A stretch of DNA of 64,000 bases, taken from an uncultured Acidobacteriota bacterium (GTDB taxonomy: Bacteria; Acidobacteriota; Blastocatellia; RBC074). The notes under the pieces were generated by a model. The model saw nothing but the letters and a program-made list of their open reading frames with translations. It made no database searches and had not been told where the DNA came from. Shown here one piece after another: positions 1-64,000 of the stretch (position 1 is the stretch's first letter; every line of letters begins with the position of its first letter). The stretch is taken from contig CAWCKY010000006.1 in NCBI GenBank assembly GCA_963796275.1, positions 768,001-832,000 on the forward strand, written 5' to 3'. A program made the position numbers and the translations under genes.

Positions 1-2609
1 CGTCGCGCGGGCATATAACACGTCACCATTGTCACGAACAACAAACCAAGGGCGGCGGCCAGGAGCGTAAGCGGATCGGAAGGCGAAACGCCGACGAGCA
101 GGCCGCGAATCAGGCGACTAGCGATATAGATGCCCGGCGCACCGATCAGCAGTCCCGCTATCACTAGCAGCGCGCCTTCTTTCATTACGAGGCGGAGGAC
201 GTGGCCATGATCGGCGCCGAGCGCTAACCTTACAGCCAACTCGTGGCGCCGCCGTGTCACAGATCCTGCTACCACACCGAATAAACCCATCGCCGAGAGG
301 AAAAGCGCACCGACCGCGAATGCGCTGATCAGGGTCCCACCGATCGCCTGTGGGCTGAGCGATGCTTGGACTATGTCGTCCATGGACCGGGGATCGCCGG
401 CCGAAACCCGCGGTTCAATACGGTGAATGGCGGATTGGACCTCGGGCAGGAGCGAGTGCGGTTCGCGGGTTGTCCGAATGACATAGAAAAGAGGGCCGCC
501 AATGTCCTCGGCTCGTGCCAGCATCTGCGGCCGTCCTTCGGCATGAATTTCATAGAGTCGAGCTTGCTGGACGACGCCGATGATCGTAAACGATCGTTCA
601 TCCCAACGGATGGTTGCGCCGATAGCATTGCCGTCCGGAAAGAAACGCCTGGCGATCGTGGTGTCGATCATTGCTTCGGTCACGCCATTTTGACGGTACT
701 CCGTGAAGGTACGGCCTTCTATCAGTCGCATGCCCATGACCTCGATGTAGTTCGGGCGCACGGCGATGATGTCGGTGAGCACCCTGTCCCGCTCGGGATC
801 GCCGGTGTTTCCGGGCGCGCTGGGAATTGTGATCGTCTCCTGAAACGCTGTCGCCGTAAGAGGCAGCGTCGAGGTTGCGCTCGCTCCGGTGACACCGGGA
901 ATCGCGGCCAGCGCCTGCTGGAGGCGATCTTGAAATGTGATGACGTCGGTCATTTTGGGAATAAATTCCGGCGGCACCCGTACCCGAACGGTAAATACGC
1001 CATCCGATCGGAAGCCCGGATCTGCCCGCAGCAGCCGCTCGAAGCTGCGCATGACGAGTGCGCCACTGCTCAACAGAACGAGCGAGAGTGCCACCTGCGC
1101 CACGATCAAGCCGCGGCGCCAACGGCTCGGTCCGCCGCCGCCGCGGACCGAGCTGCCGGCCAGAAGCGACGATAATGACACGCGCGCCCCCCACGCCGAC
1201 GGTGCCGCCGCAGCGAGCACACCGAGCAAACCACCAACGGCGACGACGGCGGCAGCGATGCGCCAGTCGATTGCGATCGCTTCGCGGCGCGGCAAGTCGA
1301 GCGGAGCGAGGGCAACGAGCGCACGCGTGCCCCAGATCGCGACGAGGGCGCCGAGCGCACCGCCGGCGAGGCCGAGCAAGCCGCCCTCAAGCAGGGTCGA
1401 GCGCACGATGGCGATCGTGTTAGCACCGAGCGCGCGCGAAACGGCCACCTCATGCTCACGCTGTGCAGCGCGTGCGAGCAACACCGACGCGAGATTCAGC
1501 ATCAGCATGAACAAGAGGACGAGGCCAGCGGCGCCGAGCACGATGAGCGCTGGTCGAATCCGCGATATGACGTCGGCCTTCAATCCAATCGAATACAGCT
1601 TCAAGCCGCGGCCGTTGAATTCGCGCGCATCGATGGCGCGGCCGGCAGCGTCGACTGCGGCGGCCACCGCGCCCGGCGATGCGCCGCGACGAGCGCGGAT
1701 GAGCCCCGCATATCCACCCCGCCGATCCGGCTCCGTGAGATTTACTACGAGCGGAATATACGCGTCCACACGCTGTGGAGGCGCGGCCACGTCGTTTCGC
1801 ACGAAGGTGAAATCCCGTGGCAACACGCCGATCACTCTAAACGGCCGTCCCTGCAGGCGTACGTCCCTGCCGACGATACCGGGATCGGCGCCGAGCCGGT
1901 TCCACAAGTGGTGCGTCAAAACCATCACTTGCTCGCTCGACCTCCCGATCTCATCCGGAGCAAAGCTGCGGCCCAGCGCTGGCGCAACGCCGAGCAGGTC
2001 AAACAGGTTCGGCGACGTCCGCGTCACGGCGATCTCCATGGGCTCGGCGCCTTCCCGTAATGCGAAAACTCCGCCCAGGAACGGTTGCAGAGCCGCGGCG
2101 TCCTCGATAACGGTATTGGATTTCTGCAACTCCAAGATATCTGTCCCGGGCAGTGAGCCGCGTTTGACATCACGGATGAGGCCGTAGTCTCGCCAGACGT
2201 AGTACAGATCGCCGGGGTCCTTATAGGGCATCGGGTCAATCAGAACCTTCTGCACCGCGGTGTAAACGACGGCGAACATGCCGAGACCGATGGTCAATGT
2301 GCCGATCGTCGTTCCAGCAAAGATCGGAGAGCGCACCAGCCTCCGTCTGACGATCTCGGCATCGCGACCCCAGTTGCCGGCGCGCCGCCATACGGCCGCC
2401 GGACGCACTCGCTCGGCAGCGCCGTTGCGAAGCGAGTCGATAAGCGCGCGGAACCAAAGCGCTACGAGAAGGATACCTCCGCCGTTTTTCAGCGCGTCGC
2501 GGGCCCGATCCAGGTATGCCTCGACCACCGCGTTGCCCATTTCCTCGCGGAAATCGGGCGGATAGAGACAGAGCAGGAGCCGGAACCAGCGCTCCGAAAG
2601 GCTGAGCAT
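1..2609 (-). CDS. ADOP family duplicated ABC permease (MacB/FtsX-like), 3' end runs off window
   Basis: Not in ORF track (no stop in window). ATG at 2609 gives MLSLSERWFRLLLCLYPPDFREEMG...GTLTIGLGMFAVV; same frame ends ...HELAVRLALGA...VTCYMPAR at base 1. Directly follows PadR gene. Confidence 0.9.
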   Translation of the reverse strand, partial: MLSLSERWFRLLLCLYPPDFREEMGNAVVEAYLDRARDALKNGGGILLVALWFRALIDSLRNGAAERVRPAAVWRRAGNWGRDAEIVRRRLVRSPIFAGTTIGTLTIGLGMFAVVYTAVQKVLIDPMPYKDPGDLYYVWRDYGLIRDVKRGSLPGTDILELQKSNTVIEDAAALQPFLGGVFALREGAEPMEIAVTRTSPNLFDLLGVAPALGRSFAPDEIGRSSEQVMVLTHHLWNRLGADPGIVGRDVRLQGRPFRVIGVLPRDFTFVRNDVAAPPQRVDAYIPLVVNLTEPDRRGGYAGLIRARRGASPGAVAAAVDAAGRAIDAREFNGRGLKLYSIGLKADVISRIRPALIVLGAAGLVLLFMLMLNLASVLLARAAQREHEVAVSRALGANTIAIVRSTLLEGGLLGLAGGALGALVAIWGTRALVALAPLDLPRREAIAIDWRIAAAVVAVGGLLGVLAAAAPSAWGARVSLSSLLAGSSVRGGGGPSRWRRGLIVAQVALSLVLLSSGALVMRSFERLLRADPGFRSDGVFTVRVRVPPEFIPKMTDVITFQDRLQQALAAIPGVTGASATSTLPLTATAFQETITIPSAPGNTGDPERDRVLTDIIAVRPNYIEVMGMRLIEGRTFTEYRQNGVTEAMIDTTIARRFFPDGNAIGATIRWDERSFTIIGVVQQARLYEIHAEGRPQMLARAEDIGGPLFYVIRTTREPHSLLPEVQSAIHRIEPRVSAGDPRSMDDIVQASLSPQAIGGTLISAFAVGALFLSAMGLFGVVAGSVTRRRHELAVRLALGADHGHVLRLVMKEGALLVIAGLLIGAPGIYIASRLIRGLLVGVSPSDPLTLLAAALGLLFVTMVTCYMPAR

Positions 2610-2620
2610 GCGATTTCGCG

Positions 2621-2986
2621 TCATTTGACCTCCTTCGGTAGCAGGCCTCCCAGGCGCGCTGCCCGCGTCAGCTGTTCTAGCCGTCGCGCCTCTGCCTGCG
2701 CAACGCGCCTGCCCGCACCTGTGATGCGGTAGTAGTTTCGGCGTTCGTCGCCCCTATCAGGCGCAGGCCGGCGGGCCGCGGCCTCTATCAGCCCGGCCTC
2801 CGCCATGCGTGCCAGCGCGCGGTACATCGTCCCGACGTCGGGGACCGACGCTTCGCCGCGCGCCTCGATGTCCTGAATGATTCCGTAGCCGTGCCGTTCG
2901 CCCGACACGAGACTAAGTAGGATGTGAAACTCGACCCGCCGCAATGGCAGGTGCTTGTCTATCCCGCGGTCACGATCCATTGCCAT
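2621..2986 (-). CDS. PadR family transcriptional regulator
   Basis: ILLSL..GERHGYGIIQDI, GTMYRALARM, RRNYYRITGAG motifs; GGAGAGG RBS; upstream of an ADOP permease. Confidence 0.93.
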   Translation of the reverse strand: MAMDRDRGIDKHLPLRRVEFHILLSLVSGERHGYGIIQDIEARGEASVPDVGTMYRALARMAEAGLIEAAARRPAPDRGDERRNYYRITGAGRRVAQAEARRLEQLTRAARLGGLLPKEVK

Positions 2987-3006
2987 GAGCTACCTCTCCA
3001 GTTGAG

Positions 3007-3065
3007 TGTGTCGCACTACTTGTGCGGCACATATAGTATATGTGCAACGCATGTATTATTGTCAA
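3007..3065 (-). promoter_or_regulatory. Putative sigma70 promoter of padR with overlapping palindromic operators
   Basis: Minus strand TTGACA (3065-3060), 19 bp, TATACT (3040-3035); dyad GCACATATA-G-TATATGTGC (3027-3045) and imperfect dyad TGTGTCGCAC-N5-GTGCGGCACA (3007-3031). Confidence 0.55.
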
Positions 3066-3197
3066 TATCCGGAGGTAGGTTTCGATTGGTTTTTTCCGCT
3101 GTACCAGGGACCAACTGGTGGCGACCAGACAATCTTAGTAAGGCTGAAATGCTTAAGATATGCTTGGTAGAGGTTCAAGCAACATGTGAGTTTATGA

Positions 3198-3306
3198 TAG
3201 GTCGGATACTTAACGATCCCCCAACTACCGTTGGGGGGATTGGAGAGAGTCTTAGCCGCTAGGTAGGGAGGACTTTAACGATCGTCCAACTACCGTTGGG
3301 GGAATT
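3198..3306. repeat. Two direct copies of a REP-like hairpin
   Basis: TTAACGATCCCCCAACTACCGTTGGGGGGATT and TTAACGATCGTCCAACTACCGTTGGGGGAATT; stem CCCCCAAC/GTTGGGGG. Confidence 0.75.
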
Positions 3307-3340
3307 CGGGTTGAGTGGCTTAGTTACGCTAATAACCGGC

Positions 3341-4669
3341 TTACGCCAATAACCCGCTCAGCTTCTTTGTCGCGGTCGGGAATTTGCCGAGACCGGCCTT
3401 CATCACATCATCGGCCAGCGTCAGATACAGATCGCCAAAGGTCCCCTCCATTTTGGAGTGTTGGCCCATGGCCAATCGTCCCGCGTGGCCCGCGACGATC
3501 AATCCGAGACCGTGATTCTTGTGCGGATTGGCTTCGGCGTGCTCGTGCACGTAGACCAGGCAACTGTGATCGAACAGAGTGCCTTCCCCCTCCGGAATGG
3601 ATTTCAGCCTCGCTATCAGGTAGGCGAACTCTTCGACGTGCCATCGGCAGATGTCACGCAGTATCCGCTGCCCGTCTACGCCGTCAGCGCCCGGAGCTTT
3701 GCCGTCGGCGTGCGTGTAATCGTGATGGCGGGCCGCCGTGTAACCGAGCCACGGGAAGCGGGTCAGTCCCTGGCACTTCGTCAGCATGTAGGAGGCGACG
3801 CGCGTCTGGCAGCTGGCGAATGCCTGTACCAGCAGTTCGCTCTGAAGCTTGGCGATGCGTGGCCAGTCTTTCATATCGCCGTCGAAATCGAGCGGATCGA
3901 CCCGCCGATACTCGGGCGGCAATCCGGCAATAGCGCGCTCGAGGTCGCGGATGCCCGCCAGGTGCTCCTCCACGCGAGTCTGATCGTCTTTGGGCAATTG
4001 CTTCTTCAAATCGGCTGCATCTTTGCGAACCGCATCCAGGATACTGCGTTTGCGATTGACCCAGCCTTCTTCGCGCGATCCGAAGAGCCGGTCGAAAAGT
4101 TTGTGCGGGATCATCTCCGGCGGCAGGGCGCGTTCGTAACCGGCCCAGCTCATGTTGCGCTGAATGCTCTCGCCGAAGGACTCCTGCGAAACGCCGATCT
4201 GCAACGATCGGAAGCGCGATTCGCCGTCGAGTTTCGCGGCGATGGCCTGATCGATCGAGGGACCGGAAGTGCCGCGGCCCGAAAAAGGCGTGCAACTCAT
4301 CAGCGCGCTCATCGATTTGTGATGGCCGTTGCCGGGACCGCGCACTGCGGCGGCGGCATTGTCCAACCCGCTGATGATGTGAACATCGCGGCGGAATGGT
4401 GCGAGCGGCGCCAGGCACGGCGTCACCCGGTAGTCCGGTCCGGTCTCAGACGGAATCCAATACCGCTCCGGAATGCCATTGCCGTTGAACCAGAGGAGGA
4501 AGCGGCTTTCAATATCCTTCTTGTCTGTGGCCGCATAAGCCGTGCCATGCAGGTTGAACATCGAAACGAGCGGCGGTAGTCCCACACTGATGCTAGCGCC
4601 AGTTAGTGTGAAGCCTTTCAAAAAAGTGCGACGAGACAACCTTACGCGTTTGGTGATAACGTGTGACAC
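3341..4669 (-). CDS. DUF1552 domain protein, Tat-exported
   Basis: SRRTFLK twin-Arg motif, [34 protein letters not shown]; GTG start with GGAGG RBS; paired with DUF1592 gene. Confidence 0.9.
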
Positions 4670-4691
4670 GGTAGTTCCTCCTCGGAAGACT

Positions 4692-4802
4692 AGTTTTCAG
4701 TTTTTAGTTTTTAGTTTTCAGTTCGCATTCCACAGTCCGAGTTACATCAATTAGGTAATGCGAACCTTGGAAAGCGAACTAAAAACTAAAAACTGAAAAC
4801 TG
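4692..4802. repeat. Palindrome with heptamer-tandem arms (AGTTTT[T/C])n ... ([G/A]AAAACT)n
   Basis: agttttcagtttttagtttttagttttcagttcgc ... gcgaactaaaaactaaaaactgaaaact. Confidence 0.85.
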
Positions 4803-4806
4803 AATA

Positions 4807-6810
<2,004 letters not shown>

Positions 6811-7037
6811 TTCGGCATCCTTCAGATCCTCAATCAGATACCTATATCAGACCGTAAATTAGACAGAAAATTTTCCAGGTTGTATTGGAAGACAGAAATT
6901 TAATGCAGGTGAGCGATAAGTACAATGCCAATGGCTCTGATCACGCTCGATTTTTTTCATGGGATTTTCGGGCAGCGATTGATTTTGAATGAGTATGAGT
7001 GTATATGTGGCGTCACTATATATGGAGTCGCATTCCT

Positions 7038-9782
7038 ATGATTGAGGAAAAAGACAATCACGGCGGCCCCGATTGGAGACGCTATGTTCGCGACCATCTG
7101 CCGCATCTCGCGATCGACCCCGAGCGCGAGATGGAGATCGTCGAGGAACTGGCTGAGCATCTCGACGCGGTCTATCAGGACGCATTGGCGAAGGGCGCGT
7201 CCGAAAGGGATTCGTGGAAATCGGCGGCGGCATTATTCGCCGACTGGCGATTGCTGGAGTGCGAGCTGGCAGTGGCAGAGCGCGGCGGCGCAGGAGCGCG
7301 CCTCGATCGGGCAATCGAAGAAATGGATCGATCACAAAAGAGTCAGGGAGGACGGCTGATTATGGAATCGTTGTTGCAAGACCTGCGTTACGGGCTACGA
7401 ATGTTGCTGAAGAACCCCGGCTTTGCGGCCGTCGCCGTTATCACGCTCGCGTTGGGTATCGGCGCGAATACAGCGATCTTTACGGTCATCAATGCTGTGC
7501 TGTTGCGCCCGCTGCCGTTGCCGGAGTCGGAGCGATTGATGAAGCTCGGGCGTGATTACCCCGGAGCCAATCAGGTTGGTGATGTCGACGATCCCAGGTT
7601 CCTGTTCTGGCAAGAGCAGAGCCAATCGTTCGAGGCAATAGGCGCACAACTGGGCTGGAACGCCGCTCTCACCGTCGGCGAGCCGGAAATAGTTGCGGGG
7701 CGCAAAGTCTCGCGGGATTTCTTTCGCGCGCTCGGCATGGTGCCGGCCATCGGTCGCGAATTCACTAAAGAGGAGGCCAGCGCGGGTGGCGAGCGAGTAG
7801 CCATCTTGAGCGACGGCTTGTGGAGGCGGCGCTTCGAGGCGGATCCGGGTTTGATCGGCAAAACGATCACATTGAACGGCGAGAGCCACGCGGTCGTGGG
7901 CATAATGCCCGGCGATTTCCGGTTCGCTATTCCCGCCGATGTTTTCGTTCCGCTTCGCCCTGGCCCTGCCAGCGGTAACAAGGGATTCAACCTCAGTGTG
8001 TTGGCCCGTTTGAAATCCGGCGTGACGCGTGATCAGGCGCTGGCTGAGATGAAACTGGTTGCCGAGAGGTTGCGGGCAAAAGAGCCCAAACTCATGCACG
8101 GGGACGAGATCGTCAACGTCGCGCCTTATCTGAGCGTACTGACGGCGGATTCGCGGCAGTTGTTGTGGTTGCTATTCGGCGCGGTGAGCTTTGTGCTGCT
8201 GATCGCCTGCGCAAATGTCGCCAATCTCCAACTGACTCGTGCGGCGGCGCGTGAGCGGGAGATCGCTGTAAGGCTGGCAGTGGGCGCCGGGTGGCGGCGC
8301 GTTGTCCGGCAGTTGCTCGTTGAAGGTCTGGTGCTGGCGCTCGCTGGCGGCGCGGCGGGATTGCTGTTGGCGTTTTGGGGAACCTGGCTGTTGATAGCTC
8401 TGATGCCCGGCAACCTGATTCCCAGAGCTGATGAGATCGGCATTGATTGGCGCGTGATGGTCTTCACGTTGGCTGCGGCGGTCGTCACGGGATTGCTCTT
8501 CAGCCTTGCTCCGTCGCTCCAGGCCGGGCGCGTCGATTTGAATGCAGCGCTGAAAGAAGGGGGAGGCAAAGGCGCCGTTGGGGCAGGACGAGGGAAGCTG
8601 CGAAGCCTGTTGGTGGCGATCGAGGTGGCGCTGGCGCTGGTCTTGCTGATCGGCGCGACTTTGCTCATCCGCACTTTCGCCAAATTGAATGGTGTCGATC
8701 CGGGCTTCGATCCGCAGAACGTTCTGACATTCCGTGTAACGGCGCGCGGCGCCCGATACGCGACGCCGGCGCAGTTAGCAGAGTTCTGTCGCCTGACGGA
8801 AGAGAGGATCAAAATCCTGGCGGGTGTCGAGAGCGTCGCCGCCACCAGCATGTTGCCGCTTGATGGACAGCACAACCTGCCCGTCGAGTTGGAAGGCAAA
8901 CTCGGTCAATTCGAGACTGTACAAGTTCGCCTCATTACGCCGGACTATTTTCGCGCGATGAAGATCAGCTTGAAACGGGGGAGGGAATTGACTGCTGGAG
9001 ACACCGCGGGAGCAGGAAACGTCGCGATCGTCAACGAAGCCTTTGTCCGCCTCTACCTGGCAAATACAGATCCGATTGGCCGGCAAATCTACGTCGGACG
9101 CACCTTCTTCAACTCGCCCGACCCTTTGCTCATAGCTGGCGTGGTCGGTGACACAAAAGGGGAGACTCTGACTGAACCCGCGCCGCCAACGGTCTACTTT
9201 TCCCTATCACAAATGCAGGAAGGGATGGGCAAGCTGATTAAACCGACGATGCGATTCGTTGTGCGGACGACGAACGAATCTTACGATCTGGGTGCGACCA
9301 TCAGGGGCGAGCTTTATAAACTAGATTCGACGCTGCCGGTGACCCATATTCGCTCGATGTCGGAGATCGCGTCGATCTCGACCTCACATCTGAGATTCAA
9401 CATGCTGCTGTTGGTGGTTTTCGCGGGCATCGGCCTGGCGCTTGCCGCAGTCGGGATCTACGGGGTGATGTCTTACGTGGTCACTCAGGGCACGCACGAA
9501 ATCGGAGTCCGTATGGCTTTGGGTGCGCAGGCCCGTGACGTGATGAGACTGATTGTCATGCAGGGAATGGTGCTTGTGCTGGCGGGCGTGGCGATCGGGT
9601 TGGCGGCGTCGCTGGCGCTGACGCGGTTTTTGAAAGGTATGTTGTTCGGTGTGAGCGAGAATGACCCTGCGACGTTTTCGATCATTGCGTTGACGCTGGC
9701 CGGCGTCGCATTGGTTGCCTGCTTGTTCCCGGCGCGACGCGCCACGCAGGTCGATCCGATCGTCGCGCTACGCCAGGATTGA
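7038..9782 (+). CDS. ADOP family duplicated ABC permease with N-terminal prefix domain
   Basis: GGAG RBS before ATG 7038; EIVEELAEHL prefix, [52 protein letters not shown]. Confidence 0.93.
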   Translation: MIEEKDNHGGPDWRRYVRDHLPHLAIDPEREMEIVEELAEHLDAVYQDALAKGASERDSWKSAAALFADWRLLECELAVAERGGAGARLDRAIEEMDRSQKSQGGRLIMESLLQDLRYGLRMLLKNPGFAAVAVITLALGIGANTAIFTVINAVLLRPLPLPESERLMKLGRDYPGANQVGDVDDPRFLFWQEQSQSFEAIGAQLGWNAALTVGEPEIVAGRKVSRDFFRALGMVPAIGREFTKEEASAGGERVAILSDGLWRRRFEADPGLIGKTITLNGESHAVVGIMPGDFRFAIPADVFVPLRPGPASGNKGFNLSVLARLKSGVTRDQALAEMKLVAERLRAKEPKLMHGDEIVNVAPYLSVLTADSRQLLWLLFGAVSFVLLIACANVANLQLTRAAAREREIAVRLAVGAGWRRVVRQLLVEGLVLALAGGAAGLLLAFWGTWLLIALMPGNLIPRADEIGIDWRVMVFTLAAAVVTGLLFSLAPSLQAGRVDLNAALKEGGGKGAVGAGRGKLRSLLVAIEVALALVLLIGATLLIRTFAKLNGVDPGFDPQNVLTFRVTARGARYATPAQLAEFCRLTEERIKILAGVESVAATSMLPLDGQHNLPVELEGKLGQFETVQVRLITPDYFRAMKISLKRGRELTAGDTAGAGNVAIVNEAFVRLYLANTDPIGRQIYVGRTFFNSPDPLLIAGVVGDTKGETLTEPAPPTVYFSLSQMQEGMGKLIKPTMRFVVRTTNESYDLGATIRGELYKLDSTLPVTHIRSMSEIASISTSHLRFNMLLLVVFAGIGLALAAVGIYGVMSYVVTQGTHEIGVRMALGAQARDVMRLIVMQGMVLVLAGVAIGLAASLALTRFLKGMLFGVSENDPATFSIIALTLAGVALVACLFPARRATQVDPIVALRQD

Positions 9783-9797
9783 AAGAAAGTTTGGGCT

Positions 9798-10000
9798 GGA
9801 TGGCGGAGCCCTTGGAGTGCGGTTTCTTGAAACCGCTTTGGTAGTTGATTCCTTGAACCGGGAATCCTATGAAACTCTCCGATTGACAATCCACAGCGGC
9901 AGTGGGTCGGGGAATTGCACAGTTGTGCCGGAAACGGTGAGTGAAACAATCGACTACTAAAGCGGTTTCGAGAAACCGCACTCCAAAGGCTCCGCCATCC
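9798..10000. repeat. REPIN/MITE-like element with about 52-bp inverted arms between convergent permease genes
   Basis: GGATGGCGGAGCCCTTGGAGTGCGGTTTCTTGAAACCGCTTTGGTAGTTGATT ... AATCGACTACTAAAGCGGTTTCGAGAAACCGCACTCCAAAGGCTCCGCCATCC. Confidence 0.85.
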
Positions 10001-10082
10001 CATGTTTTCAGATTCATAAAAACGAAGTTGGGGCAAATTCAGGAAATCAACTTACTACTGCTTTTCGCGATAAAGATGCGCG

Positions 10083-12521
10083 TCATTCATTTTTCAAGGC
10101 AACCATCGGATCGATCTTGGTCGCCTGGCGCGCAGGCAGATAACAGGCCACCAGCGCCATAAACAAAAGCAACATAGCGGTGATTACAAAGGTCGGCGGA
10201 TCGGTAGCCGTAACGCCGTACAACAGACTCGTGAGCACGCGGCCGAGTGCCAGCGCCGCGATCAGCCCGATGACGGAACCGATGGCTACGGGTTTCAACC
10301 CTTGCGTAAGTATCAATCGCAGCACATCCTTGCCTTGCGCGCCGAGCGCTATCCGAATGCCGATCTCCGGCCGGCGCTGCGCGACCGTATAGGAGACCAC
10401 GCCGTAGACACCCATCATTGCGAGTAGCAAGGCCAGCGCGCTGAATCCCCCGATCAACATCAGACTGAAGCGCTGAGTGGAGACCGAGTCGGAGAGCAGA
10501 TCATCCATTGAAAAGATGGTCATGATCGGTTGGTTTTTATCGACCGCCGCGACCGCCTGCCGGATGGCTCCGGCGATCTCTGCCTGAGCCAGGGATGAGC
10601 GCACGAATAGCAGGTACGCGGGCCAAGGCTCCTGATCGACTGAAAGATAGACCTCAGGCCAGGGCTCTTGAACAAGACCGCTGTGATGCGTGTTTTTGAC
10701 GACACCGACGACTTCGCGCCATACTTCCTGCCCTTCCGGTTTGGCGTTACTTAAACTGAAGCGTTTGCCGATAGGGTCTTGACCATCCCAGAAGCGTTTT
10801 GCGGCCATTTCGTTGATCACTGCCACAGGGACCGTAGTGGCAATATCGCCGGGGGTCAGTGCCCGGCCTCGCAGCAAGGGCACACCGAGTGTGCGTAAAT
10901 AGTCTGAGCTGACGATATGTATTCTGGTTATTGGGGAATCATTGGGTGCGGTTTGTGGGCGGCCCTCTATTATGAGGTTATTTCCGGCTCCCGCCCCGGC
11001 AATCGGCAATCCGTTGCTCGATCCGGCGGCTTCGACGCCCGGTATACTCTCCAGGCGTTCAATTACCTGGCGGAAGAATGAGTAATTTGAAGGAATGACC
11101 GCCGCCGTCACCCCCTTTGTGCGCAGGCCCGAATCGACCATCATCAGACGTGCAAAGCTATTGAGCAATAGGCCGGCTCCCATAGTCAGCACGAGCGCTA
11201 GAGTAATTTCGAAAATCACCAGCAAATTGCCGGGCGCAGCGAGCGAACTACGCCATGCGGCGGCGCGGCCGGCCGCCTGTTTCAGAGCCTCATTCAAATC
11301 GACGCGTGCGGAACGCCACGCCGGTAAGGCGCCGAAGAGCAGCCCGGCGATCACCGTTACAGCCAACGTAAAGGCGAGCGCGCCGGCGTCTATCCGCGAT
11401 TCGCCAAGCCGCGCAATGTAGTGCGGGCTCATCTTAATCAGCAGCTCGAGCGACCAGGCAGCGAGCAGGGTTCCCGCCGCTCCTCCTGCCAAAGCGAGCA
11501 ACATGCTCTCCGTCAACGCCTGCCGCACGAGCCTGAAGCGGCTCGCGCCGAGCGATTGTCGAATCGCCATCTCCTTGCGGCGCCGGTCGGCGCGCGCCAG
11601 CAGCAGGTTGGCGATGTTGGCACAGACCATTAAAACAACCAGGCCGATGGCGCCGAACAGGAGCGGCAGCACCGTGCCAGCCTCGCCTACCGTATGGTCT
11701 TTCAGTGAAACCAGCCTGACGCCATTCATAAGACTGTCATTTGTGCGCGGATTGTCGTGAGCGCGTTGCGCAAAGAGAGTTCCCAATTCAACCTGCGCCT
11801 GCTCGGACTGAACGCCGGGTTTGAGTTGCAGAACCACGTTATACTGTCTTGTGTCTTGGATCTCTCTGATCAGATCGTCGTCCGAAAGCGCCCAGAATCC
11901 TCCATTTCCGGAAGGCATCCGCACGTCCTTTCTCTGTTTGAGAGGGAAATTGAAGCCAGGTGGCATCACTCCCACAACGACGTAAGTACCCCCAATCGCG
12001 CGAATCGTTTGTCCGATGATCCCGGGATCGGCTCCGAAGCGGCTTCGCCATAGACCGTCGCTCAAAATGATCAAGCGTTCGCTGCCCGGCCTGGCTTCTT
12101 CCGGCAGGAAATATCGCCCGAGCGCCGGCCTTATGCCGAGCGCAGGTAATAGATCGGATGTGACGCTGACTCCTCGGATGATCTCCGGCAACCCCTCACC
12201 GCGGAGAGTGAGATCATGATTCCAATAGCCTCCGATCCGCTCGAAACTACGGCTTCGCGTTCGCCAATCGGTCAGGTCACCGCGGTCGATCCAGCTCAGT
12301 ACATCATCCTGCGGAACGCCGAAACTCGGCTTTGGGCGGTACTGCGCCTGCATCAAGCGATCGGGCTGCGCAAAAGGCAAAGGCCGAATCAGAACCGATA
12401 TGACAATACTGAATATCGCCGTGTTCGCTCCGATGCCGAGCGCCAGTGTGATGATCGCGATTAAAGCGAAGCCGGGGTTTTTCACCAGCATTCGTATGCC
12501 ATAACGTAAATCTTGAAACAT
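10083..12521 (-). CDS. ADOP family duplicated ABC permease
   Basis: GGAGG RBS then [12 protein letters not shown]; standard ADOP motifs through [17 protein letters not shown]. Confidence 0.93.
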
Positions 12522-12522
12522 C

Positions 12523-13430
12523 TCATCCTCCAAGAAGCGATTTGTAACCACCCTGCCGGGGTTGCAGCGCGAAGAGCAGCAGGTTCTCCTGATTGAAGCC
12601 GAGGTTGACCCGCTGCCGGTTGTAGAGTGTGCGGATGAACAGCCCCGCGCCGACCAACAACAGCAGCGACAGCGCTACCTGCGCGACTACCAGCCCGTGG
12701 CTCAGCCGCGACACTGCGCCCGTACTGCGCCGGCCCTGCTTAAGTGCTATCGTCAAATCCAGGCTAGTCGCGCGATAGGCTGGCGCCAGCCCGAACAATA
12801 CGCCGGTCAGCAACGAGGTGGCGATAGTGAACGCCAGCACGCGCCAATTCAGGTTGAGTTCAATCCCAGTGGGCAAAAAAGGAGTATCTCGGTCGGCCAA
12901 CGCCGCCAGTGCGCGCTTGCCCCAGAACGCGAAGAGTATGCCGAGCGCTCCGCCCAGGGATGCGAGCAGGATGCTTTCGGTCAACAATTGCCGGATCAGG
13001 CGCCAGCGCCCCGCGCCGACCGCCAGCCGCACGCTGATCTCCGGGCCGCGCAGAGAAGCTCTCGCCAGCAGAAGGTTCGCCACATTGGCGCACGCGATCA
13101 ACAGGATGGGCACAACGACGTCGAATAGTCCGTAAATCGTGGCTGAATAGCGCTGGCGACCCTCCATCAGTCCCTGGCTGCCGGATCGCGCGACCAGGCG
13201 CGGGTAATCTTTCGTGTCGAGTTTCGCCGGTTCATTTCGCGGCGCGGCGGAGGCATCACCTCCAGCGCCATCGCTTGAAATGCTCCGTTCAGGCTCTCTC
13301 GCGCCTGTTCGAGGCGCGCCCCAGGTTTCAGCCTGCCCATCAAATTTATCCACCATATATCCGGCTTGCCGGCTCTGGCCATCCCACTGCCGAGCAGCAC
13401 CGTCTCAAACGCCAGTGCTTGAGGCCGGAC
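12523..13430 (-). pseudogene. Internal fragment of an ADOP permease, frameshifted near 13240
   Basis: ORF 13167..13400 (WWINLMGRLKPGA) continues after a frameshift into 12523..13356 ([33 protein letters not shown]). Both termini missing. Confidence 0.85.
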
Positions 13431-13457
13431 CGTGCAGTACGTCTTCCTCCCATCAAA

Positions 13458-15890
13458 TCAGTCGCGTCGTAATGCGTCCAACGGATTAATCCTCGTCGCG
13501 CGGCGGGCCGGCAGATAGCAGGCTAGCGCAGCAACGCACGTGAGCAAGACAGCAGTCATCACCAACGTGATCGGATCGGTCGCGCTCACACCATAAAGCA
13601 GGCTTGCCATCAACCGCGTCAATGCAACCGTGACAACCAGCCCGGCGGCAACCCCTGCCAACGCCAGTTTCAGTCCCTGCCGGAGCACCAGATGCAGTAC
13701 GTCTGCGGGCCGCGCGCCGAGCGCCATCCGGATTCCCAGTTCTTGTGTGCGCCGCGTGACCGAGTAGGTCATCAGGCCGTAAAGGCCGGTCATCGCCAGC
13801 AGCAGCGTAATTCCACCCAACAGACCGGCAAACGTGACAATCAGACGCGTCTGCGAGAGAGCTGCTTCGATCTGTCCATTTATCGTGCTGGCTTCGCCGA
13901 TGAACACATTACGATCCACTTCGCGCAGAGCCTGGCGCACCGCGCTCACAGACAGCATCGGGTCATAAGACGTGCGAGCTTGCAGCGTCGCCGAGCTATT
14001 CAGTTGCTGGAAGAGCGGCAGGTAGAAGTAAGGTTTAGGCGTATCGAGCAGGGAGCGGTATTTGATGTCCGGCGCGACTCCGATCACCGTCAACGGCTCT
14101 TTTTCACGCGCCACCTTGATGCGCCGGCCCACCGCATCCTGGTCGGGCCAGAGACGCCGGGCCAGCGTTTGGTTGATGATCACAGTTGGCGGCGCGCCTG
14201 GGACATCCTGGACTCCAAATTCGCGCCCGCCGGTCAGGCGCATGCCGAGCGTGCGGAAATAACCGGGAGATACGAAATCGGGGCTGGCCTGCACTCTATC
14301 CTGCTCGCGCTGCGCCGGGGCGTCTTCAGCCTCGACAGGACGTGGCGAATTTCCCACGATGCTGAGTGGAACATTATGGGTCAGGCTCACCGCTTCGATT
14401 CCAGGCAGGGCGGCTACACGTTCCAGCGCCTGGCGATAGAACGCCAGTGTTTTCACATCGTCATAATCGCGCGGGTCGAGGTCGAGACCGACAAGCAATA
14501 CTTGATCGGGGTTGAATCCGGGATCGATGGCCCGCAATTGCCACAAGCTGCGTACGAGCAATCCCGAGCCGGCGAGCAGCGCCAGCGCCAACGCCACCTG
14601 GGCTACGACCAGCGCACTGCGCAGCCCGGCCCGTTCTGAAGTCTGACCGCGGCCTGTCTCCTTGAGTGCATTGGCTAGACCGATCTTGGCCGACTGCCAG
14701 GCCGGAGCCAAGCCGAAAATGACGCTGGTCAGAATCGTGATCAAAAGCGTGAAGCCGAGCGCGCGGTCATCCAGGCGCGGATCGATCGCCAGTGCGATCT
14801 TGAAGGGTGATTGAAAACTTACCGGCAACCTCATCAGCCAAACGGTAATCAGCAGCCCCGCTCCTGCGCTCAAGAGCGCCAGCAGCAGGCTCTCGGTCAG
14901 CCACTGACGCACTAGTCGCCAGCGTCCGGCGCCGAGCGCCAGCCGAATGCTCGTCTCCTTACGGCGCGCCGCCGCCCGCACCAACAACAGGTTGGCCACG
15001 TTGAAACAGGCTACGCTCAGCGCAAGCGCGGCTATCGTTTCGAGCAGCGCCAGCACGCGCACGACTTCATCACGACGCCCCGGCCAGAATCTGGTCTGCG
15101 CCGTCGGAAAGAGGACCACCGAACGGCCCTCATCGTTTTGCGGGAACGATGCGGCAAGCTGTCCGGCAAGGTTTTTGGTCTCAGCCTCCGCCTGTTCGAT
15201 AGCGACGCCGTTCTTCAGCCGCCCGACTACCATCAGCCAGCGGTTATCGCGTTTGAAAAGCAAATCGGTGCCGCGGAATGCCGTCAGATGATGCGCCAGG
15301 GGAATCCACACCTGAGGCTGTTTCCCCCAGTCGAGCAGAATACTCCTGAAACCTTCCGGAGTTATGCCGACTACCTTGAACTCCTGACCGTTCAAATTGA
15401 CGTTTCGTCCGATCAGCTGGGGGTCGCCACCGAACCGCTCGCGCCACATTCGATGGCTGACGACCGCGACTGCGGCGGCCATCCTGTCGTCATCAGCGGT
15501 CAATAGCCGCCCTGCAGCCGCGCCGACGCCGAGCGTCGTAAAGAAGTCGCCGGTGACCAGCTCCGCGCCGATCTCTTCGGCGTCATCGCCGGCGCGCATC
15601 TTCAAAGGCACGCGACCGTAAGCCGCCAGACCGATGTAGGACTGTAACCGGTCGCGATAGTCAATGTAATCGGGAAAAGAGGTGCCGCCGTAATTGCCCT
15701 TGATAGTCCCATAGATTGATATCAGTCGCTGCGGTTCAGTAACCGGAAGCGGCGGGTAGAGCACCGAGCCGATGATGCTGAAGACGGCAGTGTTCGCGCC
15801 TATTCCCAGCGCAAGTGTGAGCACGGCCACAAAAGTAAAACCGGGGCTCTTCACCAGCATTCGTGCACAATAGCGTAAATCTTGAAGCAT
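13458..15890 (-). CDS. ADOP family duplicated ABC permease
   Basis: [52 protein letters not shown]. Confidence 0.93.
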   Translation of the reverse strand: MLQDLRYCARMLVKSPGFTFVAVLTLALGIGANTAVFSIIGSVLYPPLPVTEPQRLISIYGTIKGNYGGTSFPDYIDYRDRLQSYIGLAAYGRVPLKMRAGDDAEEIGAELVTGDFFTTLGVGAAAGRLLTADDDRMAAAVAVVSHRMWRERFGGDPQLIGRNVNLNGQEFKVVGITPEGFRSILLDWGKQPQVWIPLAHHLTAFRGTDLLFKRDNRWLMVVGRLKNGVAIEQAEAETKNLAGQLAASFPQNDEGRSVVLFPTAQTRFWPGRRDEVVRVLALLETIAALALSVACFNVANLLLVRAAARRKETSIRLALGAGRWRLVRQWLTESLLLALLSAGAGLLITVWLMRLPVSFQSPFKIALAIDPRLDDRALGFTLLITILTSVIFGLAPAWQSAKIGLANALKETGRGQTSERAGLRSALVVAQVALALALLAGSGLLVRSLWQLRAIDPGFNPDQVLLVGLDLDPRDYDDVKTLAFYRQALERVAALPGIEAVSLTHNVPLSIVGNSPRPVEAEDAPAQREQDRVQASPDFVSPGYFRTLGMRLTGGREFGVQDVPGAPPTVIINQTLARRLWPDQDAVGRRIKVAREKEPLTVIGVAPDIKYRSLLDTPKPYFYLPLFQQLNSSATLQARTSYDPMLSVSAVRQALREVDRNVFIGEASTINGQIEAALSQTRLIVTFAGLLGGITLLLAMTGLYGLMTYSVTRRTQELGIRMALGARPADVLHLVLRQGLKLALAGVAAGLVVTVALTRLMASLLYGVSATDPITLVMTAVLLTCVAALACYLPARRATRINPLDALRRD

Positions 15891-15924
15891 CTCATCATCC
15901 TCCTCATCGCGAAACGATGGTTTA

Positions 15925-16073
15925 GCAGCCCCCGGCGGGTGGATGTTTATAGATTCACGTTCTCACTTGATTCCAGCCGGCGGGGCGACATATAACGCAT
16001 CACATTTCGCTCTTCACGGACCTCAAAGCATTGCTCTATCGAATATTATAAATAGTCCGACCGGTGGGGCTGC
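15925..16073. repeat. Degenerate REPIN-like element related to 22605-22754
   Basis: GCAGCCCC..GGATGTTTATAG..GCGACAT ... TATAAATA..GGGGCTGC shares GATGTTTATAG and GCGACAT with the 22.6-kb element. Confidence 0.55.
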
Positions 16074-16164
16074 GGGCGCAAAATCCGCTGCACCAACAAT
16101 TCTTAATTTCTCGTTTTCATTTACTAAATGACCAGTAAATACTTGTGAAGATAAAAAAAGCATG

Positions 16165-18675
16165 TCATTCCTGCCTGAGCGCGACCAGCGGATCAACCCG
16201 AGTCGCTCTACGGGCCGGCAGCCAACCGGAAACCGCCGCTACAGCCAGCAACAACAATGTCACCATGGCTATTGTCAGTGGATCGGTTGCGATCGACACG
16301 TACAACATGCCGGCAATCCAGCGCATCGTCGCAAAGGCTGCCGCCAATCCGATCAGCGAACCGGTCGAGACCAGCAGCATCGATTCACCAAGCACCATCC
16401 GTAGAATCTCAGCGCTTTGCGCGCCGAGCGCCATCCGCACGCCGATCTCGTGCGTGCGCCGCGCGACGGTGTAGGACATCACTCCGTACAGCCCGATGCA
16501 GACCAATGCGAGCGCCAGCAACCCGAAGAAGCTGGACAAAACGGCAAAGAGCCGTTCCTTCGCCAACATGCGCGCGATCATCTCGTTCTGTGTTCCGATA
16601 TTTGAAATCGGCAGGTTGCGATCAATTGACTGCACGGCTTGCCTAATTGCGGCTATTACGGTGCTAGGATCGCTCTCGGTGCGCACAGTGAAACTCATCT
16701 CTTCCGGAGGCCCGGGCTGGTTTTGCAGATAAGGTATGTATACCACCGGTCGGATGGCCCCGCGCAAATCGCCGTACTTTGCATCTCGAGCCACGCCGAT
16801 GATCTGAACCTCCCTCATCTCCAAAATTTTGAGGCGCCGGCCGAGCGGGTTTTGATTGGGGAAGAATCGCTGCGCCAGCGCCTGGCTGACGACAGCCACT
16901 TTAGGTGTTTCCTGGATATCCTGCGGCGTCGATTCACGGCCCGACAGCAAGTGAATCCCCATTGTGGCGAGAAACTCGGGGGCGACCGATGCAAGACCTA
17001 CGGACATATTTTCGCCGGCACGCGGCGTGTAGCCTGGTACCTCGACGCGGGGTGTAGAATGATCGCCGGCCACCAGCGGAGCGCGCGAGGAGCTCACGGC
17101 GCGCACGCCGGGCAGGGCGGCGATGTGTTCGGTAATCTGCCGATACAGATTCGCCAATCGCGCCGTTTCATACCCGCTCGAGCCCGGATGTACACTGAAG
17201 ATCAACAGGTTCTCCCGATCGAAACCCGCGTCAATCTGATTGAGGTTGTGTAGTGTGCGGACAAATTGCCCTGCGCCGGCGAGCAACAAGAGCGACATTG
17301 CCACCTGCGCTACGACCAGAGCTTTGCTCAAACGCGACTGCACAGGGCCACTGCTGCCGGGGTTCTCTTTTAGCATCGGCGTCAGATCAATCCGCGTCGC
17401 ACGCAACGCCGGAACCAGGCCGAAGAGAATGCCGGTCAGCATGGAGACTACGGCGGTGAAACCGAGGACGCGCCAATCCAACCTGAGGTCAACGGCAAAC
17501 TCATTCCAGTTCGCAGTCAGCAGCGCGAGCAGCACATCCTTGCCCCAGTCAGCGAAGAGCAGTCCCAGGGCGCCACCCAAAACAGCCAGCAGCAGGCCTT
17601 CGGTCAGTAATTGCTGGATCAATCGAATGCGACTGGCGCCGACAGAGGCGCGGAGGGCCAGCTCTTTCTGCCGGGTTGCGCCGCGGGCCAGCAGCAGATT
17701 GGCCAGATTGATGCAGGCGATCAGAAGTACCAGCCCGACAATCGCCATCAAAATGGCTAACTGACTGGAAAATACCCCGCGCGCGTACATCAACCCTTGA
17801 CTGCCCGAATCCAGCCTGATCTGAGGAGCAGTGCGTTGCTCACTTGCGGCGGGCAGCTCCAGCACATGTCGTTGCAGAATAGCGGTAAGCTCGGCCTGCG
17901 CCTGCGCAGCGCTCACTCCCGGTTTCAGCCGTCCCATAATGTGCAGCCACCAGTTGGACGCCGAATGCTGTCTCTCAGCGTTGCCCGGCGAAACCTGTGC
18001 GAACAGCGCTATCGGCACGGTTATGTTCGGCGCTGAGCCAACATCGAACGTCCCAAAAAATCCCCTTCGTGTAACGCCGACAATTGTGAAGGCCGTACCG
18101 CTGAGATAGACGACCTTTCCGATTACTGCCGGATCGCTATTAAACCTGCGTTGCCAGTAACGATAGCTGATGACCGCTGCCGGTTCTGTGCTTACTTTGT
18201 CGTCATCGTTTGTTAGAACACGACCCAGCAAAGCGGACACGCCAAGATCGGTAAAGTAGCTCCCGGAAACAGCCTGCCAGTGCACCATCTCCGCCTGCCC
18301 ATTCGCGCGCAGATTCAGTCGCTCCAACGACGCAAATGCGAAGACCGAGGCCAGGGTTTGATTCTGATCGCGGAGCCGTTCAAAAGCTGGATAAGAGATC
18401 GAAGTGCTGGTCTGCAGCCCCGTCGCCTCGTCTTTTTCCATTACACCGTTGAAACCGCGTACAACCCCCTGACCGCCCAACCAGCGGAACAAGACCAGTT
18501 GCCCTGGACGACTGACCGGCAGCTCTTTTAACAGCAACGCATCAACCACGCTGAAGATCGCAGTGTTGGCGCCGATGCCGAGGGCCAGCATCAGTACGGC
18601 GATCAGTGTGAAGCCGGGGTTCTTGCGCATAATTCGAAATGCAAAGCGCAGGTCTTGACGAAATCCACCTAACAT
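16165..18675 (-). CDS. ADOP family duplicated ABC permease
   Basis: AGGGG RBS then MLGGFRQDLRFAFRIM; motifs through PARRATRVDPLVALRQE. Confidence 0.93.
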   Translation of the reverse strand: MLGGFRQDLRFAFRIMRKNPGFTLIAVLMLALGIGANTAIFSVVDALLLKELPVSRPGQLVLFRWLGGQGVVRGFNGVMEKDEATGLQTSTSISYPAFERLRDQNQTLASVFAFASLERLNLRANGQAEMVHWQAVSGSYFTDLGVSALLGRVLTNDDDKVSTEPAAVISYRYWQRRFNSDPAVIGKVVYLSGTAFTIVGVTRRGFFGTFDVGSAPNITVPIALFAQVSPGNAERQHSASNWWLHIMGRLKPGVSAAQAQAELTAILQRHVLELPAASEQRTAPQIRLDSGSQGLMYARGVFSSQLAILMAIVGLVLLIACINLANLLLARGATRQKELALRASVGASRIRLIQQLLTEGLLLAVLGGALGLLFADWGKDVLLALLTANWNEFAVDLRLDWRVLGFTAVVSMLTGILFGLVPALRATRIDLTPMLKENPGSSGPVQSRLSKALVVAQVAMSLLLLAGAGQFVRTLHNLNQIDAGFDRENLLIFSVHPGSSGYETARLANLYRQITEHIAALPGVRAVSSSRAPLVAGDHSTPRVEVPGYTPRAGENMSVGLASVAPEFLATMGIHLLSGRESTPQDIQETPKVAVVSQALAQRFFPNQNPLGRRLKILEMREVQIIGVARDAKYGDLRGAIRPVVYIPYLQNQPGPPEEMSFTVRTESDPSTVIAAIRQAVQSIDRNLPISNIGTQNEMIARMLAKERLFAVLSSFFGLLALALVCIGLYGVMSYTVARRTHEIGVRMALGAQSAEILRMVLGESMLLVSTGSLIGLAAAFATMRWIAGMLYVSIATDPLTIAMVTLLLLAVAAVSGWLPARRATRVDPLVALRQE

Positions 18676-18716
18676 ATTCTTCCCCCTATTTTGCACGTGT
18701 GAGGTATACACCATTT

Positions 18717-18840
18717 CTCAATTGCTGTGCCATAAACGTGGCGAAGTAAGTCATTTATTGACGCGGTTTGACCATCATTTCTGAGTAGATTTAAATCGCG
18801 GATGTTCGCTTCTGGGAAAGAGTTTTCCCAATACCGGAAG
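18717..18840 (-). promoter_or_regulatory. 38-bp dyad (putative enhancer) plus sigma54-like -24/-12, copy A
   Basis: CTTCCGGTATTGGGA-N8-TCCCAGAAGCGAACA (18840-18803); TGGCACAGCAATTGAG (18732-18717); 72 bp apart. Confidence 0.7.
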
Positions 18841-18982
18841 CGATCCAATCACAAAGCCACATAAAAAGGATTTCACCCTAACCGTTTTTCCAGGCCTTGC
18901 CCTATGCAATTGGCCGATACCGCAGGTGTTTACCATCTGGCATTCTTTGAGTAGTCAGGGCACCTGGCCCTGCTAATTTTTC

Positions 18983-19052
18983 AGACGGATTAACAGGATA
19001 TTCTAGATTTACAGCTCTCCCTCAATCCTGATGAATCCTGATAATCCTGTCT
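18983..19052. repeat. Palindrome with 9-mer tandem arms (ACAGGAT / AATCCTG)
   Basis: agacggattaacaggatattctagatt ... aatcctgatgaatcctgataatcctgtct. Confidence 0.65.
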
Positions 19053-19072
19053 ATGTATATCGGAGGAAGACA

Positions 19073-20011
19073 ATGGCAAATTCATCGGCAACGGCCAGCA
19101 CACTGCTGGCTCTCTCGAATGAACTGGCCGACGCCGTCGCGCGGGCCGGCCAGTCGATCGTCGCAGTCAACGCGCGCCCTCGCATTCCGTCTAGCGGAGT
19201 TCACTGGCGGCAGGGTCTCATCGTAACTGCAGAACATACCGTTCAGCGTGATGAAGAGATCACACTCACTCTGCCGGACGGACAGACGGTGAAGCCGGAA
19301 TTGGTGGGCCGTGATTCGAGTACAGATTTGGCTGTGCTCAGACTCCCGAGCGCGAACATTGCCAATCAGCCAGTGGCGGAGGTCGGGGATGCGACTGATC
19401 TGAAGATCGGGCACCTGGCGCTCGCCGTTGCGCGTCCCGGTGAGCGCGGCCTGAGCGCGAGCCTGGGCGTGGTCAGCGCGCTCAGCGGATCCTGGCGCAC
19501 CTGGGGCGGTAGTCGCATCGATCAATTTATTCGTCTCGACCTGTCGATCTATCCCGGTTTCTCGGGAGGAGCGCTGGTAGACGCGCGCGGCCGCGTGGCC
19601 GGCATCATTACCTCGGGTCCGCGTAACTCCGTGATGGCGATCCCCGCCGCGACCGTCAACCGGGTGGTTGAGCAATTGTCGTCGAAGGGGCGCATCACGC
19701 GCGGCTTCCTCGGATTGGGTATGCAACCGGTTCGATTGCCCGATGCGCTCAAACAATCGCTCAATCTCGAAGGGCACGGGGGCGTCATCATTGTGGAGGT
19801 TAAACACGGCGGTCCGGCAGATCGGGCCGGCGCATTAATCGGCGATGTCCTGGTCGAACTCGATGGTCGAGCGATCGGCGAGCCGGGCGACGTGCAGGCT
19901 GCGCTCGATCCGGAGCAGGTGGGGAAGACCGTTAAGGCCAAATTTGTGCGCGCTGGCGCGCGGATCGAGTTATCTATCGTAGTGGGCGAGCGACCGCCCA
20001 GGGAGGAGTAG
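19073..20011 (+). CDS. S1C (HtrA-like) serine protease with PDZ domain, no signal peptide
   Basis: GGAGG RBS; TAEH, TDLAVL, PGFSGGAL catalytic motifs; GFLGL PDZ loop. Confidence 0.9.
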   Translation: MANSSATASTLLALSNELADAVARAGQSIVAVNARPRIPSSGVHWRQGLIVTAEHTVQRDEEITLTLPDGQTVKPELVGRDSSTDLAVLRLPSANIANQPVAEVGDATDLKIGHLALAVARPGERGLSASLGVVSALSGSWRTWGGSRIDQFIRLDLSIYPGFSGGALVDARGRVAGIITSGPRNSVMAIPAATVNRVVEQLSSKGRITRGFLGLGMQPVRLPDALKQSLNLEGHGGVIIVEVKHGGPADRAGALIGDVLVELDGRAIGEPGDVQAALDPEQVGKTVKAKFVRAGARIELSIVVGERPPREE

Positions 20012-20012
20012 A

Positions 20013-20909
20013 ATGTCTGTGGTGGAATCATTGATCGCAGGGACCAACTCCTTATTCGCCGAAGAGTCCGCAGCTCTGGCCGAGCGATTGCGACGCTCTA
20101 CGGTGCAGGTGAGAGATGGCTATCGTGGAGGCGGCTCGGGCATTATCTGGCGCCCCGACGGTCTCATCGTTACAAACGCCCACGTCGTGCGGGGCCGTGG
20201 CGCGCACGTCGAACTTTCAGATGGCCGAGCGTTCGACTCCGTCGTAGTCGCGCGGGACACAAGGCGCGATCTCGCATCCTTGAAGATTCAAGCTGATAAC
20301 CTGCCTGCGGCGGAGATCGGCAATTCCGATGGCCTGCGCGCAGGCGACCTCGTTTTTGCGATGGGCAACCCACTGGGCATTCCAGGCGCGCTGACGGCTG
20401 GAATTATGCAAGCGCATAGTCTCGTCGATGGCCGCCGCGGGCCCCAATGGATTCAAGCGGATGTGCGAATTGCGCCCGGCAACTCGGGCGGCCCGCTGGC
20501 TGATGCGCGAGGGCGCGTCATCGGCGTCAACAGTATGATCGTCAACGGTCTCGCCCTGGCTGTACCGAGCAATGCGGTCGAGCGGTTCCTGCTACGGCGG
20601 CATGAGAAGGCCTATCTTGGCATCACATTTCAACCTGTCCGTATCCCAGGCCGGGGACAATCGGGTCAGGAGCATAACGGATTGCTGGTTTTAAAAGTCG
20701 AGGCCGACAGTCCGGCGGATGAAGCGGGTTTGATGCTTGGTGATGTTTTACACGGAGCAAATGGCAGGGAGCTGGATGATCCCGCCGATTTGGCCGATGC
20801 GCTGGCTGATGTCACCTCGGATCGGACACTGCGCCTCGTTCTCACGCGCGGCGGCAGACAGGTCCATTGTGATGTAACTGTGCGCGCTATTATGGCGGAG
20901 GCCGCGTGA
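20013..20909 (+). CDS. S1C (HtrA-like) serine protease with PDZ domain, no signal peptide
   Basis: GSG, TNAHVV, RDLA, PGNSGGPL; AYLGI PDZ loop. Confidence 0.92.
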   Translation: MSVVESLIAGTNSLFAEESAALAERLRRSTVQVRDGYRGGGSGIIWRPDGLIVTNAHVVRGRGAHVELSDGRAFDSVVVARDTRRDLASLKIQADNLPAAEIGNSDGLRAGDLVFAMGNPLGIPGALTAGIMQAHSLVDGRRGPQWIQADVRIAPGNSGGPLADARGRVIGVNSMIVNGLALAVPSNAVERFLLRRHEKAYLGITFQPVRIPGRGQSGQEHNGLLVLKVEADSPADEAGLMLGDVLHGANGRELDDPADLADALADVTSDRTLRLVLTRGGRQVHCDVTVRAIMAEAA

Positions 20910-21550
20910 TTCGTGTCCTGATAGCAGCCAACGCCCTGCTCGTACGAGCCGGGTTGGAGGCGCTGCTCAAAGAGAGCACAGGGTCGGAGGTCGTAGGGAG
21001 TATTCCCTCTGCGCAGCTCGCGCGCCAAATCATTGACCTGAGGCCGGATGTAGTGGTGCTGGAATGGGAGCGTCACGACGAAGGATTCTCGCCATCGTCG
21101 ATAGCTTTGGGGGTTTTCGGCGACGAGCCGCGCAGGCCTGAGTTCGTCCTGCTGACCGATGAATCTCACGCCCCCTGGGTATTTAATGCCTTACGGGCGG
21201 GTGTGCGCGCTGTCCTGCCGCGCGACGCCACGACGGAAGAGCTGGAGGCGGCAATTATTGCGGCCGCTGCCGGTCTTGTAACGATGCATCCGGATACGGC
21301 CGACTCGCTGCTCAACAGCGCGCCCTCTCCCGCGCACACGCTCACAGCCACGCAATCCCTCACGCCGCGGGAGGTCGAGGTGCTGCGAATGCTGGCCGAA
21401 GGCCTGGGCAACAAAGAGATCGCGTTGCAGCTCGGCATTTCCGAACACACGGTCAAATTTCACGTCGGCTCGATCTTCACCAAGCTCGATGCGACGAGCC
21501 GCACAGAAGCGGTGATGACCGGTGTCAGGTTGGGCTTGATTATTCTTTGA
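20906..21550 (+). CDS. NarL/LuxR-type regulator with atypical receiver domain
   Basis: LTPREVEVL..LAEGLGNKEIA..LGISEHTVKFHV HTH; GTGA overlap with upstream gene. Confidence 0.9.
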   Translation: MIRVLIAANALLVRAGLEALLKESTGSEVVGSIPSAQLARQIIDLRPDVVVLEWERHDEGFSPSSIALGVFGDEPRRPEFVLLTDESHAPWVFNALRAGVRAVLPRDATTEELEAAIIAAAAGLVTMHPDTADSLLNSAPSPAHTLTATQSLTPREVEVLRMLAEGLGNKEIALQLGISEHTVKFHVGSIFTKLDATSRTEAVMTGVRLGLIIL

Positions 21551-21639
21551 AAGATTACGAAAGAATATCCACCGGTGGACGTCCTCGTCGCTTGAGCGCG
21601 CCACCGGCTGAAAGACTATTGAGATAAAGTGCCCCGCCG

Positions 21640-22512
21640 CTATGTCGAATAGATCGGATTGGACAAGAGAAAACTGATGGCGGCGACGCGAGCCGGATCG
21701 GGCTCTTCATCTGGGATGGCGGCCATTATGGCATCGCATCTGGATTTTATTCCATCGCGGAATTCCGGATGAGTGAAGATATAGAGGTCGTTCCGTAAAA
21801 TGCCTTCCAAAACTCTCTCTCCGACTTTCATCGGATCCATATAGACAGAGGAGACTGAGTGCACCTGGCGCATCTTGTCCGTCTCGGCATACCCCGTGTT
21901 CGAGAGATGAGTCGGACGCGTCAGGCCGCTCTCGGCGATGTTTGTCTGAACGGGGCCCGGGCAAAGGACTGATACGCCGATATTCTCCGCGACCAGTTCC
22001 GTTCGTAACGCCTCCGACAGACCGACGACAGCGAACTTCGCGGTAATATATAAACCAGCCCCGAGTGTCGGAAGGAAGCCGGACATCGACGAGGTGGTGA
22101 CGATGTGTCCGCCCTCGCCATGCGCGAGAATGCGAGGGAGGAAAGTCTGGACGCCGTTGATCACGCCTCCGAGATTGACGTTCATGACCCAGTCCCAATC
22201 GTCGTAAGTCGCGAGCTTCATCGGCCCTCCGAGCCCGATTCCCGCGTTGTTGCACAGCACGTGGACCTTACCGAAGACGCTCTCGGTCTCGTCGGCCGCG
22301 CGATACATCGCCTCGCGGTCAGAGACGTCGAGTTCTATGGCATGAACCGCGCCCGTCCCATTGAACGAAGCCATCGCCTCATCCAGGTGGTCGCGCCGGA
22401 TGTCGGCGATCACTACCTTGATGCCCTCGCGGACGAAGACCCTCGCCATAGCAAGGCCGATGCCGCTGGCCCCGCCGGTAATAAATGCGACTTTGTCTTT
22501 CACGTCTTTCAT
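21640..22512 (-). CDS. Short-chain dehydrogenase/reductase (LigD/LigO-like subgroup)
   Basis: TGGASGIG, CNNAG, YITAK; VVIADIRRDHLD, TYDDWDWVMNVNLGGVING. Confidence 0.9.
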   Translation of the reverse strand: MKDVKDKVAFITGGASGIGLAMARVFVREGIKVVIADIRRDHLDEAMASFNGTGAVHAIELDVSDREAMYRAADETESVFGKVHVLCNNAGIGLGGPMKLATYDDWDWVMNVNLGGVINGVQTFLPRILAHGEGGHIVTTSSMSGFLPTLGAGLYITAKFAVVGLSEALRTELVAENIGVSVLCPGPVQTNIAESGLTRPTHLSNTGYAETDKMRQVHSVSSVYMDPMKVGERVLEGILRNDLYIFTHPEFRDGIKSRCDAIMAAIPDEEPDPARVAAISFLLSNPIYST

Positions 22513-22555
22513 CGATTTCTCCACTCATATGCCCATATGGTCTTTGAGAATTAAA

Positions 22556-22803
22556 TGAAGACTGTGCAAATAAAAGTTAATTGGAATCAGCATTTTCGGA
22601 CCTGAGCGCCAGAGGCGCGGGATGTTTATAGTATTCGATCACCAAAGTCTCACGAGCTCCGGAGGAGCGACATGTAGGCATTCATATGTCGCTCCTCCGG
22701 AGCTCAGGTTATGGTTAAGATCGTGAGCTATAGACATTACGCGCCCCCGGCGCTGAGACGCGAGACTATTGATTCTGTTGGATTTTAATTTGCACATGCT
22801 TCA
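22556..22803. repeat. Nested palindromic element (REPIN core 22605-22754 inside AT-rich outer arms)
   Basis: Core GAGCTCCGGAGGAGCGACAT / ATGTCGCTCCTCCGGAGCTC; ATGTTTATAG / CTATAGACAT; outer TGAAG..TGTGCAAATAAAA / TTTTAATTTGCACA..CTTCA. Confidence 0.85.
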
Positions 22804-22863
22804 ATTAAATGTAACAGTTCCGGCCCAATCCACTGACAACACTTGGTGCATCACTTCCTGCTC

Positions 22864-23086
22864 TTTACCCCGAAGGGGTTATTGAAGGTAGCCAGGGTTG
22901 GAGTGCAGCGGAAACCCTGGTGGATATGTAATATGGATCCGCATCCTGAAGGGATGCGAGAGCAGTCAGATGTGATAACGATCGATTTCTCGCATCCCTT
23001 CAGGATGCGAAACTATTGGGGACGGTTCCAGGGGTTTCCGCTGCGCTCCAACCCCTGGCTACCTTCAATAACCCCTTCGGGGTAAA
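22864..23086. repeat. REPIN-like long inverted repeat
   Basis: TTTACCCCGAAGGGGTTATTGAAGGTAGCCAGGG..GCATCCTGAAGGGATGCGAGA / TCTCGCATCCCTTCAGGATGC..CCCTGGCTACCTTCAATAACCCCTTCGGGGTAAA. Confidence 0.9.
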
Positions 23087-23185
23087 AGCTTATATTTCAA
23101 TCCCCGAGCATCACCATTTTATGAGATTGATTGCGATCCATTTGTGATATTTATTTTCAAAGACCATATGGCATATGTGCTTGAT

Positions 23186-24583
23186 TCAAGCCCATTCTCT
23201 CGATTCCGCTACGCTGCGGCCGTATGGCTTCATGCCGAGCCAGATGACGAGCGTGCCCAGCGGACCCAGTAAGAGACCGGTTAAAGAGAGCGAAAGCCCG
23301 ATTTGACTCTCGGACTGGAAGACATAATCCGTAAAGACCGCCACAATGGTCGGCCCTATTCCGACTCCGATCACGTTGAAGACGAACAGGAAGAGAGCCG
23401 TGATCTGCCCGCGCATCTGATTGGGCGTAATGATTTGAAGCGCGGCATTGAGCGGGGCTGCGGTACACGCCAGCCAAAAGAGGCTGAATGTCGATACGGC
23501 GATGGCCAGATAAGCGTTCGGCATGAACGGGAACATTATCCCAAACGGCAGCGCCACCAGCTTGGCCAGAAAAACTACGCGCAGGTTCGCGTCGTCGCGT
23601 CCAGCTTTGGCGAAGCGCTCGGCGAGTATGCTTCCGAGCAGCGCTCCGATCGGCAAAACGGCGATGATAATCAGTCCCTGGATCAGCCCGTATTCTTTAG
23701 GCGTCCAACCGAAAGTCCGCATGTAAAAGGCGGGAGCCCAACTGGCGCCGCCGATGGACATGACGATTTGAATGCCCATCCCAATGAATATCGGTGCGAA
23801 GGTAGCTCTGTTCTTGCCTAGGAAAGCGAACACGTCTCTGATCGGAATAGGCTTTGTTGAATCATTCGTGTTAGCGCTGATACGCCCTCTCCTCTTAGGC
23901 TCGCGAACCGTAGCCAGCAGAGCGGCCACGATCAGTCCGGGTAGTCCGACGACGACGAACGTCAGTTGCCAGCCACGCATTGTCGCGCCGATCAGAGGGA
24001 GAGTTACCGGAGGCAAGTTTAAAAACATTTGCGTGATAGCGCCGCCGATGATCAGAGCCAGGCCGGTTCCGGCATAGAATCCGAAGTTGAGAAATGCGAT
24101 AGCTCTCGGCAGTTTTTCTCTGGGAAAAAGATCTGCGAGCATCGAATAAGTCGCCGGCCCGCTGCACGCTTCACCAGACCCGACACCAACTCGGCAAATA
24201 AAGAGCTGCCAGAAGCTCTGAGCCAGGCCGCACAACGCGGTCATGAAACTCCAGATCGCGACTCCGATGCCGAGGATGGCTCGCCGGCTCTTATAATCCG
24301 CCATCCTCGCGATGGGAAGACCGAGAATCACGTAGAAGCAGGAGAACGCGAACCCCATCACCAGACTCATCTGGAAATCGCTCAGTCCCAGGTCGCGTTT
24401 GATCGGCTCGACGAGCAGGGAGACGATCCCGCGGTCGAGAAAGTTGATCATGAGCGCGAGGGCGAAAACGAAAACCGCATACCAGGCCCGGGCCGGGCTG
24501 GGCCAGGGTTCGCTCGTTGCGTCTCGCGCAATTCTCTCATCAGCCAAAGAATCGGCGGAGATTTTAGTCGCTTCAGTGCTCAT
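23186..24583 (-). CDS. MFS transporter (spinster-like)
   Basis: NFLDR..SLLVEPIKRDLGLSD, ARMADYKSRR motif A, about 12 hydrophobic segments, PNQMRG. Confidence 0.92.
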   Translation of the reverse strand: MSTEATKISADSLADERIARDATSEPWPSPARAWYAVFVFALALMINFLDRGIVSLLVEPIKRDLGLSDFQMSLVMGFAFSCFYVILGLPIARMADYKSRRAILGIGVAIWSFMTALCGLAQSFWQLFICRVGVGSGEACSGPATYSMLADLFPREKLPRAIAFLNFGFYAGTGLALIIGGAITQMFLNLPPVTLPLIGATMRGWQLTFVVVGLPGLIVAALLATVREPKRRGRISANTNDSTKPIPIRDVFAFLGKNRATFAPIFIGMGIQIVMSIGGASWAPAFYMRTFGWTPKEYGLIQGLIIIAVLPIGALLGSILAERFAKAGRDDANLRVVFLAKLVALPFGIMFPFMPNAYLAIAVSTFSLFWLACTAAPLNAALQIITPNQMRGQITALFLFVFNVIGVGIGPTIVAVFTDYVFQSESQIGLSLSLTGLLLGPLGTLVIWLGMKPYGRSVAESREWA

Positions 24584-24623
24584 CCAATACTCCTTCGGAC
24601 ATTCGCTGCTTCGTGGTTGATCT

Positions 24624-25523
24624 TCATTCCAAGACCAGCTGGCTTGCCCTGGCTTTGGCGTTCATTTGGCGGCGGCCCTCTTCGATCGCCAATCGCCTGG
24701 GATCGGCTTCGCCTTCGGGCAGAGCCGCCAGGATTTCGTCGAAGAGCGCCTTCAACTCTTCCTTGAATTCGGGGTGGGTGAAGATATAGAGGTCATTGCG
24801 TCGGATGCCGCGCAGAACTTTCTCGCCCATCTCTTCTGGCTCCATTCCGAATTGATGTATCTCCGGCAGCCTGGCCATAAACTCCTGATTGGCGGGCCCG
24901 ATGTCGGTGGAGAACTGCGGCGGGCGGATCTTGTCGCTCTCGTATATGGCGGACTTGACAAGCCCCGGACATACCACGGAAACGCCGATGCCATAAGGCA
25001 TCAGGCTCCAGCGCAGCGATTCGCTCAGCCCGCGCACGGCGAACTTCGCGGTCGTATAAACGCCCGCACCGGGCCCGGTGATGAACGAAGCCATCGAGGC
25101 CGTGTTCACGATCTGGCCCCCTTCGCCGTGTTTCTTGATCCGGGGGACGAAGGTCCGGATGCCGTTGATCACTCCGCCGAGATTGACGCCGAGCAACCAG
25201 TCCCAATCTTCATACGTGCATTCATCCATCGGCGCGAAAAAATTGACGCCGGCGTTATTGCAGACTACGTGAACCTTGCCGAACACCCGTTCCGCCTCGT
25301 CCGCCGCGCGATTGAAGGCCGCGCGATCGGTCACGTCCAACCGGATCGGATGCGCGCTTCGGCCCGTCTCACCGAAATGAGCCATCGTGCGATCGAGATG
25401 ATCCTGCCGGATGTCGGCGATAACTACCTTCATGCCGGCGTCATGAAAAACCTTGGCCATACCGAATCCGACGCCGCTGCCGCCGCCGGTGATAAAAGCA
25501 ACTTTTCCCTGTACGTCTTTCAT
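24624..25523 (-). CDS. Short-chain dehydrogenase/reductase (LigD/LigO-like subgroup)
   Basis: MKDVQGKVAFITGGGSGVG, MKVVIADIRQDHLD, CNNAG, YTTAK. Confidence 0.9.
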   Translation of the reverse strand: MKDVQGKVAFITGGGSGVGFGMAKVFHDAGMKVVIADIRQDHLDRTMAHFGETGRSAHPIRLDVTDRAAFNRAADEAERVFGKVHVVCNNAGVNFFAPMDECTYEDWDWLLGVNLGGVINGIRTFVPRIKKHGEGGQIVNTASMASFITGPGAGVYTTAKFAVRGLSESLRWSLMPYGIGVSVVCPGLVKSAIYESDKIRPPQFSTDIGPANQEFMARLPEIHQFGMEPEEMGEKVLRGIRRNDLYIFTHPEFKEELKALFDEILAALPEGEADPRRLAIEEGRRQMNAKARASQLVLE

Positions 25524-25566
25524 AGCGGACCTTTCAATCAAGACTGCCCTTCTACGCGTCCCGACA

Positions 25567-27354
25567 TTAGAGCGGACACCCGCAGTCTTCATCACTCTCC
25601 TTATTTTCCGGAAGCGGGCAGCCGCAGTCTTCCTCGCTCTCTATTTTTTCGGGTGCAGGGAAGAAGTAATGCCGAACATCGTAGCTCGGACGGATCGCAG
25701 TCTGCGGCCGCCATTTGTCAATGGATGCGGATGTCGTATGAGCGAGATCGGTCGTCAGCCAGAGCGGGTTCGTTTCGCCGCCGACGATGACGACATTGAT
25801 GTTTTCCGGCTCGTTCCATGGCGCGATCAACGTGTCATCCGGGACTTTAGCCCAGGTGGCGTACGGTTCGACTCCCCGCCGCGCGAGCGGAACCATAAGG
25901 TTGCTCACGACATCAGCTTCCCAATATTGTTTCGCGGGTATCTTGACGTTCTCCGAGAGCCACCGGGCCAGAGATTCTTTCGTCTCGAAGCCGTGATTTT
26001 CTTTAAGACCTTTCGCCACCAGCGGGTCCATGACCAGCGTGGCCATTGAACGAAGCGCCTGAAACGCTTTCAGCATAATTGCGGTCTCTTCGTGCGCGCC
26101 GCGGCGGTTGGGGGCGCCCATGGCGTTGATGAAGCTCCAACCTCTGAAGAGACTGACGACGCTCTCTTCGGGGCGGAAGCCCTTTTGGACGTGGAACGAT
26201 CCCCAGACGCTCTTCTCTTCATTCTCGGCGACGCACATATTGTTATAGTTGAGATTGTTCCCCTGTGAACCGAGGAAAGTCTCTCCTACTTTGGTGTTCC
26301 CGAGCGTCAGGGTCATCAAAGTCCAGGCCCTGCCGATCGCCGAATTGGCCAGATTCACTGGACTCAGCGCGCCGACCCCGCAATTCATACCTATTTCATG
26401 CCGGATCGGGCCGTTGACGACCATCATTCTGCCGAATGAAGTCGTCGAACTCGGGATGGCGGGTTCACCGGTCGAGGCGATCGCCAGTAACACCGGAAGA
26501 TGCTCCGGTCTGGCGCCCGCCATTACCGCATTGATGGCGACCTTCTCGACGGTGTATTGCGTCCCCCGCTCTTTCTTGGTCGTGATGGTCATCTCGCCGA
26601 TAACCTCATCGGGAGGATGGCCTGTTCCCGTTAGCATTTCAGCCACTTTCTCTTCCGTGGGAAGAATGATCGGCAGTCCATCCGTCCAGCCGTTCTCATA
26701 AAAGAGGCGGCGAAGATTGTCTTCAGTATCCCGTTCCAACAGTCGCGGCTGTTCTGAGAAGGTCGAACTTAATGAAACCTGTTCAAAATTCTCCTGGGTG
26801 AGCGTGTCGATCACGCGCCGCATAATCGGAACGCCGGACACCGGGTCGTCCCCTTCGACATATCGGCGGAGGGTTGAGATGGGCATTCCCACGAGCGGAT
26901 GCGGAGTGAAGGTGAACGGCAGGACCATCCCGTGTATGCGCTGCTCCTTCGCCAGAAAATCGGCGAACCTCATCGTCGCCATCGGAGCTGTGGGGATTCC
27001 GTAATCTTTTTCCAGTCTTCTGCAGTATTCGGCGACCGCCGAAGAGCAGCCGTCTCAGCCGCCGACGCCGAAGATCACGGCATCGCACCTCCGCTTCAAT
27101 TCAGTCCAAAACTCCGGTTCATCCGTAAACATGTTTCCCGGCTTCCTCATAACTTCGGTCTTCACCGAAGGCATCCGTCTGGAAAACCATCCCTTCATCT
27201 CCTCCAGAAATTCATAAGCCCCGCCAAATCCGACATCCACCAGATAAACAGTTTTGCCTTCGATCTCACCAAGTCGGGGAGCCAATGGGGCCGGCTTTGT
27301 CGTATGAGTCGGCCGGCCCACCGGGTTCAAAACCGTATAAAGTGTTTTGGTCAT
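25567..27354 (-). CDS. UGSC-family selenoprotein (UxxC), fused to a conserved C-terminal domain, 595 aa; Sec at TGA 27057-27055
   Basis: ATG 27354 with GAGGAG RBS; ...DAVIFGVGG-TGA-DGCSSAVAEYCRRLEKDYGIPTAP joins in frame (25 codons) to ORF 25567..26982 (PHP, GWTDGLPIILPT, TVEKVAINAVMAG, VNGPIR). SECIS-like hairpin follows the TGA. Confidence 0.88.
27020..27054 (-). promoter_or_regulatory. Bacterial SECIS-like hairpin
   Basis: UGA-GACGG-CUGC-UC-UUCGGC-[GGUC]-GCCGAA-UACU-GCAG: 6-bp upper stem, G-first loop 17 nt after UGA, 4-bp lower stem. Confidence 0.75.
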
Positions 27355-27440
27355 TGAGTTCTCCTCAGCGGCACAGCGCCGTGCGCGTGCAACCAAACAG
27401 GTGATTGCAGCGCGCGGTGCCGATCGCGGTATTGATCGGA

Positions 27441-30400
27441 TCAAAAGATGAACTTCAACCCGAACTGAATCTGCCGGGACGAATTGACCGTGTTGAGAAA
27501 TCGCCCGACGTTCGGATTCGGATTCGGCGTCGGGGCAGCGGCCGTTCCAGTGAAAAGAGTAAATTGTGAAGGTGTCTGGAAATTCGGATGATTGGTGGCG
27601 TTGAAAACCTCCGTCCGGAACTGTATGTCCAATTTCTCTGAGATCTTCGTATTCTTCAACATAGCGAGATCGACATTGAAGAAGCCCGGCCCCCTGATCG
27701 AGTTCCTCGGCACATTGCCCAGCATGCCGAGAGGCTGCAAGACATAGCAGCTCGGATCGAACCACTGATTCGGATCGCCTATCAGCCGATCAGAATTACA
27801 ACCCGGGGCGCCGGAATAGTTCGGACGATCTCCGACGATACCGCCCAACCTCGACCGGGCGGGGAAAGTGAAGCCTGTCTGGATATTGATCGGAGTACCG
27901 TCGTAGGTGCGCAGGATTCCGCTCAATTGCCATCCTTCGATCAACTTGTTTCCGCGGAAGGGTAATGGATAGACGGCGTTGGCGCTGAAAGTGTGGGGGA
28001 TATCGAACGAGCAGAGTCCGCGATCGTAGGCTTGATTCAGCGCGTATGTTATCGGAAATGCCCCTTGTTCGAGACCGGAGCTGACCGAGCCGTCGTCGAT
28101 ACACTTCGACCACGTGTAGGCCGCCCCAAGGACAAATCCCTGACTGAACTGCCGATTGAGGCTCGTCTGCATAGAATGGTAAGTCGAGTGGCTGCTCGGC
28201 GCGACGTTGTTCAGTGAGCCGAAGTTGGGATTGGTCGCCATCCCCGAAAAAGGATTGCCCGGCGTGCCAGGCGAGCCTATGCCGCCAAGAGTCCCCATGG
28301 GCAGGTTCTGGTCGCGAATGGAGAACAGATGGACGCCACTCGAGCCGACATAGCCTACTGATGCGATGAAGCTGCCGGGAAGCTCACGCTGGATCGTCAG
28401 GTTGTATTGCATCGCATAAGGCGCGGTGTCTGTCGAATAGTCGAGCCCCGCGAACGCGGTATAGTTCGCGGCGAAGACGGATCCCGGCGGCAGCCCAATG
28501 CCATAGGGGTTTGAAAGAAGCAGTGGCGGAGCCGTAGGATTGCCCGTGGCTAGCCGCAGATTGACCAGAATGTTGGCGCCAGATGGCGGAGCCAGATAAA
28601 AGGCTGGCGCGTATGTGCGAGGGGCTACTGGCTCGTGGAAGATTCCGAAGCCGGCGCGTATCGATGTCTTGTGATCCTTGAACGGATCCCAGGCCAGGCC
28701 GATTCGCGGATCGAGATTCCAGAGGTTCGGATTTTTCGCCAGCACGCGATCGACTGTTGTGAATCCAGTCGATGTCAAGGGATCGAGGATCACGTTGAGA
28801 GGAATCCCTCCGGCTCCCTTGGCGTTCGTCGCGAACGCATATCGCAAACCCAGATTGAGCGTCAGTCGCGGCGTCACCTTCCAATCGTCCTGGATGTAGG
28901 GGAAGATGTCGATTTCGCGGAAATAGCGGGCAGTGGAGAAATCCGGTGACGGCGCCGCCATTCCCAACATATTGAGCGGCGTTCCATTCAGGAAATTCTC
29001 GAGCGTGCCAAAGGTGAAATTTCCGCCGACATAGGCCGGTGCGGAGAGGTTGGTTTGAACCCGCGTCACCGTAGCGCCTATCTTGAGGCTGTGTGATCCG
29101 CTGTTCAATATAAGGTCGTCTCCCACAGTGAACTTGTTCTGTACGAGGACAAACGGCACCGTGCCGCTGGCGCCGATCGGTGTGACCGGCCCGAGAGCCC
29201 CGGTGGCGAAGATCGCGCCGTCCTGCCGCCCTCCGCCGATTATCTGGAGCGCAGGCGTAGAGCCGTCGGTGCGGCCGCGCTCGTTGGTTCGCGTGAAGCT
29301 GAATCGAATCGAGTTGACCACCTTTGGCGAAAAGATCCGTTTCTCTTCGATGGTGAAAAACTGGTTTTTCGTATTGTCAACTTCCGGCCATAAAGCGAGT
29401 TCAGAGAGCGGAAAAGGGATGCGACGGAACGCCCTGTTAACAATATACCGCCCGAAGAGAGAATCCTTCTGCGAGAACGCGTAATCCATACGTCCGAGAA
29501 CATAGTCCTCGTTGATGATCTCATCGGCGACGGATGTATATAGCCCCACGCCGGTTCGACGGCCTTGAGCATCGAGCAGGTCGGCGCCTATCGGCAATCC
29601 CGGCGCGGCGGAGGCGTTTGGAAACGGATAGAGGTCCAATATCTTCGCTATCATCGCCTTGTCGGGATTCGGATCATTGGGATTCGGGACGCCTAAGTTT
29701 ATGTCGGGAGTGGAAGCCGTGCAGGCGGCAGTACTGTTGAGCGCGGCGCAAGGCAATATTCCCTGATGTACGTTCGCGTTCGGAACGAACAGGCGGCCGG
29801 TCTGGCCCTGCGACTGGCGAAGGCCTTCGTAAGTTCCGAAGAAGAAGAGCTTGTCTTGCTTGATCGGTCCTCCGAGCGCGCCTCCGAACTGATTCCTGCG
29901 AAACGTGGGTATGTCCGCCACCGGATCGTCGAAGTAATTCTTCGCGTCGAATACGCTGTTGCGCAGAAATTCGAACGCCGAACCGTGCAGCGCGTTCGAG
30001 CCGGATCTACTCACAGCGTTGACGACTGCGCCGGTTCCTCCATATTCGGCGCTGTAGGTGTTGGTCAATACGCGGAACTCCAGAATCGCCTCGACTCCGA
30101 GAGAATTGCCGGTGACCGACGATCCCGCCCCGTGATTGAAAAATCCCTGCAACTCAGTGTTGTCGAGCAGGAACGATTGTCCGACCGGCCTCGAACCGGA
30201 GACCGAATAGTTTGTTCCCTGACCGTAGAAAGTGGCCGATCCGCCTCCCCCGGCCGGGCTTTGGGGGACGGCCTGCACACCGGGCGACAGCGTCATCAGC
30301 GCCGTAAAATTTCGCCCATTCAGCGGTAGATCGCGCATCTGGGTTGGGGTGATGAGGGTAGAGACCGAGGCGGTACGTACCTCCACTTGCGCTGCCTCGC

Positions 30401-30794
30401 CTACCACGGTAACCGTCTCAGTCGTCGCGCCGGGTGACAGCGTCAGATCCGCGACAGGCTGGCTGCCGACCGTCAGAGTGATCCCCGTGCGGACTACCGT
30501 CTGGAACCCGGTGGCCGAAGCCCGAACTTCATATTCGCCGACGGGCAGATTCGGTATGTTGTATCGCCCCTGTGAATCTGTTATGGCAGATTGTGTGATT
30601 GAGGTTCCGAGGTTCTTCACCTCGATCTTCGCGCCGACCAACACCGCCCCTGAACTATCCGCAACTGTGCCTGAGATGGTCGCCGTTCTGACCTGCGCCT
30701 CGATACGAATCACGCCCACTATGACGATCAGAATAAAGGCGTATATCGAAGCGTTGCAGAACAGCTTCAACTTCCACATTTCCATTCTTGGCAT
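27441..30794 (-). CDS. TonB-dependent receptor, Oar-like, with carboxypeptidase-regulatory N-domain
   Basis: Signal peptide, ISGTVADSSGAV, LPLNGRNF, FLRNSVFDAKNYF, YIQDDWKV..LTLNLGLRY, RQIQFGLKFIF. Start placed after AAGGAG RBS (alternative 30809). Confidence 0.93.
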   Translation of the reverse strand: MPRMEMWKLKLFCNASIYAFILIVIVGVIRIEAQVRTATISGTVADSSGAVLVGAKIEVKNLGTSITQSAITDSQGRYNIPNLPVGEYEVRASATGFQTVVRTGITLTVGSQPVADLTLSPGATTETVTVVGEAAQVEVRTASVSTLITPTQMRDLPLNGRNFTALMTLSPGVQAVPQSPAGGGGSATFYGQGTNYSVSGSRPVGQSFLLDNTELQGFFNHGAGSSVTGNSLGVEAILEFRVLTNTYSAEYGGTGAVVNAVSRSGSNALHGSAFEFLRNSVFDAKNYFDDPVADIPTFRRNQFGGALGGPIKQDKLFFFGTYEGLRQSQGQTGRLFVPNANVHQGILPCAALNSTAACTASTPDINLGVPNPNDPNPDKAMIAKILDLYPFPNASAAPGLPIGADLLDAQGRRTGVGLYTSVADEIINEDYVLGRMDYAFSQKDSLFGRYIVNRAFRRIPFPLSELALWPEVDNTKNQFFTIEEKRIFSPKVVNSIRFSFTRTNERGRTDGSTPALQIIGGGRQDGAIFATGALGPVTPIGASGTVPFVLVQNKFTVGDDLILNSGSHSLKIGATVTRVQTNLSAPAYVGGNFTFGTLENFLNGTPLNMLGMAAPSPDFSTARYFREIDIFPYIQDDWKVTPRLTLNLGLRYAFATNAKGAGGIPLNVILDPLTSTGFTTVDRVLAKNPNLWNLDPRIGLAWDPFKDHKTSIRAGFGIFHEPVAPRTYAPAFYLAPPSGANILVNLRLATGNPTAPPLLLSNPYGIGLPPGSVFAANYTAFAGLDYSTDTAPYAMQYNLTIQRELPGSFIASVGYVGSSGVHLFSIRDQNLPMGTLGGIGSPGTPGNPFSGMATNPNFGSLNNVAPSSHSTYHSMQTSLNRQFSQGFVLGAAYTWSKCIDDGSVSSGLEQGAFPITYALNQAYDRGLCSFDIPHTFSANAVYPLPFRGNKLIEGWQLSGILRTYDGTPINIQTGFTFPARSRLGGIVGDRPNYSGAPGCNSDRLIGDPNQWFDPSCYVLQPLGMLGNVPRNSIRGPGFFNVDLAMLKNTKISEKLDIQFRTEVFNATNHPNFQTPSQFTLFTGTAAAPTPNPNPNVGRFLNTVNSSRQIQFGLKFIF

Positions 30795-31220
30795 TCTTTC
30801 TCCTTTCATTATTCATCGCCTGCGTTAAGTAAGGAATCGATAGCGATTAATCCGCATGCGCCGCATTTGGTGGATGGCGCAACGGACTGCAAGAACGGAG
30901 ATCAATTTAGACTTCAGAGAAATGGGCTCTGATATTTATGAAAGCCGAATACGAGAGCCTATATATGCCCTTGTCCTTCTGCTGTCAACTCTGTTATATC
31001 AGTTTTGAAAGATTACATTCAGATTCGCGACGATTCAGAGGGTTCAGGCGATTCATATGACCGATGCACAAAAATGGGAGACAGTATCCGACCCCCAAAA
31101 GGTCTCCCAAAGGGAGAATTTCCGGTTCTGAATCATGCACACACCTGTGATAGAGTAGCTCTTCAGTTTTATCCTCCTTCAAATTCAATAACTTATTAAC
31201 CAAGATTGAAGGGAGGATCT

Positions 31221-32237
31221 ATGCATCGAACAGAAACCTTACTCTTCTCTTTCGTCGTTCTCCTTCTCCTCTCCATCATTTATGCGCCTTCATTCGGGCA
31301 GTCGACATCCGATCAACGGGTTTTAAAGGTACGAACCGAGCTGGTGAACGTTGATGTTCTGGCCAAGCAAAAAAAGACCGGGCGCATCGTCAATAATTTG
31401 GATAAGGATGATTTCACCGTCCTCGAAGATGGCATCAAGCAGACGATTTCGCATTTCGGTCAGGAGCGGCTCCCGCTCTCGATAATCCTGCTCGTAGACC
31501 GCGCCGGATGCATCAACGCCTTCAATGATCGGATTCGGGGGGCGACGATCGATGCGTTCAGCCGGCTCAAGAGCGAGGACGAGGTCGCGATCATGACCTT
31601 CTCCAGCAAAGTGAGCCTTGCTCAGCCGTTCACCCGCGATCGCCAGTTGATCGCCGACCAGATCATGGCCGTCGAGAGGCAGCATCGGAGCGAGCAACAT
31701 TATTTCAACGCCGGCATATACGAAGCCTCGACCTATATGAGCAAGGCGGCCAATCCCCTGGGCAGGCGGGCGATCATCGTGCTGACCAGTCTCGAGGCGA
31801 GCATCGATTTTTCCAAGATATCGGAGAAGGAAGCGCTCGAAGCCTTGCTTGAATCAGGCGCTGTCGTCTCGGGCGTTCTCGTGAAGACGCTCGGCGCGCG
31901 CCTGGAGCAGGGGGTACGCGGGAAGCCGACCAGCATCCTGCGCCACGTCGGGTTGCGATCTGGCAGTCTGAAGATGTTCGTCGAGGAGACAGGAGGTGAG
32001 TTGATCAGCGCCCAGCCCGAGCGAATAAACGAAACGCTCGTTGAGATGGTCGATCATCTCGCGGTCAGTTATTCGCTCGCATACCTACCGACCAATTCGG
32101 TTCGCGACGGAAGACGACGGCGCATTAAGGTGCAGTTATCGCCGGATGTCGAGAAACGCGAAGGAAAGACGGTGTTGATAACTCGGCGCAGTTACATTAT
32201 GCCGAAGGACGTGAATACAACGGAGAAGAGTTTTTAG
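31221..32237 (+). CDS. Acidobacterial VWA-domain protein, secreted
   Basis: GGAGG RBS; LKVRTELVNVDV, DFTVLEDGIKQTI, PLSIILLVD, ETGG, YSLAY.P....DG..RRIKV. Confidence 0.88.
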   Translation: MHRTETLLFSFVVLLLLSIIYAPSFGQSTSDQRVLKVRTELVNVDVLAKQKKTGRIVNNLDKDDFTVLEDGIKQTISHFGQERLPLSIILLVDRAGCINAFNDRIRGATIDAFSRLKSEDEVAIMTFSSKVSLAQPFTRDRQLIADQIMAVERQHRSEQHYFNAGIYEASTYMSKAANPLGRRAIIVLTSLEASIDFSKISEKEALEALLESGAVVSGVLVKTLGARLEQGVRGKPTSILRHVGLRSGSLKMFVEETGGELISAQPERINETLVEMVDHLAVSYSLAYLPTNSVRDGRRRRIKVQLSPDVEKREGKTVLITRRSYIMPKDVNTTEKSF

Positions 32238-32313
32238 TTTTTAGTTTTTAGTTTTCAGTTGAACTGTCTCGATCAGCAACTGAAAACTAAAAACTGAAAA
32301 CTGAAAACTCTTC
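32225..32313. repeat. Heptamer-armed palindrome between convergent genes (possible bidirectional terminator)
   Basis: gaagagtttttagtttttagtttttagttttcagttg ... caactgaaaactaaaaactgaaaactgaaaactcttc. Confidence 0.85.
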
Positions 32314-34185
32314 TTAATAGCTCAACCCAAAACCATATTTGAACAGCGGATCATAATCGCGATCGCCGACGTTGACCGGCATCTGCGCTTTCGATCTCGG
32401 CCAACTGAAGGAGAGTTTCCCCGTGGGTTTGTAATCGCCGAAGAGTACATCAGCGACTCCGTGACCTTCAGTCCCGGGCAACCACGCCGCAACGAAAGCA
32501 TCGCTCTTATCGAGCACCTTCTCTATATGCAGCGGGCGGCCTGAGAGCAAGATCACCACCACCGGGACGCCCGTCTTCTTCATATTCTCGATGGCCGCAA
32601 TGTCATCTTGCGCGAGCGAGAGTTCATCCCGGTCGCCGAACATTTCGGCATACGGCGTTTCGCCCACCACGACGACACCGACATCCGCGCCGGCAGCGCC
32701 GGTTCCATCGGCAGAGAACGTGACGTTAGCGTCGTTTGCGACGGTCTTCCGGATGGCCTGCAGTATCGTTGTTCCACCGGTCGTAACGGCGCCGCTCTTT
32801 CCCTGCCAGGTGATGGTCCAGCCTCCGGATTGATTACCAATGTCATCCGCGTTCTTGCCGGCCACGTGGATACGCGCGAGGCTCTTTGAGAGGGGCAGGG
32901 TATTCTTCTCGTTCTTGAGCAGCACCAGCGACTGCCGCACGCATTCGCGCGCCACCTCGCGGTGCTCGGCGGACCCGAACTTGCTATGCAGGCTTCTGTC
33001 GGCCAGTTGCGATCTGTCTTTATTCATTAATCCCATCGCAAACTTGACCCTTAATATCCGTTTTACGGCATCATCGATCCGCGACATCGGCACCTTACCT
33101 TCATTGACCAGCTCTTTCAGCGTGTCAAAGAACTCCGGATATTTGTTGGGAACCATTACCATATCCATCCCCGCATTGATCGATTGCTGGATGTCGCTCC
33201 GGTAGTCTCCCGGTAACTCATCGATCGCGTTATAGTCCGAGATCAGGAATCCTTCGAAACCCAATTCCCCTTTCAGTATTTCGGTCAACAGCCGTTTGCT
33301 GCCAGAGCACTTCACCCCATTCCAACTGTTGTATGAGGGCATTATGGTGCCGACACCGGCTTTGATCGTGGTGATGTAGCCCTGCATATGGAGCTCTTTC
33401 AGCTCGGCTTCGGTCAACCGCGTGTCGCCGCGATCAAGCGGCCACCGGCCTCCCGATTTCTCATCCTTGGGCGACCCTGTGCCGTAGGTGGTGCCTCCAT
33501 CCCCGGCGAAATGCTTGGCACACGCGAGGATGCTCAATGGGTCGCTCAGGTCATTCCCCTGGAGCCCACGTACCGCGGATTCTCCGAGCGTGCTGGCCAG
33601 CTCGGGGGTTTCGCCGAACCCCTCGTATGTTCTCCCCCACCTGTCGTCGCGCGGGACTGTGACGCATGGTGCGAAGTTCCAGTTGATTCCGGTCGCCCGC
33701 ACTTCCAGAGCGGTTATGCGGGAGGCCTTCTCGACCAGGGCGGGATTCTGCATGCTGCCGAGTCCGATGTTATGCGGGAAGATGACGGCTCCCATAACAT
33801 TACTGTGCCCGTGCACGGCATCGACGCCGTAAAGCAGAGGTATGGCGAGACGCGTCTTGAGCGCCTTCGACTGCTGCTCATCATACATGTCGGTCCAGTC
33901 CTTGAGACCATTTCCCGTCTTCGGATCCGAGTTTCCTCCACAAAAGAGCGAACCGAGGAAGTATTTCTCGATGTCGTCGATGCTCTTGAGTCCGCTCTGC
34001 TCTGCCTGGGTCATCTGACCGATCTTCTCTTCCAGGGTCATCTGAGCTAACAGTTGCAGCGCTTTGTCGTCGTAATGAGTCAGGGGCTTCACCGTTCCGG
34101 GGTGTGCCGATATGGACGATATTTCTGCAGTGGAACACGCTGCACCTATCAGGGTGACGATGATTAAGGTGAATAGTTTTTTCAT
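32314..34185 (-). CDS. Glycoside hydrolase family 3 beta-glucosidase, probable lipoprotein
   Basis: MKKLF..GAAC signal; [31 protein letters not shown] nucleophile, GETPYAE, WLPGTEG. Confidence 0.93.
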
Positions 34186-34268
34186 TTCATCCCTCGTTAT
34201 CTGGTAGTTTGTGGTGATGTTGCGGCCGCCATTATAAAGCGACTCGAGATCGCAGGGGGGAAAAAATA

Positions 34269-34419
34269 TAGCGGGTTTCAGTTGAATGGATGCCGGAACC
34301 CGGCCACGGAGTCTTAGAGACAAAGAGTGGTTAATGGGAGGATATGGCTGACTGACAAACTCATTTTTTGTTGCTTCTCCGTGACCATGTTCCGAAATCC
34401 ACTCAACTGAAACCCGCTA
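34269..34419. mobile_element. MITE-like element, about 41-bp terminal inverted repeats, TA on both sides
   Basis: TA-GCGGGTTTCAGTTGAATGGATGCCGGAACCCGGCCACGGAG ... CTCCGTGACCATGTTCCGAAATCCACTCAACTGAAACCCGC-TA. Confidence 0.7.
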
Positions 34420-34474
34420 TTCAAGGATGAAGAACCGTATGGGGATACAACGCTGTCGAAGTAACTCTTTATCT

Positions 34475-34559
34475 GGTAGTCGGTAGTCGGTTTTAGATTC
34501 AATAGGCATTTGAGACTGAAAAAACCGTAATCGAACCTACAACCTACAACCGACTACCT
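34475..34559. repeat. Heptamer-armed palindrome (GGTAGTC / AACCTAC type)
   Basis: ggtagtcggtagtcggttttagattc ... gaacctacaacctacaaccgactacc. Confidence 0.7.
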
Positions 34560-34572
34560 ACCGACAACAATC

Positions 34573-37500
34573 TCAGAAGGTAAGCTTGAGCGCCATCTGG
34601 ATATTGCGCGGATCGCGGGCGGTGTTGATGAACCCGCTCTGACCACGCGTCTCCAGAGATACCGCCTGGCTTTGGTCGGGGACGTTGATCCCGTTAACTA
34701 CCCCGAACCACTGAGTGTTATTAAATATGTTGAAGAACTCAGCGCGGTACTGCAGGTTGACCCGCTCAGTAAATTTGAAGGTTTTAAAAAGGGAGAAATC
34801 GAAGTTCGTGAAACCCGGTCCACGAAAGGCATTTCTTCCCGTATTTCCGAGCATACCGTTTGCCGGACGGCCGAATGCGAAAGCATTGAACCACTCCCTG
34901 CTTGCATCGTCCTTCACGTAGACATCGCCTCCCAGATAATCAGCGCGAACCCCGTCTCCGAGAGTTCCCGGATTTCCGTTAGAGGTAACCGTGAATGGCA
35001 ACCCGCTCCAGATGCGAGTCACGCCCGATATCGTCCAGCCATCAAACGCCGCCCGGGCAATACTGTTATTGCCGAGTACATTGCCGAATCTGGGGAGATT
35101 GTAGATGTAGTCGAAGGTCAGGACATGCGTGCGGTCAAAGCCGGCAACGGCGCGTTCGCGACCTCGATCGAGGAAATAACCGATCGTACTGGCGTCGGTA
35201 TCCGTCTCGGTGATCGCCTTACTCCATGTGTAATTGGCGTTGAACGTGAAGTTACTGCCGAAGCGGCGGCTGACGCGCGTTTGCAGCCCGTTGTAGTTGC
35301 TGTTCGCACCGGTCTCCACCAGTGTGATGTCATTGAAACCTCTGAACGGGCGAAGCCCATCGACATCAGCGCCTGGATTGAGCTGCGCGCCCAGAAGTAA
35401 CTGGTTGATATTGCGCTGATACATCAGATGTCGCCCCATGGTCCCAATGTAAGCGATATCGATGCCGATCTGCCCTGGCAGCTCATGCTGTACCCCGAGG
35501 CTCCACGAATAGATACTCGGGATATTGCCTTCCGGATCGATGGCGATGAGGTTGGCGGGAAAACTCGATGCCCCGGAGATAAGGCCCGGACCAAAGTCGC
35601 TCAGCCTCCCGGGACCAAGAGACGGAGTAAGGGTCACAGGCGGATTGCCCAGACCGTCGAAGTAGTTATTGTTTTGCCGGATACGCTCGTAGAAGATTCC
35701 GAAGCCGCCGCGGATTGCGGTCCTGCCGTCGCCGAAGACGTCATAGGCGAAACCGAGGCGTGGCGAAAAATTGTTCTTACGGCTCTTGACGCCGCCTCTC
35801 GAGATTCCATCCCCCTCCTCTACCAGCCCATTAAGCGGGTTGCCTGAACCGGCTATGATGGCGCCGGTTGAGGCAATCTCCACCGCTTGCGCCGGATCGT
35901 AGCGATCGGCCAGAAAGTAATTCATGAGAAGCTGGCCATGCGTGGAGGTCGGTCCCATATACGCCCACCTCAAACCATATTCGAGCGTGAAGCGCGGCGA
36001 CACCTTCCAACTGTCCTGCCCGTAGAGCTCGAGACCATAGAACTTGAAAGAGCCGAAGAACTTTCCATTGCTCTGAGATGCCGACGTATAGTTTCCGAGA
36101 AGCAGGTTGGCAAACGTATTGCCGGTGTCCAGCGGGTTGGTGCTGCTTGCACCGAAATCCAGATTGACCTCATCGGTCCACGCGGGTTGTTGACCGTTGC
36201 GATTCATATTGAAGAAAGCGCCGGTCTTGACGGTGTGCCTGCCGCGCGAGATCGTCACGTTGTCCGTCCACGCGAATTGCCTCGCTTCGCTCTCCCAATT
36301 GTTCGCGAAACTGAAGAAATTACACGCGCCGACGCCGCAACTGAAGGCCGGGAATTTGTTTCGTAAGTTTGACCCATCCGGAAACAGCTCAGGGAAGGTG
36401 AAACCGAGCTGATCACGATCGTATGTCGCCGGATCGACGCCGGGCCTGATGTCGACGACCTGCGTATAGGTGATTGTAGCCGAAGATGAATTCGTTGGTG
36501 ATGGTCGGAGAGACCGACGAGATCAAGTTCCACGACCAGCTTGACCCAGGTTTCTTGCGGAACTGCGGCAGCACCGGATAGGAATTATCCGAGAACATCC
36601 CTAATCCCTGATTTTCGTCCTGCGAATCGTCAACCCAGCGGAAGAAGAAATTGTTCTTTGAGTTGATGTTGTAATCGAAACGGACTACTTCCTGGCGTTT
36701 TTTCAACGAATAGGAGTCTTGTGTGAAGACCCGTACCAGTTCGGGATTGCCAGGAACTCCCGCTGCGCCGGCGCGGTTGAGACTGCCTATGACTCCGAGA
36801 AATGCGTCGGCATTGCTGTTCCATTCGCTGCGCGGAACAATGTTATTAGGGTATGGCGTTCCCCCAATGATATTACCCCCTTCTCGTCTAACCGTTCCGG
36901 GTCTGAAGACAGTTCCGACAAAACACGGGCGTGAGCCAAGTCCGTCGCCATAGTCACATGATGAATTCGCAAGTGTGTCTGTCCTCAGCAACCGACTAAA
37001 ATCCCCATTCAAAATATCGGGATGCGCGACGTCGACGAAGGGATTGCCGTTCGGCCGCGTGCCGCGAGTCCACTCCATATTGAAGAAGAAGAAGGCCTTG
37101 GGATCGCTCATCGGAGAGAATTTGCCGAGCGGGATCGGGCCGCTGATATTTCCGCCGAACTGATTTAGACGAAGTTTTTGTTTGGTGTCGTTGAGCGGAT
37201 TACGCGCATCGAGCGCGTCATTACGCAGGAATTCATACGCCGTCCCGTGGAACTGCCTCCCGCCGCTCCTGGTTGTCGCCGAGATGAGAACACCGGGATT
37301 CCGCCCGTACTCAGCATTGAAGCTGCTGCTCTGAACCTTGAACTCGCCGATGGCATCCAGGCTCATCTGTGTGAACTGCCCGTCATTGGCTCCCACATCG
37401 GTGTTGATCGTACCGTCGAGATAGACGTTGTTCATCGAATCGCGCATGCCGTTGACATTGAACATCCCCGTCGAATTGAACCCGAGGTTGAAATCCGACT

Positions 37501-38005
37501 GAGCGTTCGATGTCACACCGGGAAGCGTCCGAAGCAGTGACCTGAAATCGCGGCCGTTCGTGGCGATCCCGGTCACTTGCTCCGAAGTGATGACGAACGA
37601 TTTATTGGCGGTCGCGGTTTCGACAATCGGCGCTTCGCCGGTAACCGTGACCGTGTTTGATATTTCGCCCACCTCGAGCTTCAACCCGCCGAGGTTGAGA
37701 ATTTGGTAGGCGTCGAGGACCAGCCCTTTACGTTCGAGCGCCCTGAAACCCGTCGCTTCCACCTTCAGCGTATACGTCCCGCGCAACAAAGGCAGGAGCT
37801 GAAACGAACCATTCTGGTCAGTCTGAGTGTCGCGAATGACATTACCTTTAGACTCATCTATCACTGATACCTTGGCGTTCGCTATCACATTACCTTGTGT
37901 ATCCACCAGTGAACCCTGAATCGAGCCGCTCTGTGCGTGTGCCGCCGCTGTAATGGAGAACGCAAAACACACGACCAGACAGCATTGAATAAGCAGTCTT
38001 TGCAT
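34573..38005 (-). pseudogene. TonB-dependent receptor (Oar-like) with a single +1 frameshift near 36466
   Basis: ORF 36413..38005 is receptor-like to ...FGYNHL; removing one base gives TQVVDIRPGVDPATYDR...WTDNV joining ORF 34573..36258, which ends RNIQMALKLTF. Confidence 0.88.
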
Positions 38006-38430
38006 CTACCCCTCCTTTTACTTGATCCCTTATCTACCCTCTCGATTGTTTCCATTTAGATACAATCGAGATTTGAGCTGCTTTATCAATCCCAAGTTTT
38101 CCCAAGCATGTTTTCAGGTCCCAGCAAATCTTTCAGGTAAGCTTCGGCTAGATGTTTTTTGGCAGTCTTGTGCAGCGGTTATTCCAATCGATCGCTCTTC
38201 TATTCGATTATTGCTGCGTCATTCATACATTTTGCAATCTTGTATTTTGTCTGTTGATTGATGCCATTTCTGCCACATTTAACTATTCAACCAATTCTAA
38301 GCCCCGTTTTTTGTCGAGTCACTAGTCTAAAGATATGTTTTTCCTATATCCGCAATCCTTATCTCGGTGAAATTATTAGCTGAATCCAAAAATATCTAAA
38401 GTAACAAAACAAATGAACATTAATTGATAT

Positions 38431-38486
38431 GTTTGGAGTTCCGCGTTTACGCGGTCTTCCGACCGCCCGAAGGCGGAACTCCAAAC
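38431..38486. repeat. Single REP doublet, same family as the 62.5-kb array
   Basis: GTTTGGAGTTCCGCGTTTACGCGGTC-TTCC-GACCGCCCGAAGGCGGAACTCCAAAC. Confidence 0.88.
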
Positions 38487-38610
38487 TATTTAAAAAAATG
38501 TGTTAAACTTTTTTAGTCAGCAACACTCCGGCCCCCAGTTCGGAAGGTCGTTGCCATCATTCAATGGAGATCAGACGGATCAGGACGGAGATCAGGACGG
38601 AGATCAGATT

Positions 38611-39567
38611 ATGTTTCGACTTTTCGTTTTGGGCATCATTGCACTCACATCGCTTCCGATCGCGGCTAACACAAGAACTGACTTTGAAAGAAATTTCCAG
38701 GCTGAGGCGCGCCGGAAAACCCTGCGGTGCGGCAATCAACCCGCTTCCGCAGAGTATACGAAGGAGGTGATGCGTCTGACGGTCGGGGGGGACACGTTCG
38801 ACTTGCGTCGCGTGAAGACTGAGTCGGGAGCCAAGTATGAGGCGGCCGGCGATTCGCCGACAAGCTTCTGGTCCAAGGGGCACACGGGAACGCTCATCGT
38901 CAGAGGGCGGGTCTATCCGCAATGCGAATGGGTTAGCGCGGACGCCGAACGTTTCCGTGCGACGGGCAACGAACCGGGCTGGCAACTAGATATAACGGCC
39001 ACGACGATAACCTTATCGGCGGACTACGGAAAGACGCGCATCGAGGTGCCGGCGCCGCCGCCGCAAACGAGCGCCGGGCTCAGGAAATATATTTCAAGGT
39101 ATGGCGGCGAAGATTTGACCGTTAGCGTCTTCGAGCGGCGCTGTACCGATACGATGAGCGGTATGCACTATCCGAACGCAGTTGTGGTGATATTGGGGGA
39201 CAGGGTGATGGAAGGTTGCGGAGGAGATCCTGCGGCTTTGCTGCGGGGAGCGTTATGGGTGGTCGAAGACCTGAACGGGCGCGGTATCATCGATCGCTCA
39301 CGGATGACCTTGCGGTTCGGTTCGGATGGGCGCGTTTCAGGCAAGGCATCCTGCAACAAATACTCGGGAACGTATTGGTTGACCGGCGAGGGGCTCACGG
39401 TCTCAGGTGCGGCGGTGACCAGGAAGTCGTGCGCGGAGTCGCTGATGAACCAGGAGAAAGAATTCCTCGATGTGCTGAGCGGCATTCAACGGTTCTCGAT
39501 GAGTCCGGATGGCGCAGTCATTCTGTATGCCGGTGATCAACGTATTATCAAAGCACGGCGCGATTAG
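38611..39567 (+). CDS. Secreted MliC-like + GNEPGW-type + META (HslJ) multidomain protein
   Basis: Signal peptide; ESGAKY..FWSKG; FRATGNEPGW..CTDTMSG; VSGKASCNKY..TRKSC..M.QE. 12-bp tandem repeat (GGAGATCAGGAC) just upstream. Confidence 0.82.
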   Translation: MFRLFVLGIIALTSLPIAANTRTDFERNFQAEARRKTLRCGNQPASAEYTKEVMRLTVGGDTFDLRRVKTESGAKYEAAGDSPTSFWSKGHTGTLIVRGRVYPQCEWVSADAERFRATGNEPGWQLDITATTITLSADYGKTRIEVPAPPPQTSAGLRKYISRYGGEDLTVSVFERRCTDTMSGMHYPNAVVVILGDRVMEGCGGDPAALLRGALWVVEDLNGRGIIDRSRMTLRFGSDGRVSGKASCNKYSGTYWLTGEGLTVSGAAVTRKSCAESLMNQEKEFLDVLSGIQRFSMSPDGAVILYAGDQRIIKARRD

Positions 39568-39637
39568 GTCGTAGAAATATCTCACCTTCATGTTTTCCGG
39601 GTTGAGTGGAACTGTAAATCCTGTTTGACTATTTTTT

Positions 39638-40270
39638 TCAGCTTAGAAAAATGATGCCGCGCTGGAGTGCGGTAGTGACAGCCATCGTCCGGTCTTTAAC
39701 TCCAAGTTTCGTCAGGATATTTATCACATGAAATTTTACCGTCCCTTCCGTGATAAAAAGAACGTGGGCGACCTCCCTGTTGCTCATGCCTTTGGCGATC
39801 AACTCCAAAACTTCGACCTCACGGCTCGATAACTCGGATGCATGCATTCGCTCCTCTAAACGAGTCGCGATCTCGGGCGGAATATGCTTCCTACCCGAGT
39901 GAACCGTACGGATTGCCGTGAGCAGGTCATCGTGCAGCGCGGTCTTTAAAAGATAGGCCTGGGCTCCGGCGCGTAAGGCTCGATGAATTGCCTCATCGCC
40001 ATCGTAAGTGGACAGGACGATTATCCGAGCCTGCGGGAATTCCTGGCGAATGGCTTGTGTCGCCTCCACTCCGTTCATACCCGGGAGACGTAAATCCATC
40101 AGTGTAATGTCGGGCGAATGTTGGCGGAACTTTTCGATCGCCTGTGGCCCGTCTTCCGCTTCCGCGATTACAACCATATCAGCCTCGACGTTGATGGTTG
40201 CCGTTAGCCCCATGCGGACGACGAAGTGATCATCGACTACCATGATACGGATGGGATTCTCTTTTTCCAC
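39638..40270 (-). CDS. NarL/FixJ family response regulator
   Basis: VVDDH, LMDLRLP, YLLK, LSSREVEVL HTH; GTG start after GAAGG. Confidence 0.93.
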   Translation of the reverse strand: MEKENPIRIMVVDDHFVVRMGLTATINVEADMVVIAEAEDGPQAIEKFRQHSPDITLMDLRLPGMNGVEATQAIRQEFPQARIIVLSTYDGDEAIHRALRAGAQAYLLKTALHDDLLTAIRTVHSGRKHIPPEIATRLEERMHASELSSREVEVLELIAKGMSNREVAHVLFITEGTVKFHVINILTKLGVKDRTMAVTTALQRGIIFLS

Positions 40271-40285
40271 TTCTTAATCCTTCTT

Positions 40286-40428
40286 CCGACCAACTGAAAA
40301 GAAAATTGAAAAATTGAAATTTGATAGTTGATAGTTGATAGTTGATAGTTCGTATACTCTGTGGCCACGATCTATACGAATTATCAATTATCAACTATCA
40401 ATTTTCAATTTTCTTTTCAGTTGGTCGG
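40286..40428. repeat. Heptamer-armed palindrome (GTTGATA / AAAATTG) between kinase and regulator
   Basis: ccgaccaactgaaaagaaaattgaa..(gttgata)n..ttcgtata / tatacgaa..(tatcaa[c/t])n..ttcaattttcttttcagttggtcgg. Confidence 0.88.
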
Positions 40429-43400
40429 GACCATGATGACCACTTCGGTACCAGTTCCCGGCCCGCTATTCAAGGTCAACCTGCCGCCGAGTTTTTTGAT
40501 TCGTTCCCTCATTCCCACCAGGCCGAAATGGCCTCCGCTGAGATGCAACGGGCTGTCGGGATCGAAACCGCACCCATCGTCCTGCACGGAAACCTCGACC
40601 GTCTGCGGTTCAAATTTGAGCGCGATTGTCACTCGCTGAGCATTGGCGTGCTTCAATGCGTTAGTGATCGCTTCCTGGCAGAGCAGCAACAGGTGATGTC
40701 CGGCCACGGCGGGAAGGTTGCGTGATATACCGTTAACTCGCACATCGGTCTCGATGGAGGTTCCAGTGGTGAGCTTTTCAACAAGCTGGGCGAGAGCCGA
40801 GACGAGGTCACGGTTCTCCAGTTCCTGCGAATAGAGCTCATATACCGAATGGCGTGTTTCGATCAGGCTGTGTTTGACCATCTGACGGGCGAATTCCAGA
40901 TGCTGCCGCGCAGCTTGCGGTGACTCCGCCATGCGAGCCGCACCAGATTCCAGATGCAATAGGATCATGGAGAGCCCCTGTTCGACCGTGTCGTGCAACT
41001 CGCTGGCGATTCGCTTGCGCTCAGTGAGGACGGCCGCAAACCGCGCTTTCATCTGCCCGATGATCAGTCGGTGAATCCCCAGTCCCATCAATCCAACGAG
41101 TGCCGCACAGGAAAGAAAGAACCACGACCTCTGATAGAAATGCGGGGTTAAACTGAATTCGTATGACGCACCGTCCTCATTCCAAACGCCGTCGTTGTTG
41201 CTGGCGATCACGCGGAAGCGATATTTCCCCGGCGCCAGGTTGGTATAATAGGCCACGCGGCGCGTGCCGGCATCGATCCAATCGCGATCATAGCCCTCCA
41301 ACTGATATTTGAACCGAACGCGTTCCGGGATGAGCAGGCTCAGGCCGTTGTAATGGAACTCAAATCTCTTTTTACCTGGCTCGAGTTCCGTGAAATTACC
41401 CGGAGGAAAAGATTCTCCCTCGACGGACACTTCCTCGATCGCAACCGGAGGAGGTATTTCGTTACGAATGAGGTTTCTCGGGTCGATGAGGACGATCCCT
41501 TTGCGTGTAGTGAACCAGAGCCTCCCGTCTCTCCCTCTCCATCCGGATGGCTGGATATGCGAACTGCAATCGATCGTCTTCATCCCATCGGCGATGTTAT
41601 ACGGGGTCGATCTGATGGTCTTGCTCCGCCCTTCGGAGAATTCATCGAGGTCGCTCCGGCTGACTGTGAAGATGCCGCGCGGCGTGCTCACCCAGAGGTT
41701 GCCGTCCTTATCGCTGAGCGCGCGCTGCACTTCATTGTCGAACAACCCTTCCGCCATCGTATACCTGGTGATGCGGCCATCGCTGATCCGGAACCGCACC
41801 AATCCCGGCATCCTGCCGCCGAGCCAGAGGCTCCCTCGCTGATCATCGGTGATCGAAGTGATGGGATAATCGATCAGGCTCCGGATGGGCAGCCTACCCC
41901 TCGCAATCCGATACAATCCGTCGGTAGTACCGAACCACAGGTCGCCGCTCTGATCGCGCAGAGTGGTGAAGACGAATTTCCCGGTGAAAGGATTCGGGTC
42001 GCCGTTGATCAGGTATTCGCTCAGAATTCCATCCCTGAACCTGAATGCGCGTATCTCCGATGTGCAGACTATGAGGCTCTCGTCATCCTCGGTGATGGTA
42101 GAGGTGGAGAATCGGGAGAGCCTTCCCTCGGCCAGATATGTCGTGATCCTGTTATCCTTGAGACGGCAAAGTCCGCGATCGGTCCCGATCCAGATGCTGC
42201 CGTCCCTGCTCTCGAAGAGTGGGCCGCCATAGTTGCTCGCCAGCCCGTCTCCGATCGTGAAGACGGTGGCCTTTCCGTCCTTCAAGCGGGTCAAACCGCC
42301 GCCGGCAGAGAAGATGTAGAGGCTGCCATCGCGCGCTTCTATGATCGAGACGGCGTTGTTATGCGCGAGACCCTCTCTGGTCGTGAAGGGAATGATCTTG
42401 CTGTTTCTGAACCGGTCCAGGCCGCTTTTGGTTCCCACCCAGATACTGCCCTCGCGGTCCTCGAACAGCGAGAGCACGGTGTCATCGGTCAGCCCGTCGC
42501 CGGCATTCATCGATGACCACTTGCCGTTCGCCATGAGGTATAGGCCGGAAGCGTCGGTCCCGACCCAAAGATTGCCGTCCTTATCCTCCTTGATCGCCGA
42601 AATGTGTTGACCCTTTAACTGATTGACCGGCGAACCGGCGAGGATGTCTCCCTTTATGATACGGTAGAGGCCGTCGCGTGTGCCGACCCACAGGTTTCCC
42701 TGGCGATCTTCCGCCAACGCCGTAACTCTTCCTTTGATCGGATGTTTGCCCGGTTTCAGCCGGTTGACCTGCCCGTTCGACTCGATGAATGCCTGGTGGA
42801 ATTCGGTCGAATATTGAGTGAAGCCTTCTTTGCTATATTTAAAGAGACCGCTCGCCGTCGCGATCCACAAGTTTCCCTCATGGTCCTCGAGGAATGCAGT
42901 GGCCCAGCCGGTTTTGCCGAGCGCCTGACCGATGCCGTCGCTGCGGACCTGATAGACGAAATTGTCCGCCCCGATCCAGACCTGCCTTCCTTTCGTCTCG
43001 AAGATTTTGAGTGTCGCTCCGTCAGGCAGCGGCGATGGCGTGGTGTACTGCGAAAAGATGTTGTTCCGGTAAATCAACGTCCTGGTATCGCTGCGGATCA
43101 ACAGATTGCCGCCAGCGCTCGAGCAGATCGCACGGATAGTCTCATGAAGCGGACCCTTCCCTATCCTGGGCTCGATCCTGGCGAAGCGCACCCCGTCAAA
43201 ACGAATCAGCCCGCTCGTAGTCCTCAACCACAGATAGCCATCGGGCGTTTGCACTATCTCATTGACTGCTTCACCGGGCAGACCGTTCTGGTTCGTCCGC
43301 GTTTCGTGGCTGTATTGGTTGAGTGTCTTCTGCGGATCGAGCGCGCGAGCTTGAGAGAATTGCCATATCAATAGCAGCAGCCCGAGCCCGACTTTCGGAA

Positions 43401-43440
43401 TAGCCCCCAGAGTCTTTTTTAAAATGGACTTCAGCATCAT
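40417..43440 (-). CDS. Sensor histidine kinase, beta-propeller + Y_Y_Y periplasmic sensor, HisKA_3
   Basis: Repeated ED..GNLW.GT blades, YTNLAPGKYRFRV, ERKRIASELHD, QEAITNALKHA, DDGCGF, HFGL.GMRER. Confidence 0.93.
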   Translation of the reverse strand: MMLKSILKKTLGAIPKVGLGLLLLIWQFSQARALDPQKTLNQYSHETRTNQNGLPGEAVNEIVQTPDGYLWLRTTSGLIRFDGVRFARIEPRIGKGPLHETIRAICSSAGGNLLIRSDTRTLIYRNNIFSQYTTPSPLPDGATLKIFETKGRQVWIGADNFVYQVRSDGIGQALGKTGWATAFLEDHEGNLWIATASGLFKYSKEGFTQYSTEFHQAFIESNGQVNRLKPGKHPIKGRVTALAEDRQGNLWVGTRDGLYRIIKGDILAGSPVNQLKGQHISAIKEDKDGNLWVGTDASGLYLMANGKWSSMNAGDGLTDDTVLSLFEDREGSIWVGTKSGLDRFRNSKIIPFTTREGLAHNNAVSIIEARDGSLYIFSAGGGLTRLKDGKATVFTIGDGLASNYGGPLFESRDGSIWIGTDRGLCRLKDNRITTYLAEGRLSRFSTSTITEDDESLIVCTSEIRAFRFRDGILSEYLINGDPNPFTGKFVFTTLRDQSGDLWFGTTDGLYRIARGRLPIRSLIDYPITSITDDQRGSLWLGGRMPGLVRFRISDGRITRYTMAEGLFDNEVQRALSDKDGNLWVSTPRGIFTVSRSDLDEFSEGRSKTIRSTPYNIADGMKTIDCSSHIQPSGWRGRDGRLWFTTRKGIVLIDPRNLIRNEIPPPVAIEEVSVEGESFPPGNFTELEPGKKRFEFHYNGLSLLIPERVRFKYQLEGYDRDWIDAGTRRVAYYTNLAPGKYRFRVIASNNDGVWNEDGASYEFSLTPHFYQRSWFFLSCAALVGLMGLGIHRLIIGQMKARFAAVLTERKRIASELHDTVEQGLSMILLHLESGAARMAESPQAARQHLEFARQMVKHSLIETRHSVYELYSQELENRDLVSALAQLVEKLTTGTSIETDVRVNGISRNLPAVAGHHLLLLCQEAITNALKHANAQRVTIALKFEPQTVEVSVQDDGCGFDPDSPLHLSGGHFGLVGMRERIKKLGGRLTLNSGPGTGTEVVIMVPTN

Positions 43441-43525
43441 AGGTTAATAGACTTACTGAGCTGTCACATAATCGCTTTCCGCAGCACCCGTCCGCCGCAC
43501 GGGCGAAGTATACAAAAACAGGGGA

Positions 43526-43600
43526 AACAAAAAAGGCAAAACGCCACAAAAAGGAAAAAAGCCTGGACTTTTTGCCTTTTTGCGACGATTTGCCCTTGTT
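43526..43600. repeat. Degenerate palindrome of CAAAAAGG-type tandem units
   Basis: aacaaaaaaggcaaaacgccacaaaaaggaaaaaag ... ctttttgcctttttgcgacgatttgcccttgtt. Confidence 0.55.
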
Positions 43601-43654
43601 AATTGCTCAGGTTTTTCTTGCCGCTGCCGTGGCGAAGAGAAAGGGTAGCGAAGA

Positions 43655-44137
43655 TCACTTGTTCTTCATCTGTTTCATAAATTCATCATGGCGCTTCTTC
43701 ATCTCATCCGGCGCCACGTCCTCGATGTGAGTCGCGAAATGCCACCTGTGTCCGAATGGATCCTCCAATTGAGCGGAGCGGTCTCCGTAGAATTGATCTT
43801 CCACAGGCCTCATCACCGTCGCACCGGCAGTGACGGCCTTGTTGACAAAACCGTCGACGTCTTCGACGTAAATCATCATACTCACCGGCGTGCCGCCGAT
43901 CGACTGGGGGCTGAGATACCCATAATCCGGAAATTCATCGGCCAACATAATGATCGCTTCACCGATCTTGATCTCAGCGTGCCCTATCTTTCCGCCCGGC
44001 TCGCCCATGCGCATCAGCTCTTTGGCTCCAAATGCCTTTTGGTAAAAATCCAGAGCCTTCGCCGCGTCCTTCACGCACAAATATGGGGTAGCCCCTCGAT
44101 AACCATCCGGAATCGCCTTCGCTTTCGTTGCTGCCAT
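43655..44137 (-). CDS. VOC/glyoxalase family protein (PhnB-like)
   Basis: TPYLCVKDA..ALDFY..AFGA, HAEIKIG, DQFYGDR..DPFGHRW; AGGAGG RBS. Confidence 0.92.
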   Translation of the reverse strand: MAATKAKAIPDGYRGATPYLCVKDAAKALDFYQKAFGAKELMRMGEPGGKIGHAEIKIGEAIIMLADEFPDYGYLSPQSIGGTPVSMMIYVEDVDGFVNKAVTAGATVMRPVEDQFYGDRSAQLEDPFGHRWHFATHIEDVAPDEMKKRHDEFMKQMKNK

Positions 44138-44326
44138 ATATAAATCCTCCTATTTTTTTGAATTTTTTGGTATATGCCGAAACCGGTCATCGTCAGTATT
44201 GACCTGCTCGACCACTTTCGGGAGGCGTTGTTGGGGAACATAATCTAGCTGGTTCATTGTTATTTAATCTAGCACGAGAAACAACGTGTTGCAATTGAAA
44301 CCGCGCTGAATGGTCAATGGAGGGGG

Positions 44327-44797
44327 TCACCAAGAGCCGAGCAGTCTCTGAACTGCGACGAGTTGGCCGATATGGTAGGCGTTATGATCGGCGACCAGCA
44401 GCAATTCGCGCAGATATGTTTGTCCGTCGCCGTGCGGGATTGCGGCGAAGAGGTCAATTTCGGGGTCTGCTGCAATTTTTTTCAGAGCCTCACGGTCCGC
44501 GAGAAAAGCGCTGATGCTCTCATCCCAGGCGGTGGAGTTGGGCGGACCGATGGTTTTCGGCCAGTAGTCTTCCATAGGCGGTTCTTGGTATGCGGGGTTA
44601 CGGCAGAACTCGAGAATGTCGAGTTGGCAGCGGCGCATATGTTCGAGGAGCTGCCACGGAGAATGGGGCAATCCGACAGGCTGGACGCCGCGCAGTTCGG
44701 GAGTTATCCCGTCTACCGCAGCATCGAACCCCACGTGAGCGCTCTGCCAGTCGAGCATGTTCATTAAATGCTCGCGAAGGACGTCATTCTGTTTCAT
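44327..44797 (-). CDS. DinB family protein
   Basis: AH, SPWQLLEHM, ADHNAYHIGQ. Confidence 0.9.
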   Translation of the reverse strand: MKQNDVLREHLMNMLDWQSAHVGFDAAVDGITPELRGVQPVGLPHSPWQLLEHMRRCQLDILEFCRNPAYQEPPMEDYWPKTIGPPNSTAWDESISAFLADREALKKIAADPEIDLFAAIPHGDGQTYLRELLLVADHNAYHIGQLVAVQRLLGSW

Positions 44798-44834
44798 GTG
44801 ACTCTCCCTTGGTCTCTACTGTTAATGATTTATC

Positions 44835-45389
44835 TCACGCTTCGACCTGCCAGAAGTGGGGATAATGGGTTACGAATCCCGTCTCATTCACCTCAAGATC
44901 GGCGAAGAAACTGCCGCCTGCGCTTTCATATCGATAGACTGCGACCTCGGAGCGGCGGTAGCGTTGATTGAGCGGTTCGAGAGTGAAGCCGGGGAAGCGC
45001 AGCCAGGCAGCCTCGGCCTTCGCCTCGTCACCGATGTTGAGATTGAGGCGGCGGATCGGAAGCAGGTTGGTAGATGGGCTGAAGTTCAGATCGAGATCGA
45101 TGCATCCGCTAACTGCGGGGCAGTCGACTCCATTGAGCAGCCACCGGTGAGAGGAATCGACCGAGATTTCGAGCTCGATCGTATCGCCACCGACCCAGCC
45201 TGAAATTCTGCCGAAAAACGTTTGCCAACTAGAATTGCACACCACTAGATAATCGAGTCGGCACGGTTGATGATCGTGTGAAAATACGGATGACCCGACC
45301 AGATGCCAGTGTGGGCCCTGCAGGAACAACCGGGCTGATTCGTGGCCCGGTTTATCGAGTCTACGCCAAAGTATCGAATGATCTGTCAC
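44835..45389 (-). CDS. Putative glycolipid-binding domain protein
   Basis: WRRLDKPGHE, GCIDLDLNFSPSTNLLPIRRL, L.QRY.R, G.V..YP; GTG start with GAGGAGG RBS. Confidence 0.85.
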   Translation of the reverse strand: MTDHSILWRRLDKPGHESARLFLQGPHWHLVGSSVFSHDHQPCRLDYLVVCNSSWQTFFGRISGWVGGDTIELEISVDSSHRWLLNGVDCPAVSGCIDLDLNFSPSTNLLPIRRLNLNIGDEAKAEAAWLRFPGFTLEPLNQRYRRSEVAVYRYESAGGSFFADLEVNETGFVTHYPHFWQVEA

Positions 45390-45714
45390 AGTTCCTCCTC
45401 AATAAATTAGCCTCCAGTTTCCCGTATCGCCGCCGATAACAGAAAACTGGGTGCTATTTCTATCGTTTTATAAAATCGATTGAATTTATCAGGAGGAGAC
45501 CGACTACAGTCTGACCCAACTTAACTTGTTCAACAAGCCGCGACTTGGGAATACACCGAAAACGCGAAAGGCAAAAGAACTAAATTCGCGAAGTAGGAAG
45601 ACGGTCGCGCCTCTCCTGTTAGTCTTCCGCCTTCCGCGTTTTTGCGCATTTACTAGACTTGAAGTCGTTATTGTCGGCAAAGAAATATGATTGGAGGGGT
45701 TGGAGGTTTTGGTT

Positions 45715-45903
45715 CTATCCTTCTTCGCCTTCTTCTTCCGCTACTGCTTCCACTTCGACGCTCACATCTTCGTTGGGATCGGTGGCGTCATCGGCTGACT
45801 CCGACATAGCGGATACAACTTGGACCTCTTCATTGAGAACCTGTACAGCAGCAATAGCATCGGTATCCTGTACTTCGGTCACTTGGATTTCATCATTCGT
45901 CAT
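45715..45903 (-). CDS. Small very acidic hypothetical protein (62 aa)
   Basis: AAAGGAGA RBS 7 nt before ATG; 20 of 62 residues D/E, no K/R/H. Confidence 0.7.
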   Translation of the reverse strand: MTNDEIQVTEVQDTDAIAAVQVLNEEVQVVSAMSESADDATDPNEDVSVEVEAVAEEEGEEG

Positions 45904-46189
45904 ATTTTTATCTCCTTTTATTCATTTTGTTGATTGTTGACGTTTATCAGCCGACATTTAGTATCTGCCGGTTGATAGGGAGGGTAAGCAACGACAATGT
46001 AAACATTCGAGTGATATAGGTCAATTCAATTTTTCGTTAATATCAAAAAAAGATAAAAAAAGATCGAAAGAATTTTCATGTGTGATGAGGTGAGGCATTG
46101 ACTCGACCGAAGAGATTGATCACACTTCTTCTCGAACATTGCGTCCCTACTTCATTTTTCTATATTCCAACGCTTTTAATCGGTTGATT

Positions 46190-47014
46190 ATGATTCCTAC
46201 CTCACAGTCTCAGGTGAAGCTTTGGCTACGCCGGCTATTTTACCGCGTCCGTTACGAAATCTATGGGGTCAATCATATTCCCCGGCGTGGGCCGGCAATC
46301 ATCATCATGAATCATACCGGATGGGAGGAGATTCTATTCACGGTCCTGGCAATACCGCGGCCTCTGAAAATCGTGGGGATGCGCGAATTAATCTATCTCG
46401 ACGAGGCTGCCGGCATCGCGCGCATATTCGATACCGGCTACGCGAAGGAATTTGGACCTCTGCGCCGATTTCTCACGATCTTATTGGGCAAATTATTGGG
46501 CCGCGCCATCAGGCGCCGGTTCCTGGGTTTAGGTTATATACCCACGAAAATATTCACTGATGCATGGCCGCCAACTCTCGGATGTAATGGAATACGTGAG
46601 GTATTGCGGGCGCTGGAGGCAGGGAACCTGGTATTATTTTTCCCCGAAGGAGGGTATAAGCGTGATGGAGTAATGCGGCCGTTCAAGCTGGGACTCGCTC
46701 TCATCCTTCGACTCCTCGAACGCCGCGGTATTCAGGTACCGATCATACCCGCTGCCCAGCATACCGCCGATAGCATCTCGTTCAAGTTGAAAAATCGGTA
46801 TATACCGCGCCTCTTCTTCGGGAGCCCGATGGTATTTGGCGTTGACGGTGGGTTATCGCGCGAATACGACGAAGATATTGTCGAAGCGCTTCAGGAGGAA
46901 GTGAACATCCTGCTCGCGCTGGCCTGGCCTGATCATCCACCTCAGACTTACAGCGAATTTACGGGACGATCAATACCGCGAGCGGTTGCGGGCGAGTCTT
47001 CTCGAATCAGATGA
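46190..47014 (+). CDS. Lysophospholipid acyltransferase family protein (PlsC-like)
   Basis: G..HIPRRGPAIIIMNHTGWEE, FFPEG, FK.G motifs; start uncertain. Confidence 0.8.
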   Translation: MIPTSQSQVKLWLRRLFYRVRYEIYGVNHIPRRGPAIIIMNHTGWEEILFTVLAIPRPLKIVGMRELIYLDEAAGIARIFDTGYAKEFGPLRRFLTILLGKLLGRAIRRRFLGLGYIPTKIFTDAWPPTLGCNGIREVLRALEAGNLVLFFPEGGYKRDGVMRPFKLGLALILRLLERRGIQVPIIPAAQHTADSISFKLKNRYIPRLFFGSPMVFGVDGGLSREYDEDIVEALQEEVNILLALAWPDHPPQTYSEFTGRSIPRAVAGESSRIR

Positions 47015-47047
47015 ATTCGTCAGCTGCAACTTGCGCCGAAAACCATA

Positions 47048-47791
47048 TCAAGGCAGCTCACGGATCCTGATATTTTTGAACTCTACTGGAGATCCTTCCG
47101 ATTCCAAGCACATATATCCCTTCCGCGGGTCGCCGCCGTTTCCTCCCGACACCTCTTCGCCGTTGACCCATAGCCGCAGCTCGCCATTGATTGCCCGGAC
47201 ATAATAATGGTTCCATTCACCGACGCCTTTGCTGAGCTGTTTTCGGGGGAAACTGCGCGAGCCGTTCGGAGATGTCGGTGAAAAGGGGATCAATTTCGAA
47301 TTACCCACCGCGAAAATATCGCCGTTCGTCGTGAACCAGTCGCCTTTCTTTCCGTTTCGCTTCTCATACTGCTCGGCAAAGCCGTGGTCGAGGGCCTGCA
47401 CTTCAATACCATACTGCGGTAGCGCATCGGGTTTCAGGTCCTTGAGCGCCTCTTCCGGCACCCAGACGAAGACGCCCGAATTGCCGGCAGATCGCAGATG
47501 CCTCCATTGGAGAACGAGCTCGAAGTTGGTATATATGGCCCGGCTGCGCATCACCCCGATCGGCTTCCCGGTACAACTCACCAGATCATCCTTCCAGGTC
47601 CAGGTTTCCGGAAAGCAGTTTACGTTGGTGAAGTCCTTTTCACCGAGAGCCCTCCAACCCGGACCTGTCCCGTCCACGAACGCTTTCGGCGGATTTTGCG
47701 TATCCTGGGGAAGGGCGGATCGGTAAGCAAGTACAGCGATGAGTGAAATTCCAATGAGACTCATTACCCGTGCAAAAGAGAATCGGTTCAT
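47048..47791 (-). CDS. DUF1080 (3-keto-disaccharide hydrolase family) secreted protein
   Basis: Signal peptide; YTNFEL..QW, GNSGVF, IEVQ.LD, GEWNHY, G..CLESEG..VEFKNIRIREL. Confidence 0.88.
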   Translation of the reverse strand: MNRFSFARVMSLIGISLIAVLAYRSALPQDTQNPPKAFVDGTGPGWRALGEKDFTNVNCFPETWTWKDDLVSCTGKPIGVMRSRAIYTNFELVLQWRHLRSAGNSGVFVWVPEEALKDLKPDALPQYGIEVQALDHGFAEQYEKRNGKKGDWFTTNGDIFAVGNSKLIPFSPTSPNGSRSFPRKQLSKGVGEWNHYYVRAINGELRLWVNGEEVSGGNGGDPRKGYMCLESEGSPVEFKNIRIRELP

Positions 47792-47805
47792 TTTGATCAC
47801 CTCAG

Positions 47806-47956
47806 AAAATAGTTTTCAGTTTTCAGTTTTTAGTTTTCAGTCGGAGGGCCAGATTATCCATTGAACCTGAAAACTGAAAACTTGGGAACTTGGGAACTTG
47901 GGAACCTGGGAACCTGGGAACCTGGAACCTGGAACCTGAAAACTGAAAACTGTTTT
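47806..47956. repeat. Heptamer-armed palindrome with inserted 7/8-mer tandem run
   Basis: (agttttc)n ... aacctgaaaactgaaaac(ttgggaac)3(ctgggaac)2(ctggaac)2ctgaaaactgaaaactg. Confidence 0.85.
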
Positions 47957-49401
47957 ACCCCGCCAGTTCCTCCCACTCGGTATGAACGAATCCGAGTTCA
48001 GGTTTATCGATCCTTTCATAGGTGTGCGAGCCGAAGAAATCGCGCTGCGCCTGCGTCAGGTTCAGCGGCATATTGGCGGCGCGATAGGTATCGAAATACG
48101 CCAGGCTCGCGGACATCGCGGCGGACCGGAATACCGAGCGACTGCGCGGTGGTGACGGCCTGCCGCCAGCGCGGCTGCGCTTCGAGAACCCAGGTCTTTG
48201 AAGTCCGGATCAAGCAGCAGGTTCGGCAGATCCGAACGCCGCTGGTATGCCTGTTTGATCTTGTCCAGGAATTGCGCGCGGATAATGCAGCCGCCTTTCC
48301 AGATGCGGCTCACCTCGCCCAGATTGATGTTCCAGTTGTACTCTTCCGAGCCTGCGCGGATCAGATTCATCCCCTGCGCGTACGAACAAATTTTGCTGGC
48401 GTAGAGCGCATCGTGAACGGCGTCGATCATTTCCTCCCGCTTGTCCGCCGTAACTTGCCGCCTGTGGCCCGCTCAGCTGCTTGCTCGCCTCGACGCGCTC
48501 GGCCTTGAGCGATGAGAGAACTCGCGCATCAATCGCCGCTTGCATCGTCGGGATCACGACGCCGAGGTCCAGCGCGACCTGCGAGGTCCACTTGCCCGTG
48601 CCCTTCTGCCCGGCTTTGTCGAGCACAGGTCAACCAGCGGGCGGCCGGTCTCGGCGTCTTTCACGGTGAAGATCTTGGCGGTGATTTCGATCAGAAATGA
48701 GTTGAGAGCGCCTTCATTCCAGCTGGCGAAGATGTCGGCCAGCTCCGATGCGCTGCAGACCGAGCGCCTGTCGCAGGATGTCGTAAGCTTCGGCGATCAA
48801 TTGCATATCGCCGTACTCGATGCCGTTGTGGACCATCTTGACGAAGTGGCCCGCGCCGTCGGGTCCGATGTAGGTGACACAAGGGCCGTCGTCGACCTTT
48901 GCGGCGATCGCTTCCCAGATCGGGCGAATCTGTTCGTAAGCCGCCGGATCGCCGCCCGGCATCAGCGAGGGCCCCCAGAGCGCGCCGGCTTCGCCGCCCG
49001 AAACGCCGGAGCCGATGAAGCTGAGGCCGCGACTCCTTGAGCTCTTTCTCGCGCCGCTGAGTATCCTGGAAAAATGAATTGCCGCCATCGATGATGATGT
49101 CGCCGGGGTTGAGCAACGGCTTGAGTTGGGCGATTACATCATCAACCGGCTTTCCCGCTTTGACGAGCAGGATGATTTTGCGCGGCGTTTCGAGCGAGTT
49201 GACGAACTCTTCAATCGAATACGCGCCGATGACCTGATGGCCTTCGGCGCGCTTAAGAAACTTGTCTACTTTCTTGGTGTCGCGGTTGAAGACGGCGATC
49301 GGGAAACCGTTGCGCGCAATATTGAGCGCGAGATTTTCGCCCATCACTGCCAGTCCTACCATACCGATCTTTGCCGTCTTCGCTCCGGTCTTAGCTTGCA
49401 T
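47955..49401 (-). pseudogene. gndA: NADP-dependent 6-phosphogluconate dehydrogenase with about six frameshifts
   Basis: [82 protein letters not shown] spread over changing frames. Confidence 0.92.
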
Positions 49402-49421
49402 ACTTAATAACTCCCTCCTAA

Positions 49422-49650
49422 TTGAAGCCCCAACGGGGCACAAGATAATAGCCAGGGTGAAGCGAAGCCTAACCCCCTGGACGAGATCATCAACCTCAAA
49501 ACGAGCCCTGGAAGGTCGTAATAATAGGTCGTAATAATAACGACTCTCACGTCTTTCAAGGCATGACTATTCATTTGACACTAACCAGGGGCTGCGCTTC
49601 GCTCCACCGCTCCACCCCTGGCTATTCACTGACGCCCTTCAGGGCTTCAA
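49422..49650. repeat. Degenerate REPIN-like inverted repeat related to 22864-23086
   Basis: TTGAAGCCC..ATAGCCAGGG..CCCCTGG / CCAGGGG..CCCTGGCTAT..GGGCTTCAA. Confidence 0.7.
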
Positions 49651-49671
49651 GGAACTTTTTACGACACTCGC

Positions 49672-51390
49672 TTACTCGATGATCTTGCCGCTGCTGCCTT
49701 TGCCGACGCGCGGCCCGCGGTTGTCGCGCCCCAGCGGATGATCGAGATTGGCTACTCTGCGTCCGGTTTCGAAAACGAGCTGCCCGATACGAGCCATCTT
49801 CTCATAGTTGATCTTCTCGACGCTGTCGGTGTTGTGGTGATAATCACCGTGCAAACCGGTGGTGAAGAATACGATCGGGATCCCCTTGGCCGCATAGCTG
49901 TAATGATCGCTGCGGTAGTAGACCTGCTCCGGATCGGTCGGATCGTTCAACTCGAAATCGAGTTTGAGCGGACTCCCCAGGCTCGCGTTGGCCTCCATCG
50001 TGACGTTGTGTAATTCTGTGCTGATGCGATCGGAGCCGACCAGATAGACCGAATTCGCCTCTTCCGCTTTGTCATCGCGATTGCGTCCGACCATATCCAT
50101 ATTGAGATTGGCTATGATCCGGTCAAGGGGCTGGGAAGAATAATCGGCGTGATAGCGCGAGCCCCAGAGCCCGCGTTCTTCACCCGCGAACCAGAGGAAC
50201 ATCAACGATCGTTTCGGCTTTGGCCCTCTGGCGAAGGCTTTGGCGACCCCGAGCAGTGCGACAGTACCCGAACCGTCGTCATCCGCCCCGTTCCAGATGC
50301 GGTCATCCATCGCCCCGGATTTGACGCGCCCGACCGCGCCTTGACGCTGCGGCCCATTTTCGTTCTGCGCGATTTCACCCTCGGCATAGCCCACGTGATC
50401 GTAATGCGCGCCGAAAGTCACATAAGTTTCCTTCAGCCTCGGGTCGGCGCCTTCGATTACGCCGACGACATTGCGCGTGAACTGCGTGCGGACCACCTGA
50501 TAATCGGCATTTAGATTGAAAGTGAGCTTCACGCCTTTGAGGGTGAAGGAGGGAAGGGGTTCCCGTTTTGCGGCCTTATCTTTCAGCTCCGCGTATTTGA
50601 CCGCGGCGCCGCTAAAAAGCAATTCGAACAACTCATCGTTAGCCGATACCATCGGCGGCAGCGGATTGTCGAGCCGTTGCACGGTCGTGAAGTCTCCGGG
50701 ATCGACGCCGCGTCCGCCCTGACCGCGGCTTCCTCCACCCCCTCCACCCCCTCCACCCTGACGATCGCCGGCCGGGACGATGGGACCGATGCTGGCTAGA
50801 GCATGTTGCTGGTCGGTGGCAAAGCGGCCTCGCCCGCGAAGCGAGCGCTGCATTTGCGGACCCAGCCCTTTCGGCCCGGCGCCGCCGAGGTAGACGACTG
50901 CTTTGCCCTTCACATCTATACCGGCGTAATCATTGTGATTGGCGAGCGGCGCATTGAGACCGTAGCCGAGAAATTCGACTTGCTCGATTGTGAAACTTCG
51001 CTTGCCTCCCACATTTTTCGGAAAAACGATGCCCTCGGTATCTTTAAATGTCCGCGTCTGGCCATTGACTTCGATGGTGAGGGTAGAGTGATTTGTACTC
51101 TTGACGCCCAGGACTCGCACGCGCTGAAAGTATGATCCGTTATCGCCCCCTGGTTTGACGCCCCACGAACGCAGTTGCTCGGCCAGATAGGCGGCAGCCA
51201 GCCCCAAACCTTCAGTGAACGTGGCGCGCCCTTCGAGTTCATCAGATGCCAGATATGCCAGCCACGTCCGCAGGTCTTCTTCCTGAATGATGAGTTTTCC
51301 GTTTTTGCGGTTCTGCCCCGGAACTATGCTGAGCGCCAGACTTAGTGCGAGCAACACCGCCGGCAGTCTTGTCAGACGACGAGAGAGCAT
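49672..51390 (-). CDS. M28 family metallopeptidase with PA domain, secreted
   Basis: LASDELEGR, AHYDH, NGADDDGSG, GEERGLWGS, NMDM, RSDH, DYH. Confidence 0.93.
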   Translation of the reverse strand: MLSRRLTRLPAVLLALSLALSIVPGQNRKNGKLIIQEEDLRTWLAYLASDELEGRATFTEGLGLAAAYLAEQLRSWGVKPGGDNGSYFQRVRVLGVKSTNHSTLTIEVNGQTRTFKDTEGIVFPKNVGGKRSFTIEQVEFLGYGLNAPLANHNDYAGIDVKGKAVVYLGGAGPKGLGPQMQRSLRGRGRFATDQQHALASIGPIVPAGDRQGGGGGGGGGSRGQGGRGVDPGDFTTVQRLDNPLPPMVSANDELFELLFSGAAVKYAELKDKAAKREPLPSFTLKGVKLTFNLNADYQVVRTQFTRNVVGVIEGADPRLKETYVTFGAHYDHVGYAEGEIAQNENGPQRQGAVGRVKSGAMDDRIWNGADDDGSGTVALLGVAKAFARGPKPKRSLMFLWFAGEERGLWGSRYHADYSSQPLDRIIANLNMDMVGRNRDDKAEEANSVYLVGSDRISTELHNVTMEANASLGSPLKLDFELNDPTDPEQVYYRSDHYSYAAKGIPIVFFTTGLHGDYHHNTDSVEKINYEKMARIGQLVFETGRRVANLDHPLGRDNRGPRVGKGSSGKIIE

Positions 51391-51432
51391 AATGATAACC
51401 TCCTGATGAGTGATTGCATCGTAACGATTTTT

Positions 51433-51556
51433 CGTCCGCTATTGGGAATCACCAATCCCGTAATCGGACGAATATTTCAGATGGGCTGGAATATTGACAT
51501 ACCAAGTCCATTATTTCCACTATTTAATTTCCTGATTTCCAGGCACGCGATTTGGT
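51433..51556 (+). promoter_or_regulatory. 38-bp dyad plus sigma54-like -24/-12, copy D
   Basis: CGTCCGCTATTGGGA-N8-TCCCGTAATCGGACG (51433-51470); AGGCACGCGATTTGGT (51541-51556); 72 bp apart. Confidence 0.68.
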
Positions 51557-51609
51557 TAAACTTTTTTGTGAGTACAAGCGTTGGCCATACTTACAGAGGA
51601 TGAGGCGTA

Positions 51610-51640
51610 ATGCAAACTGCAAACATTGATGCAAGACCTA
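51610..51640 (+). pseudogene. Remnant of an ADOP permease 5' end
   Basis: ATGCAAAC-TGCAAAC-ATTGATGCAAGACCTA; removing the 7-bp duplication gives MQTLMQDL, with a GAGG RBS. Confidence 0.5.
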
Positions 51641-51793
51641 TGCTCGATCCTGCGCTGGCGGCGACCTGTGCTCGGGCAGGCTGCCGGTCGATCGAGGATC
51701 CGGTCGCTTACGCACCCGTACTGCATCGACTAAGTTGCGCCTCAAACAAGCGGTAAATTAGCGACAAATGAAGACAACCCCGGAGGAACGGCT

Positions 51794-52816
51794 ATGAAAC
51801 TAATCGCGCTATTCATTCTTATCTGCGTGGGAACCGCAGCGCTGAGCATTGCATTTTCTGGTCGGGATCGCGGCGAAACAGCACAAACTTCCGTACAGGG
51901 AGATATTAAAAAGACTTTTCCGGCGCAACCTGGGGGCAGACTGGTCATGGATGTATCGCCGGGACCGATCGAAGTGAAGACCACCGGCGACTCTCAGATT
52001 GTGGTGGAAATTTTTCGTAAGGCCGAAAGAGTAGACGGATCACGGGCGGATGAGCTGCTGCGCAATCACGAGGTCACCTTTGAGCATCTGGATAACAACC
52101 TCACCATTCGCGCGAAACTCAGGAACGAAGGATTGAAATTCTGGCGCCGTTCCGGCCTCAAAGTACGTTATGTGGTCACGATACCGTCAGAATTCAATGT
52201 CGATCTCAAAACTTCCGGTGGTGGTATCAACGTTGGTGATTTACGCGGCGAGGTACGTGTGAATACGTCGGGCGGAGGACTGCAGATCGGCAAGATAGAA
52301 GGGCCGGTCACGGGAAATACATCGGGAGGGGGCATAAGCCTGGCCGGTTGTAATGGTAAGGCTGAAATCAGGACCTCCGGCGGGGGAATAAACATCGGAT
52401 CCGGCGCCGGTTCAATTACGGCCGATACATCGGGCGGCTCAATCGAAATCGGCAGTTACATCGGCGATATTTATTTCAGAACCAGCGGCGGAGGTATTTC
52501 AGCGGAGAGCGTCGAGGGCTCGATCGATGCTTCGACTTCGGGTGGTCCCGTCAACGTGGCCATTAAAGGCCAGCCGAAGAAAGATTGCCGCCTCTCCTCT
52601 TCCGGCGGAGGAATTACGGTGGAGCTGGAGGAGAGCACGGCACTTAATATCGACGCGGAAGCGAGCGGAGGCGGAGTTACCTGTGATTTGCCGGTTACCG
52701 TTCAAGGGAAGATAGATAAGGGTAGACTGAAAGGCACGCTCAATGGCGGAGGGCAGGCGCTGGTCGTGCAAACGAGCGGCGGCAGCATCCATCTGCGTAA
52801 GCTAAGGGAACAGTAG
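51794..52816 (+). CDS. DUF4097 beta-strand repeat protein
   Basis: GGAGG RBS, signal peptide, about ten TSGG.I repeats. Confidence 0.9.
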   Translation: MKLIALFILICVGTAALSIAFSGRDRGETAQTSVQGDIKKTFPAQPGGRLVMDVSPGPIEVKTTGDSQIVVEIFRKAERVDGSRADELLRNHEVTFEHLDNNLTIRAKLRNEGLKFWRRSGLKVRYVVTIPSEFNVDLKTSGGGINVGDLRGEVRVNTSGGGLQIGKIEGPVTGNTSGGGISLAGCNGKAEIRTSGGGINIGSGAGSITADTSGGSIEIGSYIGDIYFRTSGGGISAESVEGSIDASTSGGPVNVAIKGQPKKDCRLSSSGGGITVELEESTALNIDAEASGGGVTCDLPVTVQGKIDKGRLKGTLNGGGQALVVQTSGGSIHLRKLREQ

Positions 52817-52938
52817 AGATGATGACCAGGATTTACAAGGTTTTTCAAGAATCGGAGCCTGTTACCTGCCGGCTCGTCGGGCAGCACAAGTTGATCCGAT
52901 GGTGGCGCTGAAATGTGAGTAGCGGACAAAGCTGCGGC

Positions 52939-53691
52939 TCACCGGATCTCCTTGAAACAGTAGTTCGATGACCCGTTATCCTTCGGATATCCGAACGCGT
53001 TATGCACATACCGGACGCCATCGATTATCCGATCAAAATTAATATGACTGTGACCGAAGACGTGGATCTCGGATTTCAGCATCCTGACCTGGTCGTCGAT
53101 TGCGACCGATCCTGCCACCAGTGGAAGCCCCTTGAACTTAAGGTACGACACCGGAGGAAGCAGGTCGCGATGCGGTAGAAAATGAGAGAGAGTTATCACC
53201 GGAGCGTCGTAGGCCCTGATGTTCGGTTCATTGAGCTGTAAGAAGTAGTCTGAAACCGATTCTATCTCCGGCGGCCATTTACAAAAATAAAAATCGGACC
53301 ATCCTTCGAGCTCCGAAGCATCGGCGCTGTTGTCTGCGTCATACCCGGGCTCATACCAGGAGAACAACGGCACAATCCAGGTTTGACCGGCTCTCGCAGG
53401 ACGCGTGTATATTCCCAAGTCATCGCACAAGGACAGGACCTGCCGAAATTTTTCCAGAGAATCGCCGCTACTATTACGAACCCACAATTCGTGGTTTCCG
53501 GGGACGTAAAATACTTTGTTGAAATTTGCTCGCAACAGGCGAAGCGTTTTCTCGATTACCTTGAGATCATCGGCGATGTCACCGCCAACGATGATCGTAT
53601 CGTGTAAATTGTCGTGAGACGACATCTGCTGCAGTGCGCGCCAGTTATTGGTGAAATCAGTGTGTAAATCCGAGACGGCGAAAATGCGCAT
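52939..53691 (-). CDS. Calcineurin-like metallophosphoesterase
   Basis: SDLH, GD, PGNHE, SHF, FGHSH; GAGG RBS before ATG 53691. Confidence 0.9.
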   Translation of the reverse strand: MRIFAVSDLHTDFTNNWRALQQMSSHDNLHDTIIVGGDIADDLKVIEKTLRLLRANFNKVFYVPGNHELWVRNSSGDSLEKFRQVLSLCDDLGIYTRPARAGQTWIVPLFSWYEPGYDADNSADASELEGWSDFYFCKWPPEIESVSDYFLQLNEPNIRAYDAPVITLSHFLPHRDLLPPVSYLKFKGLPLVAGSVAIDDQVRMLKSEIHVFGHSHINFDRIIDGVRYVHNAFGYPKDNGSSNYCFKEIR

Positions 53692-53961
53692 GTTGACCTC
53701 AGAAATTGGTCCGATATCTTTACCTTCCCCTATATTCTTTATCTTAAGATAAACTTCGAAGATTCTGATTGAAGGTAGATCGAACAATTACAACGGGTGC
53801 CTCGTATATGGGGGAAATTAGATAGATTTGTCAAAATGAAGGCGTTGGCGCCGGGAATATTTGATCGCCTGCCCTTCAGTCATAGAAGTCGTACAGCGAT
53901 GCCATGAAACTATGACACCTACCAGTAGCGCAAGCGCTTCTGATGTTGCCGAGGAGACTAT

Positions 53962-54960
53962 ATGACAATATGTCGCGCGTGTTCCAGCGAGATTACCGGA
54001 CCGGACCGCTACTGCCGGATTTGCGGCGTCCAGATCGCCCCAACCGTAGCGGAATTTGATGACACTCGCCGCTTCAACCCAACCGTACCGCCCGATAAAA
54101 CTAATCCCATATACGCTGCGCCGTCCGGCACATATACAGCTCAAGGGTCAGCCTCTTTGTACCGGACGGCGTCGCTCGTCAGGACGCTGCTTAGGCGGAA
54201 GCTCATTTGGGGGTTGATCCTGATCCTGTTCGCTACCTTGATCGGGATGGGGATAGGGATCGGCAGCGCGATAAACGATGGCACTTCACCCGAATGGAGA
54301 GATCCAGCGGAGGCGAGGACAGAAGAGGATGCCATGTCCCGCCGCTATTACGAAGAGGGGGTGCAGAACGCGCTGGGTTTCAAACAGGGTAGTTATTCGA
54401 GGGGTGAATTTCCGGACGCACAGGGAATTTTGGTCAACAACCTGATGAGCGATGACAGTCCCGCCGCGCTCGCGGGAATCCAAGCGGGCGATCTGTTGAC
54501 GGAGCTGAACGGCCAGCAGGTGCGCAATGACAGCGAACTGGCACAGGTTATGAATACGCTGAAGGACGGCGATCAGGTTCCATCCAAGGTTTATCGGGAT
54601 GGAGCCACGATAAGCTCGCGGATCAAGATCGCCAATCGCTCCTTCCCGCCGCTTCAACCAAAGGTCGACCCGGACGATCAGGGCTTCCTGGGGATACTCG
54701 ATTCTTCAAGGCGATGCTGCATCCCGGGTACTAAGAAATGGGGCGTTGAGGTGAACGAGCTGCACGCCAACGGCCCCGCCGAGCTTTTCGGGCTGCGGTC
54801 CGGTGACGTCATCACCGAGTTCAACGGATTTCCGGTGAAGACGCCCAACGAATTCAACCGCCGCATCCGCGCCGTTAAACCGAACAGTAAAGTGCCGTTG
54901 ACGTTTTATCACGGCAACTCCGAACAAAAGATCGACGTGATCCTCGGCCACCGGTGGTAG
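53962..54960 (+). CDS. Zinc-ribbon + single TM + two PDZ domain protein
   Basis: CRAC...YCRICG, hydrophobic helix, SPAALAGIQAGD and GPAELFGLRSGDVI PDZ motifs; GAGGAG RBS. Confidence 0.82.
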   Translation: MTICRACSSEITGPDRYCRICGVQIAPTVAEFDDTRRFNPTVPPDKTNPIYAAPSGTYTAQGSASLYRTASLVRTLLRRKLIWGLILILFATLIGMGIGIGSAINDGTSPEWRDPAEARTEEDAMSRRYYEEGVQNALGFKQGSYSRGEFPDAQGILVNNLMSDDSPAALAGIQAGDLLTELNGQQVRNDSELAQVMNTLKDGDQVPSKVYRDGATISSRIKIANRSFPPLQPKVDPDDQGFLGILDSSRRCCIPGTKKWGVEVNELHANGPAELFGLRSGDVITEFNGFPVKTPNEFNRRIRAVKPNSKVPLTFYHGNSEQKIDVILGHRW

Positions 54961-54967
54961 TAACTTG

Positions 54968-55429
54968 TCACCCGGCTTTCTTCAGCAGCATGATCTGCCC
55001 GGCGTGATATACGTGATGACGCACGATGCCATGCAGCAACTGGGCAACCGTGTACTCTTTACCGACGACCGTTGCCTCCGTCGCCACATCGTCCGGTAGC
55101 CCGGCGATCGTTTCTATCAGCCTGCGGTGCGTTTCCTCCATTTTGGTCAATGTCTTTTGCCAGGCCGCTTCGCTCGCGTCGGTCACGGGCGGGAAATCGC
55201 CTTCTTCCGGTTCATTCATGGGCTTGCCTGCCAGCCTGCTGAGGAAGACGCGCTCCCAGGCCGCAATGTGTGACACCAGCTCCCAGATGCTGTGCGAATT
55301 GGCTAGCGGTCGCGCGGCCGCCTGTGCCGCGGTTACGCCCGCGAGAATTTCTTTCAACGAGGGCCCGTGCCAGGCGTCGCCATCGTGAATCTCCTTCAGT
55401 TGATCGATGATTATCTGAATCTGTGACAT
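54968..55429 (-). CDS. DinB family protein
   Basis: AWHGP, HSIWELVSHI, HHVYHAGQI; GAGGAGGAG RBS. Confidence 0.9.
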   Translation of the reverse strand: MSQIQIIIDQLKEIHDGDAWHGPSLKEILAGVTAAQAAARPLANSHSIWELVSHIAAWERVFLSRLAGKPMNEPEEGDFPPVTDASEAAWQKTLTKMEETHRRLIETIAGLPDDVATEATVVGKEYTVAQLLHGIVRHHVYHAGQIMLLKKAG

Positions 55430-55500
55430 AGCCTTTGTTTCTCCTCCTCTGGAAAGCGCCTGTGTACGCACGCCACGCACGCTTCCAGATACTGCTGGCG

Positions 55501-55586
55501 AATCAGTACCGCGAGCGGTAGCGAGCGTGACTTCCAGAGTAAATCCTTTGCGAGAGCCACGCTCGCTACCGCTCGCGGTACTGATT
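55501..55586. repeat. REP doublet
   Basis: AATCAGTACCGCGAGCGGTAGCGAGCGTG ... CACGCTCGCTACCGCTCGCGGTACTGATT, perfect 29-bp arms. Confidence 0.9.
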
Positions 55587-55887
55587 TGCTATCCAAAATG
55601 AATTCGCCAGCAAAATCTTCCACCATGCTCGGTTTGGTTCATGATCCGTCGCGCGAAAGTCTGCACGCTGCAAGGATTGGTGCGTACCCAGGCGCTTTCT
55701 CTGATTTCAGCCAAAAAATCCTCTGAATTTCTCTTCATCGGAGTAACTGGTTGTAATGCAATTGACGGTTACAAAATAGACTGATCTGCGTAACCTGTCA
55801 AGATATTATTACCGGTTACTAGAGAAATGCGAGTAAATGTTATGGAAGAGGGGGGCTCACTATGATCGTCGTGGCAGATGGATACAC

Positions 55888-56013
55888 GGTTCGGTTTTGG
55901 GATCGGGTTTTCCCATAAGCGAACACAACTTTCGCCTATCGGTCATACCGATTGACGCAAACCTGCTGCTGACAGTCTGTTGCCGATGATAGGACGGCGG
56001 CATTGAACTTGCC
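55888..56013 (+). promoter_or_regulatory. 38-bp dyad plus sigma54-like -24/-12, copy B
   Basis: GGTTCGGTTTTGGGA-N8-TCCCATAAGCGAACA (55888-55925); CGGCATTGAACTTGCC (55998-56013); 74 bp apart. Confidence 0.72.
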
Positions 56014-56077
56014 CTGCATACAGCGCTGAGGATGTTATTTCTGTCAGGATTGGCGTTTATTTAGGGGGATCAGGAAT

Positions 56078-58573
56078 ATGTTTCGAGAAATGTGGCAGGA
56101 CTCGCATTACGGCGTGCGGATGTTGTTGAAGCAGCCCGGCTTCACGTTGATCGCTGTGCTCACGCTAGCTCTCGGAATCGGCGCGAACACGGCGATCTAC
56201 AGTCTGGTGGACAGGTTGATCGTTCGGTCCTTGCCGGTGAAGGATCCGGCGGCTCTGGTAGTCTTTCAGGGGAAGCTGGTGAACACGGAATCTCGGGTCA
56301 GCACCATCTCAGATTTTTCGTGGGTCGACTATTCAGATTATCGGTCGCGTAATCAGGTCTTCACTGAATTGACGGCTTTCGCTCATTTGCCGGTCAATCT
56401 GGGTAGCGGTGATCAGATGGAGCGTGTGCGCGCCGAGTTAGTCGCCGACAACTATTTCGAAACGTTGGGCGTGCGGCCATCGCTCGGCCGCGATTTTCTG
56501 CCGGATGAGAACAGGACGCCGGGGGCGCATCCGGTTGCGATGATCAGCCACGGTTTATGGCGCAGCCGGTTCGGCGGCGACCCGCGGGTGGTAGGACAAA
56601 CTGTCCCGCTGAACGAGGCGAGCTACACGATCATCGGCGTCACGCCGCCGAGTTACAAAGGCTTGACGATCGAGTCGCCAGCCGACGTGTGGATTCCTGC
56701 GATGATGTTCACTCAGATAGCGAATATGCCGCCAGAAGACAAATGGGTTCGCGAGCCTGATAGTAGTCGATTTTTCAGATTGGCCGGACGTCTCAAACCA
56801 GGGGTGGCGAAAGAGGCGGCGCAGACGGCGATGGATACGATTGCAAGGCAGATTCGGGATTCGCGGATACCTGCAAGCGACCGCAATCTGCTCTTCAATG
56901 AGTATCAAGTACAACTCGTGGCGGCCGGGAAGGGTATTTCGAATTTGCGCGATAAGATCAGGAGGACGCTCGAACTGCTTTTAGCTGTCGTCGGTCTGAT
57001 CTTGCTCATCGCCTGCGCCAACGTCGCCAACTTGTTACTCGCGCGGTCGGCGGCGCGCCGCAAAGAGATCGCCATTCGTCTGGCCTTGGGCGCAGGGCGT
57101 GCGCGATTGGTGAGACAGATGTTGACCGAGAGCCTGATATTGGCGGGATTGGGCGGCACGGCGGGAATGTTGTTGGCGCCGTGGCTGACCGATCTGCTGC
57201 TCTATCAGGCGAGCCCGGAAGCTGCCAACGCCGTTCTCGATCATTCGATCAATTGGCGTGTAGCCGCTTTCACGCTTCTGATCGCATCGCTGACCGGGCT
57301 GCTCTTCGGCCTGATCCCGGCGCTGCAGGCATCCAGGCCCGCTCTGGTTCCGGCGCTCAAGGACGAAAGCGCTTTACGGACGGATAGCCCGAGTTTCAAG
57401 GTTTCCCGGCGAGCCTTGGTTATCGCGCAAGTGGCTTTGTCGGTAATCGTGCTCGTTTGCGCCGGGCTGTTTCTGCGCAGCCTGAGTAAGCTCCTGGCAA
57501 TCGAACCAGGATTCGATCCTGAAAACGTATTGGTCGCCGAACTCGAATTGCCGATGAGCAAATATAGTAAAGAGCGTAGTGAAGAATTTTACCGGCGGTT
57601 GCTCGAACGGTTGAGAGCTCTGCCCGATGTGCAGAGCGTTGCGGCGGCCAATTACACGCCTCTCAGCGGAACCGTCGGTGCCAACACGGTCGTCGTCGAA
57701 GGGCAATCGGTGAAGGCGGAAAACGAATTGCCGACAGTTTTTGGTTACACGGTCAGCGCGGGTTACCACGAATTGATGGGCATCCCATTGCTCGAGGGGC
57801 GCGGTTTCACCGAGGGGGATCGGAAAGGCGCCCCTGGCGTCGCAGTCGTCAACGAAGCATTTGTGCGGCGCTTCTTTCCCAACGGAAGCGCGGTCGGCAG
57901 GCGAGTCAGTCTGGGCATTGGCGAGCCCTGGATGGAGATCGTCGGCGTCACGAGAAATGTCAAGAATCTCGCGCTGCAGTTGGGTGAAGCCGATCCTCAA
58001 CTCGATCTGCCGGTCGCGCAACACCACCTCAGCAACCCACAAAGAATGCTCGTGCGGACGCGCCGGGATACCGCGAATTTGCTGACCTCTGTGAGGCGCG
58101 AGGTGCGCGCATTCGATCCGGGGCTGGCGTTTTTCAAAACGACGACGCTGAAGGATGACCTGCTTGCATCCATAGGCACCCCACGAATGCATGCCGTGTT
58201 GATCAGCCTTTTCGGCGCGGTGGCATTGGTTCTGGCGGCGGTCGGCTTGTATGGCGTCATCGCCTATTCGGTCGCCCACCGCACCCGCGAGATCGGCATT
58301 CGGATGGCGTTGGGTGCGCAAGCGGGCGATGTTTTGAAGCTGGTGATGCGCGAAGGAGGGACGCTGATCGCCGTCGGTCTGTCGATCGGCATGGCGGCTG
58401 CGTGGGGGGCAACCCGATTGATCGCAGGGCACTTGTACGGCGTAAGTCCGACCGATCCGTTGACGTTCGCCGCCATCGCATTGCTGCTTATCATTGTCAC
58501 CTTGCTTGCTTGCTGGATACCGGCCCGGAGGGCGACCAAGGTGGATCCGATGATCGCTCTTCGGTACGAATAA
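56078..58573 (+). CDS. ADOP family duplicated ABC permease
   Basis: WQDSHYGVRMLLKQPGF, LIACANVANL, EIGIRMALGA, PARRATKVDPMIALRYE. Confidence 0.93.
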   Translation: MFREMWQDSHYGVRMLLKQPGFTLIAVLTLALGIGANTAIYSLVDRLIVRSLPVKDPAALVVFQGKLVNTESRVSTISDFSWVDYSDYRSRNQVFTELTAFAHLPVNLGSGDQMERVRAELVADNYFETLGVRPSLGRDFLPDENRTPGAHPVAMISHGLWRSRFGGDPRVVGQTVPLNEASYTIIGVTPPSYKGLTIESPADVWIPAMMFTQIANMPPEDKWVREPDSSRFFRLAGRLKPGVAKEAAQTAMDTIARQIRDSRIPASDRNLLFNEYQVQLVAAGKGISNLRDKIRRTLELLLAVVGLILLIACANVANLLLARSAARRKEIAIRLALGAGRARLVRQMLTESLILAGLGGTAGMLLAPWLTDLLLYQASPEAANAVLDHSINWRVAAFTLLIASLTGLLFGLIPALQASRPALVPALKDESALRTDSPSFKVSRRALVIAQVALSVIVLVCAGLFLRSLSKLLAIEPGFDPENVLVAELELPMSKYSKERSEEFYRRLLERLRALPDVQSVAAANYTPLSGTVGANTVVVEGQSVKAENELPTVFGYTVSAGYHELMGIPLLEGRGFTEGDRKGAPGVAVVNEAFVRRFFPNGSAVGRRVSLGIGEPWMEIVGVTRNVKNLALQLGEADPQLDLPVAQHHLSNPQRMLVRTRRDTANLLTSVRREVRAFDPGLAFFKTTTLKDDLLASIGTPRMHAVLISLFGAVALVLAAVGLYGVIAYSVAHRTREIGIRMALGAQAGDVLKLVMREGGTLIAVGLSIGMAAAWGATRLIAGHLYGVSPTDPLTFAAIALLLIIVTLLACWIPARRATKVDPMIALRYE

Positions 58574-58852
58574 GCGGGAGATGAACAAGTAGAGCTATAG
58601 GCCAGGTCGGAAGAGCAAATACGAAGAGTAGGCAGTAGACAGCTGGTCAAATTATGGCAACGGTCCAAGCGAACTGATTACCGCTACTGCTTCTTTTGTT
58701 TTCAGTTCATTGTTTTGCTTGACAGACATATCTCGAGCGTTTACAAACACTCTCAGCTTTACCGCTAGTTTTTCTATCCTTGCGAATTCTGTGAACAACA
58801 TCAAGTAGTACGATGTTCATAACCGCTGAACTCAGGTTTTTTCGGAGGAACA

Positions 58853-61800
58853 ATGTCGCGACCTGTAAGCGCACGCACACGCAGAGTTCTCTTATTGACA
58901 ACCTCGCTGTTGTTAATAGTCATATCAACTATTGCACCGCTCAATGCGCAAGAGAACCGCGCCACCATCGTGGGAGCCATAACGGATGCGAATGGGGCGG
59001 CGATACCGAATGCCACCATCAACGTTATCAATATTGAAACCAACAGGGCAACGGCGACGACCTCGAACGAAGCGGGCCTTTACACATTACCTTTTTTGCC
59101 GGTAGGGAAATATCGAGTATCGATCAGCGCCAGCGGCTTGAAGAGCATCGTGCAGGACGGCATCGAACTGCGCGTCGGCGACCGCATCCAGCTCGATTTT
59201 CAGATGGAGGTCGGCCAGGTCTCCGAGACCGTGACGGTGACCGGCCAGGCGCCGCCGCTCGATACGGCGACGGCGAGCCGAGGGCAGGTGATCGATGAAG
59301 AGAAGGTGCGCGATCTGCCGCTGCTTGGCCGCAATCCGTTCCTGCTATCGGCGCTGGCCTCAGGCGTGCAGTATACGCCGTCGATGGGAAGCTTCGCGAA
59401 CCGCCCGTTCGACAACGGTGGGATGGATGCAATCTCGATCAGTGGCGGCCGCCAGCGTTCCAATGAATTCCTGATCGATGGTGCCCCCAACACGACTACG
59501 GAGAATGGCGGAATGGGAGCGCTGGCGTTCGTCCCTTCCCCCGACGCGGTGCAGGAGTTTCGCGTGCAATCAAGTACTTACGACGCGCAGTTCGGGCGCA
59601 CGGGCGGCGGCGCAATCAATGTCAGTCTGAAGAGCGGAACGAATCAGCTTCATGGATCGATCTATCATTACTTTCGCAATGATATTCTTAACGCCAATTC
59701 GTTTCAGAACAACGCGGCCGGATCGAAGCGTACGGCATTCCGTTGGAATCAGCCAGGGGTAGTCATCGATGGGCCGATACGGATCCCCAAAGTTTATAAC
59801 GGGCGCGACCGAACCTTTTTTATGTTCTCGTGGGAGAAGATCATTTCCCGCATCCCCACGCCAGAAACGCGCACCGTGCCCACGTTGGATCAGCGCAATG
59901 GCGATTTTTCCCAGACGTTCAATGCCGATGGCCGGTTAATTACGATCTATGACCCGCTAACCACCCAATGCGTGGGCGACGTCTGCACGCGCATACCATT
60001 TGAAGGTAACAAAATTCCGCTCAATCGGATTAACCCGGTGGCCAATAGGATCCTCGAATACATCCCGCTGCCCAACCGGCCCGGCAATTCGGAGGGCTTC
60101 TCCAATTTTTTCAACAGCCCGAACACGCGCACCGACGAATACGATCAATTCGCCGTGCGCATCGACCATAACCTGAGCGAGATGCACAAACTCTCGGGCC
60201 GCTGGTTGCGCAATAACCGTCACGAATTGCGCGGCCTGGCCGGATACAGACGTGAAGCTTCGCCATTCTTCGCGCATTTTCGCACCAACAAGGGCGGCGG
60301 AATGGATCTGACATCGACGCTGTCGCCGACCCTCGTCTCCAATTTCAAGGTCAATTTCATTCGGCACGAGTTCGGGATCGATCAATTCGGCGACAACTTC
60401 GATATCAGGCAACTGGGTTTTCCGGATGATCTCGCCGGCCAACTGGCACGCCAATTCTTTCCGGGGATCAATATGTCGGACTATTCGAGTTTCGGCGGAC
60501 TCGGCTTCGGCAACGGCAGCACATTCACCGGCAGCGACGTTTCATCGGCATCCGAGACGCTCCATAAGACCATAGGCAGCCACGCCGTCAAATTCGGCGG
60601 CGAGTTGCGCGTCATGCGCGACAATTACATCGCTCCCACCTCGTCGTTCGGTAATTTCGACTTCAACAAAGGCTTCACGCAAGCCGACCCGTTCCGAGGC
60701 GACGCTGCATCCGGCAACGCGTTCGCTTCGTTCCTGCTGGGCATTCCGGCGGGCGGATTCGTTCCGATCAATGCGACCTATAACTATCAGCATACGTACT
60801 ATAGCGCTTTCTTTCAGGACGACTGGCGGGTCAGCCGCAAGCTGACGCTCAATCTGGGGCTGCGCTGGGACTATGAATCGCCGATCACTGAACGATACAA
60901 CCAGCTCAATGCCGGGTTCGATAAGACCGTCGCGAATCCATTCCAGGTGCCCGGGATGTCGCTCAAGGGCGGCCTGCTGTTCGTCGATCGAGAGAGCCGT
61001 TTACCGTACGACCGCGACCTTAACAACTTCGGCCCGCGCATCGGCGTGGCTTATCAGATCGATGAGAAGACCGTCTTTCGCGGCGGCTACGGCTTGAGCT
61101 ATCTGCCCACGTTCGATCGCGGAACGAGTAACGGCTTTTCCGTGTCCACGGGTTATATCGCTTCGATTCAAACTGGCATACCAGCTAATACTCTGAGCGA
61201 TCCGTATCCGGCAGGCCTCTTCACCCCGACCGGCAGTTCGAAAGGTTTGGAGTCGCTGATCGGGCAGGGGGTCGCTTTCTCGACCAGGGATGTGGCGGTA
61301 CCCCACGTCCATCAATTCTCGGCCGGCTTCCAGCGCGAGATTCCGTGGGGTATGGTGTTGGATATCTCATATATCGGGAGCCGCACCAGAAAAATGAGCA
61401 TCGGGCGGGCGATCAACGAGGTCTCGGCCGCCGACCTGGCCCGCGGCGCTGCGTATCTGGATGAGAGATTACCGAACCCATTCTACGGCCTGGTGCCCGG
61501 AACGGGGCTGAATGAACGGCTTGTATCCCGCTACCAATTATTGCGGCCATATCCGCAGTATGGCGGTATAACGGAAGGCGGACTGGCGCTCGGCCGCGCT
61601 TGGTACAACTCAATGCAATTGCGCGTCGAGAAGCGGCTCTCCAATGGTCTCCATTTCCTCTTGAGTTATACTTTTTCGAAGAACATGGAAGCGCTCGGGT
61701 ATCTGAATGCGCAGGACCCGATCGATCAGCTCGCTTCGGTCATCACGGGCGATGATGCGCCGCATCGTATGATGTTCAGCTCAGGATACGATCTGCCGCT

Positions 61801-62305
61801 CTTCAGGAACAGCAACAGATGGTTGCGAAACATCGCGGGAGGCTGGAAGTTTAACGGGATCGCCGTGATGCAATCCGGTTTGCCGATAGGCGCCCCGGAC
61901 GGGGTTAATATGCTGGGTGATCCGCGCCTGCCTGAAGGGCAAGAAACTCGTGAACGATGGATCAACACCTGCACGTTGAAGGTTGATGGCGAGAGGCAAA
62001 ACTGCCTGGAGGGCGATAGACCGGTTTTCCAGCTTCAACAGCCTTTCTCGCTGCGCAGTCACAGCGTGCGATTTCCGGGCTTGCGCACGCGCAGCCCGCT
62101 GCAGATGGACCTCTCACTTTTCAAGACTTTCCGGGTCAAAGAAAAGTTGGCTCTGCAATTTCGCGCTGAGGCGTTCAACTTCGCCAACACGCCGTGGTTC
62201 GGAGGGCCGAACCTGGATGTAAATTCCACCTCTTTCGGAGTCGTGACGCCGTCCCAGGCCAATGATAATCGCAACGTACAATTGGCATTGAAGATCATCT
62301 TTTAA
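58853..62305 (+). CDS. TonB-dependent receptor, Oar-like
   Basis: Signal peptide, LPLLGRNPF, YFRNDILNANSF, FFQDDWRV..LTLNLGLRWD, RNVQLALKIIF. Confidence 0.93.
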   Translation: MSRPVSARTRRVLLLTTSLLLIVISTIAPLNAQENRATIVGAITDANGAAIPNATINVINIETNRATATTSNEAGLYTLPFLPVGKYRVSISASGLKSIVQDGIELRVGDRIQLDFQMEVGQVSETVTVTGQAPPLDTATASRGQVIDEEKVRDLPLLGRNPFLLSALASGVQYTPSMGSFANRPFDNGGMDAISISGGRQRSNEFLIDGAPNTTTENGGMGALAFVPSPDAVQEFRVQSSTYDAQFGRTGGGAINVSLKSGTNQLHGSIYHYFRNDILNANSFQNNAAGSKRTAFRWNQPGVVIDGPIRIPKVYNGRDRTFFMFSWEKIISRIPTPETRTVPTLDQRNGDFSQTFNADGRLITIYDPLTTQCVGDVCTRIPFEGNKIPLNRINPVANRILEYIPLPNRPGNSEGFSNFFNSPNTRTDEYDQFAVRIDHNLSEMHKLSGRWLRNNRHELRGLAGYRREASPFFAHFRTNKGGGMDLTSTLSPTLVSNFKVNFIRHEFGIDQFGDNFDIRQLGFPDDLAGQLARQFFPGINMSDYSSFGGLGFGNGSTFTGSDVSSASETLHKTIGSHAVKFGGELRVMRDNYIAPTSSFGNFDFNKGFTQADPFRGDAASGNAFASFLLGIPAGGFVPINATYNYQHTYYSAFFQDDWRVSRKLTLNLGLRWDYESPITERYNQLNAGFDKTVANPFQVPGMSLKGGLLFVDRESRLPYDRDLNNFGPRIGVAYQIDEKTVFRGGYGLSYLPTFDRGTSNGFSVSTGYIASIQTGIPANTLSDPYPAGLFTPTGSSKGLESLIGQGVAFSTRDVAVPHVHQFSAGFQREIPWGMVLDISYIGSRTRKMSIGRAINEVSAADLARGAAYLDERLPNPFYGLVPGTGLNERLVSRYQLLRPYPQYGGITEGGLALGRAWYNSMQLRVEKRLSNGLHFLLSYTFSKNMEALGYLNAQDPIDQLASVITGDDAPHRMMFSSGYDLPLFRNSNRWLRNIAGGWKFNGIAVMQSGLPIGAPDGVNMLGDPRLPEGQETRERWINTCTLKVDGERQNCLEGDRPVFQLQQPFSLRSHSVRFPGLRTRSPLQMDLSLFKTFRVKEKLALQFRAEAFNFANTPWFGGPNLDVNSTSFGVVTPSQANDNRNVQLALKIIF

Positions 62306-62501
62306 AGGGAATGATTCATCAAAAAAGAACACAAAGAAGATACGAGTCGCTTTGCCCATTACAGGTATTTGTTGTCTGGGTATGTCTAGTGCATCTAAGC
62401 ATCGCCTGTTAATCGAAAACTTATCATGACCTTATTAAGAGGTGATTGGACAATCGAAAAGCGGACCTTATTCAAGGTGCGCTGCACGACGAGAAACGTA
62501 C

Positions 62502-62858
62502 GTTTGGAGTTCCGCCTTCAGGCGGTCAGGAAATCGCTTGCGAATAGAAAAAGACCGCGTAAACGCGGAACTCCAAACGCGATGCTCAAACGCGATGTTT
62601 GGAGTTCCGCCTTCAGGCGGTCAGAACATCATGTGCGGAATGAAAAGACCGCGTAAACGCGGAACACCAAAGCGAATTCTCAAGCGCGATGTTTGGAGTT
62701 CCGCCTTCAGGCGATCAGGAAATCATGTGCGGAATGAAAAGACCGCGTAAACGCGGAACTCCAAGCGAATTCTCAAGCGCGATGTTTGGAGTTCCGCCTT
62801 CAGGCGGTCAGGAAATCATGCGAATAGAAAAAGACCGCGTAAACGCGGAACTCCAAAC
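62502..62858. repeat. BIME-like tandem array, 4 units of 93-95 bp, each an inverted REP pair
   Basis: Units start 62502, 62597, 62691, 62784: GTTTGGAGTTCCGCCTTCAGGCGGTC ... GACCGCGTAAACGCGGAACTCCAA; linkers near-identical. Confidence 0.92.
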
Positions 62859-62964
62859 GCGCTTCAATGTTCAGGGCGTCATCCGGCGACATTTCGAACT
62901 TCTTGAAAATAGTTTGGATTTCTCGACGGTCCAGTCGATTACGCTCCCCTATACATAATCTTAC

Positions 62965-63090
62965 TGGCCGATTTTGGGAAGGATCGATCCCAAAGTCGAA
63001 CACCTGCATTCTCGATCTTACACCAAACCTCAACTCAACCTGAATTATTCTGCAATTTAGCTCGGCAATGGCAGTGGCACGGTTTTGGCT
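62965..63090 (+). promoter_or_regulatory. 38-bp dyad plus sigma54-like -24/-12, copy C
   Basis: TGGCCGATTTTGGGA-N8-TCCCAAAGTCGAACA (62965-63002); TGGCACGGTTTTGGCT (63075-63090); 74 bp apart. Confidence 0.72.
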
Positions 63091-63185
63091 ACTTCACTGG
63101 CAGGAATTGTTGTTGCCGCCGAGCGATTACTGCCCGGCTGCTTTCCATCTACTATACCAATGTTTCGAAAACGAGGAGAGAAAAC

Positions 63186-63284
63186 ATGCCGAGAGAAATG
63201 ATGGATCGGCTTTACCACGGCTATCTTCAGCCGGCCTGGCGAGCCAGCAGACTCGATCTGATGGTGGCAATCAGAGACGAGTAG
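63186..63284 (+). pseudogene. 32-codon mini-ORF ending like an ADOP permease C-terminus (deletion scar)
   Basis: GAGGAG RBS; MPREMMDRLYHGYLQPAWRASRLDLMVAIRDE* versus the ADOP end ..YLPARRA..VDPMVALR.E. Confidence 0.68.
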
Positions 63285-63308
63285 GGCGAAAAAGGAGCGT
63301 CCTGGAGT

Positions 63309-64000
63309 ATGTTGAACACTTTCCGGCAAGACCTGCGCTACGGCCTGCGAATTTTACTCAAACAAAAGGGGGTCACGGCTGTCGCCGTGCTCTCACTGGC
63401 GCTGGGCATCGGCGCGAATACCGCGCTCTTCAGCATCGTCGATGCGATACTGCTCAGACAGTTGCCGGTCAGGGAACCGGAGCGGCTGGTGCTATTCAAG
63501 TCGATCTTCCCGCCCGGGTTCGCGCCGGGCAACTATAACGGCAGTCCCGACAGCGACCCGACCAAGAAGACTTCGTTCCCCTACCAGAGCTTTCTGCGCA
63601 TGCGTGACCAGCAGAGCGCGCTTTCAGACGTGATCGCATACGGCAACGTGGTTCTGACTGTAAATGCCGATGGGCAGGCCGATTTAGCCAGCGGACAAGC
63701 AGTCTCGGGCAACTATTTTGCCGGATTGGGTGTTCAGGCGTTACTCGGTCGCACAATTATGGATGGCGATGATAATGCGGCGGCTGGCGCTGTCGCCGTG
63801 TTGAGTTACCGGTATTGGCGGCAGCGCTTTGGCGGCGATCCGGCTGTTATCGGCAAACTGATCAATCTAAACAACGTCGCATTCACCGTCATAGGCGTCA
63901 CTCCCAAGGGTTTTGAAGGAACGGGACAGATCGGATCGTCGCGCGATGTGACGATCCCGATCGCCTGTGAGCCGCAGTTGTATGGCGAGCGCGAACGCTC
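63309..64000 (+). CDS. ADOP family permease, 5' part (runs off window)
   Basis: [56 protein letters not shown]. Confidence 0.9.
   Translation, partial: MLNTFRQDLRYGLRILLKQKGVTAVAVLSLALGIGANTALFSIVDAILLRQLPVREPERLVLFKSIFPPGFAPGNYNGSPDSDPTKKTSFPYQSFLRMRDQQSALSDVIAYGNVVLTVNADGQADLASGQAVSGNYFAGLGVQALLGRTIMDGDDNAAAGAVAVLSYRYWRQRFGGDPAVIGKLINLNNVAFTVIGVTPKGFEGTGQIGSSRDVTIPIACEPQLYGERER

Follow-up and report, generated by a model that had tools for sequence, protein, structure and literature searches.

A five-gene cluster in the window, by which is meant the whole 64,000-nucleotide stretch of DNA analysed, encodes a selenoprotein (FUS) that, on the evidence of gene order and homology newly reported here, occupies the place held by a LigF-type beta-etherase in related operons. 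It is quite possible, if somewhat short of probable, that the cluster is an operon by which a host apparently free of glutathione takes in and converts lignin fragments of the beta-aryl-ether type, or alpha-substituted secondary alcohols much like them, with FUS most likely standing in for the glutathione transferases (GSTs) of the beta-ether pathway. If true, this would be a selenium-based way to break lignin's main bond.

Organization of the gene cluster

The features of the cluster are as follows, numbered from the first letter of the window:

27441..30809, minus strand: TonB-dependent outer-membrane receptor, 1122 aa (PF25183, PF13620)
25567..27354, minus strand: FUS, a 595-aa selenoprotein comprising a UGSC domain, an unnamed domain of ~360 aa and a Cys-rich tail
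26863..27333, minus strand: UGSC domain of FUS, predicted flavodoxin-like alpha/beta fold (PF24696)
27055..27057, minus strand: TGA encoding selenocysteine (Sec) U100 in the motif GG-U-D-G-C103, in frame and the only TGA in the read-through translation
27028..27043, minus strand: candidate SECIS hairpin, a 6-bp stem with a GGUC loop beginning 11 nt after the UGA
25687..26769, minus strand: unnamed conserved domain of FUS, residues 196-556 (model pLDDT 93.7)
25570..25686, minus strand: flexible C-terminal tail of FUS with two DCGCPL repeats (from the alignment)
24624..25523, minus strand: SDR1, putative Lig-type secondary-alcohol dehydrogenase, NAD-dependent (PDB phmmer)
23186..24583, minus strand: MFS transporter, 465 aa (PF07690)
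22525..23185, no strand: MFS-SDR2 intergenic gap with two palindromic MITE-like elements (~22549-22809 and 22864-23086)
21640..22524 from a GTG start, or to 22512 from an ATG, minus strand: SDR2, Lig-type SDR of a second lineage

As the first-pass annotation had proposed, the five genes are co-oriented, all lying on the minus strand in the order TonB-type receptor, FUS, SDR1, MFS and SDR2, and their families agree with the Pfam assignments. The span of 21640-30794 given there was right at its start and short at its end, position 30794 being a Met five codons inside the receptor ORF, which reaches 30809. SDR1 starts at the Met of MKDVQGK at 25523, the longest SDR1 ORF extending to 25595. Recomputed from the coordinates, the intergenic gaps are 86, 43, 40 and 661 bp (673 bp if SDR2 starts at the ATG) compared with 86, 43, 40 and about 670 bp previously, and the last gap, earlier described as mostly palindromic, does contain five inverted-repeat pairs and two palindromic elements. 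The element at ~22549-22809 has 16 further genomic copies at 82-95% identity (79 matches on both strands, self included), while the MFS-SDR2 gap is short in relatives, with 66 bp in locus L002 and 16 bp between tblastn matches in L067; by sequence comparison the 661-bp gap arose secondarily, when two MITE-like elements that these relatives lack were inserted. The clustering exceeds chance, since the single FUS gene of the 9.46-Mb host genome and two of its three SDR1-like matches (E<=1e-30) lie within 6 kb. A GH3 glycosidase gene adjoins the predicted operon.

The receptor matches PF25183 (OMP_b-brl_4) across profile positions 1-838 with 617 bits, as well as PF13620 (80.7 bits) and PF00593 (35.7 bits), giving the 22-strand barrel domain and N-terminal extension of TonB-dependent receptors, with a CarboxypepD_reg domain at the N-terminus and no Plug domain among the Pfam matches listed for it. 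A gene 82.6% identical occupies the equivalent position in L009. The transporter has the MFS fold (PF07690, MFS_1, 146.7 bits) and homologues of 38-55% identity adjoin SDR pairs in metagenome loci. Its nearest subfamily model, TIGR00893, is of the anion:cation symporter type and scores 103.7 bits, under the cut-off of 395; that this nearest model is an organic-anion type is a point against a lignin-ether reading.

FUS is a selenoprotein of the UGSC family

FUS is a genuine selenoprotein, as had been claimed for this UxxC protein, because the genome carries both tRNA-Sec (62.6 bits, cut-off 47) and SelB (336 bits, cut-off 242) and the aligned column holds TGA in 45/46 family members. The U-x-x-C motif is retained in 44/46, as expected of a catalytic nucleophile, which counts for the beta-ether reading; against it, certain full-length homologues have neither Sec nor Cys at the motif. 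The candidate SECIS hairpin lies within the minimum-free-energy fold but is not supported statistically, with a z-score of -0.09 and no consensus pairs from RNAalifold on 21 homologues, a further point against that reading.

Residues 9-165 match PF24696 with 71.6 bits (gathering score 25), placing FUS in the UGSC family, while against NF041046, the NCBIfam model of the short form of ~147 aa, it scores 55.6 bits, below the equivalog cut-off of 125. FUS is the fused long form of the family with UDGC instead of UGSC, an architecture kept at full length in 28 genome loci. The AlphaFold2 model (pLDDT 91.8, pTM 0.90) places U100-x-x-C103 at the predicted start of a helix within the flavodoxin-like domain, and in VIA-align a large number of domains of flavodoxin-like, CheY-like and B12-binding-like type align with residues 30-192 at Z 8-10. 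The unnamed domain had no match in Pfam, NCBIfam or PDB sequences and its best fold matches were weak (Foldseek E 1.5e-3 with TM 0.2; VIA Z 5.4), so that, having no recognisable fold or family, it gives no independent pointer to ether chemistry. The last 40 residues are modelled at pLDDT 46-51, the tail reading C-x-D-G-x-C-G-L-P in FUS relatives.

The paired SDRs are related to the Lig dehydrogenases

Both dehydrogenases had been likened to LigD and LigO, and searches of solved structures bear this out. SDR1 matched 3IOY (4e-94), LigO 4YA6 (2e-83), LigD 4Y98 (2e-76) and LigL 4YAE (2e-65), and SDR2 matched LigO (1.8e-77), LigD (5e-73), 3IOY (8e-70) and LigL (1.6e-69), such that LigO, LigD and LigL are within the top four solved relatives of each (PDB codes from PMC4858972). 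These alignments are full-length (~270-285 residues), including the C-terminal extension, and score 224-318 bits with the next relative, 3TJR, at 152-174 bits. Both are classical SDRs (PF00106, 164-169 bits) falling under the cut-off of 308 for NF004843 (PRK06194) at 233-254 bits. SDR1 carries TGGGSGVG (cofactor), VVIADIR, NNAG and YTTAK (catalytic) motifs, and SDR2, 58% identical to it, carries TGGASGIG (cofactor) and YITAK (catalytic). Their sequences mark SDR1 and SDR2 as members of two old, complementary lineages of putative Lig-type C-alpha-dehydrogenases.

Distribution of SDR-FUS modules

SDR-FUS linkage was found in 8/44 FUS loci, made up of the window, 6/28 genome loci and 1/15 Acidobacteriota loci. 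The association recurs in four phyla, in a minority of FUS loci. Within four genomes of Chloroflexota, Thermodesulfobacteriota and Bacillota, 12/23 Lig-type SDR genes adjoin FUS. SDR1-like genes (E<=1e-50) were present in just three of 301 Acidobacteriota genomes, all within the six genomes holding a close Sec-type FUS; one SDR1-like gene, that of G290, does not adjoin FUS, which counts against the beta-ether reading. In the remaining 36/44 FUS loci no Lig-type SDR gene adjoins FUS, and the FUS family overall is thus not attributable to this one substrate, another point against that reading.

Profile searches of the host genome (G000, 94.7% complete) gave no GST_N, GshB or GshA matches, with one 24-bit GST_N_3 match inside an 82-aa frame, and GST_N and GshB were each found in 0/5 further genomes that carry SDR-FUS modules; the completeness figure applies to G000 and not to G301-G304. 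The host seems, from these profile searches, to be without glutathione. The GST noted as missing from the window is likewise missing, as a GST_N match, from the whole genome.

A LigF-type GST occupies the position of FUS in related operons

The closest metagenome relatives of the window's SDR1, SDR2 and MFS lie together on a soil contig (L068), which carries co-oriented genes for an AKR, an MFS (51% identity), an SDR2-like (68%) and an SDR1-like (75%) protein and a GST. The best solved relative of this GST is LigF 4XT0 at 2e-61, with the next GST at 4e-17, and the GSTs of L123 and L138 match 4XT0 at 1e-56 and 2e-57 (4XT0 being LigF in the available text of PMC4777856). In a metagenome search based on SDR1, which gave 79 loci, a LigF-like GST was beside the SDR(s) in seven (L068, L072, L123, L124, L129, L138 and L140), FUS in four (one partial) and both in none, and there was no LigF-like match at E<=1e-5 in the window or any FUS locus. 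LigF-type loci often have three GST paralogues. In SDR trees built without LigD/L/N/O and LigE/F sequences, FUS-linked and LigF-linked SDRs interleave within both deep lineages and most pairs have one member per lineage; the window's SDR2 is sister to a LigF-linked clade (support 96) and SDR1 falls in the other deep lineage. The earlier suggestion that selenium replaces the GST gains real support from comparative gene context, with orthologous SDR pairs accompanied by a LigF-type GST or FUS and never both; as regards the chemistry of FUS, it remains inferential.

Proposed mechanism and alternative explanations

In the proposed scheme, the receptor and MFS would bring in the substrate and SDR1 and SDR2 would oxidise the C-alpha alcohol to a ketone, each acting on one stereoisomer. 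FUS would then perform the work of LigE/F plus LigG, which use glutathione. From the comparative gene context we infer a cleavage step by U100 and C103, in which the U100 selenolate would attack the beta carbon of the alpha-aryloxy ketone, expelling the phenolate, with C103 resolving the Se-C adduct to yield a selenenyl-sulfide and the free ketone product. A thiol system would re-reduce FUS, possibly through its Cys-rich tail. Known beta-etherases are stereospecific, and the presence of a single FUS gene in the window counts against this scheme.

A less probable explanation gives FUS a broader role, as a Sec-dependent lyase that reductively splits the C-X bond of SDR-made alpha-substituted ketones in general, be they ethers, thioethers, amines or halides, the window's substrate then being some other plant or soil secondary alcohol. 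In keeping with this, FUS paralogues are numerous and varied, a single Dehalococcoidales genome of 2.0 Mb having 18 matches and three Acidobacteriota four each; in the USSC clade the partners of FUS are an SDR of another type, a methyltransferase and an aminotransferase, and in anaerobes the SDR-FUS module is solitary, without transporters or aromatic-catabolism genes; the glycosidase gene next to the operon would also fit. The USSC partners and the solitary modules likewise count against the beta-ether reading. Yet the closest non-FUS relatives of the window's SDR1, SDR2 and MFS belong to a LigF operon, which favours beta-ether-type substrates.

It is rather unlikely that FUS acts at another step of the same pathway, as a LigG-like lyase on the adduct of a different low-molecular-weight thiol, a reductase of the ketone product or a beta-carbon racemase, with the etherase elsewhere or none yet recognised. 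UxxC chemistry would suit adduct resolution no less than direct attack, and LigF-type loci often assign separate steps to three GST paralogues compared with one FUS in the window; but the predicted operon has no candidate etherase, the genome no GST_N match and compact SDR-SDR-FUS modules no further enzyme.

More doubtful still is a general redox or stress role for FUS, as a peroxidase, disulfide reductase or detoxifier of reactive carbonyls or quinones, placed beside the SDRs through co-regulation only. UxxC selenoproteins are mostly thiol oxidoreductases (PMC2398784, available portions) and the neighbours at most FUS loci are variable and unrelated, whereas the highly conserved 360-aa extra domain would be unusual in a plain oxidoreductase, and the paralogue expansion, the recurrent close linkage with a single rare subfamily of SDRs and the mutual exclusion with LigF all argue against such a role. 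That FUS and the SDRs are functionally unlinked neighbours by chance is scarcely credible, having in its favour only that most FUS genes have no SDR neighbours, and is contradicted by the concentration of these genes within 6 kb and by linkage in four phyla.

Comparison with known systems

The beta-ether reading of the cluster has its closest counterpart in the beta-aryl ether pathway of Sphingobium sp. SYK-6 (LigD/L/N/O, LigE/F, LigG), with which it would share paired Lig-type SDRs of two lineages and a proposed logic of C-alpha oxidation, thiolate-type attack on C-beta and reductive resolution of the adduct, an SN2 mechanism having been proposed for the beta-etherase (PMC4777856, available text). 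The predicted operon of the window differs in having, instead of a GST, a non-homologous selenoprotein of predicted flavodoxin-like fold, in including an outer-membrane receptor and in its host, a soil acidobacterium rather than a sphingomonad. FUS was rejected as a LigE/LigF/LigG-type GST, there being no GST Pfam match and the Sec domain being flavodoxin-like; by sequence, its likeness to the GST beta-etherases is one of proposed working, not membership.

The UGSC family (PF24696, NF041046; Zhang and Gladyshev) is abundant, carries Sec in UxxC and, in the available portions of the sources, has been catalogued without a function since 2007/2008, a 'UGSC/Unknown_1' fusion having also been reported (PMC2398784; PMC13188914). 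The modelled fold of FUS is flavodoxin-like rather than the thioredoxin-like fold that, in the accessible text, was guessed for the family in 2008. Any novelty is therefore qualified by UGSC being an already catalogued selenoprotein family.

The proposed chemistry also resembles that of GrdB and PrdB, of the glycine/sarcosine/betaine and D-proline reductases, in which Sec drives reductive cleavage of a bond between a heteroatom and the carbon adjoining a carbonyl group, resolution falls to a cysteine and the paralogous subunits are substrate-specific. FUS differs from these in architecture, with no pyruvoyl or GrdA-type partner seen, and PF07355 gave no match to FUS at E<=0.001, nor to FUS and four relatives at E<=10, where HMMER filters drop most matches above ~0.1. 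The matches listed in the fold search with the FUS N-domain were filled by generic flavodoxin-like folds, so a likeness to GrdB/PrdB could go unlisted.

FUS has no FAD/NAD-binding family match and in this is unlike 2-ketopropyl-CoM oxidoreductase/carboxylase, a flavoprotein disulfide reductase whose redox-active dithiol cleaves a thioether reductively. This enzyme belongs to the epoxyalkane:coenzyme M pathway, in which two stereo-complementary SDRs, the R- and S-hydroxypropyl-CoM dehydrogenases, produce the ketone. The pathway proposed for the window would follow the same logic, with an SDR pair making a ketone ahead of a reductive cleavage beta to it.

Organization of the operon

The operon is encoded on the minus strand of the window and comprises genes for a TonB-type receptor, the selenocysteine (Sec) protein termed FUS, and two Lig-type dehydrogenases (SDR1 and SDR2) with a transporter between them, all of gene families that are already known:

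27441-30809, minus, TonB-type receptor (Pfam OMP_b-brl_4 and CarboxypepD_reg)
25567-27354, minus, FUS selenoprotein (Pfam UGSC; TGA in frame at 27055-27057)
24624-25523, minus, SDR1 (Pfam adh_short)
23186-24583, minus, MFS transporter (Pfam MFS_1)
22549-22809 and 22864-23086, two palindromic MITE-like elements in the MFS-SDR2 gap (inverted-repeat and genome search)
21640-22524, minus, SDR2 (Pfam adh_short)

The gaps of 86, 43, 40 and 661 bp calculated from these coordinates agree with the first-pass annotation, as does the description of the last gap as palindromic repeats, five inverted-repeat pairs being found within the 661 bp. The element at 22549-22809 has 16 other copies in the genome at 82-95% identity, together with many weaker ones, across contigs, and the element at 22864-23086 has few. 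Since the spacing between MFS and SDR2 in relatives is only 66 bp (locus L002) or 16 bp (locus L067) and the element is repeated genome-wide, the 661-bp gap results from a MITE-type insertion that came late into a compact operon. Promoters and terminators were sought in the operon by a consensus scan, which gave no signal exceeding shuffles, and co-transcription of the five genes is inferred solely from their spacing.

The region 31206-34323 holds a VWA-domain gene divergent from the operon and, between the two receptor loci, a GH3 glycoside hydrolase (32314-34323, minus), which may hint at glycosylated plant substrates. The second TonB-type receptor gene (34573-38005, minus) is broken into a pair of ORFs, 36413-38005 and 34573-36258, that lie in different frames, with a third frame open across the junction, the split being a frameshift or assembly error. 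Convergent with SDR2, at 19031-21550, are two HtrA-like Trypsin_2 and PDZ protease genes and a LuxR/GerE-type regulator.

The selenoprotein FUS

Read through the TGA, FUS is 595 aa long with the motif GG-U100-D-G-C103. The genome of the window (9.46 Mb in 7 contigs, 94.7% complete) encodes tRNA-Sec (62.6 bits, cut-off 47) and SelB (336 bits, cut-off 242). The U100 column reads TGA in 45 of the 46 family members translated from genome loci, and U-x-x-C is present in 44 (variants UDGC, UPGC, USSC and UGSC), with coding conservation extending to both sides of the Sec codon. Beginning 11 nt past the UGA is a hairpin with a 6-bp stem and the loop GGUC, but as its energy in a single-sequence fold was no better than shuffles and RNAalifold on the homologues returned zero shared pairs for a SECIS, it is a candidate SECIS only. 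A second Sec in some family members (two TGA codons) was rejected, the second TGA being the true stop after ...DKWR.

Residues 9-165 of FUS match Pfam UGSC (71.6 bits), with a score below the NCBIfam equivalog for the short UGSC form (55.6 against a cut-off of 125). The family is very large: among 8000 candidates scored, 6335 proteins matched at E<=0.001, and of the clusters at 50% identity 4314 passed E<=0.001, with 352 still passing E<=1e-30. Most database entries cover the post-TGA part only, because gene callers terminate at the Sec codon. A 2008 account of the UGSC selenoprotein family already included a 'UGSC/Unknown_1' fusion (PMC2398784), and the function of the family is still given as unknown (PMC2398784, PMC13188914, PMC9312934). 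Many full-length homologues of 530-570 aa (P0123, P0173, P0183 and others) have neither Cys nor Sec at U-x-x-C, and in these non-Sec branches the large domain presumably works independently of the redox pair.

An AlphaFold2 model of FUS built on a 68-row alignment had a pLDDT of 91.8 and a pTM of 0.90. The Sec domain was modelled as flavodoxin-like alpha/beta, placing U100 between strand 92-98 and helix 101-118, and VIA-align matched it with Z scores of 8-10 to numerous generic folds of that class. The large domain of about 360 residues (196-556) reached a pLDDT of 93.7 when modelled alone, and its invariant residues include D225, T233, S303, N337, R342, E377, D546 and W548. Foldseek against the PDB found no match at E<=0.001 for either the full model or this domain alone, the best for the latter having E 1.5e-3 and TM 0.2, and its best match in the wide VIA-align search had Z 5.4, so that the large domain has no convincing solved relative. 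Sequence searches of this domain against Pfam, NCBIfam and the PDB also gave no match, with nothing under E 0.058 in a PDB sequence profile search and nothing relevant in Pfam at E<=10. An ESM Atlas search returned the family's own clusters only, and in Pfam searches of multi-domain relatives the only new partner domain was a Cu_amine_oxidN1 repeat, seen in a single protein of 1226 aa. The last 40 residues, disordered in the model, include two DCGCPL repeats (25570-25686), with many relatives having C-x-D-G-x-C-G-L-P, a tail that may have an electron-shuttling or metal-binding role. This tail is present in loci L003, L005, L011, L012, L014-L017 and L023 and absent where the protein ends ...DKWR.

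Lig-type dehydrogenases and LigF-type cassettes

Both SDR1 and SDR2 carry classical SDR motifs, and the resemblance to LigD and LigO noted in the first-pass annotation was borne out, the best solved relatives of both being 3IOY, LigO 4YA6, LigD 4Y98 and LigL 4YAE (E 1e-65 to 1e-94, full length), with those ranking next scoring far lower. The last three are described as C-alpha-dehydrogenases of Sphingobium SYK-6 (PMC4858972). Lig-type SDRs are scarce in the genome of the window, with three matches at E<=1e-30, two of them within the operon. SDRs assigned by name to Rhizomicrobium sp. MAGs of the Alphaproteobacteria (P0287, P0288, P0321, P0334) share 72-75% identity with SDR1, which suggests that the SDR cassette has been transferred between phyla.

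Scanning metagenome contigs from the SDR1 side yielded 79 loci, many on short contigs, with 2.5 kb on both sides in only 19. The closest non-FUS relative, L068, holds tightly spaced, co-oriented genes for an aldo-keto reductase, MFS (51% identical to that of the window), an SDR2-like protein (68%), an SDR1-like protein (75%) and a glutathione transferase (GST). The best solved relative of this GST was 4XT0 (2e-61), far above every other GST and described as the beta-etherase LigF (PMC4777856), and GSTs beside SDR pairs at L123 and L138 matched LigF at 1e-56 and 2e-57, respectively. A LigF-like GST lay beside the SDR(s) in seven of the 79 loci and FUS in four (one partial), with both together in none. 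At least two such SDRs were found in 16 of the 79, with a GST in six, FUS in one and MFS in 10. Genes for an aldehyde dehydrogenase and an Amidohydro_2 protein also occur in LigF-type loci; the Lig-like clusters of L123, L124 and L129 have both of these beside the SDR pair, along with two MFS genes and three GST paralogues resembling LigF (identity to the L068 GST about 55, 43 and 32%).

A tree of 45 SDRs, built from sequences other than LigD/L/N/O themselves, separated two deep lineages (support 97), and most pairs comprised one member of each. FUS-linked and LigF-linked SDRs were interleaved within both lineages, with SDR2 of the window sister to a LigF-linked clade. The SDR pair and MFS form the functional cassette that is also seen in LigF-type loci.

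No LigF-like match was found in the window, in keeping with the earlier statement that it holds no GST, or in any FUS locus. In the genome of the window (94.7% complete) no GST_N was found, the single GST_N_3 match being 24 bits in an 82-aa frame, and neither glutathione synthetase nor GshA was detected. GST_N and GshB were each found in none of the five other SDR-FUS genomes, four of which have no completeness estimate. In hosts with no detected glutathione system, FUS occupies the place of the GST. Elsewhere in the genome of the window there are two ring-cleavage dioxygenases, one LigB-type and one intradiol.

Linkage of FUS to dehydrogenases

A Lig-type SDR directly adjoins FUS in six of 28 genome loci (Blastocatellia L002 and L009, Desulfobacteraceae L007, Dehalococcoidales L011 and L016, Chloroflexia L013) and in one of 15 further Acidobacteriota loci (L049). 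Of the 23 Lig-type SDR genes in four genomes belonging to three further phyla, 12 adjoin FUS, often as SDR-SDR-FUS or FUS-FUS-SDR-SDR. SDR1-like genes (E<=1e-50) occur in three of 301 Acidobacteriota genomes, all among the six with a close Sec-type FUS; two of the three are one genus, and in G290 the SDR is not beside FUS. A different type of SDR adjoins FUS in L012, L018, L019, L050 and L052, and in L022 on the opposite strand. A Lig-type SDR is missing from 36 of 44 FUS loci, and a search for conserved partners besides SDRs found variable neighbours, both of which argue against a simple one-to-one link. In a quick FUS tree, from which fragments (L021, L024, L028, L029, L016b) and near-duplicates (L004, L006, L019, L027) had been left out, nine rows in all, SDR adjacency was scattered through the clade with UDGC and UPGC motifs, where 8 of 23 rows show it and no fewer than four changes are needed. 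The USSC clade has a conserved neighbourhood of methyltransferase, different SDR type and FUS (L018 7989-12960; L050 8034-11438), with a class-III aminotransferase in L018.

Proposed function and comparison with known systems

Given the shared SDR/MFS cassette and FUS in the GST position where no glutathione system was found, functional replacement of the beta-etherase GST by FUS is the simplest explanation. In the proposed mechanism the SDRs would make the ketone, the U100 selenolate would attack its beta carbon with expulsion of the phenolate, and C103 would then resolve the Se adduct. By analogy, FUS as a reductive ether-cleaving enzyme acting through U100/C103 on the SDR-made ketone is plausible, if a little short of probable. 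It is unlikely that FUS performs the same chemistry on other substrates, and less likely again that it acts at another step of the same pathway; a general redox role seems improbable.

A broader proposal, possible but held with more doubt, is that FUS is a Sec-dependent, glutathione-independent beta-aryl-ether reductive lyase uniting the LigE/F and LigG steps in one U-x-x-C site. On this view the long-form UGSC family, with its thousands of clusters and its expansion in Dehalococcoidales and further anaerobes, would constitute a large and so far unrecognised class of reductive C-X lyases that depend on Sec and act on alpha-substituted ketones, including the missing lignin-ether route in glutathione-free and anoxic microbes. 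Searchable literature yielded neither this operon type nor a Sec enzyme replacing beta-etherase GSTs, and the literature searched held nothing on a glutathione-independent beta-etherase or a selenoprotein tied to a beta-aryl ether and nothing relevant on an etherase with selenocysteine. If FUS does cleave such ethers, an orphan selenoprotein family that ranks among the most abundant would for the first time have a function; this would also account for Lig-type dehydrogenases in Acidobacteriota, Chloroflexota, Desulfobacterota and Bacillota, point to a route by which lignin dimers are turned over in soil and anoxic sediment, and offer a biocatalyst for lignin valorisation free of glutathione as cofactor.

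Beta-aryl ethers are given as 50-70% of lignin linkages (PMC4858972), and the bacterial cleavage route, as described in the cited papers, relies on glutathione transferases; none of the six SDR-FUS genomes tested showed GST_N or glutathione synthetase. The expansion of FUS paralogues in a Dehalococcoidales genome (G302, 2.0 Mb, carrying L011 and L016), with 18 matches to FUS, the majority carrying a single in-frame TGA, is reminiscent of substrate-specific reductase families. For LigE/F an SN2 attack by the glutathione thiolate has been proposed (PMC4777856), and the FUS step is modelled on this with U100 as the nucleophile, while LigG resolves the adduct with a second glutathione, the equivalent role in FUS being assigned to C103.

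Follow-up and report, generated by a model that had tools for sequence, protein, structure and literature searches.

Selenoproteins of the UGSC family appear, in the sections that name them, as a family of uncharacterized function both in Zhang & Gladyshev 2008 (PMC2398784) and in a 2026 review (PMC13188914). Table 2 of the 2008 paper gives 255 selenocysteine (Sec) and 21 Cys forms for the Global Ocean Sampling (GOS) metagenome, and a thioredoxin-like fold is suggested in the part of that paper dealing with the family. The text and the legend of Figure S1A also describe a 'UGSC/Unknown_1' fusion from the same metagenome, in which the UGSC domain is joined to a conserved uncharacterized domain. 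To judge from these parts of the source, both the family and a UGSC fusion have been in print since 2008. The gene described here, found in a 64,000-nucleotide window of DNA from an uncultured Acidobacteriota bacterium, is a further member.

Two other systems bear on its possible function. The reductases containing GrdA, GrdB and PrdB rely on a Sec/Cys pair, recharged through the thioredoxin system, to break bonds reductively that lie alpha to a carbonyl or carboxyl group. Table 2 of PMC2398784 lists a UxxC motif for PrdB. The second system is the glutathione-dependent beta-aryl-ether pathway of Sphingobium sp. SYK-6 (PMC4858972), which comprises the LigD/L/N/O, LigE/F/P and LigG proteins; the dehydrogenases LigD, LigO and LigL are assigned PDB codes in the same paper.

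On the minus strand of the window, one reading frame runs from an ATG at 27354-27352 to a TAA at 25569-25567, and translation shows that a TGA at 27057-27055 is its sole interruption. Read with TGA as U, the frame yields 595 residues with the junction DAVIFGVGG-U-DGC. The initial annotation had described two called open reading frames in the same frame, split by one TGA and 24 sense codons, and the translation bears this out: the first in-frame ATG past the TGA, at 26982, is codon 125, and 24 sense codons therefore lie between the two. It had also pointed to a GAGGAG ribosome-binding site upstream of the ATG at 27354 and to no obvious one at 26982; both points are seen in the sequence, in which no purine-rich Shine-Dalgarno motif precedes the ATG at 26982. 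The features of the gene and its neighbors are collected in the table.

Table. Features of the long-form UGSC gene and its surroundings (window coordinates)
Feature	Coordinates	Strand	Basis and remarks
Second LigD/LigO-like short-chain dehydrogenase	21640..22524	-	PDB best match 4YA6, 264 bits
MFS transporter, next gene downstream	23186..24583	-	Pfam MFS_1, E 1e-42
Short-chain dehydrogenase, relative of LigD/LigO-like C-alpha-dehydrogenases	24624..25526	-	Pfam adh_short; PDB matches; starts 40 nt past the selenoprotein stop
Long-form UGSC-family selenoprotein gene (almost certain Sec reading), 595 codons + stop	25567..27354	-	Single frame with TGA read as U; full-length homologues
Low-confidence C-terminal tail, residues 550-595, two (E/D)-E-D-C-G-C-P-L repeats	25570..25707	-	Translation; pLDDT ~50
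C-terminal domain, residues ~195-549, motifs GWTDGLP and AINAVMAG	25708..26772	-	No family match; no known fold assigned with confidence
N-terminal UGSC domain, residues 8-164	26863..27333	-	Pfam PF24696, E 1.1e-19; AF2; VIA-align
SECIS-like hairpin UUCGGC-GGUC-GCCGAA, 6-bp stem	27028..27043	-	Minimum-free-energy fold; recoding test; Sec versus Cys loci
In-frame UGA, codon 100, putative Sec in U-D-G-C motif	27055..27057	-	Column conservation; Sec machinery in genome
GAGGAG ribosome-binding site	27361..27366	-	Read from sequence; 6 nt upstream of ATG 27354
Outer-membrane beta-barrel gene, TonB-dependent-receptor-like, upstream	27441..30809	-	Pfam OMP_b-brl_4, 617 bits, and CarboxypepD_reg

We regard the behavior of the TGA column across homologues as decisive for reading this codon as Sec. 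In 39 of 39 fused homologues, which are related to one another so that the counts are not independent, TGA occupies the same column and is followed by x-x-Cys. These homologues come from six phyla (Acidobacteriota, Desulfobacterota, Actinomycetota, Chloroflexota, Bacillota and Alphaproteobacteria). All of them keep the U and the Cys at +3, the middle pair varies (DG, PG, SS, ST or GS), and the 24 codons past the TGA show in-frame protein conservation throughout. At 73 metagenome loci the column reads TGA in 62 and TGC in 11 in a near-identical context, as in the pair GVGH-U-STCAPAV versus GVGH-C-STCAPAV; the column is thus kept as TGA or TGC, and the protein is conserved on either side of it. 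Sec is by far the commoner form here, as it is in Table 2 of PMC2398784. A sample of 401 genomes of the phylum gave matches in four other genomes, with TGA in all 10 matches.

The genome also carries the machinery to insert Sec: selA (560 bits), selB (336 bits) and selD (359 bits) each score above their curated cut-offs, selD itself having one TGA, and a tRNA-Sec (62.6 bits, likewise above its curated cut-off) is called by ARAGORN as tRNA-SeC with anticodon TCA. On the comparative evidence, the UGA at 27057-27055 is almost certainly a selenocysteine codon, and we assign a probability of about 0.9 to the reading of positions 27354-25567 (minus strand) as the gene for one Sec-containing protein of the UGSC selenoprotein family. 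It is scarcely conceivable that the TGA is an artifact of sequencing or assembly, or a nonsense mutation that has lately turned the gene into a pseudogene, because the codon is conserved, being the same in homologues of 89% and 77% identity, in all 36 more distant ones and in 62 further metagenome loci.

A second alternative is that the UGA is a genuine stop, giving an N-terminal fragment of 99 residues and, from the ATG at 26982, a second protein of 471 residues. Public gene calls split the gene in this way, the best 120 database homologues being listed at 356-479 residues with 60-79% query coverage, and under selenium limitation some termination at a Sec UGA is expected. However, the 24 codons left untranslated in that case are those conserved in frame in every fused homologue, homologues with a Cys codon are continuous, and the Pfam UGSC domain spans the TGA. 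Moreover, the ATG at 26982 lacks a ribosome-binding motif, and its Met is replaced in many homologues, where the column reads P-[MLIV] or P-[VF]. Two separate proteins are therefore very improbable products of this locus.

Sec is kept almost without exception within the fused clade. Of 40 full-length representatives without Sec, 14 have Cys at the column, mostly as CxxC, and 26 have Ser, Met, Thr, Ala or other residues; a redox residue at this position is thus not always required in the wider superfamily. Some homologues appeared to contain a second TGA that might encode a second Sec; we rejected this candidate, as the codon is the true stop following a D-x-W-R end.

Just downstream of the UGA, the hairpin proposed by the initial annotation (UUCGGC/GCCGAA with loop GGUC) is present in the minimum-free-energy fold, its stem starting 11 nt and its loop 17 nt past the UGA. 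The fold energy of the 76-nt segment is not unusual (z -0.36), nor does it stand out in this gene from that of synonymous recodings of the same peptide (z -0.02); in the latter test 7 of 39 genes fall at or below the 5% tail. As fold energy is uninformative for this gene, it was replaced by a test for the hairpin itself and by a comparison of Sec and Cys loci. A hairpin with at least six Watson-Crick pairs and GU in the loop arises at the same distance in 4.9% of 1000 synonymous recodings. With at least five pairs, GU-loop hairpins occur in 25 of 37 distinct Sec genes, versus ~4.9 expected from synonymous recoding. Among the metagenome loci, a hairpin of at least four pairs is found at 57 of 62 Sec loci but at only 2 of 11 Cys loci, and mean fold energies are -13.7 and -9.7 kcal/mol, respectively. 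The SECIS-like hairpin therefore tracks TGA and not TGC. G22 and U23 past the UGA are nearly invariant. RNAalifold returned no consensus structure for 39 aligned post-UGA segments because the hairpin sits in two registers across the family: 71% of cells pair in the register drawn, and 74% do so after the 3' arm is slid by -3. An Rfam search with E up to 10 gave a chance snoRNA match only.

The N-terminal part of the protein matches the Pfam UGSC model PF24696 with 71.6 bits (cut-off 25), residues 8-164 aligning with positions 2-157 of 172, and U-x-x-C lies at the same place as in the family. This agrees with the earlier assignment to a known selenoprotein family whose function is described as uncharacterized in the part of PMC2398784 devoted to it. 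The NCBIfam UGSC equivalog NF041046 scores 55.6 bits, below its cut-off of 125, so the protein is better regarded as a divergent long form than as the equivalog. It differs from the named model (~147 residues) in adding ~430 residues past the domain, and its motif is UDGC rather than UGSC; Alphaproteobacterial homologues (L077-L079) carry a literal GCUGSC motif. In joining a UGSC domain to a second conserved domain, it resembles the 'UGSC/Unknown_1' fusion, a likeness drawn from the description in the text and legend of PMC2398784.

An AlphaFold2 (AF2) model of the whole chain is predicted with high confidence (pLDDT 91.7, pTM 0.90). The N-terminal domain is modeled with a flavodoxin/CheY-like alpha/beta fold in which U100-x-x-C103 lies between a strand (92-98) and a helix (101-118). 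For residues 30-192, VIA-align ranks flavodoxin-, CheY- and B12-binding-like domains highest (Z 8-10), with no thioredoxin among the best 50 matches listed. The C-terminal domain of ~350 residues is modeled as a separate conserved domain (pLDDT 94.0 when modeled alone), in line with the single 595-residue product previously proposed, in which UGSC is fused to a domain bearing GWTDGLP and AINAVMAG. This second domain has no match in Pfam or NCBIfam. A PDB sequence search with the family profile found nothing below E 0.27, Foldseek gave no match at E ≤1e-3 for the whole model or the C-terminal domain (best E for the latter 1.2e-2), and a wide VIA-align search with this domain reached Z 5.5 over 89 residues, with two chains at Z 5 and none at Z 8. 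Class I fumarate hydratases recur in the VIA-align results, but weakly (top Z 5.5), and we did not accept kinship with them. A protein atlas search returned clusters of the same family only. U100 and C103 do not vary among the 39 homologues, 28 of which retain C374. The Cys-pair tails are confined to the GGUDGC and AGUPGC subfamilies. Of the 26 relatives with a match, 15 encode the two modules in separate adjacent genes, a C-domain protein of ~540 residues being followed by a stand-alone UGSC selenoprotein of ~180 residues.

In the window, the gene is flanked by the beta-barrel gene, which ends 86 nt before its start, and by the adjacent short-chain dehydrogenase (SDR), whose best PDB matches are 3IOY (318 bits) and 4YA6 (283 bits); the first match outside the LigD/LigO/LigL-3IOY group scores 152 bits. 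The two SDRs of the window are 58% identical to each other, and the MFS neighbor is present at two related loci as well (L054 and L061). Promoter and terminator scans gave results at shuffle level. In the closer set of homologues, a LigD-like SDR is directly adjacent at 14 of 39 loci, which represent five phyla and three motif subfamilies, and at one locus (L068) two selenoprotein paralogues flank two SDRs. The link between selenoprotein and dehydrogenase is not family-wide: among the metagenome loci, tblastn (E ≤1e-20) found LigD-like SDRs at none of the 62 with Sec and none of the 11 with Cys. At 15 of 118 homologous loci, a tightly linked neighbor encodes a low-Mr homologue of thioredoxin reductase (227 bits to the thioredoxin reductase 4ZN0, with a CASC motif), and such homologues are the commonest neighbor in the GHUSTC and GLUSTC subfamilies; no thioredoxin-reductase gene adjoins the selenoprotein gene of the window. 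Further neighbors at related loci include a Zn-ADH, a PQQ dehydrogenase and an acyl-CoA ligase.

These features can be combined in a provisional model. The hairpin 11 nt past UGA-100 would recruit SelB with Sec-tRNA(UCA), and the ribosome would therefore insert Sec at UGA-100 and not stop. The product would consist of a flavodoxin-like N-terminal domain with a U100-x-x-C103 redox pair at a helix start, the ~350-residue domain without a known family or fold, and a flexible tail with two CGC motifs. The selenolate/thiol pair may reduce a substrate bound to the C-terminal domain, turning into a selenenyl-sulfide in the process, and a thiol-disulfide relay would then return it to the reduced state. 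In the window subfamily the relay may consist of the Cys-pair tail and the thioredoxin system of the cell, and in other subfamilies of the adjacent thioredoxin-reductase homologue. We consider such a redox cycle rather likely in its general form, and the 595-residue protein would then be a selenoenzyme, as it had been labeled. The linkage to thioredoxin-reductase homologues, the invariant U100 and C103, and the retention of C374 count for a redox relay. With much lower confidence than for the cycle, we suggest that the cell probably takes up a small compound, which the two adjacent LigD/LigO-like dehydrogenases oxidize to a ketone and which serves as the substrate. The Sec/Cys pair is shared with glycine reductase and D-proline reductase, although a GrdB/PrdB family match is absent: the full protein has no match to Pfam GRDB (PF07355) or Gly_reductase at E ≤0.1, and no pyruvoyl subunit gene was seen near it.

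There is an almost even chance that the UGSC domain is instead only a built-in thioredoxin-like electron carrier, with a C-domain reaction unrelated to the dehydrogenases and an SDR neighborhood that is incidental or subfamily-specific. The encoding of the modules by separate adjacent genes in many relatives fits this alternative, as do the prevalence of thioredoxin-reductase homologues next to the GHUSTC and GLUSTC genes, the variety of the other neighbors, and the lack of LigD-like SDRs at the metagenome loci. It accounts less readily for the direct adjacency of such SDRs across five phyla and three motif subfamilies, or for the locus with paired paralogues and paired SDRs.

Within the redox-cycle reading, a more specific proposal, which by analogy we entertain as a long shot, is that the long-form UGSC selenoprotein acts as a glutathione-independent reductive lyase on bonds alpha to a ketone, such as the beta-O-4 aryl ether of dimers derived from lignin. 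The adjacent LigD/LigO-like dehydrogenases would turn a benzylic alcohol into a ketone, Sec100 would attack the beta-carbon and expel phenolate, Cys103 would resolve the selenoether to a selenenyl-sulfide with release of the ketone, and the CGC tail or the thioredoxin system would recharge the enzyme. The two SDRs of the window resemble those of the SYK-6 pathway, their nearest structures being LigO, LigD and LigL together with 3IOY, and the operon also contains uptake genes. SYK-6 uses the GST-type etherases LigE/LigF and the lyase LigG, whereas the window operon contains no GST-type etherase or lyase. Pfam finds no GST domain in the selenoprotein. In the genome, at 94.7% completeness, GST_N has 0 matches and GST_N_3 a single one, of 24 bits in a frame of 82 residues; glutathione synthetase (GshB) was not found. 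The SDR pair together with the missing GST_N and glutathione synthetase therefore allows glutathione-independent ether cleavage as an unproven idea. It is favored by the identity of the SDRs and by the fact that the genome apparently lacks GST and GshB, and the absence of the SDR link from the 73 metagenome loci of sister subfamilies counts against it. By title or abstract, no paper among the matches listed links a selenoprotein to aryl-ether cleavage, and 'glutathione-independent' occurs 0 times among the listed matches from the beta-etherase and lignin literature. If true, the idea would provide a glutathione-free route for lignin-dimer breakdown, with one selenoenzyme replacing LigE/F and LigG in bacteria without glutathione, anaerobes included; if false, the family would still be an uncharacterized candidate selenoenzyme of interest.

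Whatever its reaction, the Sec-containing long form is systematically cut in two by gene callers. The best 120 database homologues are listed without the Sec-bearing domain, and counts of redox-active selenoproteins are consequently too low for soil Acidobacteriota and for a number of further phyla. Clues to function lie in the neighborhoods, which contain LigD-like dehydrogenases in the window and homologues of thioredoxin reductase at other, related loci. The family is widespread, with 4314 representative clusters at E ≤1e-3, and its C-terminal domain, which matches no known fold, is of catalytic size.

The gene at 27354-25567 (-), a long-form member of the UGSC selenoprotein family, appears in the ORF list as two ORFs in the same frame (27055..27765 and 25567..26982), which the initial annotation had proposed to be a single gene interrupted by a selenocysteine codon. 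Translation of the TGA as Sec (U) gives one read-through product of 595 residues, with the junction DAVIFGVGG-U-DGCSSAVAEY and 24 sense codons between the TGA and the next Met (residue 125). The initial annotation was right to see a mis-split gene, which joins an already known family. Lists of selenoprotein families have included the UGSC-containing protein since 2007-2008; it has 255 Sec and 21 Cys forms in the Global Ocean Sampling (GOS) metagenome in Table 2 of PMC2398784, and is still given as uncharacterised in a 2026 review (PMC13188914). The NCBI name 'UGSC family (seleno)protein' is carried by 2 of the best 120 database homologues, all truncated, and protein atlas clusters are likewise so named.

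Residues 8-164 match the Pfam UGSC domain at 71.6 bits (cut-off 25), as had been anticipated. The NCBIfam equivalog for the short form (∼147 residues) scores 55.6 bits, under its cut-off of 125, and the protein has no other Pfam or NCBIfam match. An AlphaFold2 model of the whole chain, built from an 85-sequence alignment, predicts two domains with confidence (pLDDT 91.7, pTM 0.90) and places Sec100 between strand 92-98 and helix 101-118. The best VIA-align matches listed for the N-domain are α/β domains of the flavodoxin, CheY and B12-binding types, with Z 8-10 over 113-135 aligned residues. The C-domain modelled alone is also confident (pLDDT 94.0, pTM 0.92). It has no confident structural neighbour in VIA-align (best Z 5.5 over 89 residues; none of 48,161 chains at Z 8) or Foldseek (best E 1.2e-2 at TM ∼0.2), and no PDB sequence matches the family profile at an E lower than 0.27. 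This domain is likely the Unknown_1 of the 'UGSC/Unknown_1' fusion reported from GOS (PMC2398784). Tails with a Cys pair are a feature of the GGUDGC and AGUPGC subfamilies, where they read C-x4-C-G-L-P or CGCP; the window's protein has the CGCP type, and other members of its subfamily have C-x4-C-G-L-P. Members of the GHUSTC and GLUSTC subfamilies carry no such tail and end abruptly at D-x-W-R.

A six-frame search reading through stops covered 400 other genomes from the phylum and matched the full length in 4 of them, with TGA in 10/10 matches. A second scan, with one genome per species, yielded 28 loci from Acidobacteriota, Desulfobacterota, Actinomycetota, Chloroflexota, Bacillota and Alphaproteobacteria. 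Scan loci and window together gave 41 aligned segments; of the 39 that extend into the N-terminal domain, every one has TGA at the UGA column and Cys three residues on. U100 and C103 are invariant, C374 is present in 28/39 homologues, and the Sec-site motifs are GGUDGC, AGUPGC, GHUSSC and GCUGSC. Some homologue matches contain two TGA codons; a second Sec was rejected for these, the extra TGA being a genuine stop after the D-x-W-R end. Forty full-length non-Sec representatives out of a 1.84-billion-protein library have Cys (14), Ser (10), Met (5), Thr (3), Ala (3), Gly (2) or His, Leu and Val (1 each) at this column, two rows (P0163 and P0216) looking garbled near the site. A metagenome scan seeded with the Cys forms returned 80 loci, and the 73 that cover the column bear out the suggested Cys-or-TGA conservation, with 62 TGA and 11 TGC in contexts that can nearly match (GVGH-U-STCAPAV versus GVGH-C-STCAPAV). 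Tandem long UGSC paralogues, each with its own TGA, were seen at L057 and L058 (4001-7546) and at L068 (4001-9005), where a pair of LigD-like SDR genes lies between two paralogues.

The genome containing the window (9.46 Mb, 7 contigs, 94.7% complete) encodes all four components of the Sec machinery that had been asked after: selA (560 bits), selB (336 bits), selD (359 bits; G000:C7:302299-303228, L001) and tRNA-Sec (62.6 bits, anticodon TCA). selD has one in-frame TGA of its own, so its product, selenophosphate synthetase, is probably another selenoprotein of this genome. An EF-Tu/SelB-like GTPase match lies in three pieces, one with an in-frame TGA (G000:C6:1279509-1280234, L010), adjoined by a weak tRNA-like match (C6:1280634-1280719); the locus may represent a tuf-like gene that is broken or frameshifted.

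The SECIS-like hairpin described earlier, UUCGGC-GGUC-GCCGAA, lies at 27043-27028; counted from the UGA, the stem begins after 11 nt and the loop after 17 nt. The hairpin is contained in the minimum-free-energy fold of a 76-nt stretch whose energy is ordinary (z −0.36), and the total fold energy of the window's gene does not beat synonymous recodings (z −0.02); 7/39 genes fall inside the 5% tail. Across homologues, the 48 nt counted from the UGA align without gaps, with G22 and U23 nearly invariant. RNAalifold finds no consensus structure in the post-UGA segments because the stem falls into two registers, in which 71% and 74% of cells pair. Of 37 distinct genes, 25 have a hairpin with at least 5 Watson-Crick pairs and a 3-6-nt loop containing GU at 14-22 nt after the UGA, versus ∼4.9 expected from recoding, and the window's 6-pair stem is attained in 4.9% of 1000 recodings. 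In the metagenome set, stems of at least 4 pairs occur at 57/62 TGA loci versus 2/11 TGC loci; the former average −13.7 and the latter −9.7 kcal/mol in fold energy. A Mann-Whitney test on 57 versus 11 distinct sequences gives a p of 0.0019, which overstates the case because the sequences are related. Judged from sequence, the machinery, conservation, Cys forms and SECIS give the predicted protein every bioinformatic criterion for a bacterial selenoprotein.

The gene lies in a same-strand row running from 30809 to 21640. The nearest PDB structures of its two SDRs are 3IOY (318 bits for the first SDR, 239 for the second) and entries deposited as 'C alpha-dehydrogenase': 4YA6 (283/264), 4Y98 (260/249) and 4YAE (224/238), which PMC4858972 assigns to LigD, LigO and LigL of the β-aryl-ether pathway of Sphingobium SYK-6. 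The next matches under this group score 152 and 174 bits.

Coordinates of the selenoprotein gene, its neighbours and related loci
Feature	Coordinates	Strand	Remark
Outer-membrane beta-barrel	30809-27441	-	upstream of selenoprotein
Start codon	ATG 27354	-	GAGGAG upstream at 27366-27361
In-frame TGA	27057-27055	-	sole interruption of frame from ATG 27354 to TAA
Low-confidence C-terminal tail	25570-25707	-	residues 550-595; two (E/D)EDCGCPL repeats
Stop codon	TAA 25569-25567	-	ends frame opened by ATG 27354
First SDR	25526-24624	-	starts 40 nt past selenoprotein stop
MFS transporter	24583-23186	-	after first SDR
Second SDR	22524-21640	-	after MFS transporter
TrxR-like neighbours	L084:4301-5287; L093:2086-3027; L096:7090-8028; L105:4787-5719; L116:263-1255; L121:3008-3982		among others
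Split-module example	G007:C116:48863-50353		relative's genome

In the closer homologue set, a LigD-like-cluster SDR is adjacent at 14/39 loci (window counted) in five phyla, and a profile of 16 neighbour SDRs ranks LigD, LigO, 3IOY and LigL at the top (324-299 bits versus 255 for the next). At E 1e-20 or better, tblastn with the window's SDR as query matched 0/62 Sec and 0/11 Cys metagenome loci; the SDR blastp cluster includes a single partial SDR-like ORF, located at the edge of locus L096. The commonest neighbour in the metagenome set is a low-Mr thioredoxin-reductase homologue (15/118 clustered loci; 227 bits to TrxR 4ZN0, CASC motif), usually abutting and on the same strand. It abuts long UGSC genes of Sec and Cys forms alike and is a candidate dedicated reductase. 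Genes for Zn-ADH, PQQ dehydrogenase, acyl-CoA ligase and MFS proteins occur less often as neighbours. Among 60 relatives from the window's own family and class, including one unpublished genome (G004) that is not the sole basis of any claim, 26 have only a distant paralogue, and in 15 of these a UGSC gene standing alone, with one TGA, follows within about 1 kb. In such fusion-less relatives (L025-L043), a ∼540-residue protein with a distant copy of the C-domain directly precedes a ∼180-residue stand-alone UGSC selenoprotein with one TGA. The split arrangement and the fusion together indicate that the UGSC module is tied functionally to the C-domain.

The premises for a mechanism are the recoding signals, the invariant U-x-x-C, the two modules fused or adjacent, and the frequent TrxR-like or dehydrogenase neighbours. 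In reducing a substrate bound to the C-domain, the selenolate/thiol pair would be converted to a selenenyl-sulfide, and could be recharged through a thiol relay, here the Cys-pair tail and the thioredoxin system and at other loci the adjacent TrxR. It is conceivable, but in our estimate improbable, that the protein reductively cleaves the bond alpha to a ketone produced by the LigD-like SDRs, replacing a glutathione-dependent etherase and lyase. The confirmed LigD/LigO-like identity of the window's SDRs favors this proposal, but the SDR link is confined to some subfamilies and the C-domain fold offers no hint of it. Also in its favor, searches of the window's genome, at 94.7% completeness, gave no GST_N match and no glutathione synthetase, the one GST_N_3 match scoring 24 bits in a frame of 82 residues, whereas LigB-type and intradiol ring-cleavage dioxygenases are present.

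Elsewhere in the window, a VWA protein (31206-32237), a GH3 glycosidase (32314-34323) and a second OMP_b-brl_4 barrel (34573-36258) give the region 31206-36258 the look of a locus for taking up and degrading plant polymers. The ORF of this barrel begins within the domain and is possibly truncated or mis-started. Past the second SDR, 19031-21550 holds two tandem trypsin-like/PDZ (HtrA-type) protease genes and a LuxR-type regulator.
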